Below, piece after piece: positions 1 to 64,000 of a stretch of 64,000 nucleotides of DNA. Numbering within the stretch: position 1 is the first letter of the stretch; each line of letters opens with the position of its first letter. The notes beneath the pieces are model-generated. The model was given only the letters and a program-made list of their open reading frames with translations, ran no database searches and had not been told where the DNA came from. A program made the translations under genes and the position numbers. The stretch is from positions 1 to 64,000 of IMG/VR virus record IMGVR_UViG_3300027710_000011; one strand, 5' to 3'.

Positions 1-1112
1 CCGACACCGGCTTCACCGTTGACATCGACGCTGCCTTCAAGGGTCGTGTCTCCGCTGCTGAATCCGGCCTCGCTGCCGAAATCACCCGCGCCACCGCTGC
101 CGAAGGCGTCATCGACGGCAAGGTCGCCGCCGAAGTTACTCGTGCCACTGGTGCCGAGAACGTTCTGACCGCCGCCATCGCGACCGAAAAGTCGCGTGCT
201 GAAGGTGTCGAAGCAACTCTGACTACTGGCCTGGCCAGCGAAGTCAGCCGCGCCACGACCGCCGAAGGCGTGCTGGACGGCAAGATTGCCACCGAGAAGA
301 CCCGTGCCGAAGGCATTGAAGCCGGTCTGCAGTCCGCTCTGGATGCTGAAGTTGTTCGCGCAACCGCAGCCGAAGGCGTGCTCACGACTGCTGTCGCAAC
401 CGAAAAGACTCGCGCTGAAGGCGTCGAGGCTGGTCTGCGCACTGACCTGACTGCCGAGACCGCTCGTGCGACTGCCGCCGAAGGCGTGCTGACCACCGAC
501 TTGGCTGCTGAAGTTGCTCGTGCAACTGCTGCCGAAGGCGTGATCGATGGCAAGGTGACTGCTGAAGTCACCCGTGCCACGGCCGCTGAAGGTGTCCTGA
601 CTACTGCCATCGCTACGGAAAAGACCCGTGCCGAAGGCATTGAAGCCGGCCTGCGTACGGACCTGACCGCTGAAGCTGCTCGCGCCGCTGCTGCTGAAGG
701 TGTCCTGACGACTGACCTGGCTGCTGAAGTCAGCCGCGCGACTGCTGCTGAAGGTGTGTTGTCTGGCAAGGTGGGTAACCTCTCCAGCCTGACCACATCC
801 GCCAAGACCGACCTGGTCTCGGCCATCAACCAAGTTGCAGCTGCCGCCGGCACTGGTACTGGCGCCCTGAAGGATGCCATCAACGCTCAGCGCTTCACCT
901 ACACGGCTGCTGCTGCTGCTTTGACGCACGTCATCAACCACAACCTGAACACCGGCTTCGCCGCTGTGCAAGTGTTGACCAAGGGTGATGATGGTCTGTT
1001 CCGCAACGACATCGTCGCCGTGGAAGAAACCAGCGCCAACGCCATCACCATCACGCTGACCGAAGCGCGCATCGTGAAGGTCGCGATCCAGGCTCTGGAC
1101 GCTTTGGCCTAA
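1..1112 (+). CDS. 5'-truncated coiled-coil tail/fibre-associated protein with AEVxRATAAEGVL repeats
   Basis: The frame is open from position 3 to the stop at 1112. It carries tandem helical repeats (AEVARATAAEGVLTT, TEKTRAEGIEAGL), then GNLSSLTTSAKTDLVSAIN and a C-terminal HVINHNLNT...VQV beta domain. Confidence 0.75.
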   Translation, partial: DTGFTVDIDAAFKGRVSAAESGLAAEITRATAAEGVIDGKVAAEVTRATGAENVLTAAIATEKSRAEGVEATLTTGLASEVSRATTAEGVLDGKIATEKTRAEGIEAGLQSALDAEVVRATAAEGVLTTAVATEKTRAEGVEAGLRTDLTAETARATAAEGVLTTDLAAEVARATAAEGVIDGKVTAEVTRATAAEGVLTTAIATEKTRAEGIEAGLRTDLTAEAARAAAAEGVLTTDLAAEVSRATAAEGVLSGKVGNLSSLTTSAKTDLVSAINQVAAAAGTGTGALKDAINAQRFTYTAAAAALTHVINHNLNTGFAAVQVLTKGDDGLFRNDIVAVEETSANAITITLTEARIVKVAIQALDALA

Positions 1113-1118
1113 TCGGCT

Positions 1119-1162
1119 GGGAGAACTCGCTAGTAAAGGAGTTCTCCCTTTCCCTTCTTTTT
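1119..1162 (+). terminator. intrinsic terminator
   Basis: GGGAGAACTC-loop-GAGTTCTCCC followed by a T-rich tract, directly after the stop codon. Confidence 0.75.
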
Positions 1163-1176
1163 AGCTTTTTCTTATT

Positions 1177-1398
1177 ATGCCAATTCGTCCTCTCGCATCC
1201 TTTAACGTTCAAGAACTACAGTCTGTGGACGACGCGTTGGCAATGCTTGACGCAAACATCGAAGACTTGATGACCATGACTAAAGACCAATTGGTTTATG
1301 GTCCAAATGAGTACTGGATACTGGACAAGAACATTTTGTTCCTTGAACAGTACAGCAACAGGCTGGAAAAGCTAATAAGACAGGAGAATAAAAAATGA
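1177..1398 (+). CDS. hypothetical protein (73 aa)
   Basis: ORF track; co-directional with its neighbours and its stop overlaps the next start (ATGA). Confidence 0.65.
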   Translation: MPIRPLASFNVQELQSVDDALAMLDANIEDLMTMTKDQLVYGPNEYWILDKNILFLEQYSNRLEKLIRQENKK

Positions 1399-1583
1399 GT
1401 CAACCGCACCCTCAGCAACTGCAAGCCTGGTTGGCACGGTGTCGGATGAACTTGGCTAAGTTTCGCGCAATACGTCATACACTGACTGAAGAACAACAAG
1501 TTCAGTTCGTTAATGACCAACAGGTGATTCTTAGAACAAGCGTCAGAGTTGTAAAAGGCCTTGCTCGGTTCGAAGGCGTGTAA
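1395..1583 (+). CDS. hypothetical protein (62 aa)
   Basis: AGGAG Shine-Dalgarno (SD) upstream and an ATGA overlap with the previous gene. Confidence 0.65.
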   Translation: MSQPHPQQLQAWLARCRMNLAKFRAIRHTLTEEQQVQFVNDQQVILRTSVRVVKGLARFEGV

Positions 1584-1600
1584 CTATCCAGGAGTGCATC

Positions 1601-2149
1601 TTGTCAGCATCAATCGTTCGCAATTACACAGACATGGAGCTGCGTGGCTCCCTCATCCACGGTAAGGAGCTGTCGGATTTTCCGGCTACCCCTCGTCGTA
1701 ATGAGCAGGTCCTCATCAACGGGGTTCTCTGGGTCTACACGATGGTCGCTGGGTCTCTGACCTGGTTCCCACTCAACACCAAGAAAAACACCCACACTCA
1801 TACCCAAGCCCTGGCCTCCCAGGACTGGACCGTCCAGCACGGTATGAATACCCAGGACTTCGTTCTCGGCGTCTACGGCCCCGACAACAACCTGGTGATG
1901 CCTTCCAGCATCCAACAAGTCACCGACAATAGCTTCCACATCACGTTCACTGAACCTGTCGCTGGCCGCGCTGTCGCCTTCTTCAATACCGCAGCATTTG
2001 CGCCTACAGTGGTCACGCAGTCTGTCACCGCCAATTCGTTGAATATCTCGAATGGCTTGGTCACTGCAGATCAAACTGGGCTCAAGGTCAACGGCAATCA
2101 AGTTCCAGTCTTGAATGCTGAAGGCCATATGGACTACGGTACTCTCTAA
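1601..2149 (+). CDS. tail fibre adapter/structural protein
   Basis: TTG start with AGGAG SD. The HTHTQALASQDWTVQHGM domain resembles the C-terminal domain of the 1-1112 protein. Confidence 0.7.
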   Translation: MSASIVRNYTDMELRGSLIHGKELSDFPATPRRNEQVLINGVLWVYTMVAGSLTWFPLNTKKNTHTHTQALASQDWTVQHGMNTQDFVLGVYGPDNNLVMPSSIQQVTDNSFHITFTEPVAGRAVAFFNTAAFAPTVVTQSVTANSLNISNGLVTADQTGLKVNGNQVPVLNAEGHMDYGTL

Positions 2150-2176
2150 CACCTTCTGAGCAGGAAAGAAAACGAG

Positions 2177-5100
2177 ATGCATACCCCATTGATCCCTCCC
2201 CGCGGCGGCGCTTCTACCGTCGCGTCTTACGTTGGTCCTGCTGGCTCCATCGTCGTCAACACTGACGCAAAAACAATCCACGTCCATGACGGCGTGACCG
2301 CTGGCGGCTTTGCTTTGTCCAAGGTTGGCCACCAGCACACGCTGAACGAAATCACCGCAGCTTTGGGTTTCACGCCTGCTGCTTTGAACGTCAGTGGTCA
2401 AGTCTCCGTTGCTCAACTGGGTACCGGCACTGCAAATGCGACTAAGGTCCTGTTTGGTGACGGCACTTGGAAAGACGCTCCCACCGGCGGTGGTGGCGGC
2501 TCGAGCAATAGCTTGTCTGGCACTGGCACTGTTTCGCCTTCTACTTCGGTGTCCGGCGTTTACGCTGGTGTTACGGCCGGTGTTGGTGAGATGTATCTGG
2601 TCAACGCTGGCGCAGGTTCCAACGAAAAGGCTATTCAGTTCGCCCAGCGCGCTGATGGTGTTTTCCAGATCAATCTGTACAACGACGCTCTCAACAGCAA
2701 TCCCACGTTCTTCTCGCTGGATCGCACCGGCGCAGTTCCTAACATCGCTACGTTCAATGTGAACTCGATGGTGGTGAACGGCGTTCTTAGCGCCAATTCT
2801 TTCGCCGGCGTGGGCACGGCTCTGACAGCGCTGAACGCTTCGAACCTCGCTTCTGGCACAGTGCCTGTTGCGCGATTGGGTAGCGGTACCGCAAGTGCCA
2901 GTACCTACCTCCGTGGCGACGGTACTTGGGACGCTATCAGTGCAGGCGGCTCCGTTGAAGCTGGGAGCATTCTTCCAGCTGCCGGCACCAGCTCTGTCAC
3001 ACTGACTACTGGTAACCAGATTGGTGCCAACACCAGTGCTGACGTCACTATCGGCTCCGGTTCGTCGGCCAACGGCCTGACTGGTGCAGTCACGATTACT
3101 TCCGGCGGTACCGGTTCACTTGGTTCCGGTAACGTGACCTTGAAATCGGGTCAGACTGGTTCTGGCTACGGCTCGGGCGAAGTGATCATCGGCACCGGTG
3201 CGACCAGTGGTAATTCGGGAACACCTGCTGTTTCTGGCGCTATCACGATTGCTACTGGTGGTTGGACTGGTACGGGTACGAATCAGTCGTCGGGCAGCAT
3301 CACGCTGCAAACCGGAACGAAAGCAGGTTCCGGTGTTGGTGGTGACATCAATCTGACAACCGGTACTGGCGGCGAGATTGTGATGACTTCTTCTGTCATC
3401 ACAACAACCGGCAACCTCGGAGTTGGTGGCTTTGGTGGTAACGGTGCCACGCCTGGTCGAATCTTCGCTGCTTCCGGCGGTATCCAGGTTGATCAAACAT
3501 CCTTGGTACCCTCGAATTCGTTGGGCGGTAGCTTCCGTATCGGTTATCTGAATTCTGCGATCAGCGGAACATCGGATGGCTTCCTGACCTGGATGGGCGC
3601 GGCAGCAACGCTGAATGTGTCCGGTGCCAATGGCTCTGTTCTGCTGGCATCGCGTTCTGATTCCGGCACAGCCGGCGTCAGCGTTGCGACAAACAACACG
3701 GCTCGCCTGTTCATTGCTGGCAATGGCGCGTGGGGTTTGTCTGGCGCTAACTACGGCACAGCTGGTCAAGTGTTGACATCGAGCGGCTCGGGCTCTGCAC
3801 CGACCTGGACGTCGCCTGCTGTTGACACCTTGAACGCCACCGGTCCTCGTGGCTTCAACATCGCGACTGCTGCGGTGACTGCCGGTACTTCGAATGACGG
3901 AACTTATCAGATTCCTTGCATTGGTTTGACTGCGCCTAACGCGCCGTTGAACGAAAAAGTTTGGCAATTCAGCGCAAGTAGCGGTGGTGGTTTTGAACTC
4001 GGCGGTTACAACGACGCGTTGCAGGGTGGCTCGTATAGCGCTTATATCACTATCGGTCGCAATGCCGTCGCAGCAAATACCATGCAGTTCAATGCGGCAG
4101 CGATCACATTGAACGGTGCGGTGACCGGTACGTCGTTTGCAGGTTCTGGCGCTGGCTTGACTGCGCTGAATGCTTCGAACTTCAGCACAGGCGTCATGGC
4201 CACCGCTCGTCTGGGTTCCGGTACAGCTGACGCATCGACGTACTTGCGTGGTGACGGCACGTGGGCGGCAGTTTCGGCTGGCGCATCTACGTCGTTGAGC
4301 GCTACAGCGACATCGCCTGCACCTAGCGGTACTTCTGGTACGACGGGCGTGTACGCATCGTCTGTTGGCGGTCAGCCGACGTTCTGGTTCACCAACTCCA
4401 CAGCGGCTGCCAACACCAAGACATCCGTTATTGACCAGACATCCGGCGGCTTGTTGCGGTTCAATTTCACAAATGACTTGTGGAATACAGCAACGGCATG
4501 GCTGTCGGCACAGCGTGTCAGTGGTTCGAACGTTGCGTCTGCTGTCAAGCTGGATGCGAATTCTGTCAATCTGGCAGGTTTGTCTACGGGTCTGCAGCTG
4601 AACGGCTCTGCCGGTACAGCTGGTCAAGTGTTGACTTCGCAAGGCGCCAGCGCTGCTCCTATCTGGACGTCCGCCAGCGTTACGGCTTTGAACGGCACGG
4701 GTACCTTCACACCATCGACTACGACGACAGGTGTTTTTGCTGGCGCAGCCGGCGCTGAGTCACGCATTGTGTTCTCGGCATCTGGAGCCACTGCTGGTAA
4801 CAAACTGTCAATTTTGGCTGGACATTCAGGCGGCTTCCAAGCTAGCTTTGTCAACGACACGTACGATAGTCAAACAGTCTGGTTGCAGGTTGCTCGTTCT
4901 GGTAATACAGCTACGAACATCACGCTCACAGGCACAGCCATCACGCTGAACGCTGCTGTGACTGGCACGTCGTTTGCAGGTACACACACTGGTGTTGGTA
5001 CTGGCTTGACTGCACTGAATGCTTCGAACCTGGCTTCTGGCACGGTGGCAACTGCTCGCCTGGGTACAGGTACTGCCGATAACAGTACCTACCTCCGTGG

Positions 5101-6577
5101 CGACGGTACCTGGGCAGCGGCTGTGGCTACGTCGAGCACATCGTTGAACGGCACTGCTGCACCGAGCGCTCGTTCGTCCAGCACAAGCGGTGTGTTTGCC
5201 GGTACCATCGGTTATCCGTTGATCACGATGACTGCGTCTGGCGCAGGCGCGAATGCTAAGAGTGCCCAGATTTATCTGGACTCCACTACTGGTGCTTTCG
5301 GCATGTCGTTCTTGCCGGACGGCTTGGCTTCGCAAAATCTGTTCTTCACCGCATCGCGCAACGGCGCAACTGCCGCAACGATCACCTTGACTTCTACAGC
5401 CATGAATTTGGCTGTTGGCACTGGTGGTCTGCAGCTGAACGGCTCTGCCGGCACAGCTGGTCAAGTGTTGACTTCCAATGGTCCTAGCGCCGCCCCTACG
5501 TGGGCTGCTCCTGCTCCAGCTGTCTTGGCTGCCACTGGCAACTACGCGACAGTTCTGACCTCGGGCGTCTACGCTGGTTTGCGCACTAACGCTCCTGCTC
5601 TTCAGTTGGTGAATACCAGCTGTGCAACCGATGCGGAAGTGACATCGCTTGTGCACGACAATGACGGCGTTGTTCGTCTGCGTCTGTGGGCCAACAACTT
5701 CGCATCGAACAACTACGCGTTCGAAGTGGTGCGTAACGGCGCAGCAGTGCCGTCGATGTTCAAGTTGTATGGCACCGCCATCAATTTGGCTGTTGGCACT
5801 GGTGGTCTGCAGCTGAATGGCGTTGCTGGCACAGCTGGTCAAGTCCTGATGTCTGGCGGCGCTGGCGTTGCTCCGACATGGTCGAGCACGTATGCAGGTC
5901 AGATGACATTCTCTGCTGGCATCACATGCTCGTCTGTGACTGCAATGGAAGTCGCTGGCGCCTCTGGCGCTCTGCAGCTCGGTTACCTGAATGCAGCAGT
6001 GACTTCGGTGCAAGATGCATTTGTGGCTTGGGGTGGTACTTCCAGTACTCTGGTGTCCGGCGTCACAGGTGCCAGCTCCAACGGTACTCTGGTGCTGTCT
6101 TCGCGTAACACATCCAACGCGGGTGTCACTATCGCGACTAACAATACTGTTCGACTGGTCACTCAGTTCAACGGTACGGTTCGTCCTGGTGCTGATGCGA
6201 CGCAGGACTTCGGCGCTACGACCTTCCGCTGGAACAACGGCTACTTCGGTGCCCTGTTCACAACAGCCGGTACCGTCAGCGTCTCGGATGAGCGTCTGAA
6301 GACCGACATCTTCGATCTGGAAGATGCTGAAGTGCGCGTGGCCCAGCAACTCAAGCAGTTGCTGAAGAAGTATCGTCTGAAGTCGGAAGTTGCGGCTCAA
6401 GGCGCGAAGGCCAAGTGGCACGTTGGCATCATTGCGCAAGCAGTGGTCAAGGCATTCGCAGATGAAGGTCTGGATGCTCACGACTACGCGATGCTCAGCC
6501 TGACTGATGTTGATGGTGTTGATCAATACGGCGTGAACTACGACGAATTGCTCGCATTCATCATCGCTGCTCTGTGA
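2177..6577 (+). CDS. long tail fibre (Mtd_N-like N-terminus, internal repeats, C-terminal peptidase S74 chaperone)
   Basis: N-terminal RGG...GPAGSIVVNTDAKTIHVHDGVTAGG, a G/S/T-rich body and C-terminal SDERLKTDI...GIIAQ...YGVNYDEL. Confidence 0.88.
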   Translation: MHTPLIPPRGGASTVASYVGPAGSIVVNTDAKTIHVHDGVTAGGFALSKVGHQHTLNEITAALGFTPAALNVSGQVSVAQLGTGTANATKVLFGDGTWKDAPTGGGGGSSNSLSGTGTVSPSTSVSGVYAGVTAGVGEMYLVNAGAGSNEKAIQFAQRADGVFQINLYNDALNSNPTFFSLDRTGAVPNIATFNVNSMVVNGVLSANSFAGVGTALTALNASNLASGTVPVARLGSGTASASTYLRGDGTWDAISAGGSVEAGSILPAAGTSSVTLTTGNQIGANTSADVTIGSGSSANGLTGAVTITSGGTGSLGSGNVTLKSGQTGSGYGSGEVIIGTGATSGNSGTPAVSGAITIATGGWTGTGTNQSSGSITLQTGTKAGSGVGGDINLTTGTGGEIVMTSSVITTTGNLGVGGFGGNGATPGRIFAASGGIQVDQTSLVPSNSLGGSFRIGYLNSAISGTSDGFLTWMGAAATLNVSGANGSVLLASRSDSGTAGVSVATNNTARLFIAGNGAWGLSGANYGTAGQVLTSSGSGSAPTWTSPAVDTLNATGPRGFNIATAAVTAGTSNDGTYQIPCIGLTAPNAPLNEKVWQFSASSGGGFELGGYNDALQGGSYSAYITIGRNAVAANTMQFNAAAITLNGAVTGTSFAGSGAGLTALNASNFSTGVMATARLGSGTADASTYLRGDGTWAAVSAGASTSLSATATSPAPSGTSGTTGVYASSVGGQPTFWFTNSTAAANTKTSVIDQTSGGLLRFNFTNDLWNTATAWLSAQRVSGSNVASAVKLDANSVNLAGLSTGLQLNGSAGTAGQVLTSQGASAAPIWTSASVTALNGTGTFTPSTTTTGVFAGAAGAESRIVFSASGATAGNKLSILAGHSGGFQASFVNDTYDSQTVWLQVARSGNTATNITLTGTAITLNAAVTGTSFAGTHTGVGTGLTALNASNLASGTVATARLGTGTADNSTYLRGDGTWAAAVATSSTSLNGTAAPSARSSSTSGVFAGTIGYPLITMTASGAGANAKSAQIYLDSTTGAFGMSFLPDGLASQNLFFTASRNGATAATITLTSTAMNLAVGTGGLQLNGSAGTAGQVLTSNGPSAAPTWAAPAPAVLAATGNYATVLTSGVYAGLRTNAPALQLVNTSCATDAEVTSLVHDNDGVVRLRLWANNFASNNYAFEVVRNGAAVPSMFKLYGTAINLAVGTGGLQLNGVAGTAGQVLMSGGAGVAPTWSSTYAGQMTFSAGITCSSVTAMEVAGASGALQLGYLNAAVTSVQDAFVAWGGTSSTLVSGVTGASSNGTLVLSSRNTSNAGVTIATNNTVRLVTQFNGTVRPGADATQDFGATTFRWNNGYFGALFTTAGTVSVSDERLKTDIFDLEDAEVRVAQQLKQLLKKYRLKSEVAAQGAKAKWHVGIIAQAVVKAFADEGLDAHDYAMLSLTDVDGVDQYGVNYDELLAFIIAAL

Positions 6578-6594
6578 GCATGTGAAGTGAAGTA

Positions 6595-6627
6595 ATAAAA
6601 GGAGGGGATAAAACCCCTCCTTTTATG
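6595..6627 (+). terminator. hairpin + TTTTATG terminator
   Basis: ATAAAAGGAGGGG-ATAAAA-CCCCTCCTTTTATG. Confidence 0.8.
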
Positions 6628-6663
6628 TTATCGATTTTATGTAACTCTGAGGGAATATCAACA

Positions 6664-7215
6664 ATGCAAGTCGCAAAACTGATTGATGGCGTAGTGACTA
6701 TTTCTGACCTCGCTACGTTCTATCCGAATACCTCATTCACTGAGGAAGGCCCGGATTCGGATTTCATGCAGCAAGAAGGAATCTTCTTGATCAACAACGA
6801 ACTGATCCACAATCCGGCCACTCACAGACTTGAGGACGCTGCGCCGTACATTGACGGTAGTGTGGCGCGATCAAAGATTATCGTCGCGCTTACCCAGCAA
6901 GAGCTCTATCAAATGGCCATGCGTAAAGGCGGGCAAGTCATCGATGAGTTCAAAAAGGAAGCATCCAAACGTCTGGATGAGTTTGCACAGACTCGTGGTT
7001 ACGACAACATCTTGTCTTTGTGCACGTACATCAATGACATCAATCCAGACTATGTCGCAGAAGCTACACGCGGCATTGAGCTGAGAAGTCAATGGTGGAC
7101 AATCCTGACAGGACAGATGAACAGCGTTCTGGCGGGTACAAGACCTATGCCTGCTTCGTTTGAAGAGCTGGCTACTGAGCTGCCAGCTCTGACTTGGAAT
7201 AACGCCCGTCACTAA
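6664..7215 (+). CDS. tail fibre assembly-like protein
   Basis: Follows the fibre gene. The motif RLDEFAQTRGYDNILSLCTY...ELPALTW is typical of fibre assembly proteins. Start moved to ATG 6664, which has a GAGGG SD. Confidence 0.7.
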   Translation: MQVAKLIDGVVTISDLATFYPNTSFTEEGPDSDFMQQEGIFLINNELIHNPATHRLEDAAPYIDGSVARSKIIVALTQQELYQMAMRKGGQVIDEFKKEASKRLDEFAQTRGYDNILSLCTYINDINPDYVAEATRGIELRSQWWTILTGQMNSVLAGTRPMPASFEELATELPALTWNNARH

Positions 7216-7225
7216 AACGAACGTA

Positions 7226-7256
7226 ATAAAGGACGGGTGTAATCCCGTCCTTTATG
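7226..7256. terminator. bidirectional terminator
   Basis: ATAAAGGACGGG-TGTAAT-CCCGTCCTTTATG between convergent genes. Confidence 0.8.
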
Positions 7257-7262
7257 TCGTGC

Positions 7263-8267
7263 TTAAGGTTTTGCAGAAGATGTCGGCGAATTAGCGCCTT
7301 GAGCTTGATGATGGTGCGACTTCACGCCGGTGCCGTCAACCGTAACGTCACCGCCAGTTACAGTCATGGAACCCGACACGGTAGCTGTTGCGCCACCAGA
7401 ACCACCGCTGACAGCCATACCACCTTGGATGGTTGTCTTACCAGTGAACAAAGTCGTTGGGACAGTATTCGTAGTCGTCGAAGCTTTGGTTGTGATAGCT
7501 GTCGTCTTGTCGTTGATAGAAGATCCTGCGTCACTATTGATAGAGCCACCAGCTTTGTGATTGATGTCTTTACCAGCAGAGAGGTTGATAAAGTTGCCAG
7601 CCTTCATGTTGATCGTATCAGGTGCAGTGATATTGATCACCTTACGATTCATGTCAATCCATGAACCATCCGCATTCTTCAACTCAATACGAACGTTCTT
7701 GGAATCGAGTTGAATGTAGTTGCCAATATCATCCTTGATCAACAAGTTACCGTTCGCCGTGTCAAGCTGAATGTCGTACACAAATGGCTCACCATCGGAC
7801 TTCGATGTGTGTACCGTAATGTGTTTACGATGCGTGCTGACTTCCATGTAGTAAGTCGTGTCAGGCGTAGACTTTTTAGTCTCGTCCCGTGTGTTTGAGT
7901 ACGAGTAAATCACAGTCTCCAACTTGCGAAGATCTGCTTCGTAAAACAGAGTTGACCAGTAGTACTTGTCCTGATCACCATACTGCCAGATTTGAATACG
8001 CTCACCACGACGAACGTCGGGAGGCGTGGCACGGTTGCTAATGCCGTCCGGGATCCATTTAGCAAGCACACTGATCGTGGTATCCAAGGAATGCTGATAG
8101 GCTTGACCTTGTGAGTCTGTACCAGACGCCTCGTATTGCTTGACGTTATCAGACAGTTGCCCATCTACGAAGTTCATCTCCTCGATCGGAACGACTTCAA
8201 TCAAATCAGAATCCAGAGCTTTGTTGGCGGCAACAATGCCCAAGCTATAACGACGAAGATTAGACAT
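7263..8267 (-). CDS. baseplate central spike (gpV/gp5-like; phiKZ gp164-like)
   Basis: OB-fold-like N-terminus (PPDVRRGERI), beta-helix repeats (INLSAGKDINHKAGGSINSDAG) and an apex HxH metal motif (KSHHHQ). Confidence 0.8.
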   Translation of the reverse strand: MSNLRRYSLGIVAANKALDSDLIEVVPIEEMNFVDGQLSDNVKQYEASGTDSQGQAYQHSLDTTISVLAKWIPDGISNRATPPDVRRGERIQIWQYGDQDKYYWSTLFYEADLRKLETVIYSYSNTRDETKKSTPDTTYYMEVSTHRKHITVHTSKSDGEPFVYDIQLDTANGNLLIKDDIGNYIQLDSKNVRIELKNADGSWIDMNRKVINITAPDTINMKAGNFINLSAGKDINHKAGGSINSDAGSSINDKTTAITTKASTTTNTVPTTLFTGKTTIQGGMAVSGGSGGATATVSGSMTVTGGDVTVDGTGVKSHHHQAQGANSPTSSAKP

Positions 8268-8331
8268 GGCCCTACTTTCTGTAAAAAATCATGAGATCTC
8301 TTAATGATCTGTAAAGAATCCAGGAGATCCA

Positions 8332-10809
8332 ATGCGAATTGTTTCCATTGAGCTGAACGGATTCAGACGAATGGCGCTCAACGGCATCAAGCATTTCAAG
8401 CTTAAACCTACAGCACGTGTTCAACTGATCCTAGGTGCGAACGGTAGTGGCAAATCGTCACTGATTGCCGAACTTACACCGTTGCCAGCCATACCGGCGA
8501 ACTACACCAAAGATGGTTCAAAAATCATAATCATTGAGCAAGCTGGTGATAATTATATTTTAACCAGTAATTTTGCTTCGAACCAGAAGCACTCCTTCAT
8601 TAAGAATGATGAAGAGCTCAATGATGGTGGAACTGCTTCAGTGCAGAAAGAATTAGTTAAGTCCACTTTCGGTATCACACAAGAATCACACGACGTCTGC
8701 ACAGGCGTTGAACGATTCAGCACAATGAGTCCTTCTCGTAAGCGAGAGATCCTCACTGAGCTTTGTGATAACGACTACGATTACGCGCTCAGAGTCTTTG
8801 CTAAATCCAAAGAATACCTGCGTGATACAACCGGTGCTTTGAAGATGGCTAAGAAGCGTTTGGTGTCAGAGACATCAAAGCTTGTTAGTCCCGAATCCAT
8901 TCAAGCCATCGAAAATGAAATCACTGCTTTGATTGCAGAGATCGATGTCTTGTATCGGAACCGTGTATCTAACTCAAGAACTCAACGCGAGATCGAAGAC
9001 GAACGCGAGAACATTGAGATTGAATTGATTCGTGCTTCCAACAAAGTGCTGTCGTTCAAATTCCCGAATGAGCGCGCCTTCACACCAGAAGAGATCAAGA
9101 GCCAGATCGACATCAGTCGTCAAGAAGTCGCTAGTCTCAATACACGTATCGAGATTGCTACGAGAGAGCACGTGGAATTGAAGAAAAGCCACGAAGTGTT
9201 CTTGAAAACAGGCAATTCAAGCGCCGAGAGTTTGAGGACACAGATCAAAGAGCTCAAGGACAGGCGTAACGGGCTCTTAAGCACGAGAAAACTAGGTCTT
9301 GAGTTCTCGGGTGCTGAAACTGCTAAAACGGCCTTAAACGCCATTTTAGACAATCTCCAGATTGTGCTGGTGGAATTCCCTGAGAATAGTGAGCGAGGAC
9401 TCAGTCAACTGAAGTTGCAAGAATGGCGACAAAAGGTTGATGACGTTAAGCAAGCTGTCATCAAGATCGATACCCAGCTTGAACAACTTGGGCATCAGAA
9501 GTTCCACATGGAAAATCTGCTCAAGGGAGATGAGACTCAATGTCCTAAGTGCACGCACAGATGGCATCCGGGGTACAGCAAGTCTGCACACGACATGGTC
9601 TTGCAATTGATCGATAAACTCGACAATCAAAAGCAAGCTCACAAGTTGGTTCTGACTGAAGCTGAAGACAACGTTCGCAGGAATGAACAGTACGGCGTCT
9701 CGATGAGAGACTACATGCGCATGGTGCGCGCCACGCCAGTACTAGAGCCTTTCTGGTCTCACCTGCGTGACAATGACATTATCCATACTTACCCTCGACA
9801 AGCAGCAATCAAGCTGGAGCAACTCCAACGAGATATCGAACTGAGTTGTCAAGCAGTTGAGGTGGATAAAGAAATTGATCGCATTACTGACCTACTTGAT
9901 CTGGCTTTGAAAACGAGTGACAGTTCTATGGCGGCTGTGACTGAAAAGCTGGAAGAAGTAGAGAACAATCTGGGTTCATTGACGAATCAATTAACTCGGA
10001 CTCAGAACGGCATTCAGCAAGATCAGTTGTGGTTGTCTAAGACCACAGAGTTTCTCGCTAATGAAGAGAAGGTGCGCCAGTATTCTCTTCGTTTGAAAGC
10101 AGCGACCGATGAGATGATTGTTACGATTCGTAATGACATTATCAACGATTGCTTGCGAGAGCTTCAGATCGAATTGGCTAAGCGTCAATCCTTGCTCAGC
10201 GACTTCCGCATGCAGCAAGGCATTGTGGACGACATTGCTAAACAAGTTGGTTTCTTGGAAGAGCAGGAAACCGTCGCTCGTTTGGTGATGAACGAATTGT
10301 CCCCAACAGACGGATTGATTGCTGAAGGACTCTTGGGATTCATTCGCAGCTTTGTGCGAAAGATGAACATCGTCATTCGCAAGATCTGGACCTATCGTCT
10401 TGAAGTTCAGGACTGTAGTGTTGGCGACGGCGATACTGCTGAGCTGGATTACAAGTTCCCTCTTCTTGTCAGCAGTGAAGAAAACATTGTCCCAGATGTC
10501 AAGCTTGCATCAGTAGGCCAGCGTGAAGTCGTAGACATGGCTTTCCGTATTGTGGCTACCAGTTACTACGGATTGAATGATGCACCTTTGAGTCTTGATG
10601 AATTTTCAGCAAGCTTTGATAAGGAACATCGTACAGCCGCAGTGAGCGCCATCAAAGCGATCTTGGAACAGCTCTCGTTCTCACAGTTGTTCTTGGTGAG
10701 TCATTACGAAGAACAACACGGCGCATTCCCCGGTGCGCAGCGTTGTATCCTGACGAAGAATCAAACACTTCAGATGGAGAGCGATAACGAACACGTCGTT
10801 ATTCAATAA
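8332..10809 (+). CDS. sbcC: SbcC/Rad50-like SMC ATPase
   Basis: Walker A GANGSGKS, a long coiled coil with central zinc hook CPKC, signature ASVGQ, Walker B LSLDE and H-loop VSH. Confidence 0.9.
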   Translation: MRIVSIELNGFRRMALNGIKHFKLKPTARVQLILGANGSGKSSLIAELTPLPAIPANYTKDGSKIIIIEQAGDNYILTSNFASNQKHSFIKNDEELNDGGTASVQKELVKSTFGITQESHDVCTGVERFSTMSPSRKREILTELCDNDYDYALRVFAKSKEYLRDTTGALKMAKKRLVSETSKLVSPESIQAIENEITALIAEIDVLYRNRVSNSRTQREIEDERENIEIELIRASNKVLSFKFPNERAFTPEEIKSQIDISRQEVASLNTRIEIATREHVELKKSHEVFLKTGNSSAESLRTQIKELKDRRNGLLSTRKLGLEFSGAETAKTALNAILDNLQIVLVEFPENSERGLSQLKLQEWRQKVDDVKQAVIKIDTQLEQLGHQKFHMENLLKGDETQCPKCTHRWHPGYSKSAHDMVLQLIDKLDNQKQAHKLVLTEAEDNVRRNEQYGVSMRDYMRMVRATPVLEPFWSHLRDNDIIHTYPRQAAIKLEQLQRDIELSCQAVEVDKEIDRITDLLDLALKTSDSSMAAVTEKLEEVENNLGSLTNQLTRTQNGIQQDQLWLSKTTEFLANEEKVRQYSLRLKAATDEMIVTIRNDIINDCLRELQIELAKRQSLLSDFRMQQGIVDDIAKQVGFLEEQETVARLVMNELSPTDGLIAEGLLGFIRSFVRKMNIVIRKIWTYRLEVQDCSVGDGDTAELDYKFPLLVSSEENIVPDVKLASVGQREVVDMAFRIVATSYYGLNDAPLSLDEFSASFDKEHRTAAVSAIKAILEQLSFSQLFLVSHYEEQHGAFPGAQRCILTKNQTLQMESDNEHVVIQ

Positions 10810-10814
10810 AGCAG

Positions 10815-10855
10815 CATAAAGGCCAGTGACGGACAACCGTCACTGGCTCTATGCC
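10815..10855. terminator. bidirectional terminator
   Basis: GCATAAAG-GCCAGTGACGG-ACAA-CCGTCACTGGC-TCTATGCC between convergent genes. Confidence 0.75.
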
Positions 10856-10856
10856 G

Positions 10857-11681
10857 TCAGTAACCTGAAGCAGAGTTTCTGACCATGATCATGGCGTGCA
10901 GCGTACCGCCGTATTTAGTGCTGGCGCCGTCCGTTTGCTTGAATTCTCCGGTACTTTGATCAAAAGTATCGAATACCCAAGGACCGGCGCCCTCCCAATG
11001 CGTATCGCTATTGATGTAAGTCGTCGCCATGCCGTTAGCATGAAGTCCGTATCCAAGAGAGCCGTTGCCGTTCACAACGTCACGCATGAAGTAGTTCATG
11101 TAACTAACATCTTGCATCGCTCCAACGTATCCTTGCATCCACGGTAGACCGGATACGTTGTAAATGCTCAATGTGGCTTTCATCGTGGCTGAAGAAAGCC
11201 AAGGCGTTGCGTTTGAATTGAACAACGTGTCGTAACCGTTAGCTCCAAGCGCCGTGTAGATGCCGAATCGTTTATAGATGAAAGGCCCCCACTCGTTGGT
11301 ATTGACATTCTTTCGATTTCCGACTAGGAACTCTGTGAACTTGTGTCCAGCATCATGCCAATGCCGCCAGCCAATAGAGTACGCTTGTGTGAAACCGGTT
11401 AGTGTGCCAGTTTCATAAGCGTACCAACCCCAAGGTGTGGTATTGGGATCACTGCGCGGATCAGTCCGAGCAACGAGCATCCAGCCGCCACCGTCAGTAG
11501 TCATATCGCAATAGGCTTGTGTCGTTCCGTCTCTGGCAGTGCCTTTGACGTAATAGATGCCATCCGTTTTGCGATAGCCCATCATGCAAACTTCCATGGC
11601 TCCGCGCCCAGCGGTGTAAGGACTCACACCAGTGGGAACGGGACCACGCCTGTGTCTGTTAGCGATAGAACCGATACGCAT
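10857..11681 (-). CDS. fibrinogen-like (FReD/intelectin-type) putative receptor-binding protein
   Basis: DGIYYV...AYCDMTTDGGGWMLVAR signature; immediately downstream of a fibre gene. Confidence 0.75.
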   Translation of the reverse strand: MRIGSIANRHRRGPVPTGVSPYTAGRGAMEVCMMGYRKTDGIYYVKGTARDGTTQAYCDMTTDGGGWMLVARTDPRSDPNTTPWGWYAYETGTLTGFTQAYSIGWRHWHDAGHKFTEFLVGNRKNVNTNEWGPFIYKRFGIYTALGANGYDTLFNSNATPWLSSATMKATLSIYNVSGLPWMQGYVGAMQDVSYMNYFMRDVVNGNGSLGYGLHANGMATTYINSDTHWEGAGPWVFDTFDQSTGEFKQTDGASTKYGGTLHAMIMVRNSASGY

Positions 11682-11683
11682 GA

Positions 11684-13777
11684 TTACACGTACGGAGTTG
11701 CGCTAGCCAGAACAATCCACGTATTGGACGTGGTACGAACCAAAGAGAACACAAACACATCAACGTTGCTCGGAGTCGCAATTGGCAACATCCCGCCAGC
11801 CCATTTAACAGTCACTGCTGTGCCGTTAATCTGAACTGCATTAGGAATGTATCCCGTTGCGCCTTGTTGCACAATCAAAGTGAGCGTCACAATTTGACCA
11901 GTGGTTACTGGAACGTTTGTGAAGTTCGGCGTGAAGTTACCAGACGGGTTCGTTGTGACCCAAGTGGAGATGGTGTTGAAGTCATAAACCACCACGCCAC
12001 TGCCGGCTACCTTATCGAGTGTTTGCTCAACCTGTCTACCCGTAGTCAATACACCAGCCACAGTCAGATGACTGTTTGCTTGAACAGGAACATACGTCGT
12101 AATCAGAGTCGAATTGGCCTGCAGATAGTTGGCGTTACCTCCAGGATTTTGCAACACCACATTTGTACCGCGAACAAACAAGTTGTTGCCGGCATCACAA
12201 CCAAGGATGTTGACCGTACCGGTGCCAAGGAAAACCGTATCACCTCGAACAGTCAAGTTCGAGTTCAGATCAACTCTTACGCCTTCAACGCTGTTGCCGC
12301 CCTTAGCCACCATAATGGCCATACCTGCATTGTTACCGTCACCGCCATGTACGGCACGATTACCAATGTAGACATTACCCCACTGCATCCCGTACCCGCC
12401 AGCAAGATTACCTGCGGTATTTCCAGACATCTGTGATGTCAGCGTACGGAACAATTGCGTGACGACTGTAGGGCCTTTGATGTCAACAACCAACTTGTCC
12501 ACGGTTTCTGGATTGGTAATCCCGATACCGAAACTACCACCAGAAAACACAGCGTGCTGCGTAAAGTTGCCTCCACCACGCAAAGCGTAACTGTCACCAA
12601 CACCGATTTGAATCTGACGATTGGAGCTGGCAATGACAGCCGGACCTGCTGTGCCCAACGAATCGCGATTACCCATCGCGATAGACGATGGACCACTCTG
12701 ACCAGTCAAGGACAGCGAACCACTGGTATCTTCACCAACGTAGTTGATGTGGAGATCACCAATAGCCGTGGCCGCTTGCACACCTCCTATCAACACTTTG
12801 CCGTTGGTTTGCAGTTGCAAAGGACGAATCCAGGCCGTCGTGTTTGCATTACCTGTCCAGAAATCCAAACCGTTCTGAGCATTCAACTGCATCCCGCTGC
12901 CGGTAAAGACCGGATTGTTGACGGGAAATATCCAGAAGCCCTTGGAAGTCTGAGCACCGTTAGAGCCAGTTCCAACAGTTGCAGTTACACCGCCGCCAAC
13001 AGAGAATCCGCCGTTGATGACGGATGCATTGTTAACGCCAGGAATAACCACAGTGCCATCGGTATTGAACCGTGCAAGAGTTTTCGTTGCGGTGCCGATA
13101 GTGGTGTTACCAGCGTAAGCGCCCAGCACCAAGTTTCCTTGGTTGGCACGAACAGCAGTATCGGCAGCAGCACTACCGGTGATGTATTCTCCAGCGGTAG
13201 AAATACCAGCAATTGCGAACGCTGCCATATTGCCACTGCTGCTTCCAGACACAAAAGCTGCTGCAACAGACTGAGAGTTTTGAATAGCTACAGCGCCAGA
13301 CAAAACAGTCAAACCGTTAAGGTCAATTTTGACACGAGACGTGAAGGTTGCAACTTGGTCCGCAGTCCCGATAGGGGCTGTGGCAAACGTGTGTGCGCCA
13401 GCTCGCTGCATGTAGAATGATGCGCCAGCACCTGTCTTGTCATACAGCATGTCGTTGCTGAAAGCACCCGCTGGAGGAGATGCGTTGTTCAGCAGGTAAG
13501 TTCGTTCATCATCCGTACCAACTGTTTGCTGGAGGATGGTTGCGCGCAGTACGCTCTGACTCACGTTCAGAACCATGCCTGAACTTGCAGGAATAATCAC
13601 CGAACCAGAAACGTTAAGTGCGCGCTTGACATTGATGGGACCAGCCGTCCCTGCATTTGGAACTTCGATGTTGAAGCCGTACTTATTCAAAAGCGTCACC
13701 GCTTTGATCAAAGACGACTCCGTCAGTTCCGGAGTTGGGTCGCCGGCCGAAGTGTCCGGTACAGCGTTTTGAGTCAT
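11684..13777 (-). CDS. tail fibre protein
   Basis: G/N/T-rich beta-structured body and a C-terminal LTLIVQQGATG...KWAGG...VDVFVF domain common at fibre tips. Confidence 0.78.
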   Translation of the reverse strand: MTQNAVPDTSAGDPTPELTESSLIKAVTLLNKYGFNIEVPNAGTAGPINVKRALNVSGSVIIPASSGMVLNVSQSVLRATILQQTVGTDDERTYLLNNASPPAGAFSNDMLYDKTGAGASFYMQRAGAHTFATAPIGTADQVATFTSRVKIDLNGLTVLSGAVAIQNSQSVAAAFVSGSSSGNMAAFAIAGISTAGEYITGSAAADTAVRANQGNLVLGAYAGNTTIGTATKTLARFNTDGTVVIPGVNNASVINGGFSVGGGVTATVGTGSNGAQTSKGFWIFPVNNPVFTGSGMQLNAQNGLDFWTGNANTTAWIRPLQLQTNGKVLIGGVQAATAIGDLHINYVGEDTSGSLSLTGQSGPSSIAMGNRDSLGTAGPAVIASSNRQIQIGVGDSYALRGGGNFTQHAVFSGGSFGIGITNPETVDKLVVDIKGPTVVTQLFRTLTSQMSGNTAGNLAGGYGMQWGNVYIGNRAVHGGDGNNAGMAIMVAKGGNSVEGVRVDLNSNLTVRGDTVFLGTGTVNILGCDAGNNLFVRGTNVVLQNPGGNANYLQANSTLITTYVPVQANSHLTVAGVLTTGRQVEQTLDKVAGSGVVVYDFNTISTWVTTNPSGNFTPNFTNVPVTTGQIVTLTLIVQQGATGYIPNAVQINGTAVTVKWAGGMLPIATPSNVDVFVFSLVRTTSNTWIVLASATPYV

Positions 13778-13789
13778 GGTGAGACCTTA

Positions 13790-13981
13790 TTAGGTGATGT
13801 CCTCATTACCCAACAAGTCGCCACGTGCGGTAACTGTACCGATCACCTTGACGTTCTTGATAGTTTTGATGGAAGTAGGATCAACAGGATCCTGGATGAA
13901 GAAATCTTTGCTCTGCATTTGCGTGAGCTTTGCAACCAAAGCGGTTTGCAAACCGCCGAATGCGTCGGATACAGTAGACAT
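13790..13981 (-). CDS. small hypothetical (tail-associated) protein
   Basis: ORF track 13790-14041. The ATG at 13981 has an AGAGGTG SD and lies downstream of the terminator. Confidence 0.6.
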   Translation of the reverse strand: MSTVSDAFGGLQTALVAKLTQMQSKDFFIQDPVDPTSIKTIKNVKVIGTVTARGDLLGNEDIT

Positions 13982-14038
13982 GGAAACACCTCTTTTGAAA
14001 AAGCCAGAGTACACATCATTCCCGTAAAATAAGGACGA

Positions 14039-14080
14039 CATAAGCAGAGAGACCCATGCGGGTCTCTCTGCGTTTATGCC
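14039..14080. terminator. hairpin terminator
   Basis: GCAGAGAGACCC-ATGC-GGGTCTCTCTGC flanked by CATAA and TTTATG. Confidence 0.7.
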
Positions 14081-17000
14081 TTGTTATCGAGATCGCTCAA
14101 ACGTTGAAGGATTCTCTCCATCGTTTGTTTCATCGATAGCAATTCAGACTGCGTGTCTGATAACTGACGTTTTGTTTCTTGTAGTTCATCCATCAACTCT
14201 TGCTGAGACTTAACGATCAGGGGAACAAGTTTGGAGTTATCAACTCCCCACATGCCGGTGATGCCGTCAAACTCAGTGTAGTCTGGAGAACCCACATGAA
14301 CAGCCCACGGCGTAGAACCAACCAGTTCTTGCGCAATGAAACCAAACGTGCAATGTTCCCCACCGTTCTTGAAGTTAAACGATCGAACAACGATAGAGCG
14401 CAAGATGTCTTGTGCCCGAGGTGAGTCGATGATGTTTTCCTTCGCCCGCTTATCGGACGTTGTATTGAACGATGCACTGGAACCGGTGAACGTAATGGAG
14501 CCTGCCAGATTACCTGTCGTGGTACTGACCAAGCGCAAACCGTATGCTTGCGAAGTAGTCTTTGCTTGCGCGTAGAAACAATAGTCAGTTCCATTGGAGG
14601 TACTACCTATTGCTTGAACGCGGTCGACGTAATCACCAGAATTAGTGACGTGTCCACCGAAGATTGTGCAAGCATTGGGCGATATCCAAAGGCATTCGTT
14701 CCAGTTACTGTTCTTATAACTTACGACCTGCAACCCCCCGCTGTTTTCTTGCAACAGCAGATTAGTTGCATTAGTGGCATTCCCAAGCTGAATGTTCGCA
14801 CCCTGACCGATGCCGAAACTACCAGCACCAGTTCTGGAAATGATCACATCTGCATTAGAGTTAGCAGTTGTATTACCGCTAAACCACGCCAGATTGGAAC
14901 CACCACTCATTCCAATGACATTCAAACGAGCACTGGATACCGCAGTATCACCACCTACGATTACACGGCCGCCTGCTCCAGATGTCTGCAAGTACATATC
15001 CGGATTTGTCTTAGAGAGCGCGCTCTCCATCCGAATCATCGTGTAATCGTTGTTAGAGCCAACACCACTAAATCCAGGACGAGTCGTGATGTCGAAGTAG
15101 TCGGCACCGCCATTCTGAGTCGTGACCGGACCGACCTTGATCTTCAGACCAGCGTACTTCTCAGCTGTGGTGATGCACAAAGCAGTCGTCATCGCTGAAA
15201 CAGAGGACGTCGTGGAAATGATGACTTGACCGTCAGTCATCGTTGCGCCAGTACTTTCACCGTGAACATACAAGTGAGCATTAGGTCCAATGGATAGATT
15301 ACCAGCATTAGTCAACGCCATTCTCGTAGACACGAGATTAGCACCGACTGTTGTAGAACCAGTGGTTGTACTACCCCACTGGAAACTATTGGCGGCCTCT
15401 GCCCATCCGCGATACTGACCGGTCGTTCGGTTGTACGAACGCATCTGGATGAAATCCACAACGGGGTCAGGATCTACTTCAAATCCAACACCAGCAGGAA
15501 CTGTGCTGTGTGTAACGTTGAATACCGAGACTGGATTCATTGCATTCACACCGGTATTACCGTTGGACTTTACAATGAAACGACTATTCTGTCCAGCTGA
15601 CCCAGTAGCACCTGGAGCCAGAATAATCGAAGACGGAGTGTTTGTATCCGTCCAATCCTGTTCAGCCTGTATTGTAATTTGTCCCGCAGCTACGTATTGT
15701 GTTCCAGTGTAACCGTGAACATTGAAGAAAGCAAGCGCGTTAGTCGCCAGAATCTTGGTAGGAACAGCAAACGTACCGTTAGCGCGCCGGCCAGTGAAAC
15801 CACCGTATTCGCCAAACGCATCCATCATGACGCGAATGCGCTCGCCGTCATTGCCAATAGCGTGAACGCGATGAGTAGGATTTACCGTGTTGATACCGAA
15901 CATTCCACCAGGAATCAGACAAGCGCCAACGGCCGAAGGAAGACCGTCTGCGTTTGTACCTGCTCTGAAGATCAACTTTCCTGGATTAACTGCTGAACCA
16001 CCGCCGACAAAATCAATCTGCCCACCACGCGCTCCACCGGCAGCTTGTGCCGCGCCCCCTGAGATAGAGATCGTACCGCCTGATGATCCAAAAACCAATG
16101 CAGGTACAGTCGATGGAGTATTGGATTGCAAGTAGATCACACCTTCGCCAGACGGATACGTGTTACCGCCAACCATGGTCAAGCGCGCTGAATCACTAGC
16201 TGTGCCAATCAATACGTTTTGCTGATTGGTAATGCGTACCGCCGGCACATATTGCACAGAGTTCACTTTGGCCGTGGAGAAAATCAATTCACCTGGTGTT
16301 GAAGTAGAGGTTTGAACACCTGAAGCTCTGGCCTCAATCCCAGCAAGATTAGTGTTTAAGTCCGTACCATTACCAGCGCAGAACTGAATCGCACCAACGA
16401 TATCCTGATCTTGAAGAAGAATATTAGAACCAATACCTGTTCCCCTACTCTTACCTAGCGCCAACACTGCGGCATGTATGTCATCAGAGTTACGAACAAT
16501 CGCCAATGAAGCTTGATTGTTAGCATTCTCAATATGCACAAGACGAGTAGCGCCACCAACCGATCTCGATTTACCACCAAATGTCATCCCTGCATTCGAC
16601 AGAGAGAACAACTCGTTATAAGTCAAGTTGTTGCGCGCAGTTGCAGCGGCTGCAAAAGAAAACGACAAACGACCTTGACCGCCTACGTTTAGATCGTGAG
16701 AGATTCTCCAGGACGAAACGTTTGTCGCATTGGCTTGCGAGTTCAGCTCCAGTTTAGCGCCGCTGGCAGCATTGAAAGCGCCGAGGAAAGCACCCTCGAA
16801 GTTCGTTGTGTTTGAAGCAACGTAGATTTCATTGATAGTCGAAGATCCAACTTCACCGATATTCAAGTTAGCTTGGAGAATGCTGTTCTCACCCAAACCT
16901 ACTTGACCCGTGGTATTGATCTTCAAGGCTGTTCGCTGAGTACTGGCATTCAGTACCTTAAGACGCCACAGACCTTGTGGTTGATACCACGACTGTTGAA

Positions 17001-17373
17001 CAGAAGGTGTGATCGTATTCGACCCGTCCCAGAAGTTGATACCACTCAGAGCACTGGCTGTTGTAAAATTGAGAAAAGCTGCACCGGATGTGCTCTCAAT
17101 CAAAACGCTGGAGTTACTGCTATTGTCGCCAGTGGCACTGGTGTTAGAGACACGGATGTTGCGTCCGACGGCGCTGTAAGCCAGTGGCACATTACCGAGG
17201 GATAGATTTCCATCGGCTTCGAGTTGAAGCGCATCAGGCGCAATCAGAAGGTCAGGGGTCTTGAACGTGTATGAGATTCGATTGATCGCTACAACGATAT
17301 CTTTCAAAGATGCACGTACAAGCTTAGGCGTTGCATCGCCAGCATCAAGCTGGTCGGTAGGAATATTGGGCAT
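14074..17373 (-). CDS. tail fibre with C-terminal peptidase S74 chaperone and coiled coil
   Basis: Repeated GNVGIGT-like fibre motifs, TTSDKRAKENI...GFIAQE...VDNSKLVPLIVKSQQEL and a terminal coiled coil. Confidence 0.87.
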   Translation of the reverse strand: MPNIPTDQLDAGDATPKLVRASLKDIVVAINRISYTFKTPDLLIAPDALQLEADGNLSLGNVPLAYSAVGRNIRVSNTSATGDNSSNSSVLIESTSGAAFLNFTTASALSGINFWDGSNTITPSVQQSWYQPQGLWRLKVLNASTQRTALKINTTGQVGLGENSILQANLNIGEVGSSTINEIYVASNTTNFEGAFLGAFNAASGAKLELNSQANATNVSSWRISHDLNVGGQGRLSFSFAAAATARNNLTYNELFSLSNAGMTFGGKSRSVGGATRLVHIENANNQASLAIVRNSDDIHAAVLALGKSRGTGIGSNILLQDQDIVGAIQFCAGNGTDLNTNLAGIEARASGVQTSTSTPGELIFSTAKVNSVQYVPAVRITNQQNVLIGTASDSARLTMVGGNTYPSGEGVIYLQSNTPSTVPALVFGSSGGTISISGGAAQAAGGARGGQIDFVGGGSAVNPGKLIFRAGTNADGLPSAVGACLIPGGMFGINTVNPTHRVHAIGNDGERIRVMMDAFGEYGGFTGRRANGTFAVPTKILATNALAFFNVHGYTGTQYVAAGQITIQAEQDWTDTNTPSSIILAPGATGSAGQNSRFIVKSNGNTGVNAMNPVSVFNVTHSTVPAGVGFEVDPDPVVDFIQMRSYNRTTGQYRGWAEAANSFQWGSTTTGSTTVGANLVSTRMALTNAGNLSIGPNAHLYVHGESTGATMTDGQVIISTTSSVSAMTTALCITTAEKYAGLKIKVGPVTTQNGGADYFDITTRPGFSGVGSNNDYTMIRMESALSKTNPDMYLQTSGAGGRVIVGGDTAVSSARLNVIGMSGGSNLAWFSGNTTANSNADVIISRTGAGSFGIGQGANIQLGNATNATNLLLQENSGGLQVVSYKNSNWNECLWISPNACTIFGGHVTNSGDYVDRVQAIGSTSNGTDYCFYAQAKTTSQAYGLRLVSTTTGNLAGSITFTGSSASFNTTSDKRAKENIIDSPRAQDILRSIVVRSFNFKNGGEHCTFGFIAQELVGSTPWAVHVGSPDYTEFDGITGMWGVDNSKLVPLIVKSQQELMDELQETKRQLSDTQSELLSMKQTMERILQRLSDLDNKA

Positions 17374-17416
17374 GTGTTTTCATCCTGCATTAACGTGATC
17401 CAAAGGATTTCGCGTA

Positions 17417-17452
17417 ATAAATGGAAGTGGGAAACCCCACTTCCATTTATGC
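17417..17452 (-). terminator. hairpin terminator
   Basis: ATAAATGGAAGTGGG-AAAC-CCCACTTCCATTTATG. Confidence 0.75.
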
Positions 17453-17458
17453 GCTGTC

Positions 17459-18019
17459 TTACACGCCGCCGTATTGCAGGAAGCCGGGCAAGAATGGCTT
17501 TGGAACCAACTTGAAGAAGTTGGGATCTGGAGGGTTGTACCCGACAGCAACATCGCCAGTCCAAATATAGGAATTTGGATTAGCACGCAGTACGAACTGA
17601 ACCGCGTCTGGATCGCTGAACTCGTAATCAACAATGTCTTCCGGCCGCAGAGGAAACGGAAGATGCGGGTTGATCTGCGGGAGCATCTCCACCATCATGA
17701 ACGGGAACTTGGTGATATTCAGAGGAGGTAATTCAACATCCTCGAAGTATTCAGCAAATGACCGACGACGATACACGAAGCCAGTCATGCTGGCCAAATG
17801 GTAGTTGTAGTCCGCATCAATCTTGAAAGGCACGAACGTATTGTGATCGTACAGATTGTCAGGCCTCGTATCCAATTCCGTCGGAAGACCATACTTGATC
17901 TTGTCTTCAGGAATACGAAGCTTGTTGGTCTCGTAGATCAGATCGGTCAGCAGTTCGATGTTGGTCTTACCGATGTCGTTCTCATCGATGATCACACATC
18001 CGTTACAATGTAAGTGCAT
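17459..18019 (-). CDS. putative virion structural protein
   Basis: ORF with a GGAG SD in the tail operon. The LIYETNKL...YRRRSF...ANPNSYIWTG pattern recalls phiKZ-like baseplate proteins. Confidence 0.65.
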   Translation of the reverse strand: MHLHCNGCVIIDENDIGKTNIELLTDLIYETNKLRIPEDKIKYGLPTELDTRPDNLYDHNTFVPFKIDADYNYHLASMTGFVYRRRSFAEYFEDVELPPLNITKFPFMMVEMLPQINPHLPFPLRPEDIVDYEFSDPDAVQFVLRANPNSYIWTGDVAVGYNPPDPNFFKLVPKPFLPGFLQYGGV

Positions 18020-18021
18020 GC

Positions 18022-19275
18022 TTACGCTCCAGTTTTAACCAGTTGATCCGTGCCGATCTTCAAGAAATGGGCAAGGGAGAGCGTCGTCCGATTCCACGGT
18101 GTTCGAGATTCATCGATACAAACGATGTTTTCCTCGAGCGTCGTGTTGAAGTCGTAGTTATTACGACGAGCATCTTTGTTGGTGATAGCCCACTGCTTGT
18201 CCTCGTAGACAGACCAGTAGTCGCTGAACTTACCTGCTTGTACGATCAAAGGCCAACGTGGCTTCACGTAACTTGTGTAAGTATTGTGAATTCGTGTTTG
18301 AGCAAGTGCTTGACGTTCAACGAAGATATGTGCGTTGTCAACAAAGACAAGGAACGACTGCGAAAGGGTAGCGTATTTAACCAACACTGCATCACTTTCC
18401 AATTCTGCAGCGTCTGTACGCATAGCATTCGCTGGCTGATGATCCAGACCAAGAGGCTTCAGATCGATCATTCCAACCGAATCAAAGTAACGCTCTCGCA
18501 ATGGGAAGTTTTGGAAATCGATGCAGTAGGTCTGATCACCCACTTGAGAGAAGGTGTTTTGATCCAACACATGCAAATAACCGCCCAATACCAGCATTGG
18601 AGTTTTACCTGGCCGAGGAATCAACCCGTCGACAAACATGCGGCTCTTATAAGGCACGCTTGGATCTTGCTTGTAAATCATGCTCGGAGTAATGTTGACG
18701 AACTCCAGCTCGCCCACATTCAAAAAGCTAGTGATGCCTAGCGTATTCATGCCAGACTGTCGGCATGACTTCATCCCATCGATCACGTAGATCCGCTCAC
18801 CGTCACAATCAGTGCGATGAATGAAACCATTCACCGTAACCAGGCAGTTCTTGAAGAACAAATCCATGTCGGTTTGAGCGCGAGTGATAGATAGCCAATC
18901 ACGATCGCCTGGTGCAATATTGGAACCAATGTGTCCCAACGGAGAAATTGGCTGGATCTTGTAGTTGGCTTTGAATCCGTCCGAGTAACCGGCGTGCTTA
19001 GTCGTAACGGAATAGGTATAGTTCGCCACAGGCAAACTTTGTGTCCCAATGTCCGTTAAGAAATCGTTGAAGGTGCGAGTAGGGCTTGGCTTGAGCGACT
19101 CAATGTCGCTCAGATCCAGGGTTCTTTGTCCGGCGTAGAACGGATTAGTCAACACCGCGTAGACTTTTTCGTACTGACTGAACAAGTCACCCATGAGTTT
19201 GGAGCCAATGTCCAGACTCACCCAGCGCGAGCCAGCTTTGTTTGACCTGGCAATTGCGGAGACGAGTTGATACAT
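18022..19275 (-). CDS. virion structural protein (phiKZ gp130-like baseplate component)
   Basis: NCLVTVNGFIH, LVLGGYLH and TLSQSFLV motifs; divergent from the gp131-like gene, as in phiKZ-like phages. Confidence 0.7.
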   Translation of the reverse strand: MYQLVSAIARSNKAGSRWVSLDIGSKLMGDLFSQYEKVYAVLTNPFYAGQRTLDLSDIESLKPSPTRTFNDFLTDIGTQSLPVANYTYSVTTKHAGYSDGFKANYKIQPISPLGHIGSNIAPGDRDWLSITRAQTDMDLFFKNCLVTVNGFIHRTDCDGERIYVIDGMKSCRQSGMNTLGITSFLNVGELEFVNITPSMIYKQDPSVPYKSRMFVDGLIPRPGKTPMLVLGGYLHVLDQNTFSQVGDQTYCIDFQNFPLRERYFDSVGMIDLKPLGLDHQPANAMRTDAAELESDAVLVKYATLSQSFLVFVDNAHIFVERQALAQTRIHNTYTSYVKPRWPLIVQAGKFSDYWSVYEDKQWAITNKDARRNNYDFNTTLEENIVCIDESRTPWNRTTLSLAHFLKIGTDQLVKTGA

Positions 19276-19446
19276 TTTTTCATTTCCTCAAGGAAGTTTT
19301 GACACGATCGCTATATATGGTCGACGATGCTCTTCAAATAATGTGATCGGTCATCTTTAGGATCACCGCAACATAACCCACGACTGGGCACTTTTTTGCT
19401 TAGTTTTACGGTATTCAGACGCAAGTCTAATCTCTAGAGGTGCCAG

Positions 19447-22203
19447 ATGCCTAACCCAAATATCACTTACGAATTTGACCCGACGGGCCAGAACCCGCTG
19501 AACAAGGTAATCAACGAACAACAACCGATTACCTCGGTCAACTTCCAAGATTACCATTACATTGTTCCGAAGTGGGCGCCGTTCTTTGCCGCTGGTCTGA
19601 CGCTTGCTTTCAACAATCCAGATGGTTCTTCTCGGACTCTGGTGGAGGGCGTCGATTACTACCTCGGCTATCAGTTCATTCAAGCCTCCAAAGCCTGCGC
19701 CAAGCCCTTGTATGGTTCCATCCAGTTCCTGGATACAGACTTGGCCGGTGTTATTCGCATCAGTTATCAGACTGTTGGTGGTAATTGGACGCTGAGCACA
19801 TCTCAGATTGCTGAGTTGCTCGCTAACAAGATGTACAACCCTCGCAACACAAGTTGGGAGATGGTTGTCGCTCGACCCATTGACTTCCCTGTCATTGACC
19901 ACGAGTGGAATCTGGTCGACATGGTGGGTGCCAAGGAGATGGTTGCATCCATCGACAACGTTCGCGCTGCTATTTCTGCCAGCACTGGCGGTGGTTTGCA
20001 AGAGCACGTTTCGAACAAGTCCAATCCTCACGAAACGACTGCTGCTCAAATAGGTCTCGGGAATGTCCAGAACTTCCCGATTGCGACCACACCTCAAGCG
20101 CAAGCTGGTGTGAACACTACGACCTACATGACGCCAGCAACAACGGCGGCCGCCATTCTGGCTTTGGGTTCTTCTAATCTTCAAGCTCACTTGAATGATC
20201 AGAACAACCCGCACGGTACGACCAAAGCTCAAGTGGGTCTGGGTAACGTTCCCAACTACGCCATGGCAACCGGTACAGAAGCACTGGCCGGTATTTCCAC
20301 CACCACGTTCATGTCGCCGGCTTTGACGGCTCAAGTGGTGGCTGTTGTGACTGCTGCGCTGAATGCGCACACAGCCAACACGATGAACCCGCATGCGACC
20401 ACCAAGGATCAAATGCAGTTGTTCAACGTGGCGAACTTCCCGCCAGCTACGTCGCAACAGGCACAAGACGGTACGGACAATGCGTCGTACATGACGCCAC
20501 TGCGTGTCAAGCAAGCCATTTCGTTCCTGGCGAACGTTGACTTGCAGCAGCATTTGAGCGACTTCATGAACCCTCACGCTGTGAACAAATCACAGGTGGG
20601 CCTGGGTAGCGTGGATAACTTTGCAACAGCTACACAAGCTGAAGCAACGAACAATACCGTCGCTACCAAATTCATGACGCCGCAACGTGTGTCGCAAGCC
20701 ATTTCGTTCTATGTCGGTAACGACTTCTTGAATCACTTGAATGCAGCAAACCCTCACGGAGTGACTGCTGCTCAAGTTGGCTTGGAAAACGTACCTAACT
20801 TCATGATGGCGACCAATGCTGAAGCTACGGCTGGTACAGCTATTGATCGTTTCATGTCGCCTGCCCGCACGACTGATGCCATTACTTTCCAGGTTGGAAC
20901 GGCTTTTGCTGATCACGTTGCGTTGTCGAATCCTCACAACACGACAAAGACTGATGTCGGCTTGGGTCAAGTGCAGAACTATGCGATTGCTTCTGATCCA
21001 GAAGCAGCAGCTGGTTTGTCGAGCACGGTGTATTTGACACCTCGCGGTGGTTCCTTGCTTTTGAATGCCAACCTCGGCGGGCACTTGTCGGATACGAATA
21101 ATCCGCATGCAACAACGAAAGAGCAAGTGGGTCTGGGTAACGTCCAGAACTTTGACATTGCTTCTGCCGCCGAAGCCAATGCAGGTACGAGTAATGTCAA
21201 GTACGTCACACCTCAAACAGCAACGTTGATCGCTCAGAACAACGTTAATGCTCACGGTACGCGTCAGGATAACCCTCACGCAGTGACGGCGATTCAGGTT
21301 GGTTTGGGCAACGTCCAGAACTTCCCGATCGCATCATTGTTGCAAGCTCAAACTGGTACAGATAGCGCAACCTACATGACGCCGGCGCGTGTCAAGGACG
21401 CAATCCTGTCCCAAGTGCCAGCATTGGTCAACGTGCACGCAAACCGCACGGACAATCCTCACAGTGTTACGGCAGCTCAGGTTGGTTCGTACACCACTGC
21501 GCAAACCGATCAACTGCTGCTCGCGAAGCTGGGTGTCAACGATACGGCTACCAACTCCGGCAAGCTTGGTGGTTATTCCGTTACGGATTTGCAGAACTTG
21601 CTGACACAGAGCTCTGTGAATGGCGGCTTCTTGGATTCGAAACCTGCGGACGCGGCGAACACCACTGGTTATACCTGGGCACGTTTGGGTACCGTGGGAC
21701 CAATCACCAATTCTGCGAACGGCATTCCTAATGCCACACCGGATTTGATTTGGTTGATCTCTGGCGGTGAATCTCCGACAGCGTTGAAGTCACCAAGCTA
21801 TCGTTTGTCTTTGTCCATCCGCGACATTCCTGCAAACGGCTATGTGAACTACTCGCTGACACCTGAGTCACCGGAACCTGATACTGGCGCGCCTGAGTTT
21901 GGTTTTACGTATGACTCTGCTACCAACATTGCGACCGTTTACGCTCGCATGGGTACCAGCAACAATCCGTTGTCCATCGTGCAGCTGAATAAAGGCGGTG
22001 GCGGTGTTTCGATTGTCCACTTGGGTTATCAGAATCCACCAACGCCAACGATGATGACGAAGTCTTCGTCGAATCAGGCACTGCAGGCACAAGTCAATAC
22101 CTTGCAAACACAACTCGCTCTGTTGCAGGGTCAACTCAATACCCTCACGACAGACGTGGCAACAGGTCTGCAAGCCTTGACGGCCGCTATCAACAATCTG
22201 TAA
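19447..22203 (+). CDS. virion/tail protein with NPH repeats (phiKZ gp131-like N-terminus)
   Basis: N-terminal YEFDPTGQNPLNKVINE...APFF, then nine H-x4-NPH motifs in ~60-aa units (AQVGLGNVQNF...YMTP). Confidence 0.8.
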   Translation: MPNPNITYEFDPTGQNPLNKVINEQQPITSVNFQDYHYIVPKWAPFFAAGLTLAFNNPDGSSRTLVEGVDYYLGYQFIQASKACAKPLYGSIQFLDTDLAGVIRISYQTVGGNWTLSTSQIAELLANKMYNPRNTSWEMVVARPIDFPVIDHEWNLVDMVGAKEMVASIDNVRAAISASTGGGLQEHVSNKSNPHETTAAQIGLGNVQNFPIATTPQAQAGVNTTTYMTPATTAAAILALGSSNLQAHLNDQNNPHGTTKAQVGLGNVPNYAMATGTEALAGISTTTFMSPALTAQVVAVVTAALNAHTANTMNPHATTKDQMQLFNVANFPPATSQQAQDGTDNASYMTPLRVKQAISFLANVDLQQHLSDFMNPHAVNKSQVGLGSVDNFATATQAEATNNTVATKFMTPQRVSQAISFYVGNDFLNHLNAANPHGVTAAQVGLENVPNFMMATNAEATAGTAIDRFMSPARTTDAITFQVGTAFADHVALSNPHNTTKTDVGLGQVQNYAIASDPEAAAGLSSTVYLTPRGGSLLLNANLGGHLSDTNNPHATTKEQVGLGNVQNFDIASAAEANAGTSNVKYVTPQTATLIAQNNVNAHGTRQDNPHAVTAIQVGLGNVQNFPIASLLQAQTGTDSATYMTPARVKDAILSQVPALVNVHANRTDNPHSVTAAQVGSYTTAQTDQLLLAKLGVNDTATNSGKLGGYSVTDLQNLLTQSSVNGGFLDSKPADAANTTGYTWARLGTVGPITNSANGIPNATPDLIWLISGGESPTALKSPSYRLSLSIRDIPANGYVNYSLTPESPEPDTGAPEFGFTYDSATNIATVYARMGTSNNPLSIVQLNKGGGGVSIVHLGYQNPPTPTMMTKSSSNQALQAQVNTLQTQLALLQGQLNTLTTDVATGLQALTAAINNL

Positions 22204-22256
22204 GGTTAGGGGGAGGTAGCTCCTCCCCCTTCCTTATCCAACAATGGATATTTGTC

Positions 22257-24956
22257 ATGCCAGTACCAGTTCCAATTCGATATCCGCTGGATAAGACCGG
22301 TGTGAGTCCCGACAACAAGATTGTCGGTGAACCTCACGATCTTGTCAATCGCCAGGTGCGAGCCATCGCGCCGAACTATGGTCCTTTCTTTACAGAGTCT
22401 TTGGTTGTTCGTGATCTGACAACCGGGTTGACTCTGCGTACGCCGCAGCAATATGTTGCGACTGAATTGGACACCGTTCCTACCGGTATGTTCGGTAAGG
22501 AAATTTGCGGCATCATCTTGATCAAGGACACTGCTGTTTCCAGCAGGATTGAAATTGAATACCAAACAGTTGGTGGTCAATACAGTCTGAATTCCCAAGC
22601 CATTGTTGACATGCTCAACAGTGCAGCTTTCGATAACCGTCCTGTCAACTGGGGTGACATCATCAGCAAGCCTGATGTCTTCACCGCAGCAGCTCACTTC
22701 CACGATGCTGGTGACATCTACGGTTTCGAGTATGTGGTCACAGCGATCGAGCGTTTGCGTAGCGCTATTCTGATCGGTGACTCTGCTTCCCACGATGAGA
22801 TCTATCGTTACATCGATAGCACTTTCACTCTGGTGAATCAACGCATCACGCAGGTTGAAGCCAACATCAATGCTCACAAGGCTGATCTGGCAAACCCGCA
22901 TCAAACAACGAAGGCTCAAGTTGGCTTGGGTAACGTTGACAACTTCTTGACGGCCACACAAGCCCAAGCAGAAGCTGGCACATTGAACAACTTGTTCATG
23001 ACGCCGCTGCGGACAGCGCAAGCAATTGCTCTGCAAGCAGTTGTGCCGTTGAACACGCACATTTCCAACGTCAACAATCCTCACCAGACTACCAAAGCTC
23101 AAGTTGGCTTGGGTAGTGTCAACAACTTCGATATTGCAACCACTGCTGAAGCACAAGCCGGTACAAGCACTGTCAAGTACATGACGCCGTTCTTGACAGC
23201 GCAAGCTATCACGACACAGGCCGGTGCGTTGCTGAACACACACGTCAACGATCGCAATAATCCGCACCAAACAACCAAGGCCCACGTTGGTCTAGGTAAT
23301 GTGCAGAACTTCGGCATTGCAACAACGCCTGAAGCTCAAGCAGGTGTGTCGAATAGCGTCTACATGACACCTGTTCGTACTGCTGAAGAAATTGCTGCCT
23401 TGGTTGGTAATGCTTTCAGTGCGCACGTTAACAACTTGTCGAATCCTCACCAGACCACAAAGGCTCAGGTTGGACTTGGCAACGTTGATAACTTCCCGAC
23501 TGCGTCGCAGGCCCAAGCGCAAGCTGGTTCCGACAACGGTACCTTCATGACACCGCTTCGCGTTGCGCAAGCAATCGGAGTGCAAGCCGGTGCTTTGGTG
23601 AACGCTCACGCTGGACGTACTGACAATCCTCATGCTACTAACAAGTGGCAAGTTGGTTTGGGCAACGTTGAGAATTACACAATTGCTTCACAAGGTGACG
23701 CGGTTGGTGGTTCTAGCAATACGGTCTACATGACGCCTTTGCGTGTTCGTGAAGCCATCAATACGTTCGCTGCACCTGCGTGGTATCAAGGCTGGGTTGG
23801 CGCGCCTGGCTGGGACGCTAACGCATTGCCAGGAAGCCGTTCTGGTTTCACGTACGCCTATAACGCTCCGTATAGCGGACCGTTGGTTTGCTTCGACGGC
23901 GGCGGCTACAACCTGCAGTTGAATTCGGCGTACAGCGGTCAAGGCTTGGCGTACCGCACCCGCAACGGTGACAGTGGCGGTTCATTCAACGGCTGGAAAA
24001 CTGTTGCTCATAGCGACGGTACGAACGTTGGCGGGACATGGCCTATCAATGTCACAGGCAGTGCTTCTAGTGCAAACACAGCTAACACTGCAAACACGTC
24101 CAATTACACCAACGTTCTGAATAACCTTGGCGTTATCAGTAACGGCGCAGGAATGACGCCCGTTGGTGCTACTATGTATAGCGTGTATAGCAGTGGTCAA
24201 CCCACCGCGTACGGTACCATCTTGTCGATGACGGGTGGTGGTTGCGGTCAACTGTTGTTGGGTTGGTCTGGCTCTACTGGCGCTCATGCTGAGAACTATA
24301 TCCGCTCGATGCGCGATACAGGTGGCACATGGTCTCCATGGGCTCGCATCATGACCGACGTTAACGTTGGCGGTGTTTGCTTGTCCTTGGCCAACGGCGG
24401 TACTGTCAGCGGTGCCACAAACTTCAACTCCTCTGTTACCTTCAATTCGACAGTTCAGTTCAACGGTGAACACCGTGGTAATTGGTGGCGCAGTACGGGC
24501 AACACCGGCTGGTACAACGAGACTTACTCTGGCGGCATTTACATGCAGCAAGCTGGTTTCGTTGACGGCTACAATGGCGTTGCTCTGCGTGCTTCTGATC
24601 TGTACACGACTTCAGACCGTCGTATCAAGTCTGAGATCGAACCGATCAAGAATGCGCGTAAGCGTTTGTTCAGCACTGTGACTGGCTGCACGTTCGTCAA
24701 GAACGGAAAGCCTGGCATGGGTTTCATCGCTCAAGACTGTCAAGTCGAGTTCGGCGTGGCTGTGATTGAAACTGCTGATGAGTTGCCGGATGGTTCCAAG
24801 ATCCTGACCGTGAGCTACGGTTCGATGGAAGCTCCAATGCTCGAAGCAATGAAGGAACAAGATGTCGACATCGAATATCTGAAGTCCACCGTTGCTGAAC
24901 AGCAGAAGGAAATCGACGAACTCAAGAGGCTGGTTCAAGCTCTGATCGCTAAGTAA
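22257..24956 (+). CDS. tail fibre with NPH repeats and C-terminal S74 chaperone
   Basis: Paralogous N-terminus YPLDKTGVSPDNKIVGE...GPFF, five NPH repeats, pyocin-knob-like segments and SDRRIKSEI...GFIAQD. Confidence 0.83.
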   Translation: MPVPVPIRYPLDKTGVSPDNKIVGEPHDLVNRQVRAIAPNYGPFFTESLVVRDLTTGLTLRTPQQYVATELDTVPTGMFGKEICGIILIKDTAVSSRIEIEYQTVGGQYSLNSQAIVDMLNSAAFDNRPVNWGDIISKPDVFTAAAHFHDAGDIYGFEYVVTAIERLRSAILIGDSASHDEIYRYIDSTFTLVNQRITQVEANINAHKADLANPHQTTKAQVGLGNVDNFLTATQAQAEAGTLNNLFMTPLRTAQAIALQAVVPLNTHISNVNNPHQTTKAQVGLGSVNNFDIATTAEAQAGTSTVKYMTPFLTAQAITTQAGALLNTHVNDRNNPHQTTKAHVGLGNVQNFGIATTPEAQAGVSNSVYMTPVRTAEEIAALVGNAFSAHVNNLSNPHQTTKAQVGLGNVDNFPTASQAQAQAGSDNGTFMTPLRVAQAIGVQAGALVNAHAGRTDNPHATNKWQVGLGNVENYTIASQGDAVGGSSNTVYMTPLRVREAINTFAAPAWYQGWVGAPGWDANALPGSRSGFTYAYNAPYSGPLVCFDGGGYNLQLNSAYSGQGLAYRTRNGDSGGSFNGWKTVAHSDGTNVGGTWPINVTGSASSANTANTANTSNYTNVLNNLGVISNGAGMTPVGATMYSVYSSGQPTAYGTILSMTGGGCGQLLLGWSGSTGAHAENYIRSMRDTGGTWSPWARIMTDVNVGGVCLSLANGGTVSGATNFNSSVTFNSTVQFNGEHRGNWWRSTGNTGWYNETYSGGIYMQQAGFVDGYNGVALRASDLYTTSDRRIKSEIEPIKNARKRLFSTVTGCTFVKNGKPGMGFIAQDCQVEFGVAVIETADELPDGSKILTVSYGSMEAPMLEAMKEQDVDIEYLKSTVAEQQKEIDELKRLVQALIAK

Positions 24957-24964
24957 CTTGGCGT

Positions 24965-24997
24965 AATAAAGAGGAGGGGAAGACCCTCCTCTTTATG
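24965..24997 (+). terminator. hairpin + TTTATG terminator
   Basis: ATAAAGAGGAGGG-GAAGA-CCCTCCTCTTTATG. Confidence 0.78.
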
Positions 24998-25070
24998 TTC
25001 TTTCAAACACCACCTGCGAGTATTATGAGAGCTGCTTCATTATGAAGCCAACTCCTTTAGGAGAACTAAA

Positions 25071-26957
25071 TTGACTGTCCCAAATAGCTTACCCGTCAAG
25101 TTCAGCGACGTCATCGCTGAGTTTGGCGGATCCAATCCTCCACGAAACCTGAGCGCTTACCGTGCCGGTGGCGGATATACACCTTCGGGTGCAAAAGGCG
25201 GCTCTGCTGCTATTCCGACACCTGGTGGTTTGATCTCCAGCAGTTACGCTGTGAACCTGGGTTCTTTTCCTGGCGCACAGAAGTCGCTGAGCATTACTCA
25301 GTTCTGGCCGTACAAGGATTACTTCCATCGCACGCTTTACAACCATTCGTCTAACCCGCCAGCTACTGATGCTCAGAACGATGACTGCACGCGTCATTGG
25401 AATGATTTTGGTTATGCTGGTCGCGTAGGCAACGGCTGGTTGTGGCAACGCAAGAACTTCAGCAATGAAAATAACTCTGGCTTGCCAGATAGTGCTACGT
25501 GTACTGTATTTTTCATGTTGACCGGTAGTTGGACAACCTACACCAGCACAATGAGTGGTGGCACCAGCTTGTCTGCTCGCGGCCGTGATGCAGTCGGTGA
25601 AGTAATGCACATGACGCCAATTGCGACAGGTCGCTATAACTTCCAAACGAACAACTCCGGTTCGGAAATAGCGATGGCTTACGCCACTTACAACTGCTCC
25701 ATCAAGAAAATCTCTGAAATCTTTACGGCGATGAATGATGGTGGTGGCAATGGCGTTTGGGATGAACTCATCATTCTCCCTGGCAATCGAACTGTCGGCG
25801 AGCAAGCTGTCACGCGGGATGAGAATGGTTCAGACAATCGTCTGGGCGCTCCCATCAATCCAAACGAAGTAGTCATTGGCTTGCGTTACGATGGTGCTGG
25901 TGATTATGAGCAACAGTACTACAACCACACGTTTCCTGATCCGATTCGCTTCTCTGGCTGGTGGGGTAACAATGGCGCTATCAGTATTGAAGCAAACACG
26001 ACTGAAAACTCTACGTGGTTGACCACACAAGTTCGTTGGGATCGCTCGCCTGCTTGCGTGTGGGCAAAAATTGTTCCATACGAAGGTGCCGTCTATTCGC
26101 CTGGTGTAAATCCGGTTTGGCCGTATTTGAATATCAGTGCAAATACCAATTCGTTTACCGTGAAACGTAACGGCGGCATCACGGCTACGATGTACGGTAC
26201 TGCCGTAGATATTCCAGCTTACCAAACGTGTCCTGAAAATTGGTACATCGGCAATCCAATGTCGAGCATGCCTGGCGATCGGTACTGGGTTCGTGTCACG
26301 CCTCAGCCCGGTTATGAAACTGCTTTCGCCGGTAACCTCAGCGGTCCTCGCGGCTATGTTCCGCTTAGTTCGGATCAAACTTGGGAGTTTACCGGCGGCG
26401 TGCCGTTGCAAGTAGACGTCAACATTGCAGATAATCCCGCTGGAACTAACGCTGCGTACCTCGGTGCTGTAGTGTTGAGAACTGGCAGTAGTGGTGGCGG
26501 TGGCGGCGGAGGCGGTGGTGGATCAGTTTCTGTATCCGCTTACATGCCCGGCCATTCATTCGATGTTCGTGCTCGCGACATGCGTCCCGGTCATTCGCTT
26601 GAACTGCTGAACCTTACGCGCGATGGCGTGATGGCTGGTGAAGTCATCAGCAACCGTGTCTCTGAACAAAACCTTCTCACGATGGTTTCTGCGTCTGGCA
26701 TCGAGTTGACTTGCTCTGATAACACACCGCTGACCTTGGAAGATGGCTCGTGCATCAATTCGACAGAAGTGTTGAATAAGCGCTTGCCTGTCCAAGATGA
26801 GAATGGCTTCCGTTGGGAAGAGATTGTTGAACTCCGTGATGCAGGCCGCGGTATGGTTGCAACGATCTTCTGTGATAATCAGTGTTACGCTGCTGGCGAT
26901 TCGCCAGGCCGTTACATCTGGACTCATAACGCTGGTCCAACCAATAGCAAGGAATAA
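25071..26957 (+). CDS. putative fibre-tip adhesin with C-terminal Hint (intein-like) domain
   Basis: TTG start with AGGAG SD. N-terminal fibre-docking-type motif (VKFSDVIAEFGGSNP...LSAY...IPT), a poly-Gly linker and a Hint-like domain ending IWTHN. Confidence 0.72.
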   Translation: MTVPNSLPVKFSDVIAEFGGSNPPRNLSAYRAGGGYTPSGAKGGSAAIPTPGGLISSSYAVNLGSFPGAQKSLSITQFWPYKDYFHRTLYNHSSNPPATDAQNDDCTRHWNDFGYAGRVGNGWLWQRKNFSNENNSGLPDSATCTVFFMLTGSWTTYTSTMSGGTSLSARGRDAVGEVMHMTPIATGRYNFQTNNSGSEIAMAYATYNCSIKKISEIFTAMNDGGGNGVWDELIILPGNRTVGEQAVTRDENGSDNRLGAPINPNEVVIGLRYDGAGDYEQQYYNHTFPDPIRFSGWWGNNGAISIEANTTENSTWLTTQVRWDRSPACVWAKIVPYEGAVYSPGVNPVWPYLNISANTNSFTVKRNGGITATMYGTAVDIPAYQTCPENWYIGNPMSSMPGDRYWVRVTPQPGYETAFAGNLSGPRGYVPLSSDQTWEFTGGVPLQVDVNIADNPAGTNAAYLGAVVLRTGSSGGGGGGGGGGSVSVSAYMPGHSFDVRARDMRPGHSLELLNLTRDGVMAGEVISNRVSEQNLLTMVSASGIELTCSDNTPLTLEDGSCINSTEVLNKRLPVQDENGFRWEEIVELRDAGRGMVATIFCDNQCYAAGDSPGRYIWTHNAGPTNSKE

Positions 26958-26966
26958 GCGAAGTTA

Positions 26967-27000
26967 ATAAAGAGGTAGGTAACCCCTACCTCTTTATGCT
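26967..27000 (+). terminator. hairpin + TTTATG terminator
   Basis: ATAAAGAGGTAGG-TAACC-CCTACCTCTTTATG. Confidence 0.78.
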
Positions 27001-27105
27001 GTCTATAATCGATTTGTTTATTAACGTACCCAATGACATGGAAGTAAAGTTTAAATGCCGTGTAGGCTGTTTAAATGCGTTTTAGAGGTAGTATGAACTA
27101 GATAA

Positions 27106-27137
27106 CATAAAACGAGGGAGTGATCCCTCGTTTTATT
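27106..27137 (-). terminator. hairpin + TTTTATG terminator
   Basis: CATAAAACGAGGGA-GTGA-TCCCTCGTTTTAT, at the end of the minus-strand operon. Confidence 0.78.
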
Positions 27138-27146
27138 AACTGATTC

Positions 27147-27845
27147 TTACGCAGCTTTGTTACCACCTATCGAATCAATGACGAACTCGATAGGTTCTTT
27201 AGACGGCATCAAGATGTACTCGCCATACGTCGTGTAGTACGGAGGTTTTTTATCCTTGTAACTAGGATCAACTTCGTACAACGCGTAACAGAGCTCAAGA
27301 CTGATGTCTAAAAGACGGTTCTTGTATTTGGCCGGATCAAGAGTAGCAATGATCTTGCCATAACTGGATGCCGTGCCTTCGTGATGTGTGAAAGACAAAG
27401 CTCGCTTAGTGACGTGAGTAAACTTGTCACCAGGCTTACCATTGACGTTGAGTTTGCCGTACCAGGTTTTATCCGCAGTAAGCATGTTGTCTTCGTCAAT
27501 CTCGCTGACATCGAAGCCACGGTAGAGTTTCGGATGCATTTTCGGTTTTTGAATTGCCGAAAACACACGCCGTGCTTCTTCCAGTTTTGGAACCAAATCT
27601 TGATCTGGAGTGAAGATCCAGTCGTCGATTACCTTGAGGAGTTCAGGATGCTTGCACATCTTCTCCACGATCCTCATATCGACGTCTTCTTGATCAAACG
27701 TCAATTTGGGGATGTAGGCAACCATGCCGAGGATTTTGATCAAAACTTTTCGACCAATCGAATCATTTCGATCCTTCATCTCCATGACTTTTTCCATTGC
27801 AATTTGCTGTTGCAACAGAGCTTGTTGAATGATGATGTTAGTCAC
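27147..27845 (-). CDS. putative ADP-ribosyltransferase (R-S-E clade) with A-x-E propeptide
   Basis: KLYRG, ALSFT and YGEYIL motifs in the ART order, plus N-terminal QQIAME. Confidence 0.62.
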   Translation of the reverse strand: MTNIIIQQALLQQQIAMEKVMEMKDRNDSIGRKVLIKILGMVAYIPKLTFDQEDVDMRIVEKMCKHPELLKVIDDWIFTPDQDLVPKLEEARRVFSAIQKPKMHPKLYRGFDVSEIDEDNMLTADKTWYGKLNVNGKPGDKFTHVTKRALSFTHHEGTASSYGKIIATLDPAKYKNRLLDISLELCYALYEVDPSYKDKKPPYYTTYGEYILMPSKEPIEFVIDSIGGNKAA

Positions 27846-27848
27846 TTC

Positions 27849-29582
27849 TTACTCCGCACTAGAAACAACTGACTTCTGCAACCACATCAGCAAAGCCTCG
27901 GCGACCTGACTACTCGCATACCGGAATGTAGATTCCAGAACGTAAATAGGATCTATGTACTGATCGCTGAGGGTGCCGATTTTAAAAAGCGCTGTCTCAT
28001 ACATCGGGCAATCTATCTTAGCATGCGCAAAAAGATAGTCGGGAGATGCACACTGCTTGTTAGTTTCAGGCCAACCGTCCTGAGGACGCGGGTAGTAGGT
28101 AACTTGCTGTTGGGCTGGATGGAAAACACCACCTCCTGAAGACATGGTTACTTCAAGAAACTTAATGATCAGCTTTGCAACTTCTTTGGCTTGAGCAGCT
28201 GTGAGCGCTGGGACTTGAGCATCAACTTTAGGCGGCTTTGCTTCCAGCTTAAAGTAATAATCTCCGTCCCACACGTCGTACTTGTCATTCACAGAGTAGA
28301 CGAGACCACCTACCATGTTTTTGCTGTTGGGCAATTTGTTCCACAACGCTTCTGCAGGATGGTGCAAAGCACGCAGCTTCTTTTCCATATCCTCAAACAA
28401 CGAAGCAGCTTCCAGCGTCTGATACTTCACAGCCCAATCTGTGTAAGCTTCATTGCCGCTAGGTTCAGGCGGTGTTCGCTGGCACAAAGCTTCCACCGGA
28501 GCTACGATTGTTTGAACTTGCTTGACAAACGAAACGTAGGCATTGAAGAGCGTAGTTTCAGTCCGCGCAATGATTGCGAGTGTGTCGTTGATAGTTTCAA
28601 TCGGATTGGGATTGAACTTACCATTTACGGAAAGCCACTTCGCAATCTCAGTGCCAGCGATATCACCTGTCTTGAAGGTCTGCTTAGAAACCCAAGCATC
28701 GTTCAAGAAGGTATTCTTCAACGTCCTGACGACCTTGTGAATTTCTTCGTCGAAAATGTCGAGATCCTTGTTCTTGTCCTTAACGTAGGCTTTCCACTTG
28801 TCGTGACCCCACATGAAGAGGTTAGCCACTCCAATCAAAGCTAAGAAACCAAAACCAAGTTTCTCACCAGTTGAAAAAGTAACTGTTGTTGTAGCTTCTT
28901 GCGCAATAGACAAGTGTTCCAATGCCAGCACGGCGTCAGCATCAAACTTGTTCTTCGTGATGAAGTACTTGTCGAAGTACTCCGTGATCTTCTTGCGCTC
29001 ACTCGAATCCGTGGTGTCGCCCTTGATGCAGGACTTCACTTGAATCGGCAATTCAGGAATCTCAGCATCCATGCTCTTGACTTCCAGATCGATCTTGGCC
29101 ACCGGATGGTAACCGCCTTCTGGATTCACGAACATGTCGACTTCAAAGACCAAGTCGCCCACAGGGAAGTGATAGCGATGCTTGATCATGCCGGACTCGC
29201 TCAGCATAGCGAACAGATTGAACGCATCAACTGTTGTCGGAACAGGCACTTCCAGACGACGACCAACGCCTTGATCCACCTTGGTGTTCAAGACGTACTG
29301 AGGCTCGCCTTCAGGCCTTTGATCAGCACCTGCCTTGGGATCGCCTTTGACGATCTGGCGAATACGCAAAGCACCCTTAGCGGCATTCTTAGAACTCTTG
29401 CCGATCTTGATGTTCCATTGCTCTTGCAGATCCATTGATTCAGCATTCTTCAACTGTTCGAAGTCTTCGATCTCGACGTAGAACTCATGCTCATGTTCTT
29501 TGAACGTCTTACCGTCTTGAACATCTTGTTCCAAGGCAATCTGAGCGTTTGCCTTTTTGATCATTTCAAAAATGAGTTTCAC
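27849..29582 (-). CDS. CYTH/triphosphate-tunnel domain fused to a second domain; putative internal head protein
   Basis: GTG start with GGAG SD. CYTH pattern EHEHEF...QEQW...LRIR...KHRYHF...FEVDMF...KIDLEV, ALE/AQE motifs and a hydrophobic helix after the junction. Confidence 0.68.
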   Translation of the reverse strand: MKLIFEMIKKANAQIALEQDVQDGKTFKEHEHEFYVEIEDFEQLKNAESMDLQEQWNIKIGKSSKNAAKGALRIRQIVKGDPKAGADQRPEGEPQYVLNTKVDQGVGRRLEVPVPTTVDAFNLFAMLSESGMIKHRYHFPVGDLVFEVDMFVNPEGGYHPVAKIDLEVKSMDAEIPELPIQVKSCIKGDTTDSSERKKITEYFDKYFITKNKFDADAVLALEHLSIAQEATTTVTFSTGEKLGFGFLALIGVANLFMWGHDKWKAYVKDKNKDLDIFDEEIHKVVRTLKNTFLNDAWVSKQTFKTGDIAGTEIAKWLSVNGKFNPNPIETINDTLAIIARTETTLFNAYVSFVKQVQTIVAPVEALCQRTPPEPSGNEAYTDWAVKYQTLEAASLFEDMEKKLRALHHPAEALWNKLPNSKNMVGGLVYSVNDKYDVWDGDYYFKLEAKPPKVDAQVPALTAAQAKEVAKLIIKFLEVTMSSGGGVFHPAQQQVTYYPRPQDGWPETNKQCASPDYLFAHAKIDCPMYETALFKIGTLSDQYIDPIYVLESTFRYASSQVAEALLMWLQKSVVSSAE

Positions 29583-29700
29583 GATTACTCCAAAATAGGG
29601 GTTAGTGGTTAGCACTACAACACAAGATAAACGGAATAAAACCCCCACACGACCTACCATCGTTCGGTAGTGTCGTATAGGGATTTCTAAACCAGTAAAA

Positions 29701-30015
29701 CTAGCTGGTTTTCATGATTTTGAACATCTCCAGGAGAGTATCCAGGAACGTCTTAATCACACTTGCGTCAGCGCCACTATTCGGCCCCTTCACCACGGAC
29801 ATATAAATGAAGGCCGAGCAGGCAACGGAGAACATGAGTGCCACCACACTCACGATGACCTTAATCACCCAGTGTTTCAACTGGCGATCTGCTTTCTCTG
29901 CTTCGTACTTACCAATATCTGCTACCGTGGGAGTTGATGGCACGATAGGCACAGCGGGCGCTACAGGCACGACTGGAGGAACCAGGGTGCTTTCTGCAGT
30001 ATCCTTATCACTCAT
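29701..30015 (-). CDS. small membrane protein (holin-like candidate)
   Basis: One strong transmembrane helix (VIKVIVSVVALMFSVACSAFIYMSV), directly downstream of the spanins. Confidence 0.55.
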   Translation of the reverse strand: MSDKDTAESTLVPPVVPVAPAVPIVPSTPTVADIGKYEAEKADRQLKHWVIKVIVSVVALMFSVACSAFIYMSVVKGPNSGADASVIKTFLDTLLEMFKIMKTS

Positions 30016-30050
30016 CGTATTCTCCCAGAGTTGTTTCAGATCTGATCGTA

Positions 30051-30365
30051 TCAGTTCTTCTTGTCCTTGTAAAGCTCGAGTTGTTCAGCTTTCCAAGAAC
30101 GCAAGTTTTTGAGCCTGATATTGCATTTGGCGATATTCACCAATTGCTTTTGGCTCATGTCGATTAGAACGCCTTCTTTCAGCGTCCATTCGGGCAGCTT
30201 CAAATAATCATCAATATTCGGAGGAGCTTCTGTATCGCAGTCCAACAACAGACTATCCTCAGGCGCAATGACGATCGTTTTGTATTTGATTACGGGTTCT
30301 GGCTGTGTTGTTGTACATCCTGAGAGAATGAACGCAACCAGAAAAAGGAAGAGGAGAGGACGCAT
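30051..30365 (-). CDS. o-spanin (Rz1-like lipoprotein)
   Basis: Lipobox ILSGC, a Pro-rich segment and LLLDC...KCNIRL. Confidence 0.78.
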   Translation of the reverse strand: MRPLLFLFLVAFILSGCTTTQPEPVIKYKTIVIAPEDSLLLDCDTEAPPNIDDYLKLPEWTLKEGVLIDMSQKQLVNIAKCNIRLKNLRSWKAEQLELYKDKKN

Positions 30366-30383
30366 GAAAAGTACCTCGAACTG

Positions 30384-30896
30384 TTATGGCTTTGAAGCAG
30401 ATGAGGCAATGGGCATTGCAACGTGCGGTTGCGAACACCTGGCTTCAGACGGATTAGCGATGCAGTACACTTCCCATAAACGGGTCAGGCGATCTGCACT
30501 AATTTCATCCATCTTTGCTTTTTCATTGTCCGGTGTCTTCGGAAGCTGTTCGTATTTCTTTTCAATGTCCTTGAGCTTGGTCAGGTGCTCAGTTGTGATT
30601 TGACCTGTGGTTTTTTCCACAGACCCCATCTCTTGAATCACCTTCAACTGCACCTTCTCATTGATGTTGTCAGACGCTTCTTTCTTGTCGATCGTAACTT
30701 GCAAATCCTTGTTCTCTGCCCTGCGAGTCACAAGTTCAGCATTTGCCTTTATCAACGACGCCTGAGTTTGCTTGTAGTCGTGCCAGAAGTAAGCGCCAAG
30801 CACGAGTGCTGAAATGACGCCGGCACCAATGAGTATCCATTTGATCACATTCATCTTGGCCTTTACAGGAGCCAAGACGGTATCGATAATGCTCAT
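30384..30896 (-). CDS. i-spanin (Rz-like)
   Basis: N-terminal TM helix, periplasmic coiled coil and C-terminal Cys pair; directly upstream of the o-spanin. Confidence 0.75.
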   Translation of the reverse strand: MSIIDTVLAPVKAKMNVIKWILIGAGVISALVLGAYFWHDYKQTQASLIKANAELVTRRAENKDLQVTIDKKEASDNINEKVQLKVIQEMGSVEKTTGQITTEHLTKLKDIEKKYEQLPKTPDNEKAKMDEISADRLTRLWEVYCIANPSEARCSQPHVAMPIASSASKP

Positions 30897-31471
30897 AGCC
30901 TGTTCCTTCTAAACTCAATCAGTTTGGAGTAAGCCACTGCAATCGCATCGATAGAGTGCTCATCCAGTGAACCCAATGGAGTCTGGCCTTGATAATTGAG
31001 TTCATCAATCATCAAAACACGACGTTGGACCTCTTCCTTCTTAGCATTGCCGGCCCCACCAACAGCTCTTTTAACGCTAGGTGGATCAATGTAGTTCAAC
31101 GATTTGTAAACGTCAAACATACTGACAGCATGCCGTATCATCTCGATTGTCTCAATCAGCGCCTGATATGCGTTTGGACGTAACGCATTAAAGAACGGTG
31201 ATTCAGTAACGACACAGACTGGATTGACGTAATGCAGCACTTGAAGAATGTTCTGTTGAAGCGTCTTCAAGCGCGAATGTCTATCGCAATGAATCTCAGC
31301 ATACCAAGGGCTGGGACTCATTTTGTCTGCTGTGAGCAAAAGAGATTGCGTACGAACGATTTGCAGAGTAACAGCGTCAAAGCTAATCCAAGCTAGACCC
31401 AGGTTGTTTGTTCCTGGGTCTAAACCTAAGATCGTGACAATGCTCTCTGCATTGTACGGCATCAGATGCAT
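30893..31471 (-). CDS. ruvC: RuvC-like Holliday junction resolvase
   Basis: ILGLDPGTNNLG, VTESPF, PPSVKRAVGG and DEHSIDAIAVA. Confidence 0.88.
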   Translation of the reverse strand: MHLMPYNAESIVTILGLDPGTNNLGLAWISFDAVTLQIVRTQSLLLTADKMSPSPWYAEIHCDRHSRLKTLQQNILQVLHYVNPVCVVTESPFFNALRPNAYQALIETIEMIRHAVSMFDVYKSLNYIDPPSVKRAVGGAGNAKKEEVQRRVLMIDELNYQGQTPLGSLDEHSIDAIAVAYSKLIEFRRNRL

Positions 31472-31477
31472 TGAGAT

Positions 31478-32320
31478 TTAATGCATCAAGGCCAGCAGTG
31501 GTTCTGTGGAACCCACGTTCAGCACCACGTCGGCGCCAGACGGATTGAAGTTCACAGGGATCATTGCTGGACTGAAAGCAGCGATCTGAGCCACGATGAT
31601 TTCATTCATCGAGAAGTTACCAGCTGTGGAAGTGACGGAGACCACCTTGTCCACGCTGGTCACCAGACCGATTTCGGAGATGATGGCGTAACCTTCATCT
31701 TTGTACAGCACCTTGGCCACGTTCAGCAACTCAGCAGCTTCAGCTTCCGAGATTGCGATAGTCAACGTCGCCACGGCGGAAACGTAGCTGCCGTCGGTTG
31801 TGTTGACACCAGTGGACGAAACCACTGGAGGCACTGGATTCAGGTTGGAGCTGTTGGGCACAAACGGAGTCGTTGTTTCAACACCGTTAGTCACGGTCTT
31901 GATCAACATCTGCGTGACCATGTTGGTCTTGTCCAGACGACGAGCGTAGTAAGCCGCATAACGAATGCCGTCATGAACTTCTTCAGTACGCAGTGCGTAC
32001 TTCGCACGATCTGTCTGCGACAGGTCGTTGTTCATGGGACGCAGAACAAACGGGATGTGGCCGTACAGTGCCGCATCGGTAGCGCGATGTTGAACAGGTT
32101 CCGACTTGGCGATACCTTCGGCACCAACAACAGTCTGATGACCGCGGTTGCCGATCACGTAGCAGTTCAGCGACGGAGTGTCCGTTGTAGACGGCAAAAT
32201 TCGAGCGTTGATACCGAACTTCTCGTTCAGTGTTGTGTTGTCCGGATAAGCTTGCGCCGTCTTCAGAAAAAGATTTGTCTGAATAGACGCAGCGTAGACG
32301 GTGCGAGTGATGTTTTCCAT
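31478..32320 (-). CDS. virion structural protein (phiKZ gp127-like)
   Basis: NTTLNEKF, IGNRGH, IPFVLR, ISEIGL and GSTEPL motifs; start at MENITRT with an AAGGAAG SD. Confidence 0.72.
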   Translation of the reverse strand: MENITRTVYAASIQTNLFLKTAQAYPDNTTLNEKFGINARILPSTTDTPSLNCYVIGNRGHQTVVGAEGIAKSEPVQHRATDAALYGHIPFVLRPMNNDLSQTDRAKYALRTEEVHDGIRYAAYYARRLDKTNMVTQMLIKTVTNGVETTTPFVPNSSNLNPVPPVVSSTGVNTTDGSYVSAVATLTIAISEAEAAELLNVAKVLYKDEGYAIISEIGLVTSVDKVVSVTSTAGNFSMNEIIVAQIAAFSPAMIPVNFNPSGADVVLNVGSTEPLLALMH

Positions 32321-32419
32321 GTTCTTCCTTGACAGATTTTTTCGCAAGAATATCGTGGCGTCTTTGAGTCCACGTTGACGGACTCAAAGACGCGTCACAA
32401 TAATTGAAGGGCGTATTTA

Positions 32420-34621
32420 TTATCCCTGTTGTTCTGGCCAGAAAGATGGGATCTTCAATTGATCTTCCAGGGGCAACAAAAGGAACTTATCCATACCGAG
32501 AACCGGTGTTAGCTTTCTTGGATTAGGAGGAAGCTCCGGCCAGTCGTACTTGTACCCAGTTGTCGAAAGCATGGCGATACGATGCCTAGCAGAATGCGGC
32601 GCTGACGTCACGGACGATGTGGATTTGACATCAATGCGCATCCAAGTCTTTACCGACGCAATCCAGTCATCATCAAAGACATCAAAATCAATCCTTGATT
32701 TCAGATGAGGAATCAGCTTATCGACACAAGGAGGAATCGAACAGACGATCTTGCCGTGAACCTTGGCTGTGAAATCGTCGTAACGGATACTGCCTGTGTT
32801 CGCATCAGTGACCTTACCGTTGTTGATCTTCGCAACGTATTGAACACTGTAGCTTGACAAGTCTCCCATGAGGCGAATCATCGCGGCTTGGATATCCTTC
32901 AGCGTAATTGCGCCTGCAGAATCCACACCTGTTGCTGCAGCGAGCAAATCGTTAGCAATAGTTGCCAGATCAGCTCTCGTGTATTCAGAGATCAGGATGT
33001 TGCGCTGAGTAAACCAATCAGCGTAAAACTGATCAACTTGATCCCCTGTCTTCACACCGGTGTCAGACCAGCAGCGATTGATGATGCCGTATTTCTGACC
33101 ATATGCATCCATTGCAGTTTCTTGACACAGTGTGTAATACTGCGACAATGAAGCACGATGCAACGCTACACAGTACTGATAGAAGCTATCAACACTGATC
33201 ATGGTCTGTGGAACAGGCAACAGGCCAATCATGCTTTCAGCAAAACTGCGAGGAACAACTCTGACGTCAGCAGCAGTCATCAAGTCATCAATCGATGGTC
33301 GAGGTGTGCGGATGACGCGCTTAGCAATCACAGCAGGTAGCTTTGTCAGCGTAATCCCGATGATCGCGCAACTTGCGTACACATAGAACTCGAAAGCTTC
33401 CTTGACAGTCAAGCTCATTGTTTCATTCGTAGCAGGTGATGTCACCTGAACGTACGAACGATACTGACCAGTTGAGCTGAGCGAAATCCAGTGATACAGT
33501 AAAGTATCAGCCAGCGTGTAGTGCTCAGAACCCGTGTAATCAATGATGGTCGATTCCAGCAACTTGGTGTTCAAGCGATTGGATTTCGAGTACTGCATGA
33601 TTTGGAGAGCGCGAGCCTCTTCGTCATCGCGATACTTCGCATTGTCACGAGCCAGTGGTTCTTCTTTATTGAAGACCTGCCCCAGCGTGTACTGATCAAC
33701 TTGGTCGTAGTTGTAACCAGTGTTCAAAGGGATCTTTTCAAACGACAACGTAGGCTTGAGTTCAGCCGGCTGTTCCGACAAGTCGTGTCGCATTTCAAAC
33801 TTAGCCAACGGCAAGCCGCGCTCAGTCATGATGTGCTGCATCAACCAATCGAATGTCGCAGCCTTACCGCTGTTGCGATAAATGTAAGCAATATTCCTGT
33901 AGAGAAACAGCGATTGCTTGCGAGTCAGATACGAGATGTAGACATCCAGCATTCCGTTACTTGCAAGATACTGGCGAACATGGTAGCTGTGGGCTTCATT
34001 CGTCTTCGTCATAGACAGACGAGCCGTAATGATTGCCGGAACCAAGTTCATGTACATGATGGCTTGCACCGTGACAGCGTACAAGTCATCAGTAAGCGTG
34101 TACTGACGGTTATACCAGCGTGTCAGGTACGCATAAATCCATTTCTGGATATTCGGGATCAACGAGTATTCCCATGTCTCCACGAACTGTGGCGGATACG
34201 ACATGATCGTACCATCCCGTGCATCGACGCAGGTTTGAATGTCGGGCGCCGGATACAAAATACCCAAGATCAATTGTTCTTGTTTCGGATACCGGTTAAC
34301 CAGTTCCTTGTAGTACGTTGAGCCGTACGCGTAAGCCTTTGCTGTACCGCGGTGAAACTGTAAGTTTTGCCGGGTAAAATCAATTGTTTGTAACGTATCG
34401 ACTGATACCACCTGGATCGGTGTATCGGTGGGATGATACTCACCGATCATATTCAGGTAATATTTCCAAGTGGTCGGATCATGCTGATCCACGGCGTTAT
34501 CGCCGTAAGCAATTCGGAGTCCTGTGTTGATCAAATTCGCAGTGTCCGATGACTTAATGACCATACTTGAGGCCAGCTGCATCACCGAATCAATGTAGAT
34601 TTGGTAGTAGTTGTTTTCCAT
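32420..34621 (-). CDS. virion structural protein (phiKZ gp128-like baseplate protein)
   Basis: TWKYYLNMIGEYH, EAHSYHVRQYLAS and LSSYSVQY motifs; syntenic position. Confidence 0.72.
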   Translation of the reverse strand: MENNYYQIYIDSVMQLASSMVIKSSDTANLINTGLRIAYGDNAVDQHDPTTWKYYLNMIGEYHPTDTPIQVVSVDTLQTIDFTRQNLQFHRGTAKAYAYGSTYYKELVNRYPKQEQLILGILYPAPDIQTCVDARDGTIMSYPPQFVETWEYSLIPNIQKWIYAYLTRWYNRQYTLTDDLYAVTVQAIMYMNLVPAIITARLSMTKTNEAHSYHVRQYLASNGMLDVYISYLTRKQSLFLYRNIAYIYRNSGKAATFDWLMQHIMTERGLPLAKFEMRHDLSEQPAELKPTLSFEKIPLNTGYNYDQVDQYTLGQVFNKEEPLARDNAKYRDDEEARALQIMQYSKSNRLNTKLLESTIIDYTGSEHYTLADTLLYHWISLSSTGQYRSYVQVTSPATNETMSLTVKEAFEFYVYASCAIIGITLTKLPAVIAKRVIRTPRPSIDDLMTAADVRVVPRSFAESMIGLLPVPQTMISVDSFYQYCVALHRASLSQYYTLCQETAMDAYGQKYGIINRCWSDTGVKTGDQVDQFYADWFTQRNILISEYTRADLATIANDLLAAATGVDSAGAITLKDIQAAMIRLMGDLSSYSVQYVAKINNGKVTDANTGSIRYDDFTAKVHGKIVCSIPPCVDKLIPHLKSRIDFDVFDDDWIASVKTWMRIDVKSTSSVTSAPHSARHRIAMLSTTGYKYDWPELPPNPRKLTPVLGMDKFLLLPLEDQLKIPSFWPEQQG

Positions 34622-34652
34622 AAATCCTTGCCTCTACGATGAGTAAAGCGCC

Positions 34653-37550
34653 ATGAGCAAAAAATCAGAAATTTTGAAGCAGGTTGTTGCAATGGATGGC
34701 GGGGAGAAATTCCCAGTGCTATCCGTCATTCGCAACAATCCTGGATTGGCTGCTGCAATCAGCAAACTGCGCAGCGATAATCAGCAGCCAAGGTATACCC
34801 AAGGCGGTCAACGTGAGTTGATGCAGCCAAATTCGATGGCCTTTCGGCAACAAGCTGAAAGGACGATGAACGAAGTCAAGGACGCTGAAGGCGTCATGCA
34901 GATTCTGCCGGACATTGAGTTGTCTGCGCAAATTCTGGTAAGCTCGATCCTGTCTCCCAAAGATATGGTGACTGTCGAGTTACTTTACTCCGGCCCTGAA
35001 GGTGTCCTTCCGAACCAGCTGAGCATGGAGATCTTGGCTCTCATGCGAAACCATTTCGATCAAACCTATAAAATAAAGAACGATCTGGAACAAATTCTAC
35101 GTGATTCTCTTTTCGACAAGGGCGCTCACGTTCGGATGGTTCTTCCAGAAAACAGTCTGGATGAGTTCATTAACCGCCACGCACCTCTCGCAATGGCGAT
35201 GGAATCTTTGAATACAGGATTCCACAAGGTCTACGATAACAACGGTCGTCCTAAAGGGATTGGCTTGTTGGGACCAGGCATGGTTACTGCATCCGGCACT
35301 CAAGCTCAGGCGGAATCTGCCATTAAGTTTGAAAGCTTTGGCAAGGCAGTTCAGACCACCGTTGATGGTGAAATCTCTATCGAGAGCTTCAAAGCCTACA
35401 ACGACAAGGGTCAGCCGACCAGCACAGAGAAGACGGTTGAGAAGAACGATTTCTTGTTCGTGACCGACAACTTCGCTGTTCTGTCGACGCCTCGTGCCGC
35501 CGCAGCTGTTCGTTCAATTCGTGTTTCCGAAGCAATTCGTAACAACCGTAACCGTGGCAGTGTCGCTATGGAAAGTATGGTTGACAAGAACTTCGAGGAC
35601 AAAAAGAATATTGCACGGAAGAAGCTCACTGATCGTGAACTGTCGGCCGCATTGTTCAAGAATTCCAATGCCAGGGCAGATAACGTTTCGTCTTTGAAGA
35701 CGCAGCAACAATTGGAACGTACCACCATCGGTAATCCATTGGTGCTGGAGTTGCCTACCGAGTCAGTGATTCCCGTGCACGTTCCAGGTCAGCCCGAGAA
35801 GCACGTAGGTTACTTCGTTCTGCTGGACAACACCGGTCACCCTATCTCGATTAAGAGTCGTTCAGACTACTACTCGGATTTGGCTGGTCGCATGGGTACG
35901 AACACCGGTACGAGTTCTTTGCCGTCTCAAGTGATTGCTCGTACAAAGAGCATGATGGGCGGATTTGATTGCTCGAACTCCGAGCACTTGGATTACAGCG
36001 CTCGCGTTTACGGTGATTTGATCACTGCTGACTTGTTGGCTCGCCTGCGTAACGGTGTTTACACCAACGGTGTTGCTCTGGGTACTAACGACGACGTGTA
36101 CCGGATCATGCTGGCACGTACGCTGCAACAACAACGCACACAGATCTTGTTCGTTCCCGTAGAACTGGTGACCTATTTTGCCTTCCGCTTCAATGCCGAC
36201 GGTATTGGTCGCTCTATTCTGTCAGACACCAAGATCATCAACGCACTGCGCTCGACACTGATGTTTGCCAACACCATGGCAGCCATCCGTAACTCGATCG
36301 GGATGACGACTGTGGACTTTAAGCTGGATCCGGAAGATCCAGATCCGACGAAGTCCTTGGAAATCATGATGAACGAAGTTGTTCGCAGCCGCCAGCAAGC
36401 GTTTCCGTTGAACACAGCTTCGCCTGCTGACATCGTGTATCAGTTGCAGCGCGGTGGTTATCAGTTCACCTACAGCGATCACCCTGGTTTGCCAGACGTG
36501 AAGGTTGAGTTTGGCGAGCGTGCTTCTAACTATCCGAAACCGGATACTGATTTGGAAGAAAGCTTGCGTAAGCGCTCCATCATGGCTTACGGTCTGAATC
36601 CTGAAACAGTGGATACAGCGTTCAGCGGTGAGTTTGCAACTACGGTGACGCAGAACAACATTCTGCTGACTCGTCGCGTGATGCAATTGCAAGATCGCTT
36701 CACGCCGTTGCTGACGCAACACATCGTTAAGTACATCCGTGCAAGCGAAGGCATGATGCGCGACATCGAGCAATTGATCGAGGATAACTACGACAAGATC
36801 AATATTCCCAATCAGATCAAAGAGAAGTTCAACTTTGGCGAAGACGTTGATCTGCGCACCAAGGTTGAAAAATCGATCATGGTGGAGTATTTGGTTGATC
36901 TGTATCTGGAAGGCGTGGAAGTCGGATTGCCTCGTCCTGATACGGTTACCATTGAGAATCAGGCTGCTGCGTTTGAAGCTTACGTCAAACTGCTTGATCA
37001 AGCACTTGACGCTTGGCTGAACAAAGAGTTCTTCTCTCAAGAACTTGCCGGCGACATCACTGCTGTCATCGATTCGGTTCGCGCGTCTGTTAAGGCTTAC
37101 TACGTTCGCAAGTGGTTTGCTGATAACGGCGTCATGCCTGAACTGGCCGAAATGACTGCTCAGGATTCTGAAGGTGTTCCGCGTATTCATTTCTGGAATG
37201 AACAGAAAACGCACATTGAATCTCTGATGAAGTCCTTGGCTGGTCTGACCGCTGGTTTGAAACCCATGCAAGAAGCCGTCAACAAGGTTGCTGGAGACGT
37301 CGGTCTTGACGCCGGTGGCGGTGGAGGCTTCGGTGGCGGCTCAGGTGGCGGATTTGGTGGTGATGCTGGTGGTTTTGGTAGTGACACGGGCGGTGGCGGT
37401 GAATTCGACATGCCAGGGCTTGATGATGCGGGTGGTGCTCCAGGTGACAATACACCGGAAGCTCCAGATGCTAATGCAACTCCGGGCTTGGATGATCAGC
37501 CAACTCCTGATGATGAAACTCCTACTCCTCCTGAGGATGAGTTGAAGTGA
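34653..37550 (+). CDS. probable portal protein (phiKZ gp129-like)
   Basis: LPDIELSAQILVSSILSPKDM, LPTESVIPVH...GYFVLLD, GIGRSIL and an acidic Gly/Pro-rich C-terminal tail like T4-type portals; internal A-x-E sites. Confidence 0.72.
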   Translation: MSKKSEILKQVVAMDGGEKFPVLSVIRNNPGLAAAISKLRSDNQQPRYTQGGQRELMQPNSMAFRQQAERTMNEVKDAEGVMQILPDIELSAQILVSSILSPKDMVTVELLYSGPEGVLPNQLSMEILALMRNHFDQTYKIKNDLEQILRDSLFDKGAHVRMVLPENSLDEFINRHAPLAMAMESLNTGFHKVYDNNGRPKGIGLLGPGMVTASGTQAQAESAIKFESFGKAVQTTVDGEISIESFKAYNDKGQPTSTEKTVEKNDFLFVTDNFAVLSTPRAAAAVRSIRVSEAIRNNRNRGSVAMESMVDKNFEDKKNIARKKLTDRELSAALFKNSNARADNVSSLKTQQQLERTTIGNPLVLELPTESVIPVHVPGQPEKHVGYFVLLDNTGHPISIKSRSDYYSDLAGRMGTNTGTSSLPSQVIARTKSMMGGFDCSNSEHLDYSARVYGDLITADLLARLRNGVYTNGVALGTNDDVYRIMLARTLQQQRTQILFVPVELVTYFAFRFNADGIGRSILSDTKIINALRSTLMFANTMAAIRNSIGMTTVDFKLDPEDPDPTKSLEIMMNEVVRSRQQAFPLNTASPADIVYQLQRGGYQFTYSDHPGLPDVKVEFGERASNYPKPDTDLEESLRKRSIMAYGLNPETVDTAFSGEFATTVTQNNILLTRRVMQLQDRFTPLLTQHIVKYIRASEGMMRDIEQLIEDNYDKINIPNQIKEKFNFGEDVDLRTKVEKSIMVEYLVDLYLEGVEVGLPRPDTVTIENQAAAFEAYVKLLDQALDAWLNKEFFSQELAGDITAVIDSVRASVKAYYVRKWFADNGVMPELAEMTAQDSEGVPRIHFWNEQKTHIESLMKSLAGLTAGLKPMQEAVNKVAGDVGLDAGGGGGFGGGSGGGFGGDAGGFGSDTGGGGEFDMPGLDDAGGAPGDNTPEAPDANATPGLDDQPTPDDETPTPPEDELK

Positions 37551-37574
37551 AATAAGCCAAAAAAATAAAGGCTG

Positions 37575-37613
37575 CATAAGGCCAGTACCGGTTACCCGGT
37601 ACTGGCCTCTATG
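37575..37613. terminator. bidirectional terminator
   Basis: AGGCCAGTACCGG-TTAC-CCGGTACTGGCCT flanked by CATA and TATG, between convergent genes. Confidence 0.78.
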
Positions 37614-37628
37614 TCGTCTTACTTTTGC

Positions 37629-39701
37629 TTACGCAACTTCACGCACACGGCGGATCAAGTACGCATCGCTCTTGATGTAACCGCGAGCCAGCAGCAACTG
37701 AATGCCGTCTTGAGTGACGATGTAATGCCGACGACCATCGGTACAACGTTCATTGCTCAAGATCTGGTCAGCAAGAGACCAAAGCTCAGGAGTTGTTTGC
37801 TCACCCAGCACACCGGTTTCACCAGGCTTCAAGTTGAAGTTCAACTCGTAGCTCGGCAGATTCAGGTGAGTGAAGCTGGTTTCCCAAGGCAACTTCACGA
37901 AGCTACCGACCCAGCCTTGAGGATTCATCGTCTTGTTGTCGATGTATTCTTCATTCAGGAAGGCTGTGTGCTCATCCAGCGTTTCACGACTGATGTCCAT
38001 CACGAACTCAGTAAAGAAACGACGTTGCTTGGCCATGAAGGTTTGGCTGACGGCCGGACCACGCTTCTTCGCGATTGCGGGCAGGACGGCCATCACGTCA
38101 GTGAAGAAGTCATCCATCCAGAAGGTGCCGAAGTTCATGATCAGCACGTTGTTGAGCTCTTGCGTCAGCAACCGATTGATACGGTTGAAGAACAAGCGAT
38201 CAGCAGGCGTGTCATGGATACCGTCGAGAATGGCAACGGCTTTCTCGAACGTGTCGCAAGCAGCGAGTTGCTCGATGACGGCCATGTGGCGTTCAGCGGT
38301 TTCATTATCTTCCACCGAGATCGCTTCAATCATGATCGCAGGGTAGCACTTGGCTGCCGAACGAGATTGGTTGGCCTTGTTGATTGCGTAACGCAGCCCG
38401 GTGATTTGCGAAGTGATGCCAGTGGACAATTCCAGCAGGAACGAATCGTTGAATTCCAGATCAAACGTCGGGACTTCAACAGTGCGGTCCGTGATTGCTT
38501 CGGGTTCCGCATTAATGCCAGTCGCGTCATACCGTGGCAGGGGTGGCCGGGTTAACGCGTGTTCGTCGATGTTCATGTTGTCTTTTTCCTCCGGGGTAAG
38601 TGGTTTCAGAACGGCAATAGTGTCTTCGCCAACTTTCACAAGGCTGCTCTTGTACTTCGTGAAGTCGTAAACAAGCTTGTATGGTTGAATTTCGCTCGGT
38701 TGCCAGACAAGTTCAACATCTGCTTGAACGGCAATGGGCTTTGTGGCGATGGCTTTGACTTCCGCCTGGGATGGTTGAGACACGTCCTGTTCTTGAACGG
38801 TCGGTTTGGGCAACGGCATCGTCGTCGATGGTTTCGCAACACGGGTGATTGGTTGGAAGCCTGTAGTCTTCTCACCAGCTTGCGGTGCAGTGCTCGGCAC
38901 TCGATAAGAGGCCTGATAAGTGCTGCGCGCCAGTTGCTGCTCTTCTGCCTTTTGACGGGCTTGACGAGCATAGCGAGAAACTTGACCATCGTTGACGGGC
39001 GTCATGACTGACGTTTGCACTGTTTGTGCAGCATTGTTCTCGAATAAACGATTTGCTGCAGAACCAGCGCCAGACAATGCAGCCGCGTGGACAGGTTGAC
39101 GCTGCTGGCCCATGCCAACAGTAGCAACGCGACCACTCATTTGTCCATTGACAAATTGCTGCTGCACACCGCGATTGCCCATTTGCTGTTGCTGCTTGAC
39201 CTGGGTGATCAAGTTAGCAATTTGCTGCATACCAGCAATCGCGGGATTCACGTGGTTGGCCGTGTTCGCATCCAGAAACTGATACAGATCTGGAAAGTAC
39301 AAGGTCAACGCCAAGCAATATTTTCCAACGAGATCAGGGATGACGTCGTTCAAACATTGCTCGAGTGATACGTTTTGGTTCGTACGCATCACTGCGTCAA
39401 TGTAATCCGTGGTCACTTGACACAGATTAACGAACTCATTGGTTTGGAAGTTGTTCGGCGCCATGTAGTTGTAAGCATACATGCGCGCCGAATTCAGCGT
39501 CATCTTGTTCTGCAGCTCCGACATCAGGGACGTGACGATGTAGCCGTAGTAGTTTTGCAATTCACCCGGACACTGGATGTTCGGAACGAACGGCGGATTA
39601 CCGGGCTGCACCATGATGTTGGGCACAGTCTGAGTCGTAGGATCAGCCTGCAGGGGTTGCTGCTGAACTTGCGATTGTTGTTGCATCATTTGGGGATACA
39701 T
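37629..39701 (-). CDS. conserved hypothetical protein with Gln-rich low-complexity region
   Basis: 690-aa ORF co-transcribed with the RNAP subunit; Q-rich N-terminus and linker. Confidence 0.75.
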   Translation of the reverse strand: MYPQMMQQQSQVQQQPLQADPTTQTVPNIMVQPGNPPFVPNIQCPGELQNYYGYIVTSLMSELQNKMTLNSARMYAYNYMAPNNFQTNEFVNLCQVTTDYIDAVMRTNQNVSLEQCLNDVIPDLVGKYCLALTLYFPDLYQFLDANTANHVNPAIAGMQQIANLITQVKQQQQMGNRGVQQQFVNGQMSGRVATVGMGQQRQPVHAAALSGAGSAANRLFENNAAQTVQTSVMTPVNDGQVSRYARQARQKAEEQQLARSTYQASYRVPSTAPQAGEKTTGFQPITRVAKPSTTMPLPKPTVQEQDVSQPSQAEVKAIATKPIAVQADVELVWQPSEIQPYKLVYDFTKYKSSLVKVGEDTIAVLKPLTPEEKDNMNIDEHALTRPPLPRYDATGINAEPEAITDRTVEVPTFDLEFNDSFLLELSTGITSQITGLRYAINKANQSRSAAKCYPAIMIEAISVEDNETAERHMAVIEQLAACDTFEKAVAILDGIHDTPADRLFFNRINRLLTQELNNVLIMNFGTFWMDDFFTDVMAVLPAIAKKRGPAVSQTFMAKQRRFFTEFVMDISRETLDEHTAFLNEEYIDNKTMNPQGWVGSFVKLPWETSFTHLNLPSYELNFNLKPGETGVLGEQTTPELWSLADQILSNERCTDGRRHYIVTQDGIQLLLARGYIKSDAYLIRRVREVA

Positions 39702-39724
39702 GGCTTCCTTTTTTCGCGCCTGGT

Positions 39725-41398
39725 TTAACGCGTAGTAATCATTTCTTGCACTTGGTCGAGCAACGGCTTGAGTTCTTCGTCACGGGTGATGACGAATTTG
39801 TCATTGAGCTGCACGCACAGATTGAGTTTGCTACGACCTGACGGATCACTCTTGCTCATGCCTGAGTAAGAGCCAACCTCAGCCACGGAAACGTGAAGCT
39901 GACGGCTAGGATCGGAAATCGAACCACGACCACCGCCACGGCCTCCTTTACCCTTGGTAGAGTCTTTCTGGAGAACCAACTGGCTGGTAATCTTGAATGC
40001 CTTGCAATCACCACTGTAACCGGTAGATGTGATCTCGCCATGGTTCTTGACGATGCGGTGAATGAGTCGAGGATTGAAAGCCCGATCAAGCATCGCGTTC
40101 ACATCACGTTCGGTCAGACCACGACGAGTACCGTCGGGATCATTGGTGTTTTTCTTTGCCGCAGCAGTCAACTGGAAGTTGAACTTGAAAATGTTCTTGA
40201 TCAGATCGAACATCACGTAGTACAGGACACTGAGTTCCTTGTCGTACATGGTGCTGACCTTGTCGCTACCTTTCAAGATCTCTTCATCGAAGCGTTCGAT
40301 GATGTATGCGAAGAAGTCGTAGATCGTATCCACGTTCACGCCGATGTCAGCCAAGTTTGCCTTGGTGATGATGTCGACATACTCGTCCAGCGAATTCAAG
40401 TGACTGTTCATCTTGTCGTACAGACGACCAACGCCGTTGTTGGCCGAGAACAAGATGTAAGCCATCACCGTCATCCATTGACGCGTGCTGTCCAGATGGT
40501 CAGCCGTGATGTGGGATGGGAAACGATCAGCAACGTAGAAGAAGCCGGCAACCAATCCACGAACCAGGGTCGTGTACTGACCGACAGGGATTGCTAACTT
40601 CAGCCCCTGTTGTTTGGTTGGGTCGCCAAACACCTTTCCAGCAGCGCGAGAAGTCATTCCGATCGATGAGCAAATCATCCAATCCGACTCAGGATACTGA
40701 GCAGGGTCGAAGTAGTTTGACACCAACGGAACAAAGCCGCAATACTTCTTGAATGTTTCAGTGAAGCCGTACTTGCAGAACAAGTAATGCGCCATGCAGG
40801 TTTCTGCTTTGATGGCCGGCTTATCGTCAGTGCCCGTTCCTTGATCATGGTGAATCAGGGAATGAACCATCTGAACGTTTTCGCGTACTCCATTGTTCGT
40901 GAACAGCGTCGGAGCACGTTTGAACGTGATGCGATCGCAGAACAAACGAACGAAGATACTGTCTGTACCGATGGAGATGACGCGGTCAGCTAGCACAGGA
41001 GCGATATTGAAATCACTACCGTTGATGGTGATGCTACCTGCTTCACCCACGAAGGGGAGGTAAACATACCGAGGTTCCAATTTCACATCGTGAAAGCGGA
41101 AGAACAACTTGATCATGACCGCGTCAGTGCGAGCCATGTCCACAGTCTTCTTCGGATTCTTGCGTGGTTGTCGCGTAGGGGTTCGGCGACGAATGTTGAC
41201 AGCGTATTCTTCCGAGGGGGTGCAACGCGCCCAACCCAGATAATGCAGGCCTTCGTGGGAACCACGCGAAGCTGCACGAATCACGTCGTCAATGTACTTT
41301 TCGACATGAGGCATTTGCACAGTGGCCAGGCCGTTGGCCAATTGTGGATTGAGCTTTGGCGTAACGCCTTGCATCAACCGGAACATCTCTTTATCCAT
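39725..41398 (-). CDS. non-virion RNA polymerase, split beta-subunit N-terminal part (phiKZ gp123-like)
   Basis: VYLPFV...ITING...PVLADRVIS, HYLFCKYGF and C-terminal LHVSVAEVGSY...PSGRSKLN (beta-like motifs); synteny with the capsid and DnaB genes. Confidence 0.8.
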   Translation of the reverse strand: MDKEMFRLMQGVTPKLNPQLANGLATVQMPHVEKYIDDVIRAASRGSHEGLHYLGWARCTPSEEYAVNIRRRTPTRQPRKNPKKTVDMARTDAVMIKLFFRFHDVKLEPRYVYLPFVGEAGSITINGSDFNIAPVLADRVISIGTDSIFVRLFCDRITFKRAPTLFTNNGVRENVQMVHSLIHHDQGTGTDDKPAIKAETCMAHYLFCKYGFTETFKKYCGFVPLVSNYFDPAQYPESDWMICSSIGMTSRAAGKVFGDPTKQQGLKLAIPVGQYTTLVRGLVAGFFYVADRFPSHITADHLDSTRQWMTVMAYILFSANNGVGRLYDKMNSHLNSLDEYVDIITKANLADIGVNVDTIYDFFAYIIERFDEEILKGSDKVSTMYDKELSVLYYVMFDLIKNIFKFNFQLTAAAKKNTNDPDGTRRGLTERDVNAMLDRAFNPRLIHRIVKNHGEITSTGYSGDCKAFKITSQLVLQKDSTKGKGGRGGGRGSISDPSRQLHVSVAEVGSYSGMSKSDPSGRSKLNLCVQLNDKFVITRDEELKPLLDQVQEMITTR

Positions 41399-41417
41399 TT
41401 TCGCCCTTTTGTGTCAT

Positions 41418-42605
41418 CTACTTGAGCCATTTGCTTGCAATTACAAGCAAACCTATAATACCGGTCAGAAGGGCACCAACAACCTTGATGGTCTCGTTAG
41501 CATTCTTCTGTCCTTGAGTGATCTTCTCGTGTTCGAATTTGATCTTCTCATTTTCGAACCGCTCTCGCTCAAGTTCACTTTGCGCCTGTTCCTGTCGCAT
41601 CGTTTCCCGAATGGATTCCATTTCACGCTCATGATTACGTTCAGCTTCTTCGTTCTTTCGAATCTGTTGCTGAACATCATCTTGCAGCTTATCCGTGTCA
41701 TGCTTGGCTTTAGTCAGTCTGTTTTCTAGATCGATTTCTTTTATTCTTCGTTCTTCGATAACAGTCTGTAGTTTCACCAACGTCTCAGAGTTGTTGGCAG
41801 CTAAAGCTTCTTGATACGTTTTGTAGATTGGGAAGTCCAACTCTTCTTCCGTCTGTTTAAAGTCGGAGATGGGGACCGAGTGTTCATGAGCGTCGGTAAC
41901 TGGTTTATTTCTGACGACATAAAACCCATCGGTGCTGTTCGGATCTAGACTGGATTTTATCTGGTAAACACTGCCATGAATGTTTATCCATCTTTGTCCT
42001 ATCTTTCCGGCATTGTCAATAATAAACACGCTCCAGGTAAAAAACCGACGTGCGCCACCAGCTACGTCGACTAAATCACCCTTAACCGCATTGTGTCTAT
42101 TCTTTAATTGTGCTTGATGAGAGTATGGATGAGAGTCGATGTAGCCCTCCAAGCATACGACCATATCCAAGTCTCTAACGTAGAAACATTTTCTGGCTCG
42201 AAGTGTTTCTTCGTCAATTGCGTACATGAATTGTTCCAACGAACTCATGTGGGTTGTGGCTGATGGAGTTTGTATTTTACTCCACTTTTCTAAAAGATGT
42301 GAAAGCTCCTTGCTATTTGAAATGTCGTCGGTGGTCGCGATGTGTTTGAGATCATGCCGGGCTTGTGCTGATAGCCCGTAGCCTTTCAGGAATACCAGCT
42401 TACCCTTAGCCGCTAAAGCTGTGCGTGGAATCTTGAACTTCATGTTCTGTCGATTAACGACATAAACGTCAAAGCTCATCGAGTTATACATGTCCATACG
42501 GAAATTTATACCCGAACTCATTCCACGAACATTGCGTTCTTGGGTTAACAAATAAGTTTCTGATGGCCCCATCGGAACCACAGTGCTACAATTAAGATGC
42601 TCCAT
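41418..42605 (-). CDS. hypothetical protein with C-terminal coiled coil and membrane anchor (gp122-like)
   Basis: E/K/R-rich coiled coil followed by VVGALLTGIIGLLVIA; first gene after a promoter motif. Confidence 0.7.
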   Translation of the reverse strand: MEHLNCSTVVPMGPSETYLLTQERNVRGMSSGINFRMDMYNSMSFDVYVVNRQNMKFKIPRTALAAKGKLVFLKGYGLSAQARHDLKHIATTDDISNSKELSHLLEKWSKIQTPSATTHMSSLEQFMYAIDEETLRARKCFYVRDLDMVVCLEGYIDSHPYSHQAQLKNRHNAVKGDLVDVAGGARRFFTWSVFIIDNAGKIGQRWINIHGSVYQIKSSLDPNSTDGFYVVRNKPVTDAHEHSVPISDFKQTEEELDFPIYKTYQEALAANNSETLVKLQTVIEERRIKEIDLENRLTKAKHDTDKLQDDVQQQIRKNEEAERNHEREMESIRETMRQEQAQSELERERFENEKIKFEHEKITQGQKNANETIKVVGALLTGIIGLLVIASKWLK

Positions 42606-42665
42606 GGTTCAACACTTATAACGTATTATTGAATCTTGCGCAGTTTGCACAAGCATGACAAGTAC

Positions 42666-42690
42666 GTGATATGTAACTGAAACAAATTAG
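42666..42690 (-). promoter_or_regulatory. early-type phage promoter motif
   Basis: Minus strand CTAA-N12-ACATATCAC upstream of the RNAP-subunit operon; resembles the phiKZ early TATATTAC consensus. Confidence 0.68.
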
Positions 42691-42724
42691 GCTTCAATCA
42701 GATTAGACGGAATAAATAGACAAA

Positions 42725-42756
42725 ATAAAAGGAGGCCCGAAGGCCTCCTTTTATGC
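42725..42756 (-). terminator. terminator of capsid gene
   Basis: AAAAGGAGGCC-TTCG-GGCCTCCTTTTAT on the minus strand (UUCG loop). Confidence 0.85.
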
Positions 42757-42795
42757 TGTTCACCCAAGCAAGCCCGAAGGCTTGTGCTGGATTAC

Positions 42796-44949
42796 TTAGA
42801 TGACGTGATTGTGGATCGCGACCTTCTTGTCGATCACATCTTCCCAGCCCTTGATCGTGATCACGGCCATGATAGGCATGTTCGTGATGTGACGGAAGGC
42901 CGGTTGCACGGTCAGTTCCTTGCTGTTCGCACCGTTGCGGTGGATCGGCAGAGCCAACACCAGCTCAGGCTGATAAGCCATGTTGCCGAAGTTCAGCACG
43001 TTCGGGACGCCTTCCGAAGCATTGGGAGCCTTCAGAGTCATCACGATCTTGCCGTTCATCAGCTTGTTGGGAGTGGAAACCACTTCCAACGACATGCCTT
43101 CACCCAGAGTGCGCATGTCGCCAGTGACCATCAGCCAGCCTTCGGTCACTTGGTCGGTACCGGCCAAGACGATCGGGTCCACGTCGTTGCCGCCGTTCAG
43201 AGCAGCAGCGGCTTGACGCCAGCCGGAGTCACGCACCATGCGATACGACATTTCGCGCATCTTGTTGGTGATGGCTTGCTGGATGTCTTCAGCCAGGTTG
43301 TGCGACTGGATGTTGTTGACGATGGTGCCCAGATCCAGCTCGAACTCTTCGTAGAACGGAGTGATCAAGTGACGCGACACGCCCAGGATGTCCAGGGTAT
43401 CGCCGATCAGGCCTTGCGAACCAACGTAGCGGCTCAGCACGTCCTTGACGCGCAGCAGCTCGTCCACGGCGCCGTTGCTGGCGCGGATGCGAGTGGTGGT
43501 GATCAGAGCGTTCAGGTCGCTGGTGTCGGTGTCATCGCCTTGGCCCAGAGGACGGGGAGCGGTGATAGGCGACAGCAGAGGCACCGAGTAGCACTGGTTG
43601 TACACCGTGATGTCCAGCAGGTCGCCACGCTGACGACGGTTGCTGTTGGTACGACGAGCGTCGATGTTGTAGCCGATCAGCTTGGCGTCGACGAAGGCAG
43701 CGAAGATGGCCTGGATGCCAGCCGGATTGGACGCACCGGGAACGTACTTCACGCCGTTCTGGGTCACCGAAGTCACGGTCACTTCACCAGCCAACAGATT
43801 CATGGTGCCGGTCTGCAGATCCAGCGAACCCGAAACCATGAAGCCCAGACGCACTTCCACGCCGGGAACCACGCCAGCCAGTTCGCCCGGCTTGGCGCCG
43901 TCGATAGCCAGGGTGCTCGAAGTCACCATCACCGACTTGTTTTCGAAGTTCAGGGTGACGCGCTTTTCCGAACCTTGCGGGTTGTAGACGAAGTTCGAAG
44001 TGAACAGGTCCTTGGTCGGGAAGTAGATCACGTCGCCAGTTGCGTCCTTCAGTTGCAAGTAGGCGCCGGCCAGGTGCACGTCACGGTCCACAGCGTCGGT
44101 CGAGTCCATCAGGCCAGATTGCACCAGCGAGTCGACTTGCGACAGGCCGATCAGGCTCATCTGCTGGCCGAACTTCAGAGCGCCGGTGACCACGGCTTCG
44201 CCGTTCTGGTCCACGGTGCTGTGCGGGATGATGGCGCTGTCGACGAACTTGTTGGCAGCTTCGTTGCGGAACACCGGGATGATCGTGGTCTGGTTGTTGC
44301 GCAGGATGTCGGGATCGCGCAGAGCGAACACGATGTTGCGACGCTTGAAGTCGTTCACGTCGCCGGAGGTGGCGCGACGCACTTCGTCCATGACGCTGAT
44401 CAGTTGGATCGAGATCAAGTAGCCGACCTGGTCACGAGTCACCACCACGGTGGGGTAGAAGGCTTCGCCGAACTTGTCTTGCTGAGCCGCTTGCATGTTG
44501 TACGTCACTGTGTACGCAGACATGTTGCGGTTCGATGCGTCGTCGTAGGCTTCCATGGCGGTAGCCAGGCGCTCGACGCCGCCAGCAGCAGCGATCATCA
44601 CGTTGTTGCCATCTTGCGGCAGGCTCGGAGCCTTGCCACCCAGGTAGCTCTTGCCAGCTTGAGCGATCATGGCGGCGCCCAGAGCGGCGTCACGACGAGC
44701 GGGAGTCAGCTTGCCCAGGCCGGAGTCGTTGGCGTAGCCTTCCAGAGCAACACGCAGACGATCCAAGCCGCCGCCGAAGGACTCTTGTTCGGAGTCGTTC
44801 ATGCTTTCCAGAGCGATGCCGGAGCGCACGCCAGCGATCAACGAGGTGCCGCCGTTGGACTGCGCTTCGTTCTTGACAGCGTTCAGGAGACCAGACAGAC
44901 CAGTAGCCGGGATGCGACCAGCCAGGAGACGTTGAACTGCATTTTTCAT
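42796..44949 (-). CDS. major capsid protein (phiKZ gp120-like)
   Basis: YNMQAAQQDKFGEAFYPTV, ARRTNSNRRQRG and KELTVQP motifs; propeptide with ALE/ALE/AME sites; strong codon bias. Start placed at ATG 44949. Confidence 0.88.
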   Translation of the reverse strand: MKNAVQRLLAGRIPATGLSGLLNAVKNEAQSNGGTSLIAGVRSGIALESMNDSEQESFGGGLDRLRVALEGYANDSGLGKLTPARRDAALGAAMIAQAGKSYLGGKAPSLPQDGNNVMIAAAGGVERLATAMEAYDDASNRNMSAYTVTYNMQAAQQDKFGEAFYPTVVVTRDQVGYLISIQLISVMDEVRRATSGDVNDFKRRNIVFALRDPDILRNNQTTIIPVFRNEAANKFVDSAIIPHSTVDQNGEAVVTGALKFGQQMSLIGLSQVDSLVQSGLMDSTDAVDRDVHLAGAYLQLKDATGDVIYFPTKDLFTSNFVYNPQGSEKRVTLNFENKSVMVTSSTLAIDGAKPGELAGVVPGVEVRLGFMVSGSLDLQTGTMNLLAGEVTVTSVTQNGVKYVPGASNPAGIQAIFAAFVDAKLIGYNIDARRTNSNRRQRGDLLDITVYNQCYSVPLLSPITAPRPLGQGDDTDTSDLNALITTTRIRASNGAVDELLRVKDVLSRYVGSQGLIGDTLDILGVSRHLITPFYEEFELDLGTIVNNIQSHNLAEDIQQAITNKMREMSYRMVRDSGWRQAAAALNGGNDVDPIVLAGTDQVTEGWLMVTGDMRTLGEGMSLEVVSTPNKLMNGKIVMTLKAPNASEGVPNVLNFGNMAYQPELVLALPIHRNGANSKELTVQPAFRHITNMPIMAVITIKGWEDVIDKKVAIHNHVI

Positions 44950-44999
44950 GATTTGGTTTTCCGTAGAAGAAAGAGAAAAGAATGACAATCGGAATTGGT

Positions 45000-45611
45000 T
45001 TAGGCCACCGCTACCTTACGGCGCAGAAGCGTTCGAAGATACAAGCCATAAACGAAGCTCTCGGCGACCTTCGTTGGTTGCTCATAAACATATAGCTGTT
45101 TCACGATCTCGCGAACCAGCTGATATTCTAATTCACGCACGTCACTCACCTTGGCGATGGTGTTGTACAGAATCACTCCGACGGCTTGATCTCGCAATGC
45201 GACGACTTCAAAGCCGCGAGCAGGATCAGACTTGGAGATAGACACATCCGTTTGGCTTGATGCGTCTTCAGAATATAGGCGTCTTTTCAGTTCATCAAAC
45301 GCTTCAGGTTGCAAGGCCAACTTGCTTTCCAAAGTATTGGTGACTGCAATTGATTCTTGGGTGTTGTTGTCCGTGAACCACCAACTACCAAAGATGTTGT
45401 CGCTCTTGTGCTGACGAGAAGGGAAGAGATCCAATCCCAATTTGTGAATGCACAAAAGATCCGTCAGGTCGTTCTGAGACAGAACTTGGCTGGCCTTCTG
45501 GTAATCCAGAAGATCACACATCTTCATGTTCTTGCGACGGATCGTACTTGCCACCCAATAAGGGATGGCGTAAATGCGCCGACGCATCGGAAAAAGCAGT
45601 TTCATTTCCAT
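45000..45611 (-). CDS. conserved hypothetical protein upstream of major capsid gene
   Basis: 203-aa ORF between the capsid and DnaB genes, as in phiKZ-like phages. Confidence 0.68.
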   Translation of the reverse strand: MEMKLLFPMRRRIYAIPYWVASTIRRKNMKMCDLLDYQKASQVLSQNDLTDLLCIHKLGLDLFPSRQHKSDNIFGSWWFTDNNTQESIAVTNTLESKLALQPEAFDELKRRLYSEDASSQTDVSISKSDPARGFEVVALRDQAVGVILYNTIAKVSDVRELEYQLVREIVKQLYVYEQPTKVAESFVYGLYLRTLLRRKVAVA

Positions 45612-45738
45612 AACGAATACCCGTGGTATAAGGTTGGCATTGTAGCAGTGGTAGAAATTTCCACTTCAAAGCATTAGTATGTTCACAGCCGGGACATTTT
45701 CTTAATCCCGATGACAATAAACAAAATGACGCTCTCAA

Positions 45739-47280
45739 ATGGACAAAAAAATACTTCTCATTAAGGGTGTTACGCTGTTGTTTCGTGAGAGTCAAATTCC
45801 GAACAACGCTGACAACTCAGCGGCGCTGGTTAAAACACTCTTGGAGGGCGTAACGCTCCCAGACGTAAGTGTTGGTGCCATTGACACCGAACGAGAGATC
45901 CTAGGGGCTCTCAAGCAGATTTGTCTTGAGATGTGTGGACAATCGCCTACACATCAATACGTTGCAGTTGAACTGCTACAAAAGATTCACCACGCCACAC
46001 GGCATGACGAAACTCTATACCATACGTTTCGTGAAGGTATCGAAACTCAGTTGTCAGAAGATGAGCTCAAACGCTTTTGTCTGAATCTGGAAGCTGACGT
46101 TAACGAACATGTCCGTGAAGAAAAGATCAGTAAGCTGATTCTTGATGCAGGAATGCAGCTCAAGTTCAAGCGCGATACCGTTGGCAATATGCAAAGCTTT
46201 GCTGCCGACATCGTTCAAAAGCTTGAGCCTTATAGCGTCAGTGCAAGTAAGGAAGATCCTGGTGTTGTTGGTACGGTTGACTTCGGCAACCGTGAACAGA
46301 TGAACCAGATGATCGAAGAGGGTAAGACCCTGAACAGTTCTGAAGGTATTCTTCGTTTGGGTTGGCAAGGTGTCAACCGAATGACTGAAGGTGGTCTGCG
46401 CCGCGGCGAGTTCGTCACAGTGGCGGCCTTGCAACATAACTTCAAGACCGGTTTCTCTATAAATCTGTTCGAGCATATTGCGATGTATAACACACCGCAC
46501 ATGATCAACGTAATGAAGCGTCCGTTGTTGCTTCGGATCACGTTTGAAGATCCGTTGTCTACCAACATGACTTACATGTATCGCAACATCTACGAGAACA
46601 AAACTCGTCAGATGGCCGACGTGATGGGTACACCGACTGCGGAAATGACAGAGTACGTTTATAACGCTCTGACTGCAACGGGTTATGAGATCATGATGAT
46701 GCACGTTAATCCGTCCGAGTGGACGTATCGACACATCACAAACAAGGTCTTGGAACTTGAAGCCCAGGGCTATGAGATCCATGTTCTGGCATTGGACTAT
46801 CTGGCCATGGTTCCTACAACAGGTTGCCGTGTGACCGGTCCTACTGGTTCAGACATCCGAGATATGTTCCGTCGTATGCGTAACTTCTGTGGTCCTCGCA
46901 AGATCACCTGCATCACGCCTCACCAGTTGTCGACTGAAGCCAAGAAGTTGACACGGATGGGTAACGAAGAGAACTTCGTCAAGGACGTGGCTAACAAGGG
47001 TTACTACGATAGCTGTTCTACCATTGACCAAGAGATCGATCTGGAACTCTACATCCACATCGTGAAGGCCGATGGTGCATCCTACTTGACAGTACAGCGC
47101 GGTAAGCACCGTGGCTTCAACCGTACGCCTGAAGCTCACAAGTTCTGCGTGTTGAAGTTTGAAGACGTTGGCGACATCATCCATGACGTTGACGGTGTTG
47201 ATCTGACTCGCAAGCGTCCAGGCGGTGGGCCAATGGGTAGTCCGGATGAGAAACCTCATTGGGACTTTTCCATCGATTAA
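45739..47280 (+). CDS. dnaB: DnaB-like replicative helicase (phiKZ gp118-like)
   Basis: GLRRGE...ALQHNFKTG (variant Walker A), ITFED, LDYL, TPHQLS and QRGKHR. Confidence 0.88.
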   Translation: MDKKILLIKGVTLLFRESQIPNNADNSAALVKTLLEGVTLPDVSVGAIDTEREILGALKQICLEMCGQSPTHQYVAVELLQKIHHATRHDETLYHTFREGIETQLSEDELKRFCLNLEADVNEHVREEKISKLILDAGMQLKFKRDTVGNMQSFAADIVQKLEPYSVSASKEDPGVVGTVDFGNREQMNQMIEEGKTLNSSEGILRLGWQGVNRMTEGGLRRGEFVTVAALQHNFKTGFSINLFEHIAMYNTPHMINVMKRPLLLRITFEDPLSTNMTYMYRNIYENKTRQMADVMGTPTAEMTEYVYNALTATGYEIMMMHVNPSEWTYRHITNKVLELEAQGYEIHVLALDYLAMVPTTGCRVTGPTGSDIRDMFRRMRNFCGPRKITCITPHQLSTEAKKLTRMGNEENFVKDVANKGYYDSCSTIDQEIDLELYIHIVKADGASYLTVQRGKHRGFNRTPEAHKFCVLKFEDVGDIIHDVDGVDLTRKRPGGGPMGSPDEKPHWDFSID

Positions 47281-47283
47281 TGC

Positions 47284-47476
47284 AAAAAAAAAAAGAGGTG
47301 ATCAACAGGTCGGCGCATCGGGACACCCCGATGCGCTAGGAGCACCCGCTCCTTGACATGTTGATCACCTAAAAGACCTCTTGAGCAAAAACTCGTCGAG
47401 GGCTGAGGGAGGAGGGAGTCAGCAGCAACCAAACTACTGAACCCCAGAGACAGGACAACCAATCCTATCTCACCTT
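47284..47476 (-). ncRNA. putative ~190-nt structured small RNA
   Basis: Has its own promoter motif at 47478-47502, two hairpins with UUGGUU loops, a CU-rich tract, a three-way junction and a U11 tail; no credible ORF. Confidence 0.65.
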
Positions 47477-47477
47477 A

Positions 47478-47502
47478 GTCATATGTAACCAAAATAATCT
47501 TC
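47478..47502 (-). promoter_or_regulatory. early-type promoter motif driving the small RNA
   Basis: Minus strand GAAG-N12-ACATATGAC. Confidence 0.58.
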
Positions 47503-47513
47503 ATTGTACGAAA

Positions 47514-48218
47514 ATGGGCACTTCACAATCTATCGAAGTTACAGCTGCGATGAAAAGTCCACGGAAGTCTCGCACTGAGCAAGAGATCATCAAGATTTTT
47601 GATTCTGAGTTGCAGTTGTTCAATCATAGCCGGAACATTGTGAAGGCCAGTCGTATTGGTTCTAAGAATCAAAGCGTCTGTGAAGATGTTCGTGAGCTGA
47701 AGATGGATTTCTTGATTAAAGAGATCAAGAAAGTCATTGGACCGATTGGTAAGCTCAGTGGCGAACGACGAGCGGCTGCCGAAGTGATGGCGTGTGAAAG
47801 CTATTACTTGATTCTGGAAGGGTTGACGCAACTCCATCCAAGCGAGCAGTACGTCAAGAACCTAATGCTCAAGGCATGGGAAGCTGTTCGAGACAACAAG
47901 GGCATTGGTTACTTCAGTCCATTCAACAAGACGGAAGAAGCGCTGTACTGGCTGTATCGTTTCGTGCATGACGGTAACATCCGTTTTAGCAAGTTCCATT
48001 CACACGTTCAAGCTCACTTCGCTCTTGTTGAGTATCGTCTGCGTAACGGCTGCTTGATTAACAAGTACGATCCGAAGTGGACAAAGCTTCAGGAGGATTC
48101 CAGGGTCGTCCACAAATGGGCGGGTAAAGATGGAATGAATCTCAACCCTGAAGCGTATCGTTTCAAGATTGCCGACCTGCACCGAGAAATTACGGGTCGG
48201 CTACATTCAGGCATGTAA
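47514..48218 (+). CDS. hypothetical protein (234 aa)
   Basis: ORF track; no recognisable motif. Confidence 0.65.
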   Translation: MGTSQSIEVTAAMKSPRKSRTEQEIIKIFDSELQLFNHSRNIVKASRIGSKNQSVCEDVRELKMDFLIKEIKKVIGPIGKLSGERRAAAEVMACESYYLILEGLTQLHPSEQYVKNLMLKAWEAVRDNKGIGYFSPFNKTEEALYWLYRFVHDGNIRFSKFHSHVQAHFALVEYRLRNGCLINKYDPKWTKLQEDSRVVHKWAGKDGMNLNPEAYRFKIADLHREITGRLHSGM

Positions 48219-48230
48219 AAAGGATTTCAC

Positions 48231-48920
48231 ATGTTTAAAGATTTACAACCTCAGCCTAACCAATCCCACTTGGCTTGGCTGCTCCCGTTCCAAAAGGCCC
48301 AGGAGATCCATGATCGCCTGTACTGCCGCGATGTGGCATGTATGGCACCCACAGACCGTGCTGTGTTTCTGACAATGTTGCTAGCCAAGTACATTAGCAA
48401 CATTCAAGCAGACATGTACACGTCCAATAACGGCATCACTACTGGCAAGCGTGTCACTGACATCTTGATCACCACAACCTCTTTGCTGACTGCATTGGGC
48501 GTGAGCATTCAAGAGCGTTTGGAAAAACTCAACGTTCCTTCACACGTGAATGGTGAGCAGGCCCTGATGCAATGGTTGAGCAACAACTACGTTTTTGACA
48601 TGGGTCCTACCACGGCTTCTGTCAGCGATGTTTACGATCGCAATATGCAGTACATGGTGGCAATGCCTGTTCAGCTCTACAAGGCTATTGACGCGGCTGA
48701 AAACACCAAGCTGATGCAGACGGCAAGTAACTCTCGCTCAGTACTTGTGAACGCCGCCATGCACTTATGGGTTCAGGCTGTGATCTCTCATACACGCCAT
48801 CGCCATACGTCGTTCATTTACGACATGACGGAACGATTGCATGAAGTGGAGTTGAAGTCAATTCACTCCCAATCATTCGGTCTGTTCCCGAATTACTCGT
48901 TGGACAGTTTGTACCGGTGA
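48231..48920 (+). CDS. hypothetical protein, possibly all-alpha NTP pyrophosphohydrolase-like
   Basis: AAGGA SD. The Q..HDRLY...LAKY...VTDILI helical pattern is only a weak resemblance. Confidence 0.55.
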   Translation: MFKDLQPQPNQSHLAWLLPFQKAQEIHDRLYCRDVACMAPTDRAVFLTMLLAKYISNIQADMYTSNNGITTGKRVTDILITTTSLLTALGVSIQERLEKLNVPSHVNGEQALMQWLSNNYVFDMGPTTASVSDVYDRNMQYMVAMPVQLYKAIDAAENTKLMQTASNSRSVLVNAAMHLWVQAVISHTRHRHTSFIYDMTERLHEVELKSIHSQSFGLFPNYSLDSLYR

Positions 48921-48951
48921 TAAAGAGAGGACTTCGGTCCTCCCTTTATGC
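48920..48951 (+). terminator. hairpin + TTTATG terminator
   Basis: AAAGAGAGGAC-TTCG-GTCCTCCCTTTATG. Confidence 0.8.
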
Positions 48952-49033
48952 CGTCAAATAAACAAAAAATAAAAGACAGAATAACACCCCTGACAGGCTT
49001 TCGCACTGTCAGGGGATTACGTACTGATGGGAA

Positions 49034-50209
49034 TTACTTGTTCAGCTTGTCCAGGATCAGGACGAGAGTCTTGGTGAGACTCTTGTTCGTTTCCAGGAGT
49101 TCAGCGTTAACCTTGCGGGTTTCACGAACTTCACGTTGCACAGCTTGGTTGAAACTGTGAACGGTTTCCAATTTCTGGTGGAGTTCGCGATTGTCAACGA
49201 CAAGTGCTTCGATCATTTCAGTCAGGTGATCAACACGACCTTCGTTGTGATCACCTTGGCTTTCGATCTCTTGCAACTGACGCTGAGTGTCACGATTTCC
49301 GACCGCGATCGCATCCAACACTTGCGAGTGAAGGCTGTATGCGTTATCACGCGGCGCACGGTCATGGTTAGTGCCGTACTGATTGGTAGGCTTTTCGGCC
49401 TTGTTCTTCTTTACTTCTTTTTCTTTGACCTCAACCTTAGGTTTGGTCTTGGTCTTGGTTTCAGGCTGAGGTTCGGGCACCACGTCGTAAACAAGCGGAC
49501 CGCCAATGTCGGCCAGCTTGAGAACCAACTCAGCACTCATCTGTCCAACCAGACGATACTTCATCACCGCCTTTTCGCCTTCGATCTGATACGAGATAGA
49601 GATCAGCCCACTGACAATGGGGCCGGTCGCTTTCTTCGCATTCGTGATCAAACGGCTGCCGACAGAGATGTAACGCAGGCCCTTGGTCAGGAGCGTTGTC
49701 ACATCGCCAACTTGTGCGATGTAGTCGCGCAGTTTGGCCAAGTTCTTCATATCGCCTTCATCGCGAATCGCAGTATTGTCACCGACGGAGTCAAGAACGG
49801 TGAGGAATTCGTGCGTTTCTTCGGCGAGCAGCTCGATCACTGCTTTGGTTTCTTCGACACCGATAGGGGAACCGGAAGTGAAGTTGCCGTGTTTATGAAG
49901 CCAGTCGCTGCCTTCATTAGCGATGTAGAACTCATAGGTGTCATCGTTATTTGCACGACGATTGACAACAAGGTTCAAGCTTTCATGAGACGTAAAAGCT
50001 TTGTGGGTCGGATTGGTGGGTGCCTGAGATTCGGGTTGCTCAATCACCGGGTCGGCAGCGTCAGCGACCGCGTCGTCGCTGTTGCTTGCTTGCTGGGTGG
50101 ATGCATCAGCGACAGCTTCGGCTGGAGGCGCAATGAGTTCCGGGGTAGGAACTTGTTGTGCTTCAGCTTCGATGACAGCAGCTGCGCTTTGAGTGTTCAG
50201 ATCGTACAT
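49034..50209 (-). CDS. hypothetical protein (acidic disordered N-terminus, Lys-rich linker, C-terminal coiled coil)
   Basis: GGAG SD; 391-aa ORF. Confidence 0.75.
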   Translation of the reverse strand: MYDLNTQSAAAVIEAEAQQVPTPELIAPPAEAVADASTQQASNSDDAVADAADPVIEQPESQAPTNPTHKAFTSHESLNLVVNRRANNDDTYEFYIANEGSDWLHKHGNFTSGSPIGVEETKAVIELLAEETHEFLTVLDSVGDNTAIRDEGDMKNLAKLRDYIAQVGDVTTLLTKGLRYISVGSRLITNAKKATGPIVSGLISISYQIEGEKAVMKYRLVGQMSAELVLKLADIGGPLVYDVVPEPQPETKTKTKPKVEVKEKEVKKNKAEKPTNQYGTNHDRAPRDNAYSLHSQVLDAIAVGNRDTQRQLQEIESQGDHNEGRVDHLTEMIEALVVDNRELHQKLETVHSFNQAVQREVRETRKVNAELLETNKSLTKTLVLILDKLNK

Positions 50210-50430
50210 TCTAGTGACTCCGTTAAAATCGTATTTGTTGTTCTATTACAAATACGTCTTGTTTACCAAAGCTCGTGGGTTGTTCACAAACTTTGATCCC
50301 CTTTTTACGTGCGAATACTTACTACTGTATCTGACGTAATTCTCTTTACATTGCCTTTCGCATACTTTTTTGAGCACGCTCAGACATAGGACTTTACAAG
50401 CTGGTATTTTTTACCATCTTTCAAGGGACA

Positions 50431-51380
50431 GCATAAGGGGAGTAGGAGGCGCCCAGCCTCCTACTCCCGATAGCCGGGTCATCGCTGACCCTAAGTGTGG
50501 GTGAGCTAGGGTGGTCAACCAAAAAACCACCGTAACTCACGCCCCTTCCACACTCCTCACAATGCTGTCTGCTCCGACATTTCTATCAGGCACTGGGTCA
50601 GCTCCCCAGCTCATTGTAAGATCAGATTCGCCGAACCTGACTTTCGCTCTTGTTGAGGCTACTCCAGAACTCACCTCAGTTTAATGCTCCGCCATCTGGA
50701 TTGAGCATTTTTCTCTTACCGTATTGCGTGTACGAACCGAACAAACTCCTACAATACAATACGTGAGAAAACGGCGCACCAATGACTTCAGCGAGTCTAG
50801 TGCGCCTTCATTGAAGACGTATACTGGGGGTAGCCCAGCACACGTCGTCAACGTATGAACAGCATAGACAACGAACACTCAACTCCCCGAAAGGAGTCGA
50901 GCATTCGCTTCTATACTGTTTAATGATAATCCTAGGTCACCATCCAAGTCGCCAAGCCGTTGCGTACAGCCTGGTTTGAGCGCCCTCCACAAGAGCCAGT
51001 GTTGCTGGCAATCATGCTTTCAGGTGACTAAGGGCTATCATCGTCTAGTCCTCCGCGCTTCACAGATCTTGGGATTGTTAAGCCCGCTTTCGGGGGCGCC
51101 CTTAATCTCCACGCGATGGCGCTATCTTTCAGATAACTTGCTAGTTAAGATGTCACCTTAACTAACCTGATGCGGCATGGGTTGACAACCCACCCTAGAG
51201 CCAACTTTCGTCGGCCCCATTCAACTATCATGTGTTTACGCTTTCGCGCTATGATAGTGCCTAAGGCATCACTCTTGGCCACTGATGAATTACTCCAAGC
51301 CGGAGCCTATTCCATCAGGTGATCTTCTTCACACGATCGTCTTGCACGTAAAAACTTGCATTACAACCAGCGATTCCACG
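50431..51380 (-). ncRNA. putative ~950-nt highly structured large non-coding RNA
   Basis: Largest gene-free gap in the window. It has a promoter motif at 51384-51408, a terminator at 50432-50468, and more than 15 helices with GAAA/GCGA/UUCG loops and G-U pairs that form only on the minus strand. Confidence 0.8.
50432..50468 (-). terminator. terminator of the large ncRNA
   Basis: Minus strand GGGAGTAGGAGGC-TGGGC-GCCTCCTACTCCC-CTTATGC; same hairpin+TTATG type as the other terminators. Confidence 0.75.
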
Positions 51381-51383
51381 TTT

Positions 51384-51408
51384 GTGATATGTGGCTGTGC
51401 AAATCTAG
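51384..51408 (-). promoter_or_regulatory. early-type promoter motif driving the large ncRNA
   Basis: Minus strand CTAG-N12-ACATATCAC; the core is identical to the 42666 and 62835 copies. Confidence 0.7.
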
Positions 51409-51409
51409 A

Positions 51410-52018
51410 TTACAGCTCAAGCCACTTCTGCAGCTGATGCAATTGATATTCAGCAATTGCATCAATGTGCTCACCTTGTAATCTTTGCGCCACAATCTGT
51501 TCTGGACCAGCCATATCCAATAACCGGACAACGCTGATATAGAAGTAACTACCAAAACTCTTGCGCTGCGCTTCAGAGAAGTGACCTGATATCAACAAGA
51601 CCGCCTTGGTGTTCTTGTCGTAGAAACAACCTTCCCACAACGGAATGTCTTCCGATTCAGGAGATATGTTGTAATTGAACCACGCAGTAGCAACGTTATC
51701 GTTCTCTACGTGGATTCCTAATGAATTGTGGAATGATTCAAATAAAACCACTCCCACCCGTTGTTCATTTTGACAAGTAAGCAGGTCGTTATGACAAGTA
51801 AACAAATATTTAGTTACATCCTGAATCGCGTCTTCTCGCATCTCCGCTATAAAAACTTGTTTGTGCACGATCTGTAGTTTTGCCTTTCTGTTCTTATCAC
51901 AGCCCATTGAACGAGCTTCTTGCTTGAAGACGTCAGTCACAATGTCTTCAAGCATACTGCTAATGACTTGGCGTAATTTGCGATGTTGTATTCTGAACAT
52001 CTCTTTAAGAATTGTCAT
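51410..52018 (-). CDS. hypothetical protein (202 aa)
   Basis: AAGGAG SD; ORF track. Confidence 0.72.
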   Translation of the reverse strand: MTILKEMFRIQHRKLRQVISSMLEDIVTDVFKQEARSMGCDKNRKAKLQIVHKQVFIAEMREDAIQDVTKYLFTCHNDLLTCQNEQRVGVVLFESFHNSLGIHVENDNVATAWFNYNISPESEDIPLWEGCFYDKNTKAVLLISGHFSEAQRKSFGSYFYISVVRLLDMAGPEQIVAQRLQGEHIDAIAEYQLHQLQKWLEL

Positions 52019-52040
52019 ATCGATCTCCTTTGTGAAATAA

Positions 52041-52077
52041 ATAAAAGAGAGGAGGGGAAACCCTCCTCTCTTTATGC
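52041..52077 (-). terminator. hairpin terminator
   Basis: AAAGAGAGGAGGG-GAAA-CCCTCCTCTCTTT, overlapping the stop codon. Confidence 0.78.
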
Positions 52078-52620
52078 CGTAGCTTTTGCCTTGTCGCGAA
52101 TGTAGTTCACAGCCATGACGTGGTTCGAATTACCTGTCAACTTCAAAGTGATTCTGACAATCATGTCAATGCCGAGTTCTTCGCGCCAGTCGCACAGGAA
52201 CTTAAAGTCCTGCCGACATGTACGTCCAGCACGCCATTCGGTTCTTTGACTAACAACGCTTACACCGTGGATATCATGGAAGACATCCAGCGCTGCAACA
52301 CGTGCAGGTTCAATCCAAACCGACTTCGTAAAGGCCTCAATGAGAACTTGACAGATGTCGTAGTATTGCTTACCGAGCTCACACTCGCCGGCTCGATCAT
52401 GCGTGCGTGTATATTGCGCCCGTGTGCTGAACACAGTTGCATCATGATTGGCAGAGCCGAGTCCTTTAGAGAACACGTTCTGTTCCTCAAGGCGGCACAG
52501 TGGCAGCAACAGCGCCTTAAGGTCGAACATTTTGTTTCGAACAGTCTCAGCGTTCTTGCAATCAACGATATACGAAGCCATGGTTTTTGATCCTTTTTGG
52601 CACAATTCAATCAATGACAC
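52072..52620 (-). CDS. hypothetical protein
   Basis: ORF track; the true start may be ATG 52581 (MASY, AAGGA SD). Confidence 0.65.
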   Translation of the reverse strand: MSLIELCQKGSKTMASYIVDCKNAETVRNKMFDLKALLLPLCRLEEQNVFSKGLGSANHDATVFSTRAQYTRTHDRAGECELGKQYYDICQVLIEAFTKSVWIEPARVAALDVFHDIHGVSVVSQRTEWRAGRTCRQDFKFLCDWREELGIDMIVRITLKLTGNSNHVMAVNYIRDKAKATA

Positions 52621-53041
52621 TGATGCTCATGTGTGGCAAGTAATCATTGTTCCAATACTTGAACGTAAAATCGTCCACTTGAATTGTGCATTCTACGAAA
52701 CACTCCGAGAGGAGCGTGCCTGGGTTGAAATTATTGAGCTGCAACTTTTTGACGACATGACGTCGTTCTTTTTTGCAGTAATCGATGAACCCCTGTAACG
52801 TCCGGGGGTCAATCAATCTGAGTTTGATAAATGCAAATTCAAACTCTTTCAAACATTCCAAGAGCCTCTGACTGAAAATGTCAGTAGGAATTCTGGTTCC
52901 ATTAGGAATATCAGAATCCCAGCGTACCGTTACAGTACCCACAGGTCCGACTTGGTCTGTCAGATACTTGTGGGCTTTTATCACTTCCGACATGTGAGCG
53001 GCGAGGTGCCAATAGCGCCAGCTCAGTTCATCTTCGGACAT
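52607..53041 (-). CDS. hypothetical protein (144 aa)
   Basis: AGGGG SD; tiles with its neighbours. Confidence 0.65.
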   Translation of the reverse strand: MSEDELSWRYWHLAAHMSEVIKAHKYLTDQVGPVGTVTVRWDSDIPNGTRIPTDIFSQRLLECLKEFEFAFIKLRLIDPRTLQGFIDYCKKERRHVVKKLQLNNFNPGTLLSECFVECTIQVDDFTFKYWNNDYLPHMSISVID

Positions 53042-53056
53042 GACATCCCCCTGACT

Positions 53057-53443
53057 CTAGTCGAAATTCTCGCTGCGTATTTCCAGCATGAAATGTTTTC
53101 CAACAATTATCCACGAAGAGACATTGTCGCCGACACACACGATTGAACTTATCAAATAACCTTCGTTTTCCAAGGTTGTTCTTGACTCGGTGTCAAATTT
53201 CCCACTGAGATCAATAAGTGCTTTCTTGCTAAAGTAGCCAGCCATGTCGATATCCGTACGCAAACTGTCACCAGCTTGGAAAGAATACGGCTTGTCCAGC
53301 ATGAATGCCGCACGGTCGGATTGCGGATCCTTGTAGTACATAGAGCGACGCTCCGGATACTCCAAACGCCGATCAATCCAGCGCAACGCAGATAGCGCTG
53401 AATTAGTCGATGTCGGGAGCGCTAACTGAGGACGTGCGGACAT
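53057..53443 (-). CDS. hypothetical protein (128 aa)
   Basis: GGAG SD; tiles with its neighbours. Confidence 0.65.
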   Translation of the reverse strand: MSARPQLALPTSTNSALSALRWIDRRLEYPERRSMYYKDPQSDRAAFMLDKPYSFQAGDSLRTDIDMAGYFSKKALIDLSGKFDTESRTTLENEGYLISSIVCVGDNVSSWIIVGKHFMLEIRSENFD

Positions 53444-53446
53444 AAT

Positions 53447-53809
53447 TCATTCTCCGAACCAAAAGAAGTTCAATCCTTCGATAACGAAGAATACACCGAG
53501 TTGAGTTTCTCGCAACGTCACGGTGCAACCAAACACGTGAGTGCGATCATTGAGCAGCTTGACGATGGCGTTGGTTTTAGGCAAAGCAGCCACGCTGGTT
53601 TTCAAAATAGTGAAGCACAAAGAGTAAGGCGTCCAACGCGCCTGCAGTCTTCGCGATCCTTCCAGATTCAGCCATCCCGTAGGCTGTAGGAATTTCTTAG
53701 CGTTTTGCTCATCCGAAAAGAACTTGTCGAGCTTCTGGATCGAAGTCACGATTAAGTCTATCTCTGATTGACTAACGTTTTTTGTTATTGCTGGTTGCTG
53801 TGTGTGCAC
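53447..53809 (-). CDS. hypothetical protein (120 aa)
   Basis: GTG start with a GAGGG SD. Confidence 0.62.
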   Translation of the reverse strand: MHTQQPAITKNVSQSEIDLIVTSIQKLDKFFSDEQNAKKFLQPTGWLNLEGSRRLQARWTPYSLCFTILKTSVAALPKTNAIVKLLNDRTHVFGCTVTLRETQLGVFFVIEGLNFFWFGE

Positions 53810-53958
53810 GGTTGTTTACCCTCGGGAGTTGAGCTACTTGGTAGCTACTTTTGTTGCAGTAATAGGTTCATTACTTGCATTGGTTGCTTTCCTCTAATGG
53901 ATCCTGACGTAATGACAAATGTCGTCAGTGGCTGTCCATCATACAAAACTGATCTTCT

Positions 53959-54423
53959 TCACTCGACACTGATGGTTAGGTCAAATGTCGGTGCAGTGAT
54001 AATCAAGTAAGCTTCACCCACTATTGTACTAACGCGTGTGGGATGGTTGTTTTCGTCCAGAAATGCCTTCAGCAATCCAAGCTGTTTAGTGCTGGTGTTT
54101 TCAACCATTTTGTTGATTGCGTCAAAGACAAGAACGATGCGAAATGGATCATCTTGATCCACTTCTGTTATGTTCGGGTTGGTGACTGAATGGATGGTTA
54201 GTCCAAGATAGTCAATCCCGCGCTCATCGTTGCGATAGATTTCGCCTTGGGGTGAGTGCAGGAGTTTTCCGAATTCAACCAGGAGCTCTAAAAACTTCTT
54301 TGTGTCAACCGTAGTGGAACTCGAAGTCTTCGCTACAGATACGACCGCTGAGCCAGCCAAAACTGTCTCCTGAGCCTTTACGGATGCTGTACCCGTAGGC
54401 TTCCATTGATCTGTGGTTGGCAT
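53959..54423 (-). CDS. hypothetical protein (154 aa)
   Basis: GGGAG SD; overlaps the upstream gene by 119 nt. Confidence 0.55.
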   Translation of the reverse strand: MPTTDQWKPTGTASVKAQETVLAGSAVVSVAKTSSSTTVDTKKFLELLVEFGKLLHSPQGEIYRNDERGIDYLGLTIHSVTNPNITEVDQDDPFRIVLVFDAINKMVENTSTKQLGLLKAFLDENNHPTRVSTIVGEAYLIITAPTFDLTISVE

Positions 54424-54733
54424 AATCGCAATCTCCCTTTTCTGTTATTAAGATATTGTCAGCAATCGATGACACTGCATTGTGCAGCGCCAGAATGTGG
54501 CGGTCAGTACCTTCCGGGTACTTTTGTAAGTAATGAGGATATGGCCACGCCAACTCAGTGACTGGATCCAAGTCTTCACAACACATATCCTGGACTTGCT
54601 CGCAAATCTCAGGGACGAAAACCTTCAAACAACGATTACCTTGCGTGACACATTCAGGATTATTTGTAATGTATTTCCGAATGGCATCCAAGTACTTCAC
54701 CAGTTCAGTAACATTGTAAATTTTGTTTACCAT
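54305..54733 (-). CDS. phage hypothetical protein (GDSFGWL family)
   Basis: First gene after a promoter motif; C-terminal GY...GDSFGWLSGRI motif recalled from other phage proteins. Confidence 0.68.
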   Translation of the reverse strand: MVNKIYNVTELVKYLDAIRKYITNNPECVTQGNRCLKVFVPEICEQVQDMCCEDLDPVTELAWPYPHYLQKYPEGTDRHILALHNAVSSIADNILITEKGDCDYANHRSMEAYGYSIRKGSGDSFGWLSGRICSEDFEFHYG

Positions 54734-54779
54734 TGTTATTCCCTTGGGTTTTTTATTGCGTGTGACCTATGTACACGTC

Positions 54780-54804
54780 GTTATATGTGTTTGTATTTTT
54801 CTAC
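54780..54804 (-). promoter_or_regulatory. early-type promoter motif
   Basis: Minus strand GTAG-N12-ACATATAAC. Confidence 0.62.
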
Positions 54805-54838
54805 AATATCAACCCAATCAAATAAAAAAAGAAGTGTA

Positions 54839-54872
54839 ACTAGAGTGGGGGAACCCCACTCTAGTGTTTATG
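54839..54872 (-). terminator. hairpin terminator
   Basis: ACTAGAGTGGGG-GAA-CCCCACTCTAGT at the stop of 54868-55407. Confidence 0.7.
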
Positions 54873-55407
54873 CAGGCTGCTTTTCCTGCACTTCTTCTTT
54901 TACTTGAATCGGATACTTCAGGTCAAACTCTTTGAGCATTTCCAGCACCACGTCGTTAACAGCTTTGTAGGTTGTGACAAAGTGTTTACGATGTAAGCTA
55001 TCGTGCATGCTGATGACTTTGCAATGCATGTCCAGCATCGTAGCGTATTCAGAAGCAGTTATGCTCCAACGATTCTGACGAGGATCTTCCAACTCTGTTT
55101 GATTGCGCTCTTTGATACTTAAGCACATCTCGTAGGTTTTGTCGAAGAATTCTTGATCCGCTGGTACACAGAACTTCACCGCCATCATCTTTCCAACCAA
55201 TGCGCGGTAAAGTGCATTATGGAAATCAACGACAGACGCACCACCTGCGCCTAGCCTATGGATTGCAACGTCAATCGGTTGATGAATGCGATTGCGTTGT
55301 TCTTCACCCAGGCCGCCCACTTTCTTACCGACTACGCTAACAAAGCGTGTGGTGGGCGATGGTTTATTCGGGTTGTACTTCTTATTTGGTTTCTTATTTC
55401 CAGCCAT
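54868..55407 (-). CDS. hypothetical protein (basic N-terminus)
   Basis: MAGNKKPNKKYNP start, a helical body and tiling with its neighbours. Confidence 0.7.
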   Translation of the reverse strand: MAGNKKPNKKYNPNKPSPTTRFVSVVGKKVGGLGEEQRNRIHQPIDVAIHRLGAGGASVVDFHNALYRALVGKMMAVKFCVPADQEFFDKTYEMCLSIKERNQTELEDPRQNRWSITASEYATMLDMHCKVISMHDSLHRKHFVTTYKAVNDVVLEMLKEFDLKYPIQVKEEVQEKQPA

Positions 55408-55409
55408 GT

Positions 55410-55610
55410 TTACTCGTTTGGGGTTGGATGTCGTTTACGTACTTTGATGCAAAATGCATAAACAAGACCGGCCACGGCGGAGGTAGCGTAGACAGTCAGT
55501 AATTCTGAGAGATGGAAATGGAACAGCCAAATACCGATAGCTGTAATGGCGGCAAGAAGACCCATTCCTAGGAACAGGTTTTCCATGGTGCGGATGCGTG
55601 GTAGTTTCAT
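55410..55610 (-). CDS. small two-TM membrane protein
   Basis: Two hydrophobic helices and an ATGA overlap with the upstream gene. Confidence 0.62.
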   Translation of the reverse strand: MKLPRIRTMENLFLGMGLLAAITAIGIWLFHFHLSELLTVYATSAVAGLVYAFCIKVRKRHPTPNE

Positions 55611-56053
55611 ACGAGTGACATCAGTTGAGCAAACCGATCGCCAGATCCACCGTTCTTTTTGACGAGTTCAGGCCACTTGGTTGAGTAGGGCGCCGTTTCG
55701 TCATTGAAGGTGATATGAAAGTTGTAACGCTTGCAAGAGTACGTGAGCGTAGCTTGCAATTCGATCACACCGTTCACCATGTCGAAGTTCATCTTCAAAC
55801 CGCTGAGCAGTTCGTGTTGAACTTCGAACCCGTAGATGTCAGACAGCTGTACGGCCAGCCATTTGTACATCGACCCATATCCCGCTCGAAGCGTCATGGG
55901 CTCAACCTTGCTAGGCGCAAAGCCCGACAAGGTATTCAGACACGAACTCGCAAGTTGAGTCAGTTCTGAAAAGTACGACTTCAGGAGAGTTACCTCCTTT
56001 TTGTTTTTCACCCTTAACCGCCGTATAGCGGTGTCGACAAGTACTTGGTCCAT
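55607..56053 (-). CDS. hypothetical protein (148 aa)
   Basis: ORF track; tiles with its neighbours. Confidence 0.65.
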   Translation of the reverse strand: MDQVLVDTAIRRLRVKNKKEVTLLKSYFSELTQLASSCLNTLSGFAPSKVEPMTLRAGYGSMYKWLAVQLSDIYGFEVQHELLSGLKMNFDMVNGVIELQATLTYSCKRYNFHITFNDETAPYSTKWPELVKKNGGSGDRFAQLMSLV

Positions 56054-56062
56054 GACAGTTGT

Positions 56063-56497
56063 CTATTCGTTAGTTACACGCTTATAGCGATGCAAGTTGT
56101 TAGGATGAGGGACAAGCTCACCTTGGAACTCAACCGAGTGTCCCAAGGTTTGTAGGTAAGTGACACCGAGCATAGCAAAAAGATGTCGGTGGCAAAAACT
56201 ACCAGGCGCACAGTAACAGGCCAAAGCAAATGTCTTGTGTTTCGTGAGTACTTCCCATTCCTTAGGTGCTATGCGAAGTGTCGGTATGACCTTTTCATAG
56301 TACCGTAAAGAATACTCACGGTTATCCATTTCACCGCGCCTGTACGCCATTAAATCTTCCCAATGCGGAGCGAAAGCTTTGATCCCTGATTTTGCAGTGA
56401 TATCAATTACCGGTATATTCAAGTCTCTCGCTAAGCGCCACATTGGGATCTGGATCGTGAAGATCCAGTATTCGCCGCCAGTGTTATTGGCTTGCAC
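56063..56497 (-). CDS. DUF488-like protein
   Basis: DITAKSG...FAPHW...Y...Y...ALACYC....FCHRHL pattern. Confidence 0.68.
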   Translation of the reverse strand: MQANNTGGEYWIFTIQIPMWRLARDLNIPVIDITAKSGIKAFAPHWEDLMAYRRGEMDNREYSLRYYEKVIPTLRIAPKEWEVLTKHKTFALACYCAPGSFCHRHLFAMLGVTYLQTLGHSVEFQGELVPHPNNLHRYKRVTNE

Positions 56498-57920
56498 TTT
56501 CGTCTTCCTGGAGCTTATTCAACTTGGTAATAACACCAAGCAAAGCATACAGAGTACGAAGTGTCAGGTGTTGGTTGCTCATCACCAGCTTAGGTTCTTC
56601 GCCCTCTTGCACCAGAATGCCGAATTCCACTGTATGTTGACCACCACGCAAATCAAGGTAGCCTGTTACGCTCTCGATCGCTTCAGGTGCGAACAAATGT
56701 TGCACCTTACTGTAATTCAGCTGAACATTCCAGATGCCATTGCTTTTCTGTTCACTACCTGCCGCGCTATGGAAGTGCGTTGAGAATTGAATGTACTCGC
56801 CGGCGCTCTTCTTCCGAATCTGATATCTACCTTTGTCATCGCTGCCTTTGACAGCGTCGAGCAGCGCCAAAGTAACTTCCTTTTCAGTCAACACCTTCGA
56901 CGGCGTGACGGGATAGTAACCGTTGTGACGCAAGAACTCACGGATACCTGCACGAATAGCGCGCCTAGGAATCAAGCTATCGGTGCCGAAGTGGATAGTG
57001 TTTTCCAATTCGTTATACACCTCAACCGCTACTGAGAGAGGATCACGCAACTCGTAGTGATCCGGCGGATAGATGTCGTACGGTGTGCGTACGGCATTAT
57101 TGTCGCTGAAATGAATCAACTCTCGTGCAGTCATCGCGAGTTGACCAGGTCGCGATGATCCCGTGAGTGGTGAGATGTGAAGATACACGCCACAGACGTG
57201 GAGATACTCACCACTCCAGATGATATTGAAGAATGTGCGAACCTTCCAGTGTTGATCGGGCTTTGCAGGCGAATCATAAATCTCACACTGAACTTGCCAA
57301 AGCTTCTCCACCGCGTTAGGACGGTTGGATTGGATTTGCGGAATGAAACGCATATGCAACTCACGATCGTTCTCCAAGCCAACAGTATGATTAAAGTCTT
57401 CATGACCTGCTGTGAAGGCATCCTTGTTGATTTCAAAGATGTCAACAATATCAACGTCCTTTGTACCCCAACGCGGTTTCATGGTTGTCGGAATCAACCC
57501 AGTCAACAACGTGTGTGGCTCGTACTGCTCACAAGGAGCGTAATCTTGATTAAACGTGATCTGGAAGTTTGCAGACTTCAAGTCTTCAATAGTCAGCTTG
57601 CGCAGCGGACGATATTGCTGAGGCAGAGTCGTCAGTCGCTTTGCTTCACCCTTCATCACGCCATCGACGTTATTTAGCCGGGAGAAGAGCTTGGTAACTG
57701 GCGTGACGCCGTTGAGCAAGTCATAGTGCGTGAGCAACTCGTCGTTGAGATAATTCCGCATCTGCGTGGCTTGAGACGCGTTAACGTACGTACCTAAGCT
57801 ATGCAACGCAGGAATGGCCTGCATGCCATTGAAATCCATACAAGGCCGCGCGTCTTGCGCTTGGCTGCTAATGCGCTGAGCCAGCAGAGCGAACTTCAAG
57901 ATCAAATCGGTAGGTTTCAT
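56484..57920 (-). CDS. hypothetical protein (~478 aa)
   Basis: Long ORF; start placed at ATG 57920 (GAGG SD). Confidence 0.72.
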   Translation of the reverse strand: MKPTDLILKFALLAQRISSQAQDARPCMDFNGMQAIPALHSLGTYVNASQATQMRNYLNDELLTHYDLLNGVTPVTKLFSRLNNVDGVMKGEAKRLTTLPQQYRPLRKLTIEDLKSANFQITFNQDYAPCEQYEPHTLLTGLIPTTMKPRWGTKDVDIVDIFEINKDAFTAGHEDFNHTVGLENDRELHMRFIPQIQSNRPNAVEKLWQVQCEIYDSPAKPDQHWKVRTFFNIIWSGEYLHVCGVYLHISPLTGSSRPGQLAMTARELIHFSDNNAVRTPYDIYPPDHYELRDPLSVAVEVYNELENTIHFGTDSLIPRRAIRAGIREFLRHNGYYPVTPSKVLTEKEVTLALLDAVKGSDDKGRYQIRKKSAGEYIQFSTHFHSAAGSEQKSNGIWNVQLNYSKVQHLFAPEAIESVTGYLDLRGGQHTVEFGILVQEGEEPKLVMSNQHLTLRTLYALLGVITKLNKLQEDESASQ

Positions 57921-57935
57921 TTTGTCCTCTTTCAA

Positions 57936-58259
57936 TTAGAAATGCAGTTGTTCGTATTTGGGATTATAGTCTGCGCCGACACGACATTGATGTCTTACGG
58001 CTTCAGCAAACAAGCCTTTCCATTCACCACCTTCAGGATGTTGATGGATGCGGTGCGGAATCTTTTCTTCAAACAGTATCTGAATCACAAGCTCAAGCTT
58101 GTCGTCTGAGACTCGAAATTGATCACTACCCCAATATCCGTCACTGGTGATGTAGCTATCTACCAGTTCAGCAATATCGTACATCTTACTAATGGCGTTG
58201 GTTGCACCATTATCGACGGCTAGTAAACCGACGTTTAGATAAATCAAATAAGATTTCAA
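57936..58259 (-). CDS. hypothetical protein
   Basis: The start must lie downstream of the 58288 promoter, either TTG 58259 or ATG 58184. Confidence 0.5.
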   Translation of the reverse strand: MKSYLIYLNVGLLAVDNGATNAISKMYDIAELVDSYITSDGYWGSDQFRVSDDKLELVIQILFEEKIPHRIHQHPEGGEWKGLFAEAVRHQCRVGADYNPKYEQLHF

Positions 58260-58287
58260 AAGGCCCCCGCTGTTATAAGTCTGTGAT

Positions 58288-58312
58288 GTAATATGTGTTT
58301 GATAAAATCTAC
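58288..58312 (-). promoter_or_regulatory. early-type promoter motif
   Basis: Minus strand GTAG-N12-ACATATTAC. Confidence 0.68.
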
Positions 58313-58404
58313 ACACCAGCGCAGCTTTATCATTCAGACTTTGTACATAGCTTTTACTTGTCCCGTTAGTAATTACTTCTAATCAGACAAAATAAAAAAG
58401 GCAG

Positions 58405-58433
58405 CATAGACTGGAGGCCGAAGCCTCCAGTCG
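58405..58433 (-). terminator. hairpin terminator
   Basis: Minus strand GACTGGAGGC-TTCG-GCCTCCAGTC-TATGC followed by a T-run. Confidence 0.78.
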
Positions 58434-58589
58434 TACGGGATGAAGCTCATCACTTGGATTTTCTATCTGCTTGTCACCATCGGCTCTCATGCGAAACAAT
58501 TAAGAACGCTAGCACTAGGAGACATTAAAGCGCACGTTACACAAACGTACTGATTTAGCAGGGGCTTGGCGATACAGCCTATATAATTG

Positions 58590-59006
58590 TTAAGGAGTTA
58601 CATGACTATCCTGCTCCGCTGCTTTCCAGAACATCCCGAAGGACAAGGCCAGCAGCAAGCCGGTGAAAGTCATCAAAATCCAAAGACCCAACGTATTGGT
58701 CATCGGTTTTTGGACGTAATACAAAACGCTCAACGTCATGAGACACGCGCCCGTCAAAGGAAGCATGTACGCAAACGAGAACATCTGCATGATGGTACGA
58801 CTGCGCGCATGTACGTAACCGTACAGCGAGAACAGCGCGAAAATGAGTCCCAGCATGAATGCTGTCTGAAAGTCAGCACCCTTGTACAACAACTTGAACT
58901 CCTCCAAGCCCGTCAGCATGAGACTGATCATGGCGTTAAAGAAGTACACCACGCCTGCCAGCACCAGCATTTGTAGCTTCAAGATTTTTGTTGTGTTTGA
59001 TTTCAT
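58590..59006 (-). CDS. four-TM membrane protein
   Basis: Four hydrophobic segments and an ATGA overlap. Confidence 0.68.
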   Translation of the reverse strand: MKSNTTKILKLQMLVLAGVVYFFNAMISLMLTGLEEFKLLYKGADFQTAFMLGLIFALFSLYGYVHARSRTIMQMFSFAYMLPLTGACLMTLSVLYYVQKPMTNTLGLWILMTFTGLLLALSFGMFWKAAEQDSHVTP

Positions 59007-59539
59007 TTTGTTGCCTCAGTAGCCGAGTTTGGTTTTGGAGTAACACGATCACCTGGTCGGCGACCAATTCGTGTATAACCGTGTTTGCGAATTTCAAACC
59101 ATCTGTCAATTAATTCATAGTAAAACAGAACCATTGACAAAATGGAGATGACTGAGTTGATCAGAATCACGGCGCTAATGTACGGGTTGACCAAGACTTG
59201 CAATGGTACTAATACCGCATATAAGATTCCAATTCCTAAAAAGAATCCACCAATGATCACTGAATGCACAATGATTGCACCGATGAATCTCTCCAACAGC
59301 AAGAACATGATCGTTGCGATCGCGTAGATGCAAAACACAAAGTTCAGTTCTGGGATCAACTGCATTTTCTGCAAGTCGAGCTTGTGGATTTCACTATGCA
59401 TGCCCGGCCAGTTAAGAACCAGCGTCATGTAAGCGTTTGCCAGAATATAGGGCATCATCGCGTAAAACGCAGAGCCTACTGTGGCGCGAAAATGAATATT
59501 CTTGATAGTCATCGCTGGCCCCGATTGGTTGTTCATCAT
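59003..59539 (-). CDS. four-TM membrane protein
   Basis: Four hydrophobic segments and a basic C-terminal tail. Confidence 0.68.
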   Translation of the reverse strand: MMNNQSGPAMTIKNIHFRATVGSAFYAMMPYILANAYMTLVLNWPGMHSEIHKLDLQKMQLIPELNFVFCIYAIATIMFLLLERFIGAIIVHSVIIGGFFLGIGILYAVLVPLQVLVNPYISAVILINSVISILSMVLFYYELIDRWFEIRKHGYTRIGRRPGDRVTPKPNSATEATK

Positions 59540-59628
59540 ATGTTTATAGTTCTTATCTCATAAAAAGACAGTAGTCTCTATGAGGCGTGTGTTCGCACTA
59601 CTCTGTTCCCACACCTATTGGAGTGTAA

Positions 59629-59991
59629 ATGAAGAAGCTTGAAGTTGTTTTGATCGAAGACTGGCGCAAAGCCTGGACAATGTACTCAGTGTGGTTCTTT
59701 GGCCTGCTGATGGCATTCCCGGAGCTGTACAACGCAGCAATCGCATCTGGCTTGATCACACAAGACCAAGTGCCTCCTCTGTTCAGCAAACTCGTGACAA
59801 CAATCTCCTTCATCGGCTTGTGCTCGCGCCTGGTTGGTCAGAAGAAGAAGTCGATCGAGGAACTTTCTCCTGAAGCCCAGAAGAACGTTGCGCTCGGTAT
59901 CGAGACGCTGGAAGAAGCCATGGAAGAGAAAACGAAACCCATTGCGGAAGTCGTGATCTCTGAAGAAGCACCTGCGAAACCTGGCCAGTAA
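59629..59991 (+). CDS. holin-like two-TM protein
   Basis: GGAG SD. LIEDWRKAWTMYSVW...RLVGQK is a pattern typical of a small phage holin family. The gene is isolated on the plus strand with its own terminator. Confidence 0.62.
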   Translation: MKKLEVVLIEDWRKAWTMYSVWFFGLLMAFPELYNAAIASGLITQDQVPPLFSKLVTTISFIGLCSRLVGQKKKSIEELSPEAQKNVALGIETLEEAMEEKTKPIAEVVISEEAPAKPGQ

Positions 59992-60001
59992 GGCTTTGGT
60001 G

Positions 60002-60096
60002 TAAATGGAGGGAGTCATTCCCTCCATTTATGACGCCCTATTTGTAACCGTGCTTTATAGCAAAATAAAAAGAGAGGATGACCTCTCCTTTTATGT
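60002..60096. terminator. two back-to-back terminators
   Basis: TAAATGGAGGGA-GTCAT-TCCCTCCATTTATG and AAAAAGAGAGG-ATGA-CCTCTCCTTTTATG between convergent genes. Confidence 0.72.
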
Positions 60097-60104
60097 CGTG
60101 TTGT

Positions 60105-60479
60105 TTAACGGCCGTTGGACTCAGCGAGCTTATTCAAGTCCTTGTGGAACTCATTGAGCATGTTGATGAAGTACGTCTTAAGTGCTTCACGAACAATGCC
60201 GGCCGCAGTATCGTCTTTCACATGGTTAAGAATAGTCCACACAGCCTGCGCGGCCGCGGCATTTTTTAACACCAGTGTTTTCAGATGCTCATCAGAAACA
60301 ACGATCTTACCTTCACCCATTTCCTTCGTCAGTTCGATGATTTTCTTACCATCGATTGCAAAGATGTAGGACGTAGGCTTGATGTTCGCTGCGGCAACGA
60401 TACCGTAACCCCCAGGGAAGTTGGGAGGCGTGATGACGCCTTGGCAATTCGTATTCAAGTGGTTTTCTTGATCACTCAT
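60105..60479 (-). CDS. hypothetical protein, tandem paralog 3
   Basis: C-terminal INMLNEFHK motif shared with the two upstream genes. Confidence 0.68.
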   Translation of the reverse strand: MSDQENHLNTNCQGVITPPNFPGGYGIVAAANIKPTSYIFAIDGKKIIELTKEMGEGKIVVSDEHLKTLVLKNAAAAQAVWTILNHVKDDTAAGIVREALKTYFINMLNEFHKDLNKLAESNGR

Positions 60480-60909
60480 CTTTGGCCTTATTTGAAGGGT
60501 AGGTATCTTCGCGAGTGAGTCGCTGAACCATGCGCTTGTGGAAGCCGTTCAGGAAGCACACCAGGAGAGGATCCAGCATGTCGTGCAGCTCTTCCTCGGA
60601 CATACCGCTTGCTTGGAGCAAGTGATCGTACGCCTGCGTGTTTCTCCGGATGCGATCAGCGTTACCGTGCGTAATGCCGGCGTTGAGGCAGTCCAAGATC
60701 ATCTCTTTGTCCATAGAGATGTCCGCTTGTGCTTGATCGGCATCAATGATGAGGACGGTTTTGCCTTCACCATTTCGCATTTCAAGCAGATGAGGAATTT
60801 TGTCTTTGTACCTGCTTAAATCACCCGAGACCCAGTTAGGGTTAGCAGGCATGCCGATCCAAGTGCCGGTAGAGCACTCTACTTTGACTTGATTTTCTTC
60901 AGCCGACAT
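60472..60909 (-). CDS. hypothetical protein, tandem paralog 2
   Basis: Start at MSAEEN with an AGGAG SD; CFLNGFHK motif. Confidence 0.68.
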   Translation of the reverse strand: MSAEENQVKVECSTGTWIGMPANPNWVSGDLSRYKDKIPHLLEMRNGEGKTVLIIDADQAQADISMDKEMILDCLNAGITHGNADRIRRNTQAYDHLLQASGMSEEELHDMLDPLLVCFLNGFHKRMVQRLTREDTYPSNKAKDE

Positions 60910-61303
60910 TTGGTTCTCCTGTATTGTTAGGCATCGGTGTGCCGCTGTTCGCGTAGCACATCGCATACACGTTTTGGTGGAAAGCGTTGATGGCGCTGGA
61001 CAACAACACGTGCAGAACGTCGTTGAACGTGCGTTCGTTCTGACCATCAATGGCCAGCACTTCATTGCGCAGTTCGTTATAAACATTCATTGCTTCTGGT
61101 TTTGACAGCGTCAACATCCGCAACCATTCTTCATCGAGCTTGATGTCCACCGTACCCATCTTCTCGCTGATCACCAGCAACTGTTTGTATGGTTCATCTT
61201 GGCGGAAGACGATTGTGTTTGGTGGCGGAACATTCTCAGACAGATCGTTGCGATCCGAAAAGGGATGGGTAAAATCCGCATCAGAAGCTTGTTGATTATC
61301 CAT
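60899..61303 (-). CDS. hypothetical protein, tandem paralog 1
   Basis: AAGGAG SD; SAINAFHQ motif. Confidence 0.7.
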   Translation of the reverse strand: MDNQQASDADFTHPFSDRNDLSENVPPPNTIVFRQDEPYKQLLVISEKMGTVDIKLDEEWLRMLTLSKPEAMNVYNELRNEVLAIDGQNERTFNDVLHVLLSSAINAFHQNVYAMCYANSGTPMPNNTGEPNVG

Positions 61304-61361
61304 GACTTGGTTCTCCTTTTTAAGTCATAGGAGTCCCAAGTCACGTAAAAAAGATCATCCG

Positions 61362-61679
61362 TCAGAACAATCCTAAGAATTTCTTTCGCGGGGTGATATT
61401 CAGCGTCTGAAGGGTTTCAACGAAACCAGCCATCTTCAAAGCGCGAAGATTCTCAGGCTTGCTGATTTCTTCCACAAAACCATTCACCGCTGCCTGCGCA
61501 GAACGATCCCAGGTCTCATCCACGAGACCTTCTAGCGTGGCCACCAAGGAATCATCGTCACCGATGGAACCGATGAACTTATCCTTGTAGTAGATGTGTC
61601 TGACACCAGACTCCATCACTACCAAACGAACCACCGAGTTCTCACCAGGAGCTTTGTGCTCGCTTTTGATACCAGACAT
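61362..61679 (-). CDS. hypothetical protein with C-terminal amphipathic KKFLGLF
   Basis: AGGAG SD; terminal RKKFLGLF resembles a MinD-type membrane-targeting sequence. Confidence 0.68.
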   Translation of the reverse strand: MSGIKSEHKAPGENSVVRLVVMESGVRHIYYKDKFIGSIGDDDSLVATLEGLVDETWDRSAQAAVNGFVEEISKPENLRALKMAGFVETLQTLNITPRKKFLGLF

Positions 61680-61692
61680 CTTGATCTCCTAG

Positions 61693-62196
61693 TTAGTTGT
61701 AGAACTTCATCTGCATTTGACGCATGACGTCTTTGTGTTCAGTAGTTTTGATAACTGCTGTGCAGCTGAAGGAAAAGAAGAAGCATTCGCTATCTTTGTC
61801 TTCCTCATACTTGATTTCGATTGTCATCACAGGACACTTGTCAGTAGTCACCGGATCTTTGCCTTGGTGCTTGTTGTAAAAGGAGTGCATAAAGACACCT
61901 AACACAGCAGAGAACTCGCTGGCGTAAGCTTGGCCCGTCACGATTGGTTCATCAGCGTGGTGATTGAACTTATCGATGAGGACTTCCAAGATTTCCATAA
62001 TCAAGTCGTGATGCAGTCTGACAGTTCTTTCTAAATTATCCAAATTAGCGGGCGGTTCCAGAAACGGTACACCGCTGATAACAGCATAGTTTCGGCTGAA
62101 CTTGATCTTGCTCACGTACGAAGCAGCTACCTCATTAAACAAGGCAGCGCTGTTGTTTGGTTTGGTCAAGCGATTCATGATTGCGTCTTTGTCCAT
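61693..62196 (-). CDS. hypothetical protein (167 aa)
   Basis: AAGGA SD; ORF track. Confidence 0.68.
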   Translation of the reverse strand: MDKDAIMNRLTKPNNSAALFNEVAASYVSKIKFSRNYAVISGVPFLEPPANLDNLERTVRLHHDLIMEILEVLIDKFNHHADEPIVTGQAYASEFSAVLGVFMHSFYNKHQGKDPVTTDKCPVMTIEIKYEEDKDSECFFFSFSCTAVIKTTEHKDVMRQMQMKFYN

Positions 62197-62213
62197 TTTC
62201 TTTTATCCTTTAT

Positions 62214-62795
62214 TTAGTTGCCGTATACGTTTTGCGGGAAACCAGCGACGTCGTAGTTTGGTTCATCCGGGAGCACATTGAATCGATCAGAGCACACGAG
62301 TTGGATCAATTTGACATCAGCTGTCTTAAATCCATAGCGGTCGACAGAGAGGATCACTTCCTCTCTGGTTTTCATCCAGTCCAAGAGTTTGATCTTGATG
62401 CGCGAGCGCTGAGGTTCGTCGTCAATAATGACGCAATAATCACGTTCTTCGAGAACCTCATCAAGCAAACGCTGGTAGTTCTCCTGGGTGAATTCAGGGC
62501 TATCCAGCATTTTCTGCGACAAGAGATTCATCAGGTTAGCAAGAGTTTTACTCGTGCTACCGGACACAAGGATTTCCGGAATACCGGCCCCAGTGTTACC
62601 GATCGTATACAAGTAAGGAAGATTACTATCATCGCCATTAACGCCCTGAATAGCACGGCCCTGCTTAGAGATGATTTTCATCATTGATTGCTTGTAGGCT
62701 TTTATTTTCTGTGCAAACTTCTTCAAGACAAATTGCGCGCGCGCGACCACGATGTGCTTGCGTGCACGGACTTTATTTGTTTTGACAATGCTCAT
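62214..62795 (-). CDS. DUF4262-like protein
   Basis: YLYTIGN...GIPEILVSG and QLVCSDRFNVLPDEPNY motifs. Confidence 0.65.
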   Translation of the reverse strand: MSIVKTNKVRARKHIVVARAQFVLKKFAQKIKAYKQSMMKIISKQGRAIQGVNGDDSNLPYLYTIGNTGAGIPEILVSGSTSKTLANLMNLLSQKMLDSPEFTQENYQRLLDEVLEERDYCVIIDDEPQRSRIKIKLLDWMKTREEVILSVDRYGFKTADVKLIQLVCSDRFNVLPDEPNYDVAGFPQNVYGN

Positions 62796-62834
62796 TTCTT
62801 TTTATCCTATCTAAGTTGGTTGTTAGGTCAAGCA

Positions 62835-62859
62835 GTGATATGTAATTAAAAAAGAATAG
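62835..62859 (-). promoter_or_regulatory. early-type promoter motif
   Basis: Minus strand CTAT-N12-ACATATCAC, just downstream of a terminator. Confidence 0.68.
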
Positions 62860-62862
62860 ACT

Positions 62863-62897
62863 GCATAAAGGGAGAGGCAAACGCCTCTCCCTTTATT
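62863..62897 (-). terminator. hairpin + TTTATG terminator
   Basis: GCATAAAGGGAGAGGC-AAAC-GCCTCTCCCTTTAT. Confidence 0.8.
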
Positions 62898-63318
62898 AAC
62901 TCTGTTGCAGACCGATGGTTTTATAGAGTTCTTGTGCCTCCGTAACCGTCAGGTCAAGGAACTCCTGATTAGGAATGGGAGCAAGAAAAGTGTTGTACTC
63001 CCACGAGCCGTTGGCATAATTATTGTTGTAACACACCGAACCAATCAGCTTGTCTTCGCTGAGATACTTGTAAACGGTCACGAACTTGACCAAAGCGGCC
63101 TCAGGATTGACCGTCAAGGCATGTTGCATAACCGCGACCACACCCAGAAGCATGCCGACAGTAGGCGCCGTCAACACGGTGAACAAGCCTTCTGCGTACA
63201 CCAGCTTTGCGCACGTAATCGCTTCGCCCGGAGACTCAAAGCTGCCGATGCGAGTCAGCATGTATTTGTCTTGAATTTTGTTCAAAACGAAGTACTCGCG
63301 GAGATTGTTGGGTTTCAT
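62896..63318 (-). CDS. hypothetical protein (~140 aa)
   Basis: Start at MKPNNL (AAGGA SD), downstream of the 63338-63366 hairpin. Confidence 0.62.
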   Translation of the reverse strand: MKPNNLREYFVLNKIQDKYMLTRIGSFESPGEAITCAKLVYAEGLFTVLTAPTVGMLLGVVAVMQHALTVNPEAALVKFVTVYKYLSEDKLIGSVCYNNNYANGSWEYNTFLAPIPNQEFLDLTVTEAQELYKTIGLQQS

Positions 63319-63370
63319 AGTTTTCCTTTTTGACGACATAAAGGAGGAGGCGAAATGCCTCCTTGTGGGG

Positions 63371-63982
63371 TTACGTGTAGAAGATGTGTCCACCAAGCCG
63401 ATAGCGAGCTGCGTAGCGCTTCAGAAATGGCTTTTCATGGACACCGTGGAAGTAGACGCTGCGGCCGACTGGATTGGGCTCGAGCTTGAGTAGGACCCGA
63501 CGTGCGATATCTCGAACATCGTCGAATTCCTTGGAAGGTTTGATAACGTCACTCCTCCCGTCGCAGTACCAGCCGAATTGGCATTGGTTCTTTACTGCTT
63601 TCCCGTTGATATGTTTTCCCTGGCGAACAACACCGCACACGGTGTCAGGGAATCGCTTGTCAGCTGCGCGATTGGTTACCACGTAACCTACAGCAGCCAG
63701 GCCTTTGCGGCCTTCACCCCTTGCTTCGAAATACATCGCTTGCGTTAGGCAGTTGAGACTATTCTCATCAGGCTGTTGCACTGACGGAACTTCGTCTTCC
63801 ACGATGAATGTCGCCGGCCCAAGTATTCGTGGATGGGGCTTGATTTCTTCAGAAACCTGTTTTGTGACAACCGGAGCTTGTTCAGCCAACACGGATTGCA
63901 CTTGACGAGTTTCTATCTCCGCTTGATGCGAAGAGATTGTCGAACAACCGACAAGGATAGCTAACATGAAGAACGTCAGCAT
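63371..63982 (-). CDS. SleB/Hydrolase_2 cell wall hydrolase with lipoprotein signal
   Basis: CLTQAMYFEARGE, AVGYVVTNR, FPDTVCGVV, CQFGW and LGGHIFY motifs, plus an N-terminal LVGC lipobox. The frame stays open to the window edge, so the start may lie further upstream. Confidence 0.88.
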   Translation of the reverse strand: MLTFFMLAILVGCSTISSHQAEIETRQVQSVLAEQAPVVTKQVSEEIKPHPRILGPATFIVEDEVPSVQQPDENSLNCLTQAMYFEARGEGRKGLAAVGYVVTNRAADKRFPDTVCGVVRQGKHINGKAVKNQCQFGWYCDGRSDVIKPSKEFDDVRDIARRVLLKLEPNPVGRSVYFHGVHEKPFLKRYAARYRLGGHIFYT

Positions 63983-64000
63983 AAGGCCTTTGACGGAGCC

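What the first reader, a model, noticed from the sequence alone, without database searches (positions are those of the whole stretch)
47284..51408. The two RNA genes share a loop motif and flank a three-gene island: possible RNA-protein system
Seen: the 3' domain of the large RNA has a hairpin GUGAGUUA-C-GGUGGUU-[UUUUGGUU]-GACCACC-C-UAGCUCAC (about 50501-50540) whose loop contains the same UUGGUU found twice in the small RNA. Both RNAs have the same promoter class and orientation, 3 kb apart. Between them lie three unannotated genes (47514-48218, 48231-48920, and 49034-50209, which has a Lys-rich linker and a coiled coil). Inference: a common protein partner, possibly encoded locally, binds UUGGUU loops. 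A hexamer match alone is weak evidence.
Basis: inference. Interest (0 to 1): 0.62.

Follow-up and report, generated by a model that had tools for sequence, protein, structure and literature searches.

The report
Two jumbo-phage RNAs sharing one loop
A giant bacterial virus carries a previously undescribed ~960-base folded RNA and a ~190-base RNA that show the same conserved hairpin-loop sequence three times, which points to a shared binding partner, but the genes between them are probably not it.

Summary
The window is the first 64 kb of a 277-kb jumbo phage related to Ralstonia phage RP12.

- **RNAs.** Both ORF-free stretches are real structured RNAs on the minus strand: about 190 nt (47284-47475) and about 960 nt (50430-51380). 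Neither matches an Rfam family. Ten related contigs support them (94-96% of cells paired, against 34-48% in slid controls).
- **Transcription.** Each starts at the phage's recurring ACATATCAC-type motif. That motif occurs 17 times, always on the minus strand, and is probably the early promoter. Each RNA ends at a terminator.
- **Shared loop.** All three loops end in UUGGUUG. GGUU is invariant, and these are the best-conserved apical loops in both RNAs.
- **Gene block.** The order sRNA, gene 1, gene 2, gene 3, large RNA is kept in every relative with enough flank.
- **Local protein partner: not supported.** Gene 2 has a dimeric-dUTPase-like fold. Gene 1 is missing from three relatives that keep both RNAs. 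Gene 3 has no recognisable RNA-binding fold.
- **RP12, RP31 and FLC1-1B.** They keep part of the large RNA's 3' domain. They lack the loop hairpin, the small RNA and all three genes.

The partner and function remain unknown. The main finding is a new large phage RNA family.

The parts
47478..47486 (-). Promoter-class motif of the small RNA (ACATATGAC), with a T-rich stretch upstream
   Evidence: One-base variant of ACATATCAC, which occurs 17 times and only on the minus strand. Relatives carry TTTCAG-NN-ACTTATCAT or ACTTATTAC at the same place.
47284..47475 (-). Small structured RNA, about 190 nt. The 5' end is inferred from the promoter motif; the 3' end is the U-run.
   Evidence: Fold z = -8.4. 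Found in 10 loci by model R1. 96.0% of cells paired against 38-48% in slid controls; 41 of 60 pairs compensatory; 0 of 500 shuffles as good. G-U pairs fit only the minus strand.
47447..47471 (-). Small RNA stem-loop 1. The apical loop ends in UUGGUUG (47462-47456).
   Evidence: Loop UGGUU identical in 10 of 10 homologues. Stem has compensatory changes.
47419..47440 (-). Small RNA stem-loop 2. Apical loop UUUGGUUG (47433-47426).
   Evidence: GGUU invariant; loop identity 0.93. 10 of 13 stem pairs have compensatory changes.
47405..47418 (-). Unpaired C/U-rich tract with conserved UCCUCCCU (47413-47406), complementary to a Shine-Dalgarno sequence
   Evidence: CCTCC and the neighbouring bases are conserved in all aligned homologues and lie outside the predicted helices.
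47284..47360 (-). Terminator of the small RNA: a long stem with a three-way junction (47360-47296), then a run of 11 U
   Evidence: 12 of 16 outer-stem pairs are compensatory. The U-run follows the hairpin only on the minus strand.
47514..48218 (+). Gene 1 (234 aa), function unknown. It is dispensable within the clade.
   Evidence: ORF. No Pfam, PHROG or PDB match. Homologues share 27-86% identity. Absent in L013, L021 and the 240-kb contig.
48231..48920 (+). Gene 2 (229 aa), a dimeric-dUTPase-like all-alpha protein and the best-conserved gene of the block
   Evidence: Model pTM 0.84. VIA-align Z = 11.3, 9.7 and 9.6 to three dimeric dUTPases; the next hit scores 6.2. Homologues share 56-94% identity. 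Only 11 relatives among 1.8 billion representative proteins.
49034..50209 (-). Gene 3 (391 aa): acidic disordered N-terminus, globular domain (about residues 72-245), Lys-rich disordered linker, C-terminal coiled coil
   Evidence: No fold match for the globular domain. Only coiled-coil Pfam noise.
50265..50297 (-). Hairpin in the leader of gene 3: 13-bp stem, loop AACAACC (50284-50278), complementary to GGUUGU of the shared loops
   Evidence: The same loop with covarying stems is in L003, L007 and L008. The loop differs in L009, L013, L017, L019 and L021.
50381..50412 (-). Conserved element between the large RNA's terminator and gene 3 (AAAAAAUACCAG ... AGUCCUAUGUCUG). It contains TATG.
   Evidence: Nearly invariant in the alignments. 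The motif AGTCNTATGT occurs only 3 times in the genome. Its role as gene 3's promoter is inferred only.
50427..50468 (-). Terminator of the large RNA: G+C-rich hairpin followed by CUUAUGCUGUC
   Evidence: 7 of 8 stem pairs are compensatory. The same arrangement, hairpin plus CTTTATGC(A/T)GTC, stands just before other promoter motifs at 62843, 111125 and 172149.
50430..51380 (-). Large structured RNA, about 950-960 nt. Both ends are inferred from the promoter motif and the terminator.
   Evidence: It lies in the longest ORF-free stretch of the 277-kb genome. Fold z = -10.5. Several GAAA tetraloops appear only on the minus strand. Conserved in 10 loci. Covariation: 3' domain 95.8% paired with 47 of 74 pairs compensatory; central domain 94.3% with 30 of 61. 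No Rfam match.
50493..50555 (-). Long helix of the large RNA with the invariant internal loop GGAAGGGGCG.
   Evidence: Helices 7-9 are 98-100% paired with compensatory changes. Loop identity 0.97. This segment is not aligned in the RP12 and FLC1-1B homologues.
51384..51392 (-). Promoter-class motif of the large RNA (ACATATCAC), with upstream TCTAGATTTGCACAG
   Evidence: One of the 17 exact copies. Conserved in relatives including the distant L016.

Best explanation
Shown:
- Two independently transcribed, highly structured non-coding RNAs of a phiKZ-like jumbo phage sit about 3 kb apart on the same strand. One is about 190 nt and the other about 960 nt.
- Each lies between the phage's recurring 9-10-nt promoter-like motif and a terminator.
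- Both display the same apical loop, a U-rich run ending in GGUUG: twice on the small RNA and once on the tip of a long helix in the large RNA's 3' domain.
- The loop is held constant while the stems covary.

Inferred:
- The motif is the early promoter read by the virion RNA polymerase. Both RNAs would then be made at the start of infection.
- The loop is a recognition site for one trans-acting partner, either a protein or an RNA.
- The small RNA would work as a compact two-site version of the site on the large RNA. It could compete for the partner or bring it to the large RNA.
- Its conserved unpaired UCCUCCCU tract gives it a second, Shine-Dalgarno-complementary face.

The partner is not identified. 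Of the three genes in between, only gene 3 remains a candidate (globular domain, Lys-rich linker, coiled coil). Gene 2 is a dUTPase-like enzyme and gene 1 is dispensable. The large RNA is a new family of large ornate phage RNA. Part of its 3' domain also occurs in the cultured Ralstonia phages RP12, RP31 and FLC1-1B.
For: RNAs are real:
- Fold z-scores of -10.5 and -8.4.
- Covariation in three separately modelled segments. Cells paired: 95.8%, 96.0% and 94.3%, against 34-48% when partners are slid. Compensatory pairs: 47 of 74, 41 of 60 and 30 of 61. No shuffle out of 500 did as well.
- No ORF longer than 65 aa in the region.

Separate transcription units:
- The promoter motif occurs 17 times on one strand only.
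- The large RNA's terminator type recurs elsewhere in the genome.
- The small RNA ends in a hairpin followed by a U-run.
- The phage encodes RNA polymerase beta and beta' fragments.
- In such phages a conserved ~10-nt motif that can be found bioinformatically marks early promoters (PMC7598289).

Shared loop:
- UUGGUUG lies at the 3' side of all three loops.
- These are the most conserved apical loops of both RNAs.

Linkage:
- Gene order is conserved in all nine relatives with enough flank for the large RNA and in all that cover the small RNA site.
- In the RP12 and FLC1-1B homologues the loop hairpin has no aligned counterpart. The small RNA is not found in RP12, RP31 or FLC1-1B, and the three genes have no hit in any phage record.
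Against: - No transcript data exist. No RNA run holds the locus, so the ends, the timing and even expression are inferred.
- A shared 7-mer alone arises in 7% of shuffles.
- A conserved loop can be an intramolecular tertiary contact in each RNA and need no common partner.
- Nothing shows binding to any protein.
- All relatives were found through gene 2 or through an RNA pattern. Co-occurrence of gene 2 with the RNAs is therefore partly built into the sampling.
- The contrast with the RP12 group is a single evolutionary event.
Confidence: 0.5

Rival explanations
1. One reading: a protein encoded in the island binds the GGUUG loops of both RNAs and forms an RNA-protein complex. Gene 3 is the only plausible candidate.
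For: - The gene block stays between the two RNAs in all relatives.
- Gene 3 lies directly downstream of the large RNA on the same strand.
- It has a Lys-rich disordered linker and a coiled coil that would make it multivalent.
- The RP12-type phages lack the island, and neither the small RNA nor the loop hairpin was found in them.
- Two gene 3 homologues give a faint KH-domain hit at E = 0.11.
Against: - Gene 2 is dUTPase-like.
- Gene 1 is missing from relatives that keep the loops.
- Gene 3's globular domain matches no RNA-binding fold. It is also poorly conserved (27-41% identity to most relatives) while the loops are invariant.
- Genes 1 and 3 lack the promoter motif used by the RNAs.
- No binding test was possible.
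Confidence: 0.18
2. The loops are RNA-pairing sites. GGUUG loops form kissing contacts with CAACC-containing hairpin loops or start regions of phage mRNAs, including gene 3's own leader. The RNAs would then regulate translation, helped by the small RNA's anti-Shine-Dalgarno tract.
For: - Gene 3's leader has a 13-bp hairpin with loop AACAACC. The loop is kept with covarying stems in L003, L007 and L008.
- Two further 5' leaders carry hairpins with CAACCA(A) loops, at 62822 and 104725 on the minus strand.
- CAACCAA is the commonest of its 35 same-composition permutations in the -45 to +12 windows of 283 predicted genes. It occurs 11 times, ACAACCA 10, AACAACC 7, and no other permutation more than 5.
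- The small RNA has a conserved unpaired UCCUCCCU.
Against: - The AACAACC loop is absent from the gene 3 leaders of L009, L013, L017, L019 and L021, although those phages keep GGUUG loops.
- The enrichment near start codons was not seen in 106 crude start windows from relatives.
- Five to six base pairs is short.
- My gene starts were called by a crude script.
Confidence: 0.17
3. The shared loop is a structural module used independently by each RNA, with no common partner. For example, a GG-containing loop like a tRNA D-loop could dock into a receptor within or between copies of the same RNA, as in the RNA-only assemblies of ROOL and GOLLD.
For: - Invariant loops on covarying stems are typical of tertiary contacts.
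- The large RNA has several GAAA tetraloops and other invariant unpaired blocks.
- Large phage RNAs are known to assemble through loop contacts (bioRxiv 10.1101/2024.12.08.627333, listed; its abstract only).
Against: - The small RNA is too small to need two copies of a docking loop for its own fold.
- No receptor motif was identified.
- The same word recurring in two different RNAs with the same promoter class is better explained by a common ligand.
Confidence: 0.12
4. The 1.2-kb stretch is not an RNA gene. It could be a decayed protein gene, a replication origin beside DnaB, or a self-splicing intron remnant.
For: It lies near the replicative helicase gene. It is the largest ORF-free gap in the genome.
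Against: - Compensatory base changes occur in about half or more of the predicted pairs in both tested segments of the large RNA.
- The signals are strand-specific: GAAA tetraloops and G-U pairs fit only the minus strand.
- It has its own promoter motif and terminator.
- No intron family matches and there are no flanking exon halves.
- No repeats typical of an origin were seen by eye in the sequence. This was not tested formally.
Confidence: 0.03

Closest known systems
GOLLD and ROOL large ornate RNAs of phages and prophages
   Same: - Very large (600-800 nt or more), intricately folded non-coding RNAs of unknown function.
- Carried by phages and often found beside tRNA genes. The RP12 and FLC1-1B homologues here lie next to tRNA genes.
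- Defined by covariation rather than by function.
   Different: - No match to either Rfam model, even at E up to 10.
- Longer, at about 960 nt.
- Found in phiKZ-like jumbo phages.
- Paired with a small RNA that repeats one of its loops.
- Multimer formation is untested.
Protein-titrating small RNAs with repeated loop motifs (CsrB/RsmZ type, GGA loops binding CsrA/RsmA)
   Same: A small RNA shows the same short G-rich word in several hairpin loops. That suggests multivalent capture of one partner.
   Different: - The word is GGUUG, not GGA.
- There are only two copies.
- The RNA is phage-encoded.
- The same loop also sits on a second, much larger RNA.
- No partner is known. This comparison rests on my own knowledge of the Csr/Rsm systems.
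Kissing-loop antisense regulators (for example the CopA/CopT type, loop-loop pairing near a ribosome-binding site)
   Same: A stable hairpin presents a 6-8-nt loop. Complementary loops (CAACC) occur in 5' leaders, including that of the neighbouring gene 3.
   Different: - The regulator and its possible targets are not antisense products of one locus.
- The complementarity is short and is not conserved across the whole clade.
Non-coding RNAs reported for phage phiKZ
   Same: Jumbo phages with their own RNA polymerases are reported to express non-coding RNAs of unknown role (review PMC13282480).
   Different: - No sequence relation was found.
- blastn and the covariance models find nothing in the more distant jumbo phages tested: Burkholderia phage FLC9, Xanthomonas phage LucasX and Pseudomonas phage Noxifer.
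- phiKZ itself was not scanned with the models.
Dimeric (all-alpha) dUTPases and MazG-like NTP pyrophosphatases (for gene 2)
   Same: The predicted fold aligns over 146-157 residues with three dimeric dUTPases at Z = 11.3, 9.7 and 9.6. This is well above the next hit at 6.2.
   Different: - No Pfam, PHROG or PDB sequence match.
- Catalytic residues were not checked.
- The family is very rare, with 11 relatives among 1.8 billion representatives.

Membership tests
GOLLD / ROOL / other Rfam large RNAs (HEARO, OLE, raiA and others) | Score at or near the family's covariance-model threshold | tested here: not met
   cmscan of the whole window at gathering thresholds gave 0 hits. The region 47200-51500 at E up to 10 gave only three chance-level hits, none to a large RNA. 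Five relatives' loci at E up to 10 gave nothing in the RNA regions.
Group I / group II self-splicing introns | Match to the intron core models, and interruption of a host gene with exon halves on both sides | tested here: not met
   No Rfam intron hit. The flanking ORFs (51410-52018 and 49034-50209) are complete genes with their own starts and stops. The RNA has its own promoter motif and terminator.
Structured non-coding RNA (general criterion) | Base pairs kept through compensatory changes, clearly above controls | tested here: met
   94-96% of cells paired against 34-48% when slid; 30-47 compensatory pairs per segment against 4-13 when slid; 0 of 500 shuffles as good. The alignments were fitted to the models, but the independent MAFFT/RNAalifold runs agree.
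[quoted passage not shown] | A highly conserved ~10-nt motif recurring upstream of operons, found bioinformatically, in a phage that encodes multisubunit RNA polymerases | tested here: met
   ACATATCAC occurs 17 times, all on one strand, with shared upstream context. RNAP beta and beta' fragments are encoded. The criterion is taken from PMC7598289.
[quoted passage not shown] | Mapped transcription start about 10 nt downstream of the motif, and expression early and independent of protein synthesis | not testable with these tools
   No RNA sequencing run holds this DNA.
CsrA/RsmA-sponging small RNAs | Multiple GGA motifs in hairpin loops | tested here: not met
   The conserved loops read UUGGUUG, GUGGUUG or GAGGUUG. 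No conserved GGA is in a loop.
Dimeric dUTPase / all-alpha NTP pyrophosphatase superfamily (gene 2) | All-alpha dUTPase fold | tested here: met
   VIA-align: 5myd_A Z 11.3 (rmsd 3.0, 146 aligned); 2yay_A Z 9.7; 1w2y_A Z 9.6; next hit 6.2. Foldseek alone was weak. For helical proteins Z below about 13 can be a common arrangement, so this is fold-level evidence only.
Dimeric dUTPase / all-alpha NTP pyrophosphatase superfamily (gene 2) | Sequence-model match and conserved metal-binding acidic motifs | tested here: inconclusive
   No Pfam, PHROG or PDB sequence hit. Invariant Asp and Glu residues exist in the family alignment, but they were not mapped onto the dUTPase active site.
RNA-binding protein folds (KH, RRM, OB, Sm, Whirly/PUR) for gene 3 | Confident structural or sequence match of the globular domain | tested here: inconclusive
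   The hit lists were dominated by the coiled coil. The best rows covering residues 76-224 score Z below 3. PUR and Whirly rows have TM of 0.22 or less. KH_SLS1_2 hits at E = 0.11 in 2 of 11 members.

The most novel reading that the evidence does not exclude
The ~960-nt RNA is a new class of large ornate phage RNA. Together with the small RNA, and through the shared GGUUG loops, it would build an early-infection RNA or RNA-protein assembly specific to nucleus-forming-type jumbo phages. Possible roles are a scaffold or a decoy that acts on host or phage translation. This would be a two-RNA system without precedent among phage non-coding RNAs.
Probability: 0.2. Interest if true: 0.9.

Novelty: new variant of a known kind. 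Interest (0 to 1): 0.72.

Why it matters
Only about a dozen bacterial or phage RNA classes above 400 nt are known, and most still lack a function. This is my own count from the field. Here is another one, about 960 nt, with strong covariation support, in jumbo phages that run their own transcription.

- It comes with a companion small RNA that repeats one of its loops. That gives a concrete handle for experiments: mutate the loop, pull down what binds it.
- Part of its 3' domain also lies in unannotated gaps of cultured Ralstonia phages (RP12, RP31, FLC1-1B). Bench work is therefore possible without isolating the subsurface phage.
- For annotation, it shows that the largest "empty" gaps of these genomes are RNA genes.

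Tried and rejected
- **Known RNA families.** Rfam at gathering and at permissive thresholds, on the window and on relatives, gave nothing. ARAGORN found no tRNA or tmRNA in the window.
- **DNA similarity.** blastn, near and distant modes, of both RNA regions against 50,697 phage records gave nothing.
- **Relatives in IMG/VR.** Protein patterns from gene 3 and DnaB found none. A 21-nt RNA pattern found nothing in viral contigs. In metagenome contigs it found only the source record plus one 1165-bp contig, L016.
- **Protein searches.** Pfam, PHROGs and PDB sequence searches of the three proteins gave nothing usable. tblastn of all three against phages gave nothing.
- **Gene 3 fold.** Searched in PDB by Foldseek and twice by VIA-align, in BFVD and in the ESM Atlas. 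Only coiled-coil matches came back and the globular domain stayed unplaced. Gene 1 in the Atlas gave only noise.
- **A second promoter class for genes 1 and 3 (AGTCNTATGT): rejected.** The motif occurs only 3 times in the genome.
- **Genome-wide CAACCAA enrichment at start codons as evidence for RNA targets.** Seen in this genome but not in relatives' loci. I keep it only as a weak lead.
- **tRNA 3'-end (NCCA) pairing by UGGU: rejected.** One loop in the L009 and L013 relatives reads GAGGUUG, which lacks the U needed.
- **More distant gene 2 relative.** The contig of P0020 is too short to show neighbours.
- **Expression data.** No RNA run holds the locus.
- **Sigma-70 promoter scan.** It found fewer sites than chance in the region and none at the RNAs.

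Full report
**Where this is.** The window is the first 64 kb of a 276,772-bp virus record, assembled from a subsurface metagenome. Its DnaB-like helicase (45739-47280, PF20307) is 53% identical to that of Ralstonia phages RP12 and RP31, and its neighbours include a phiKZ-type major capsid protein. The genome encodes fragments of multisubunit RNA polymerase beta and beta'. It is therefore a phiKZ-like jumbo phage. In RP12 the helicase gene is followed by an HNH endonuclease gene. Here it is followed by the 4.1-kb stretch in question.

**The observation.** The three ORFs are at the stated coordinates.

The small ORF-free stretch (47281-47513) folds on the minus strand into three stem-loops plus a terminator hairpin that is followed by eleven U (z = -8.4). 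The 1.2-kb stretch (50210-51409) holds the longest ORF-free gap in the whole genome. It folds far better than shuffles (z = -10.5) and shows several GAAA tetraloops that exist only on the minus strand.

**Both are real RNAs.** Homologues of gene 2 led to related jumbo-phage contigs in Logan and ENA assemblies. An RNA pattern found one more contig. All keep the order DnaB, a variable gene, small RNA (-), gene 1 (+), gene 2 (+), gene 3 (-), a 1.2-1.3-kb gene-free stretch, then conserved genes.

Alignments show invariant blocks separated by helices with compensatory changes. Three covariance models were built and the structures counted:

| Segment | Cells paired | Paired when slid | Compensatory pairs | Shuffles as good |
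|---|---|---|---|---|
| Large RNA, 3' domain | 95.8% | 34-43% | 47 of 74 | 0 of 500 |
| Small RNA | 96.0% | 38-48% | 41 of 60 | 0 of 500 |
| Large RNA, central domain | 94.3% | 36-47% | 30 of 61 | 0 of 500 |

The alignments behind these counts were fitted to the models. The plain MAFFT plus RNAalifold runs gave the same helices. No Rfam 15 family matches in the window or in relatives, even at E up to 10. The papers I could search describe nothing like it.

**Transcription signals.** ACATATCAC occurs 17 times in the genome, always on the minus strand, where about 2 would be expected. It has a shared upstream context (CTA, a T-rich run, CAG or AAC).
- The large RNA has an exact copy at 51392-51384.
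- The small RNA has ACATATGAC at 47486-47478. Its relatives have TTTCAG-NN-ACTTATCAT or ACTTATTAC.
- In RNAP-encoding jumbo phages, the conserved ~10-nt motif that can be found bioinformatically is the early, virion-polymerase promoter. Middle and late promoters are not found that way (PMC7598289). I therefore infer that both RNAs are early transcripts.
- The large RNA ends in a G+C-rich hairpin followed by CUUAUGCUGUC. The same arrangement stands in front of other promoter copies at 62843, 111125 and 172149. It is therefore a terminator, and the RNA is a unit separate from gene 3.
- A conserved element with TATG (50412-50381) lies between this terminator and gene 3. Its motif is not a recurring class.

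**The shared loop.** A scan for hairpins shows that all three loops end with UUGGUUG just before the closing stem: [UUGGUUG], [UUUGGUUG] and [UUUUUGGUUG].
- By itself, a 7-mer shared in this way appears in 7% of shuffles.
- Conservation makes it strong. In ten homologues these loops have column identities of 1.00, 0.93 and 0.97, against 0.30-0.88 for every other apical loop. GGUU is invariant and the stems covary.
- The third UUGGUU in the small region lies in a non-conserved stem upstream of the predicted start, so it does not count.
- The small RNA also has a conserved unpaired UCCUCCCU, complementary to a Shine-Dalgarno sequence.

**The three genes.**
- **Gene 2** is the best conserved (56-94% identity). 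Its confident model (pTM 0.84) aligns with three dimeric dUTPases at Z = 11.3, 9.7 and 9.6, with the next hit at 6.2. No sequence model matches. It is most likely a divergent all-alpha nucleotide pyrophosphatase.
- **Gene 1** has no match anywhere. It is absent from L013, L021 and a 240-kb contig. L013 and L021 keep both RNAs; no DNA was available for the 240-kb contig.
- **Gene 3** has a disordered acidic N-terminus, a confidently modelled globular domain (about residues 72-245), a disordered Lys-rich linker and a long coiled coil. The globular domain found no partner in any library. The lists were dominated by the coiled coil and I could not refold the domain alone, so this is not evidence of a new fold.

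**Distribution.**
- The 3'-domain model finds a partial homologue in RP12 (129691-130071, E = 1e-12), RP31 and FLC1-1B. In RP12 and FLC1-1B the hit lies in an unannotated 0.9-1.0-kb gap near tRNA genes. The RP31 neighbourhood was not inspected.
- In the RP12 and FLC1-1B alignments the segment that carries the GGUUG hairpin has no aligned counterpart: a longer, unrelated stretch in RP12 and only a few bases in FLC1-1B.
- The small-RNA model finds nothing in RP12, RP31 or FLC1-1B. The central-domain model finds nothing in RP12 or FLC1-1B; RP31 was not scanned with it.
- None of the three proteins has a tblastn hit in any of 50,697 phage records.
- FLC9, LucasX and Noxifer have no hit.
- So part of the large RNA's 3' domain exists without the island. 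This argues against an obligatory local protein for the RNA as a whole. The loop hairpin, the small RNA and the island do appear together, which fits a linked accessory module. But that is one contrast, and my sampling within the clade ran through gene 2.

**An RNA-pairing alternative.**
- Gene 3's leader has a 13-bp hairpin with loop AACAACC (50297-50265), complementary to GGUUGU. The loop is kept with covarying stems in L003, L007 and L008. It is replaced by other loops in five further relatives that still have GGUUG loops.
- Leaders at 62822 and 104725 also carry CAACCA(A) loops.
- CAACCAA is unusually common near predicted starts in this genome but not in relatives' loci.
- I keep this as a rival, not as the main reading.

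**Verdict.** The RNAs, their promoter class, the shared loop and the conserved neighbourhood are real. The most likely meaning of the loop is a shared recognition site for a partner that is still unknown. A locally encoded protein partner is possible only for gene 3 and has no positive evidence. The more important result is a new large structured RNA family in jumbo phages, with a companion small RNA. No transcript data exist for it, so ends and timing are inferred.

Noticed in passing
window 42784-44988: ORFs of about 730 aa are open on both strands over a stretch with 60% G+C, against about 48% around it. The minus-strand ORF corresponds to the phiKZ-type major capsid protein by synteny with RP12 and the relatives (PF25620), so the plus-strand ORF is probably an artefact of composition.
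   Followed up: partly
window 1-6000: The first 6 kb of the record have 51-63% G+C, against 43-53% for most of the rest of the window. I did not examine what they encode.
   Followed up: no
window 62809-62843 (minus strand): A promoter-class motif (ACATATCAC, 62843-62835) is followed by a leader hairpin with loop CAACCAAC. That loop is complementary to the shared UUGGUUG loop. It lies 20 nt before the start of gene 62795-62214. A similar hairpin with loop CAACCA and a 10-bp stem lies at genome position 104725, outside the window.
   Followed up: partly
whole genome; in the window: 42674, 51392, 62843 (minus strand): ACATATCAC occurs 17 times, all on the minus strand, each with CTA and a T-rich run upstream. 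It is probably the phage's early promoter set. Several copies are preceded by a hairpin plus CTTTATGC(A/T)GTC, a likely phage-specific terminator signal.
   Followed up: partly
G000 outside the window: 114259-114661, 215128-215809, 107316-107889, 78397-78662: Further ORF-free gaps of the same genome fold much better than shuffles (z down to -8.2) and may be additional RNA genes. Models R1-R3 do not match them. The only tRNA of the genome (Thr, UGU) is at 112133-112207.
   Followed up: no
L003, L004, L005 (relatives), locus positions about 4598-7929 in L003: In these close relatives the DnaB-like gene is split into two pieces by a 473-aa ORF with a weak HNH_3 hit. It looks like an intron or intein-type insertion that the window's phage lacks.
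   Followed up: no
RP12 NC_041911.1 129649-130565; FLC1-1B LC819005.1 125264-126303: Unannotated 0.9-1.0-kb gaps in published Ralstonia jumbo-phage genomes contain a partial homologue of the large RNA's 3' domain, close to tRNA genes. RP12 has another 940-nt unannotated gap at 116136-117074.
   Followed up: partly
window 51410-52018 (minus strand): The 202-aa gene just upstream of the large RNA has no family match. The ORF at this position varies among relatives: 189-225 aa in L007, L008, L009 and L017. L003 has no counterpart, and there the terminator of the next gene directly precedes the RNA's promoter.
   Followed up: no

What the first reader, a model, noticed from the sequence alone, without database searches (positions are those of the whole stretch)
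47284..47502. Second stand-alone RNA gene (~190 nt) with repeated UUGGUU loops and an anti-SD-like tract
Seen: a promoter-motif copy (ACATATGAC, 47478-47486) points into an ORF-less stretch convergent with dnaB. The transcript would read GAGAUAGGA-[UUGGUUG]-UCCUGUCUC, then UCAGUAGU-[UUGGUU]-GCUGCUGA (both with G-U pairs valid only on this strand). These are followed by CUCCCUCCUCCCUC, a weaker hairpin, a three-way junction and U11. Established: repeated loop motifs are the design of protein-titrating sRNAs such as CsrB and RsmZ, although those use GGA loops; CCUCC tracts are how several sRNAs occlude ribosome-binding sites. Inference: an early phage sRNA acting as a protein decoy, a translational repressor, or both.
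Basis: partly seen in the sequence, partly recalled or inferred. Interest (0 to 1): 0.75.

Follow-up and report, generated by a model that had tools for sequence, protein, structure and literature searches.

The report
New early small RNA of jumbo phages
The flagged stretch is a real gene for a folded RNA of about 185 nt that makes no protein, lies behind the same early promoter type as the phage-nucleus shell gene, and is conserved with compensating base changes in ten related uncultivated giant phages; its job is still unknown.

Summary
Every listed feature is at the stated coordinates on the minus strand, between dnaB and an orphan 234-aa gene. The window is the first 64 kb of a 276,772-bp metagenomic jumbo phage that encodes chimallin.

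The RNA is a new family. A covariance model finds full-length homologues in 10 distinct contigs. It finds none in 57 more distant DnaB loci or five whole relative genomes, and Rfam has no match. In the consensus structure 95.8% of cells pair, 38 of 50 pairs show double changes, and G·U outnumbers A·C 65 to 9, which fixes the strand.

The promoter motif belongs to a class of 24 sites, all on the minus strand, that also precede chimallin, a tubulin-like gene (weak Pfam match) and an RNA polymerase beta-like gene. By analogy with phiKZ this is the early class. The hairpin plus U11 design also ends six minus-strand protein genes.

Three unpaired elements are conserved: two loops with UGGUUG and a linker with CCUCCC. 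A neighbouring ~1.1-kb ORF-less RNA carries the same loop motif.

No RNA-seq run could be listed, so expression and function are inferred. My best guess is a trans-acting early regulator. The CsrB-like decoy idea is untested.

The parts
47478..47513 (-). Early-type phage promoter: T-rich upstream part plus core (tt)aCATATGAC at 47478-47486
   Evidence: PWM score 35.9. It is one of 24 genome-wide sites, all on the minus strand. The motif and its spacing to hairpin 1 are conserved in all 10 homologues. The same class precedes chimallin, an RNAP beta-like gene and a gene with a weak Tubulin/FtsZ match.
47286..47473 (-). Predicted transcript, about 185 nt. The 5' end is inferred near 47471-47473 and the 3' end lies in the U run.
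   Evidence: Covariance-model match at 47286-47475, 216.6 bits. The start site is inferred from the rule that early motifs centre near -10 (PMC7598289) and from where conservation begins. It has not been mapped.
47447..47471 (-). P1 hairpin, 9 bp, with 7-nt loop UUGGUUG (47456-47462)
   Evidence: 100% of cells paired in 10 sequences, and 2 pairs have double changes. Loop positions UGGUU are invariant.
47414..47445 (-). P2 hairpin: outer GGGG/UCCC, inner 8 bp, loop UUGGUU(G) at 47426-47432
   Evidence: Every homologue forms it when folded alone. All 4 modelled inner pairs show double changes. GGUUG is present in the loop of all 10.
47405..47418 (-). CU tract CUCCCUCCUCCCUC; the part at 47405-47413 is unpaired
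   Evidence: CCUCCC is invariant in 10 of 10 and lies in a single-stranded linker in every individual fold.
47374..47404 (-). P3 hairpin, variable in sequence
   Evidence: The two helices have 5 and 3 pairs, and 7 of these 8 pairs show double changes.
47296..47370 (-). Three-way junction: P4 basal stem (47359-47370 with 47296-47307), P5 (47339-47352), P6 (47313-47336, conserved apex GGGUGUCC)
   Evidence: P4 has 16 modelled pairs, 15 with double changes. P6 has 10 pairs, 8 with double changes.
47284..47294 (-). U11 tail, which together with P4 forms an intrinsic terminator
   Evidence: It is the longest of the eight structure-preceded intergenic T runs listed for the genome. Six of those eight follow the end of a minus-strand gene within 38-64 nt, chimallin among them. 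On the + strand the same hairpin is followed by UAAAAGACC, with no U run.

Best explanation
The stretch is a stand-alone gene for a structured non-coding RNA of about 185 nt. It founds a new RNA family confined to one clade of uncultivated, chimallin-encoding jumbo phages.

Shown:
- a conserved promoter, fold and terminator, all on the minus strand;
- covariation in every helix;
- no conserved reading frame;
- three conserved unpaired elements: two loops with UGGUUG and a linker with CCUCCC.

Inferred by analogy: the injected virion RNA polymerase transcribes it at the very start of infection, together with chimallin.

Inferred and weakest: the RNA acts in trans through the exposed elements. 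It would pair with the A/C-rich CAACCA(A) element found in the leaders of a subset of phage (and perhaps host) mRNAs, and with G-rich ribosome-binding sites, and so tune translation early in infection.

I put the gene-level claim at about 0.85-0.9. The figure below is for the whole statement, mechanism included.
For: Anatomy and energy.

Family:
- Model R1 finds 10 distinct full-length homologues at 84-217 bits.
- Each folds alone into the same P1-P2-linker-P3-junction-U-run design.
- 95.8% of cells pair, against 36-46% when partners are slid. 38 of 50 pairs have double changes. 0 of 500 shuffles reach the observed values.

Strand: 65 G·U against 9 A·C cells. That is 95.8% paired on the minus strand and 84.5% if read on the plus strand.

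Promoter:
- It is conserved at fixed spacing in all 10 homologues.
- It belongs to a class of 24 sites, all on the minus strand.
- The class precedes chimallin, an RNAP beta-like gene and a gene with a weak Tubulin/FtsZ match.
- Literature on early promoters and chmA.

Terminator logic.

Conservation relative to neighbours: the flanking protein orf234 is only 27% identical between the window and L006, while P1 is identical apart from one loop base. The RNA also survives flank rearrangements: an extra gene, a homing-endonuclease insertion, and no orf234 homologue called at the L087 locus.

Target lead:
- CAACCAA, the exact complement of the loop, is the commonest A/C-only 7-mer in the 60 nt upstream of genes. 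It occurs upstream of 13 of 262 genes in sense and 0 in antisense; composition-matched 7-mers average 2.7.
- CAACCA occurs 21 times in sense against 1 in antisense.
- It lies within 150 nt downstream of 9 of the 24 early promoters, against 8.5% of random windows.
Against: - No transcript evidence: no RNA run could be listed.
- The host is unknown, so host targets cannot be examined.
- Predicted pairing of the CU tract with the phage's own start regions is not enriched.
- The order loops-then-CU-tract on the RNA is the reverse of what one continuous duplex with CAACCA...GGAG would need.
- I noticed the link between CAACCA and the loops after the fact. It concerns about 8% of genes, and A/C-rich leaders may exist for unrelated reasons.
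- Gene starts came from my own crude caller.
Confidence: 0.45

Rival explanations
1. Protein sponge or scaffold. The UGGUUG loops, and perhaps the CCUCCC tract, are binding sites for a phage or host RNA-binding protein. The 185-nt RNA and the neighbouring 1.1-kb RNA would titrate, deliver or assemble that protein early in infection.
For: The same loop motif sits on three covarying hairpins in two ORF-less regions behind early-type promoters, and on no other intergenic minus-strand hairpin with a stem of 6 bp or more in the genome. The loop core is invariant while the stems vary. Repeated loop motifs are the design of CsrB/RsmZ-type sponges (established knowledge).
Against: There are only two sites per RNA. 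No candidate protein was identified: the neighbours orf234 and orf229 show no RNA-binding signature. No GGA or other known protein-binding motif sits in the loops.
Confidence: 0.25
2. Cis-antisense regulator. The gene lies on the opposite strand inside a plus-strand operon (dnaB/gene X - orf234 - orf229). Read-through plus-strand mRNA would carry its exact complement, with CAACCAA in mirror-image loops. Kissing-loop pairing would then give a duplex of about 185 bp that is cleaved, or that blocks expression of the downstream genes.
For: In all eight homologous loci where both flanks are seen, the RNA sits between a convergent plus-strand gene and the start of a divergent plus-strand gene, despite flank rearrangements; in L085 only the divergent gene is on the contig. 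The terminator works in one direction only, so plus-strand transcription should pass through. All 24 early promoters are on the minus strand, so the plus-strand operon must be driven otherwise and probably later. Stable stem-loops with 6-7-nt loops are typical of antisense RNAs such as CopA and RNA I (established knowledge).
Against: A pure antisense role does not explain strict conservation of particular loop and linker sequences, since any sequence is complementary to its own opposite strand. It also does not explain the same loop motif in the 1.1-kb RNA. No plus-strand promoter or read-through has been shown.
Confidence: 0.15
3. Passive insulator. The promoter plus strong terminator is kept only to manage transcription or replication conflicts at the junction of opposed gene blocks, and the RNA product has no role.
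For: It lies at a strand-switch junction and carries the longest T run listed for the genome.
Against: A terminator needs one hairpin. Here five helices covary and three unpaired sequence elements are invariant across 10 homologues. The RNA is far better conserved than the adjacent protein gene.
Confidence: 0.07
4. Plus-strand element: a structured 3' UTR of dnaB or 5' leader of orf234, with the two CAACCAA copies serving as leader elements.
For: The plus strand also folds well (-87.7 kcal/mol, z = -9.75). It carries CAACCAA 51 and 81 nt before the orf234 start codon.
Against: 65 G·U pairs would become A·C mismatches on the plus strand. The conserved promoter and the U run point the other way. 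When the downstream plus-strand gene differs (L087, L085) the element is unchanged.
Confidence: 0.03

Closest known systems
Small intergenic and 5'-UTR-derived RNAs of phiKZ and 201phi2-1, mapped by ONT-cappable-seq (PMC10914365, PMC11512511)
   Same: Both are short transcripts of about 70-250 nt in phiKZ-like jumbo phages, bounded by a phage promoter and a nearby terminator, with unknown function. In both cases some are conserved by position among related phages.
   Different: There is no sequence or structure homology. Models R1 and R2 find nothing outside the narrow clade. Those RNAs have transcript evidence but little covariation evidence; this one has the reverse.
CsrB / RsmZ / RsmY protein-titrating sRNAs
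   Same: A repeated short motif is displayed in hairpin loops, and the RNA ends in an intrinsic terminator.
   Different: The motif here is UGGUUG, not (A)GGA, and there are two copies rather than about 5-22. No Rfam match. No CsrA-type partner is implied.
sRNAs with C-rich seeds that mask ribosome-binding sites (RsaE/RoxS, loops of RNAIII; established knowledge)
   Same: An unpaired, invariant C/U-rich tract (CCUCCC) is complementary to G-rich Shine-Dalgarno sequences.
   Different: The tract lies in a linker rather than a loop. No enrichment of predicted pairing with the phage's own start regions was found. Host targets cannot be tested.
Kissing-loop antisense RNAs (CopA/CopT, RNA I/RNA II)
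   Same: It is encoded opposite a transcribed region and has stable stems with 6-7-nt recognition loops.
   Different: It overlaps an intergenic spacer, not a leader or start codon. An overlapping transcript has not been shown.

Membership tests
Any Rfam 15 family | Covariance-model score at or above the family's gathering threshold | tested here: not met
   No match at gathering level in the whole window. At E<=10 on 47200-47600 there are only two chance snoRNA hits of 13-14 bits, against thresholds of 36-41.
CsrB/RsmZ-type protein sponge | Many GGA motifs exposed in hairpin loops | tested here: not met
   The conserved loops read UUGGUUG and UUGGUU. The one GGA in P1 lies inside the stem.
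CsrB/RsmZ-type protein sponge | Binds and titrates a CsrA/RsmA-family protein | not testable with these tools
   The host is unknown and no binding data exist.
Stand-alone bacterial or phage sRNA gene | Own promoter directly upstream, in the orientation of the RNA | tested here: met
   PWM 35.9, within a class of 24 sites. The motif is conserved at fixed spacing in 10 of 10 homologues.
Stand-alone bacterial or phage sRNA gene | Intrinsic terminator: a stem followed at once by a U run on the same strand | tested here: met
   The P4 stem is followed by U11. U runs of 6-11 occur in all homologues. The same design follows six minus-strand protein genes.
Stand-alone bacterial or phage sRNA gene | No conserved reading frame | tested here: met
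   Stop-free stretches differ in frame and length among homologues. No ATG-started frame is shared.
Stand-alone bacterial or phage sRNA gene | A discrete transcript of the predicted size | not testable with these tools
   None of the listed runs is RNA; the four that hold the sequence are DNA metagenomes.
Early (virion RNA polymerase) promoter class of phiKZ-like phages | Highly conserved AT-rich motif of about 10 nt near -10 that can be found by sequence alone upstream of early operons, chmA and the non-virion RNAP genes among them | tested here: met
   The motif (TTTCAGnn)aCATATCAC lies upstream of chimallin, an RNAP beta-like gene, a gene with a weak Tubulin/FtsZ match and clusters of small genes. 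The criterion comes from PMC7598289 and PMC12908238. Timing itself was not measured.
Cis-antisense RNA | An overlapping transcript from the opposite strand | not testable with these tools
   There is no plus-strand terminator signal between dnaB and orf234, but no RNA data exist.

The most novel reading that the evidence does not exclude
The UGGUUG hairpin loops shared by this 185-nt RNA and the neighbouring 1.1-kb RNA define an RNA-based early-infection device of chimalliviruses. In this reading the exposed UGGU units capture single-stranded ACCA/CAACCA sequences, either the A/C-rich leaders of mRNAs or the 3'-NCCA ends of tRNAs, much as the T-box UGGN bulge and the GGU of the RNase P L15 loop pair with tRNA 3' ends (recalled from memory, not tested). 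The adjacent CCUCCC tract would imitate the anti-Shine-Dalgarno tail of 16S rRNA. Together they would reprogramme or route translation substrates as soon as the phage genome enters the cell.
Probability: 0.08. Interest if true: 0.85.

Novelty: new member of a known kind. Interest (0 to 1): 0.6.

Why it matters
Nucleus-forming jumbo phages separate transcription from translation. They must control what happens to their first transcripts, yet almost nothing is known about non-coding RNAs in their early programme.

This RNA has unusually strong comparative support for a metagenomic phage element. It carries the same promoter type as the nucleus shell gene. It also shares a loop motif with a much larger structured RNA next door.

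If it is expressed as predicted, it gives a defined and mutable handle on early post-transcriptional control in this phage family: two loops and one linker. It could also be added to RNA family databases to improve annotation of giant-phage genomes.

Tried and rejected
- Rfam at gathering level and at permissive thresholds gave nothing. ARAGORN found no tRNA or tmRNA in the window.
- blastn of the element against 50,697 phage records gave no match.
- There is no second copy in the phage's own genome.
- Exact and degenerate P1 patterns found nothing in IMG/VR.
- A 20-mer pattern in JGI metagenomes returned the phage's own contig plus three hits. On reading, these were chance matches in unrelated sequence, and I rejected them.
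- Models R1 and R2 found no homologue near DnaB in 57 more distant jumbo phages, or anywhere in five whole relative genomes, including Ralstonia phage RP12.
- Small-protein reading: rejected.
- Leader or attenuator of a downstream minus-strand gene: rejected. In eight of the ten loci the sequence downstream is antisense to a convergent gene or holds no called gene (it runs off the contig in L085). In L069 the downstream gene is an HNH/NUMOD homing endonuclease with its own promoter.
- CAACCA as a promoter element: rejected, because no flanking conservation was found.
- Global anti-SD action on phage genes: no enrichment.
- RNA-seq evidence: none could be listed. Laying DNA contigs showed close and diverged relatives in sediment and drinking-water metagenomes, but the substitution table was cut off before the RNA region.
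- The contig of the 80%-identical DnaB relative P0003 could not be fetched.
- Function of the neighbours: orf234 has no lead. orf229 has only a weak MazG/dUTPase-like lead from Atlas features.

Full report
**Where we are.** The window is the first 64 kb of a single 276,772-bp virus record from a metagenome. It encodes a phiKZ-type major capsid protein (42796-44988, minus strand) and a divergent DnaB-like helicase (45739-47280, plus strand). Elsewhere in the genome it encodes chimallin, an RNA polymerase beta-like subunit and a gene with a weak, sub-threshold Tubulin/FtsZ match. It is therefore an uncultivated chimallin-encoding, and so presumably nucleus-forming, jumbo phage. The nearest named relatives are Ralstonia phages RP12 and RP31, with DnaB 53% identical. 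The finding occupies the 233-nt spacer between dnaB and an orphan 234-aa plus-strand gene, orf234 (47514-48218). A second orphan plus-strand gene, orf229 (48231-48920), follows it.

**Observation.** These are the ACATATGAC core (47478-47486), P1 (47447-47471, loop UUGGUUG), P2 (47414-47445, loop UUGGUU), the tract CUCCCUCCUCCCUC (47405-47418), a weaker hairpin P3, a three-way junction (47296-47370) and U11 (47284-47294). The run ends 3 nt from the dnaB stop codon. The predicted fold has -94.8 kcal/mol and z = -7.25. The opposite strand also folds well, so energy alone does not settle the strand.

**A conserved family.** DnaB and orf229 homologues from the large protein collection led to metagenomic contigs of close relatives.
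- A covariance model built from the window and one relative finds full-length matches of 84-217 bits in ten distinct contigs.
- Each of the ten folds on its own into the same design: P1, P2, unpaired CU linker, P3, three-way junction, U run.
- On the consensus structure 95.8% of cells are standard pairs, against 36-46% when partners are slid by 1-3 columns.
- 38 of 50 pairs carry changes on both sides, and none of 500 shuffles reaches the observed values.
- No reading frame is shared.
- Neither this model nor a second one built from all ten sequences finds a convincing match next to DnaB in 57 more distant jumbo phages, or anywhere in five whole relative genomes including RP12.
- Rfam has no match and the phage's own genome has no second copy.

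**Strand and boundaries.** Three independent lines agree on the minus strand.
- There are 65 G·U cells against 9 A·C cells. This gives 95.8% pairing as read and 84.5% if read on the plus strand.
- The promoter motif is conserved in all ten, at fixed spacing from P1.
- The U run follows the basal stem only on the minus strand. Of the eight structure-preceded intergenic T runs (T>=7) in this genome, six follow the end of a minus-strand gene within 38-64 nt, chimallin among them. U11 is the longest of the eight.

**Promoter class.** The bare 9-mer is not over-represented. The extended motif, T-rich/TTTCAG-nn-aCATATCAC, defines 24 sites, all on the minus strand. They precede chimallin, an RNA polymerase beta-like gene, the tubulin-like gene and clusters of small genes. 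In phiKZ-like phages the one motif that can be found from sequence alone is the early, virion-polymerase promoter centred near -10 (PMC7598289). That polymerase transcribes chmA and the non-virion polymerase genes first (PMC12908238). By analogy the RNA is an early transcript starting at or next to the first base of P1. This is inference: no RNA run could be listed.

**Context.** The RNA is much better conserved than its neighbour. Between the window and L006, orf234 is 27% identical, while P1 is identical apart from one loop base. It also persists through rearrangements.
- Most relatives have an extra 175-215-aa plus-strand gene between dnaB and the RNA.
- One near relative has an HNH/NUMOD homing endonuclease, with its own early-type promoter, inserted just after the terminator.
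- In two relatives (L087, L085) the RNA sits directly before the orf229 homologue. In L087 no orf234 homologue is called between them; the L085 contig begins only about 40 nt before the RNA.
- The group with 59%-identical DnaB has unrelated genes there and no RNA.

**What might it do?** The sequence-constrained unpaired parts are the two loops (UGGUU invariant in P1, GGUUG in P2) and CCUCCC in the linker. I followed two leads.

First lead: the loop motif recurs.
- The 1.1-kb ORF-less region at about 50235-51383, also behind an early-type promoter and conserved in relatives, contains a covarying hairpin whose loop carries UUGGUUGA.
- These three are the only intergenic minus-strand hairpins with stems of 6 bp or more that carry TGGTTG in the loop, anywhere in the genome.

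Second lead: the loop complement is a leader motif.
- CAACCAA is the commonest A/C-only 7-mer in the 60 nt upstream of genes: 13 of 262 in sense and 0 in antisense, with composition-matched 7-mers averaging 2.7.
- CAACCA occurs 21 times in sense against 1 in antisense.
- It lies downstream of 9 of the 24 early promoters, against 8.5% of random windows.
- It has no flanking conservation that would make it a promoter.

In contrast, pairing of the CU tract with the phage's own start regions is not enriched.

I therefore favour a trans-acting early RNA that recognises RNA through its loops and linker. A protein-sponge role is close behind it, a cis-antisense role is a real alternative, and a passive insulator or a plus-strand element is unlikely. 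My gene calls are crude, and I noticed the leader link after the fact, so this is a lead and not a result.

**Comparison with known systems.** Small promoter-to-terminator RNAs of unknown function are already documented in phiKZ and 201phi2-1. This is a new, unrelated family of that kind. It fails the defining feature of CsrB/RsmZ sponges, which is GGA loops. Its resemblance to sRNAs with C-rich anti-SD seeds and to kissing-loop antisense RNAs is architectural only.

**Verdict.** The RNA gene is real and well supported. Its early timing is plausible by analogy. Its function is open. It is a new member of a known kind, and its interest is raised by the strength of the covariation, the link to the chimallin promoter class and the loop motif shared with a large neighbouring RNA.

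Noticed in passing
window 50235-51392, minus strand: An ORF-less, highly structured region of about 1.1 kb lies directly behind an early-type promoter (ccaCATATCAC, 51384-51392). It ends in a hairpin plus UUUU just before the ribosome-binding site of the 391-aa coiled-coil gene (49034-50209). It is conserved in four relatives, with long invariant blocks between variable hairpins. Rfam has no match even at E<=1. One covarying hairpin (about 50505-50530) shows the same UUGGUUG(A) loop as the 185-nt RNA.
   Followed up: partly
whole genome G000; in the window at 42673, 47485, 51391, 54787, 58295 and 62842 (minus strand): A promoter class, T-rich/TTTCAG-nn-aCATATCAC, has 24 sites, all on the minus strand. 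The sites precede chimallin (199686-201734), an RNAP beta-like gene (184236-186383), a gene with a weak Tubulin/FtsZ match (210290-211291) and clusters of small genes. It is most likely the early, virion-polymerase class.
   Followed up: yes
60 nt upstream of about 8% of genes, e.g. window 62822 and 59531 (minus strand): The A/C-rich element CAACCA(A) is enriched in mRNA leaders on the sense strand (21 sense against 1 antisense; about 3 times denser than in coding sequence). It lies 10-36 nt before start codons or in the spacer between the ribosome-binding site and ATG. No flanking conservation was found.
   Followed up: partly
L069:1-2700 (relative with a 276,853-bp contig): In this near relative the gene calls show dnaB in pieces: a 473-aa ORF with a weak HNH_3 hit, then a 131-aa divDNAB fragment. 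A 331-aa HNH/NUMOD homing endonuclease with its own early-type promoter sits on the minus strand right after the RNA terminator. The last codons of the window's dnaB remain as a remnant.
   Followed up: partly
window 42784-44985 (+) against 42796-44988 (-): A 733-aa open frame on the plus strand mirrors the major capsid gene on the minus strand almost end to end. Only the minus-strand frame matches PhiKZ_MCP, so long shadow ORFs occur in this genome.
   Followed up: yes
G000 about 107380-107700, minus strand: A structured segment followed by a T7 run (107420) has no same-strand gene end within 200 nt. It lies just upstream of another early-type promoter (107380). It may be a further small RNA or a long 3' UTR.
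   Followed up: no
window 47295-47339, in run X2 record 5: A diverged relative in a sediment metagenome has 68 other letters in place of 43 nt of the junction domain. Drinking-water metagenome contigs carry near-identical copies of the RNA's 5' half. The table of substitutions for the RNA region was cut off.
   Followed up: no
window 48231-48920 (+): orf229, the gene after orf234, resembles all-alpha MazG/dUTPase_2-like nucleotide pyrophosphohydrolases, by Atlas language-model features only (scores 0.88-0.92). There is no Pfam hit.
   Followed up: partly

What the first reader, a model, noticed from the sequence alone, without database searches (positions are those of the whole stretch)
50431..51408. 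Stand-alone ~950-nt highly structured non-coding RNA gene in a phiKZ-like phage
Seen: this is the largest gap with no credible gene in a tightly packed window. On the minus strand it begins just after a full promoter motif (CTAG-N12-ACATATCAC, 51384-51408) and ends at a standard hairpin+TTATG terminator (50432-50468). Read as RNA it is almost continuous helices, including UGGGGCCGAC-GAAA-GUUGGCUCUA, ACUAUCAU/GCGC-GAAA-GCGU/AUGAUAGU, GUUAGUUAAGG/UCUUAACUAGC, GUUAUCU/AGAUAGC, CCAGGCUGU/ACGGCUUGG, GACGUGUGCUGGG/CCCAGUAUACGUC, GGCGCACUA/UGGUGCGCC and GGGUCA-GCGA-UGACCC. A 29-bp UUCG-capped helix at 50858-50920 contains six G-U wobbles. These G-U pairs would be A-C mismatches on the plus strand, and the GNRA/UUCG loops read correctly on the minus strand, so selection appears to act on one RNA strand. 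Nested long-range pairings (CAAGAGU/GCUCUUG, UGAUGC/GCAUCA, UCAGGU/ACCUGA) suggest multi-branch domains. Established: large structured phage-associated RNAs of this size class exist (GOLLD, ROOL). I do not recognise tmRNA, RNase P, or group I/II intron signatures here. Inference: an early-expressed large RNA of possibly new class, such as a scaffold, decoy or ribozyme.
Basis: partly seen in the sequence, partly recalled or inferred. Interest (0 to 1): 0.93.

Follow-up and report, generated by a model that had tools for sequence, protein, structure and literature searches.

The report
Two structured jumbo-phage RNA genes
The 1.2-kb gene-free gap in this phiKZ-like jumbo phage is a real, conserved, non-coding RNA locus, but it looks like two back-to-back structured RNAs, one of them a new ~320-nt family shared by at least ten uncultivated phages, and their function is still unknown.

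Summary
Window 50210-51409 has no credible ORF. The minus strand folds far better than shuffles (z -10.3), better than the plus strand and better than coding controls. No Rfam family, tRNA or tmRNA matches.

Related metagenomic jumbo-phage contigs show that the region is modular.

- **Unit B** (about 50436-50762, minus strand) is a ~320-nt RNA present in 10 distinct phage sequences. Its 152-nt core has two hairpins with complementary loops, a variable hairpin, and a three-way junction carrying an almost invariant hairpin and a GNRA hairpin. Covariation is strong: 88% of cells paired against 33-47% in slid controls, and 33 of 38 pairs changed on both sides.
- **Unit A** (about 50867-51392) is a ~520-nt structured RNA found only in the window's own lineage (4 sequences). 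A phiKZ-type terminator and a second terminator-like hairpin with a U-tract separate it from unit B.

The flanking proteins are orphans and diverge much faster than the RNA.

My reading is two trans-acting phage ncRNAs, at least one of a new family. A role as a protein-binding scaffold or decoy is only inferred. A single GOLLD-like RNA or a self-assembling RNA is not excluded. No transcript data exist.

The parts
51384..51408 (-). Promoter-like motif CTAG-N12-ACATATCAC in front of unit A
   Evidence: The motif is enriched in the window: 6 matches against 1.23 expected. It is conserved in L116 and L120, and in L003 as ATATATCAC. In L116 it directly follows a terminator, so it heads its own transcription unit. 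Promoter function is inferred.
50867..51392 (-). Unit A: ~520-nt structured non-coding RNA, specific to this lineage
   Evidence: z = -9.6 on the minus strand against -3.9 on the plus strand. Homologs occur only in L116 (88% nt over the gap), L120 (69%) and L003/L004 (54%). The RNAalifold consensus has 116 pairs. Of its cells, 90% are paired against 36-42% in slid controls, and 39 pairs changed on both sides against 1-10. The structure was derived from the same alignment, so this is weaker evidence than for unit B.
50925..51075 (-). Better conserved 3' half of unit A: blocks CAAGAKCUKUGA and GACUARACGAUGRUAGCCC, plus a long-range helix closing a multi-hairpin domain
   Evidence: The window/L003 consensus has 55 pairs, none broken, and 14 changed on both sides. 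The long-range helix is kept in 4 sequences with A-U/G-U and U-A/U-G exchanges.
50859..50925 (-). Terminator T1: 29-bp UUCG hairpin whose 3' arm carries CTATGCTGT
   Evidence: 29 bp with 6 G-U pairs. The stem sequence is replaced almost entirely in L116, L120 and L003 yet still pairs, and GTCTATGCTGTT is conserved. It fits the phiKZ terminator motif. Termination here is inferred.
50766..50846 (-). Spacer with two hairpins (50816-50846 and 50773-50806), the second followed by GUUUUCU
   Evidence: Both helices verified. L003 and L120 have different stem sequences followed by U-rich tracts at the same place. This is typical of an intrinsic terminator or attenuator.
50750..50761 (-). Conserved element TATTGTATTGTA at the 5' edge of unit B (probable promoter or 5' end)
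   Evidence: Unique in the window. Identical in L003, L116, L120, L094 and L095. The other clade has CAC..TA.ACTTATGTA at the same place. Its pairing context differs between phages, so it is conserved as sequence rather than as a helix. Its role is inferred.
50436..50762 (-). Unit B: ~320-nt structured RNA, member of a new family found in 10 distinct jumbo-phage sequences
   Evidence: z = -7.8 (minus) against -4.2 (plus). nhmmer and covariance-model hits in L003, L005/L006, L088, L089, L090, L094, L095, L116 and L120.
50556..50708 (-). Unit B core (model R1/R2). H1 50703-50707/50685-50689; H2 50673-50677/50655-50659; H3 50634-50640/50622-50628; junction stem Hx 50612-50620/50556-50564; H4 50605-50609/50593-50597; GNRA hairpin H5 50584-50589/50574-50579
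   Evidence: 107-115 bits in the window. On 10 sequences 88.2% of cells pair, against 66.1% shuffled (0 of 500 shuffles reach it) and 33-47% slid. 33 of 38 pairs changed on both sides. Covariation score 0.736 against at most 0.167. In the manual helix table 321 of 335 cells pair.
50663..50700 (-). Complementary loops of H1 (UCCAGA, 50695-50700) and H2 (UCUGGA, 50663-50668): loop-loop (kissing) pairing
   Evidence: The six-base complementarity is present in all sequences. The sixth pair is A-U in the window, L094 and L095, and by eye also in L116 and L120. It is U-A in L003, L006, L088, L089 and L090. Whether the pairing is within one molecule or between molecules is not known.
50476..50555 (-). 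Unit B 3' part: long hairpin H6 (about 50493-50555) with conserved base GGGGCG and, in most members, apical U-GUGGUUG; small hairpin H7 (50476-50491)
   Evidence: A long hairpin of variable length and sequence sits at this place in all 8 sequences inspected. Helix GGGUCA/UGACCC verified.
50428..50468 (-). Terminator T2: 13-bp G+C-rich hairpin followed by CTTATGCTGT
   Evidence: The same hairpin-plus-motif ends unit B in every homolog. It fits the phiKZ terminator motif.
50210..50427 (-). Leader of the 391-aa gene, with an A-rich stretch and a conserved TATGT (50384-50388) resembling the phiKZ late-promoter core TATG
   Evidence: Conserved in all W-type loci, and as ..CCTTATGTGG in the other clade. 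TATG with G as +1 is the phiKZ late-promoter core (PMC4666361). Function is inferred.

Best explanation
**What is shown.**
- The gap is a non-coding RNA locus read on the minus strand.
- Its 3' part (unit B, ~320 nt) belongs to a new, conserved, compactly folded RNA family.
- Unit B has two adjacent hairpins with complementary loops, an A-rich linker and a variable hairpin. A three-way junction holds a near-invariant hairpin (CUGGG-AGYUGA-CCCAG) and a 6-bp GNRA hairpin. A long variable hairpin and a phiKZ-type terminator follow.
- Its 5' part (unit A, ~520 nt) is a second structured RNA restricted to the window's lineage.

**What is inferred.**
- The two units are separate transcripts made by the phage's own RNA polymerases.
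- Unit A would run from the ACATATCAC-type promoter to terminator T1.
- Unit B would run from the conserved TATTGTATTGTA element to terminator T2.
- Both act in trans and not as leaders of a particular gene.

**Most likely mode of action (inferred, low certainty).** Unit B folds into a defined tertiary structure. Its invariant loops would bind a protein partner from the host or the phage. It would then work as a scaffold or decoy during infection, in a genome region otherwise filled with fast-evolving host-takeover-type orphan genes.
For: **Non-coding and structured.**

**No known family.**

**Unit B is a family with a conserved structure.**
- Model hits of 98-148 bits in 10 distinct sequences.
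- Covariation: 88.2% paired against 33-47% slid, 33 of 38 pairs changed on both sides, score 0.736 against at most 0.167, and 0 of 500 shuffles reach the observed values.
- The H5 stem differs in nearly every lineage yet always closes a GNRA loop.
- The loop-loop pair flips between A-U and U-A.

**Modularity.**
- Unit B stands alone between terminator-type hairpins in L005/L006, L088 and L089. In L090 only the downstream terminator is seen, because unit B starts right after the upstream gene.
- In L094 and L095 unit B also occurs without unit A, in its own intergenic gap.
- Unit A is found only in the window, L116, L120 and L003.
- T1 carries the conserved terminator motif, and a second hairpin with a U-tract follows it.

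**Selection on the RNA rather than its neighbours.**
- The gap is 88, 69 and 54% identical at nucleotide level to L116, L120 and L003.
- The adjacent 391-aa protein is only 61, 42 and 28% identical.
- The upstream 202-aa ORF is an orphan insertion absent from L116.

**Not tied to one gene.** The downstream genes differ and are unrelated between clades.
Against: - No transcript data exist for this uncultivated phage. The promoters, the 3' ends and the number of RNAs are therefore inferred from motifs and from phiKZ literature.
- phiKZ-type terminators can be read through (PMC10914365), so a long A+B transcript may also exist.
- Unit A evidence is weaker. A structure predicted from the window sequence alone is not kept in relatives better than slid controls. 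The MAFFT alignment of its 5' half is poor.
- The family is narrow. It is absent from about 80 other helicase-anchored jumbo-phage loci, from the 41.5-kb helicase-centred stretch of Ralstonia phage RP12, from IMG/VR apart from the window itself, and from isolate phages.
- Nothing tested here points to a specific partner or activity. The scaffold or decoy role is a guess from the architecture and the genomic context.
Confidence: 0.6

Rival explanations
1. One large (~950-nt) RNA. The internal hairpins would be structural or leaky, and units A and B would act together. This would resemble GOLLD, which has a variable 5' region and a conserved 3' region.
For: A and B are adjacent and co-oriented in all four W-type lineages. 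[quoted passage not shown] L094 has another ~980-nt structured gap (z = -9.0 against -4.2) one gene upstream of its unit B.
Against: Unit B occurs without unit A in six lineages. T1 has the full conserved terminator motif and is followed by a second terminator-like hairpin with a U-tract. A conserved sequence element marks the start of unit B. No long-range A-B pairing was seen in the centroid fold of the window beyond weak outer helices.
Confidence: 0.25
2. Self-assembling RNA. The complementary H1 and H2 loops would pair between molecules. Unit B, alone or with unit A, would form dimers, rings or cages, as ROOL, GOLLD and phi29 pRNA do.
For: The two loops are perfectly complementary over 6 nt and covary. 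Covarying kissing loops in ROOL and GOLLD turned out to be intermolecular (PMC12286853). tRNA genes lie within about 1-2 kb in L006 and L088, as is often the case for ROOL and GOLLD. The GNRA loop and the A-rich linker could provide A-minor contacts.
Against: The hairpins are adjacent and could kiss within one molecule. No match to the ROOL, GOLLD or pRNA models. No tRNA in the window. Nothing here measures oligomeric state.
Confidence: 0.12
3. Cis-acting leader or attenuator system that controls transcription into the downstream gene.
For: phiKZ produces many 5'UTR-derived short RNAs by premature termination (PMC10914365). The locus is full of terminator hairpins and lies upstream of a gene on the same strand.
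Against: The downstream gene is a 391-aa protein in W-type phages. It is an unrelated ~127-aa protein in one clade and a ~111-116-aa protein in L094 and L095. A strong terminator and a separate conserved TATG-type element lie between unit B and the gene. 320-520 nt with a multi-helix conserved core is far more than an attenuator needs.
Confidence: 0.08
4. A ribozyme or a degenerate self-splicing intron.
For: The features are typical of catalytic RNAs: a compact multi-helix junction, a GNRA loop, a loop-loop contact and invariant single-stranded nucleotides. A block in unit A of L003 (ACAGACUAAACG) resembles, from my memory, the R element of group I introns. That is a lead only.
Against: No group I, group II, RNase P or small-ribozyme model matches even at E up to 10. 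The flanks are unrelated orphan genes and not halves of one gene. In L116 the locus follows a terminator. The R-like block is not followed by a conserved P7 partner.
Confidence: 0.05
5. A DNA-level element, such as a replication origin or packaging site, rather than an RNA.
For: It is a large gene-free region a few kb from the replicative helicase gene.
Against: No direct repeats or iterons. The stability is strand-asymmetric, with 51 G-U pairs on the minus strand against 25 on the plus strand. Covariation keeps G-U intermediates. The region is bounded by transcription signals.
Confidence: 0.03

Closest known systems
GOLLD RNA (Rfam RF01998)
   Same: It is phage-encoded, large and ornate. It has a conserved 3' part and a variable or optional 5' part. 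It shows covarying loop-loop contacts. tRNA genes lie nearby in some relatives (L006, L088). Its function is unknown.
   Different: No match to the GOLLD model at gathering score or at E up to 10. The two parts are separated by terminator-type hairpins, and the 3' part exists alone. The hosts are nucleus-forming phiKZ-like phages. No tRNA occurs in the window.
ROOL RNA (Rfam RF03087)
   Same: A phage-borne structured RNA of several hundred nucleotides with kissing loops and no known protein partner.
   Different: No model match. The architecture is different. Unit B is about half the size.
phiKZ non-coding RNAs (Gerovac 2021, PMC8545117; Putzeys 2024, PMC10914365)
   Same: They come from the same virus group. 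They are bounded by the same hairpin-plus-TTAT terminator motif and lie between small genes.
   Different: Those RNAs are 70-210 nt, have one or two stem-loops, and derive from UTRs. Here the core is a conserved multi-junction structure of 150 nt within a ~320-nt RNA, plus a 520-nt partner. There is no sequence similarity to any isolate phage.
phi29 pRNA (Rfam RF00044)
   Same: A phage RNA with two loops complementary to each other.
   Different: In pRNA the loops pair between molecules to build a ring on the packaging motor. Here the mode of pairing is unknown. phiKZ-like phages are not known to use a packaging RNA. No model match.
Riboswitch or ribozyme-like compact folds in general
   Same: Loop-loop contact, a GNRA hairpin of fixed length, an A-rich linker and invariant junction nucleotides.
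   Different: The unit has its own transcription signals and no constant downstream gene. No ligand or catalytic motif was recognised.

Membership tests
GOLLD RNA | Match to the family covariance model (RF01998) | tested here: not met
   No hit at gathering score in the window or in 7 homolog loci. No hit at E up to 10 on the region.
GOLLD RNA | Conserved 3' region with a less conserved 5' region | tested here: met
   Unit B occurs in 10 sequences and unit A only in 4. This is a resemblance in layout, not homology.
GOLLD / ROOL RNA | Frequent location next to tRNA genes | tested here: inconclusive
   No tRNA in the 64-kb window. tRNA genes lie about 0.8-1.7 kb upstream in L006 and L088.
GOLLD / ROOL RNA | RNA-only homo-oligomeric cage | not testable with these tools
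   Needs native gels or cryo-EM.
ROOL RNA | Match to the family covariance model (RF03087) | tested here: not met
Group I / group II intron | Match to the intron models, and interruption of a host gene | tested here: not met
   No Rfam hit at E up to 10. The flanking ORFs are unrelated orphans. The 202-aa ORF is absent in L116, where the locus follows a terminator.
tmRNA / RNase P RNA / tRNA | Detection by ARAGORN or by Rfam models | tested here: not met
phi29-type pRNA | Match to RF00044 | tested here: not met
phi29-type pRNA | Two mutually complementary loops | tested here: met
   UCCAGA and UCUGGA, covarying. Whether the pairing is in cis or in trans is unknown.
phiKZ-type intrinsic terminator | G+C-rich hairpin followed by YTTATKYYGT (PMC10914365) | tested here: met
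   50428-50468 (CTTATGCTGT) and 50859-50925 (CTATGCTGT). The same motif occurs at other gene ends in the window. Termination itself was not measured.
Riboswitch / cis-regulatory leader | Constant association with a downstream gene or pathway | tested here: not met
   The downstream genes are unrelated between clades. A terminator and a separate promoter-like element intervene.
New unit B family (this report) | 152-nt core H1/H2 (complementary loops)-H3-Hx[H4,H5], scoring with model R2 | tested here: met
   Window 50556-50708 scores 114.6 bits, E = 2e-32. Covariation.

The most novel reading that the evidence does not exclude
Unit B, alone or with lineage-specific partners such as unit A, could be a new class of ornate RNA of nucleus-forming jumbo phages that acts by itself. 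One possibility is a homo-oligomer built through its complementary loops, like ROOL and GOLLD. Another is a ribozyme or small-molecule-binding RNA used in host takeover or counter-defence.
Probability: 0.15. Interest if true: 0.85.

Novelty: new variant of a known kind. Interest (0 to 1): 0.62.

Why it matters
- Structured RNAs of several hundred nucleotides with strong covariation are rare, and most known classes turned out to have unusual biology.
- In the literature I searched, the only non-coding RNAs described for nucleus-forming phiKZ-like phages are short and UTR-derived.
- Here a complex RNA stays conserved inside a block of orphan genes that otherwise turns over very fast. This implies a function the phage cannot easily lose.
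- Unit B now has a covariance model, a testable secondary structure and a specific loop-loop contact.
- Chemical probing, oligomer assays and pull-downs can therefore start from synthetic RNA even though the phages are uncultivated.

Tried and rejected
1. **Known RNA families.** Rfam at gathering score on the window and on 7 homolog loci, and at E up to 10 on the region and two homologs, gave only hairpin noise and two tRNAs in relatives. ARAGORN found nothing.
2. **Isolate phages.** blastn of the gap and of the L089 unit B against 50,697 phage records gave no match. The 41.5-kb helicase-centred stretch of Ralstonia phage RP12 gave no model hit, although it has an unannotated gap of roughly 750 nt by my reading (940 nt as annotated).
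3. **Pattern scans.** Two patterns on IMG/VR returned only the window's own contig. One pattern on genome contigs gave 19 chance matches, none confirmed by the model.
4. **Wider distribution.** Models R1 and R2 over about 90 jumbo-phage loci found nothing beyond the clade. Model R3 for unit A found only the window and L003; L116 and L120 had not been fetched yet and were found later by alignment.
5. **Coding potential.** Six-frame comparison with homologs gave only short patchy matches in all frames.
6. **Origin-like repeats.** None.
7. **Hairpin plus TATGCTGT as a late promoter.** I first thought so because one copy seemed to precede the capsid gene. I withdrew this. The capsid gene is on the other strand, and that hairpin is a bidirectional terminator.
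8. **Group I intron idea.** It came from an R-like block in unit A and was rejected (see rivals).
9. **Neighbouring proteins.** PHROGs and Pfam gave no informative hits. The 202-aa protein has no relative among 5.8 billion proteins. One search with the full 391-aa protein timed out.
10. **Other structured gaps.** The gaps in L094, L095, L005 and L088 show no sequence similarity to unit A.
Full report
**Source and setting.** The window is positions 1-64000 of the 276,772-bp contig IMGVR_UViG_3300027710_000011. It is a phiKZ-like, nucleus-forming jumbo phage. Its nearest isolates are Ralstonia phages RP12 and RP31 and Burkholderia phage FLC9, at about 41-53% protein identity. The finding lies about 3 kb from the DnaB-like helicase gene (45739-47280). 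It sits at the start of a long run of small minus-strand genes with no family assignment.

- Between the genes 49034-50209 and 51410-52018 there are 1200 nt with no ORF above 65 aa.
The hairpin at 50858-50925 has 29 bp, a UUCG loop and 6 G-U pairs.
- The minus strand of 50431-51408 folds to -424.7 kcal/mol, against -320 for dinucleotide shuffles (z = -10.3). The plus strand reaches only -345.4 (z = -7.7).
- The minus-strand fold uses 51 G-U pairs and the plus-strand fold 25.
- Eight 500-nt coding pieces of the same window give z between -0.7 and -3.7. The piece 50431-50930 gives -10.2.
- There are no direct repeats, no tRNA or tmRNA and no Rfam match even at E up to 10.

**Transcription signals.**
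- The motif CTAG-N12-ACATATCAC is enriched in the window: 6 matches against 1.23 expected. It mostly sits upstream of minus-strand genes.
- The hairpin plus TTATGCTGT at 50428-50468 fits the conserved phiKZ terminator, a hairpin followed by YTTATKYYGT (PMC10914365). The same motif ends other genes here.
- I first suspected this motif doubled as a late promoter, because TATG with G as +1 is the phiKZ late-promoter core (PMC4666361). I withdrew that. The copy at 42730-42760 lies downstream of the minus-strand capsid gene and is a bidirectional terminator.
- The 29-bp hairpin in the middle of the region carries the same terminator motif (CTATGCTGT, 50859-50867).
- It is followed by two more hairpins. 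The second (50773-50806) runs into GUUUUCU.

**Relatives.** No isolate phage matches the region, and IMG/VR holds only the window itself. I therefore used conserved proteins as anchors. Helicase homologs led to contigs from Logan, ENA, NCBI and JGI. Homologs of the adjacent 391-aa protein led to more.
- nhmmer found the whole region in L003/L004.
- nhmmer found only the 3' third in L005/L006, L088, L089 and L090.
- A covariance model of the shared core (R1) added L094 and L095.
- A rebuilt model (R2) found all ten distinct sequences at 98-148 bits. It found nothing among about 80 other jumbo-phage loci or in the RP12 stretch.
- L116 (identical to L117-L119 over the gap) and L120 carry the full window-type locus. 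Their nucleotide identity to the window over the whole gap is 88% and 69%. L003 is 54% identical.

**Unit B.** In the window it runs from about 50762 to 50436 on the minus strand. The 152-nt core (50556-50708) has these parts:
- H1, whose loop contains UCCAG.
- H2, whose loop contains CUGGA within GAGUNCUGGAGUA.
- A conserved A-rich linker.
- H3, a 7-bp hairpin.
- Hx, a 9-bp stem closing a three-way junction.
- H4, inside the junction (CUGGG-AGYUGA-CCCAG, nearly invariant).
- H5, also inside the junction, a 6-bp hairpin capped by GNRA.

Downstream lie a long hairpin of variable length (H6) with a conserved GGGGCG base, and then the terminator.

*Covariation in unit B.*
- On the model-made alignment of ten sequences, 88.2% of cells pair. 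The figures are 66.1% after shuffling partners (0 of 500 shuffles reach the observed value) and 33-47% when partners are slid by 1-3 columns.
- 33 of 38 pairs have changes on both sides, against 7-15 in slid controls.
- The covariation score is 0.736 against at most 0.167. The eight-sequence version gave the same picture.
- Helix 1 scores low in that alignment (58% paired) only because the model misplaces it in several sequences. In the hand-curated table H1 pairs in 38 of 40 cells, and overall 321 of 335 cells pair.
- H5 has a different stem in nearly every lineage.
- Even the otherwise invariant H4 shows one U-A to C-G exchange, in L120.

*The loop-loop pairing.* The H1 and H2 loops are complementary over six bases in every sequence. 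The sixth pair is A-U in the window, L094 and L095, and by eye in L116 and L120. It is U-A in L003, L006, L088, L089 and L090. This supports a real loop-loop pairing. Whether it forms within or between molecules cannot be told from sequence.

**Unit B is an independent module.**
- In L005/L006, L088 and L089 it sits alone between a terminator-type hairpin and its own terminator. In L090 it starts directly after the upstream gene and ends at its own terminator.
- In L094 and L095 it also occurs without unit A, in its own intergenic gap.
- The gene downstream is an unrelated ~127-aa protein in that clade, a ~111-116-aa protein in L094 and L095, and the 391-aa protein in window-type phages.
- A conserved sequence marks its 5' edge. 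It is TATTGTATTGTA in the window, L003, L116, L120, L094 and L095, and CAC..TA.ACTTATGTA in the others.
- This sequence is unique within the window. It is embedded in different local pairings in different phages. I therefore read it as a promoter or 5'-end signal. That reading is an inference.

**Unit A.** It spans about 51392 to 50867.
- It is as strongly and asymmetrically structured as unit B: z = -9.6 against -3.9, and in L003 -8.4 against -2.6.
- It is found only in the four window-type lineages.
- Its 3' half has conserved blocks and a long-range helix enclosing several hairpins. Between the window and L003 this gives 55 consensus pairs, none broken and 14 changed on both sides.
- With four sequences RNAalifold gives 116 pairs. 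Of the cells, 90% are paired against 36-42% slid, and 39 pairs changed on both sides against 1-10.
- That structure was derived from the same alignment, which inflates the contrast.
- A structure predicted from the window alone is not kept better than slid controls. The 5' half aligns poorly.
- Unit A is therefore a conserved, structured RNA region, but its fold is only partly established.
- The stem of terminator T1 is almost completely rewritten between the window and L116 while still pairing, and the flanking motif is unchanged.

**Selection.**
- The RNA locus is more conserved than its neighbours. The adjacent 391-aa protein is 61%, 42% and 28% identical in L116, L120 and L003.
- The upstream 202-aa ORF has no relative among 5.8 billion proteins.
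- That ORF is a 623-nt insertion in the window. It lies exactly between an upstream terminator (52044-52073) and the unit A promoter motif. L116 lacks it.
- No frame of the gap shows a conserved peptide.

**What it is and how it may work.**
- *Shown:* a non-coding locus under selection at the RNA level, with one new, well-supported RNA family (unit B) and one lineage-specific structured RNA (unit A).
- *Inferred:* two transcripts bounded by the motifs above, acting in trans.
- The architecture of unit B is that of a compact tertiary fold. It has a loop-loop contact, a fixed-length GNRA hairpin, an A-rich linker and invariant loop and junction bases.
- Such folds usually bind a partner or catalyse a reaction.
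- Unit B is not tied to one gene and sits among fast-evolving small genes. I therefore favour a protein-binding scaffold or decoy role, with low certainty.

**Alternatives kept open.**
- One GOLLD-like RNA with a variable 5' and a conserved 3' region.
- A self-assembling RNA. The covarying kissing loops of ROOL and GOLLD proved to be intermolecular (PMC12286853).
- A cis-acting leader.
- A ribozyme.

A DNA-level element is unlikely.

**Comparison with what is known.**
- It is not a member of GOLLD, ROOL, pRNA, intron, tmRNA or RNase P families as far as their models can detect.
- The ncRNAs described for phiKZ are 70-210 nt, UTR-derived and simple (PMC8545117, PMC10914365).
- Full-text searches found no report of a large structured RNA in phiKZ-like phages.
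- I rate it a new variant of a known kind: phage-borne ornate ncRNAs of unknown function.

**Limits.**
- All homologs are uncultivated contigs.
- No expression data exist.
- E-values from the session's models are rough.
- The family may be wider than the plus or minus 10 kb around the anchors that I could search.

Noticed in passing
window 51410-52032: The 202-aa ORF just upstream of the RNA locus has no relative among 5.8 billion proteins. It is a 623-nt insertion relative to the closest relative, L116. It lies exactly between a terminator (52044-52073) and the unit A promoter motif.
   Followed up: partly
L094 16990-17967 (minus strand): Another ~980-nt gene-free stretch lies one gene upstream of that phage's unit B. 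It folds with z = -9.0 on the minus strand against -4.2 on the plus strand. It shows no sequence similarity to unit A and gives only a weak R3 hit (E = 3.2). It may be a further large structured RNA.
   Followed up: partly
L006 18535-18625 and L088 20415-20498 (minus strand): tRNA genes lie about 0.8-1.7 kb upstream of unit B on the same strand in two relatives. The window itself has none.
   Followed up: no
L116 10044-13167: The DnaB-like helicase gene of this close relative is called as two fragments with a 473-aa HNH_3 protein between them. This suggests a homing-endonuclease, intron or intein insertion. It explains why the helicase-anchored search missed this phage.
   Followed up: no
L096 (Ralstonia phage RP12) about 27830-28580: There is an unannotated gap in the syntenic minus-strand gene block of a cultured relative. 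It is 940 nt as annotated and roughly 750 nt by my reading of where ORF107 really ends. It ends with a hairpin plus CTTATGCCGC. The unit A and unit B models give no hit.
   Followed up: partly
window 42730-42760: Bidirectional phiKZ-type terminator downstream of the capsid gene. The same hairpin is followed by TTTTATGCTGT on the plus strand and by TTTTATTTTGT on the minus strand.
   Followed up: partly
window 43001-45000 and 1-6000: The major capsid gene region (60% G+C) and the first 6 kb (51-63%) are much richer in G+C than the rest of the window (about 48%). They carry long antisense ORFs as a result.
   Followed up: no
Contig of P0003 (Logan SRR26290409), locus coordinates 14397-15852: A third close relative (helicase 80% identical) has a 1.45-kb gap at the same place, with only one doubtful opposite-strand ORF called in it. 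The DNA could not be fetched.
   Followed up: no
window 50384-50388 and homologous sites: A conserved A-rich stretch plus TATGT lies about 50 nt downstream of the unit B terminator in all relatives (..CCTATGTCTGA or ..CCTTATGTGG). It is probably the promoter of the next gene, of the phiKZ late TATG type.
   Followed up: partly
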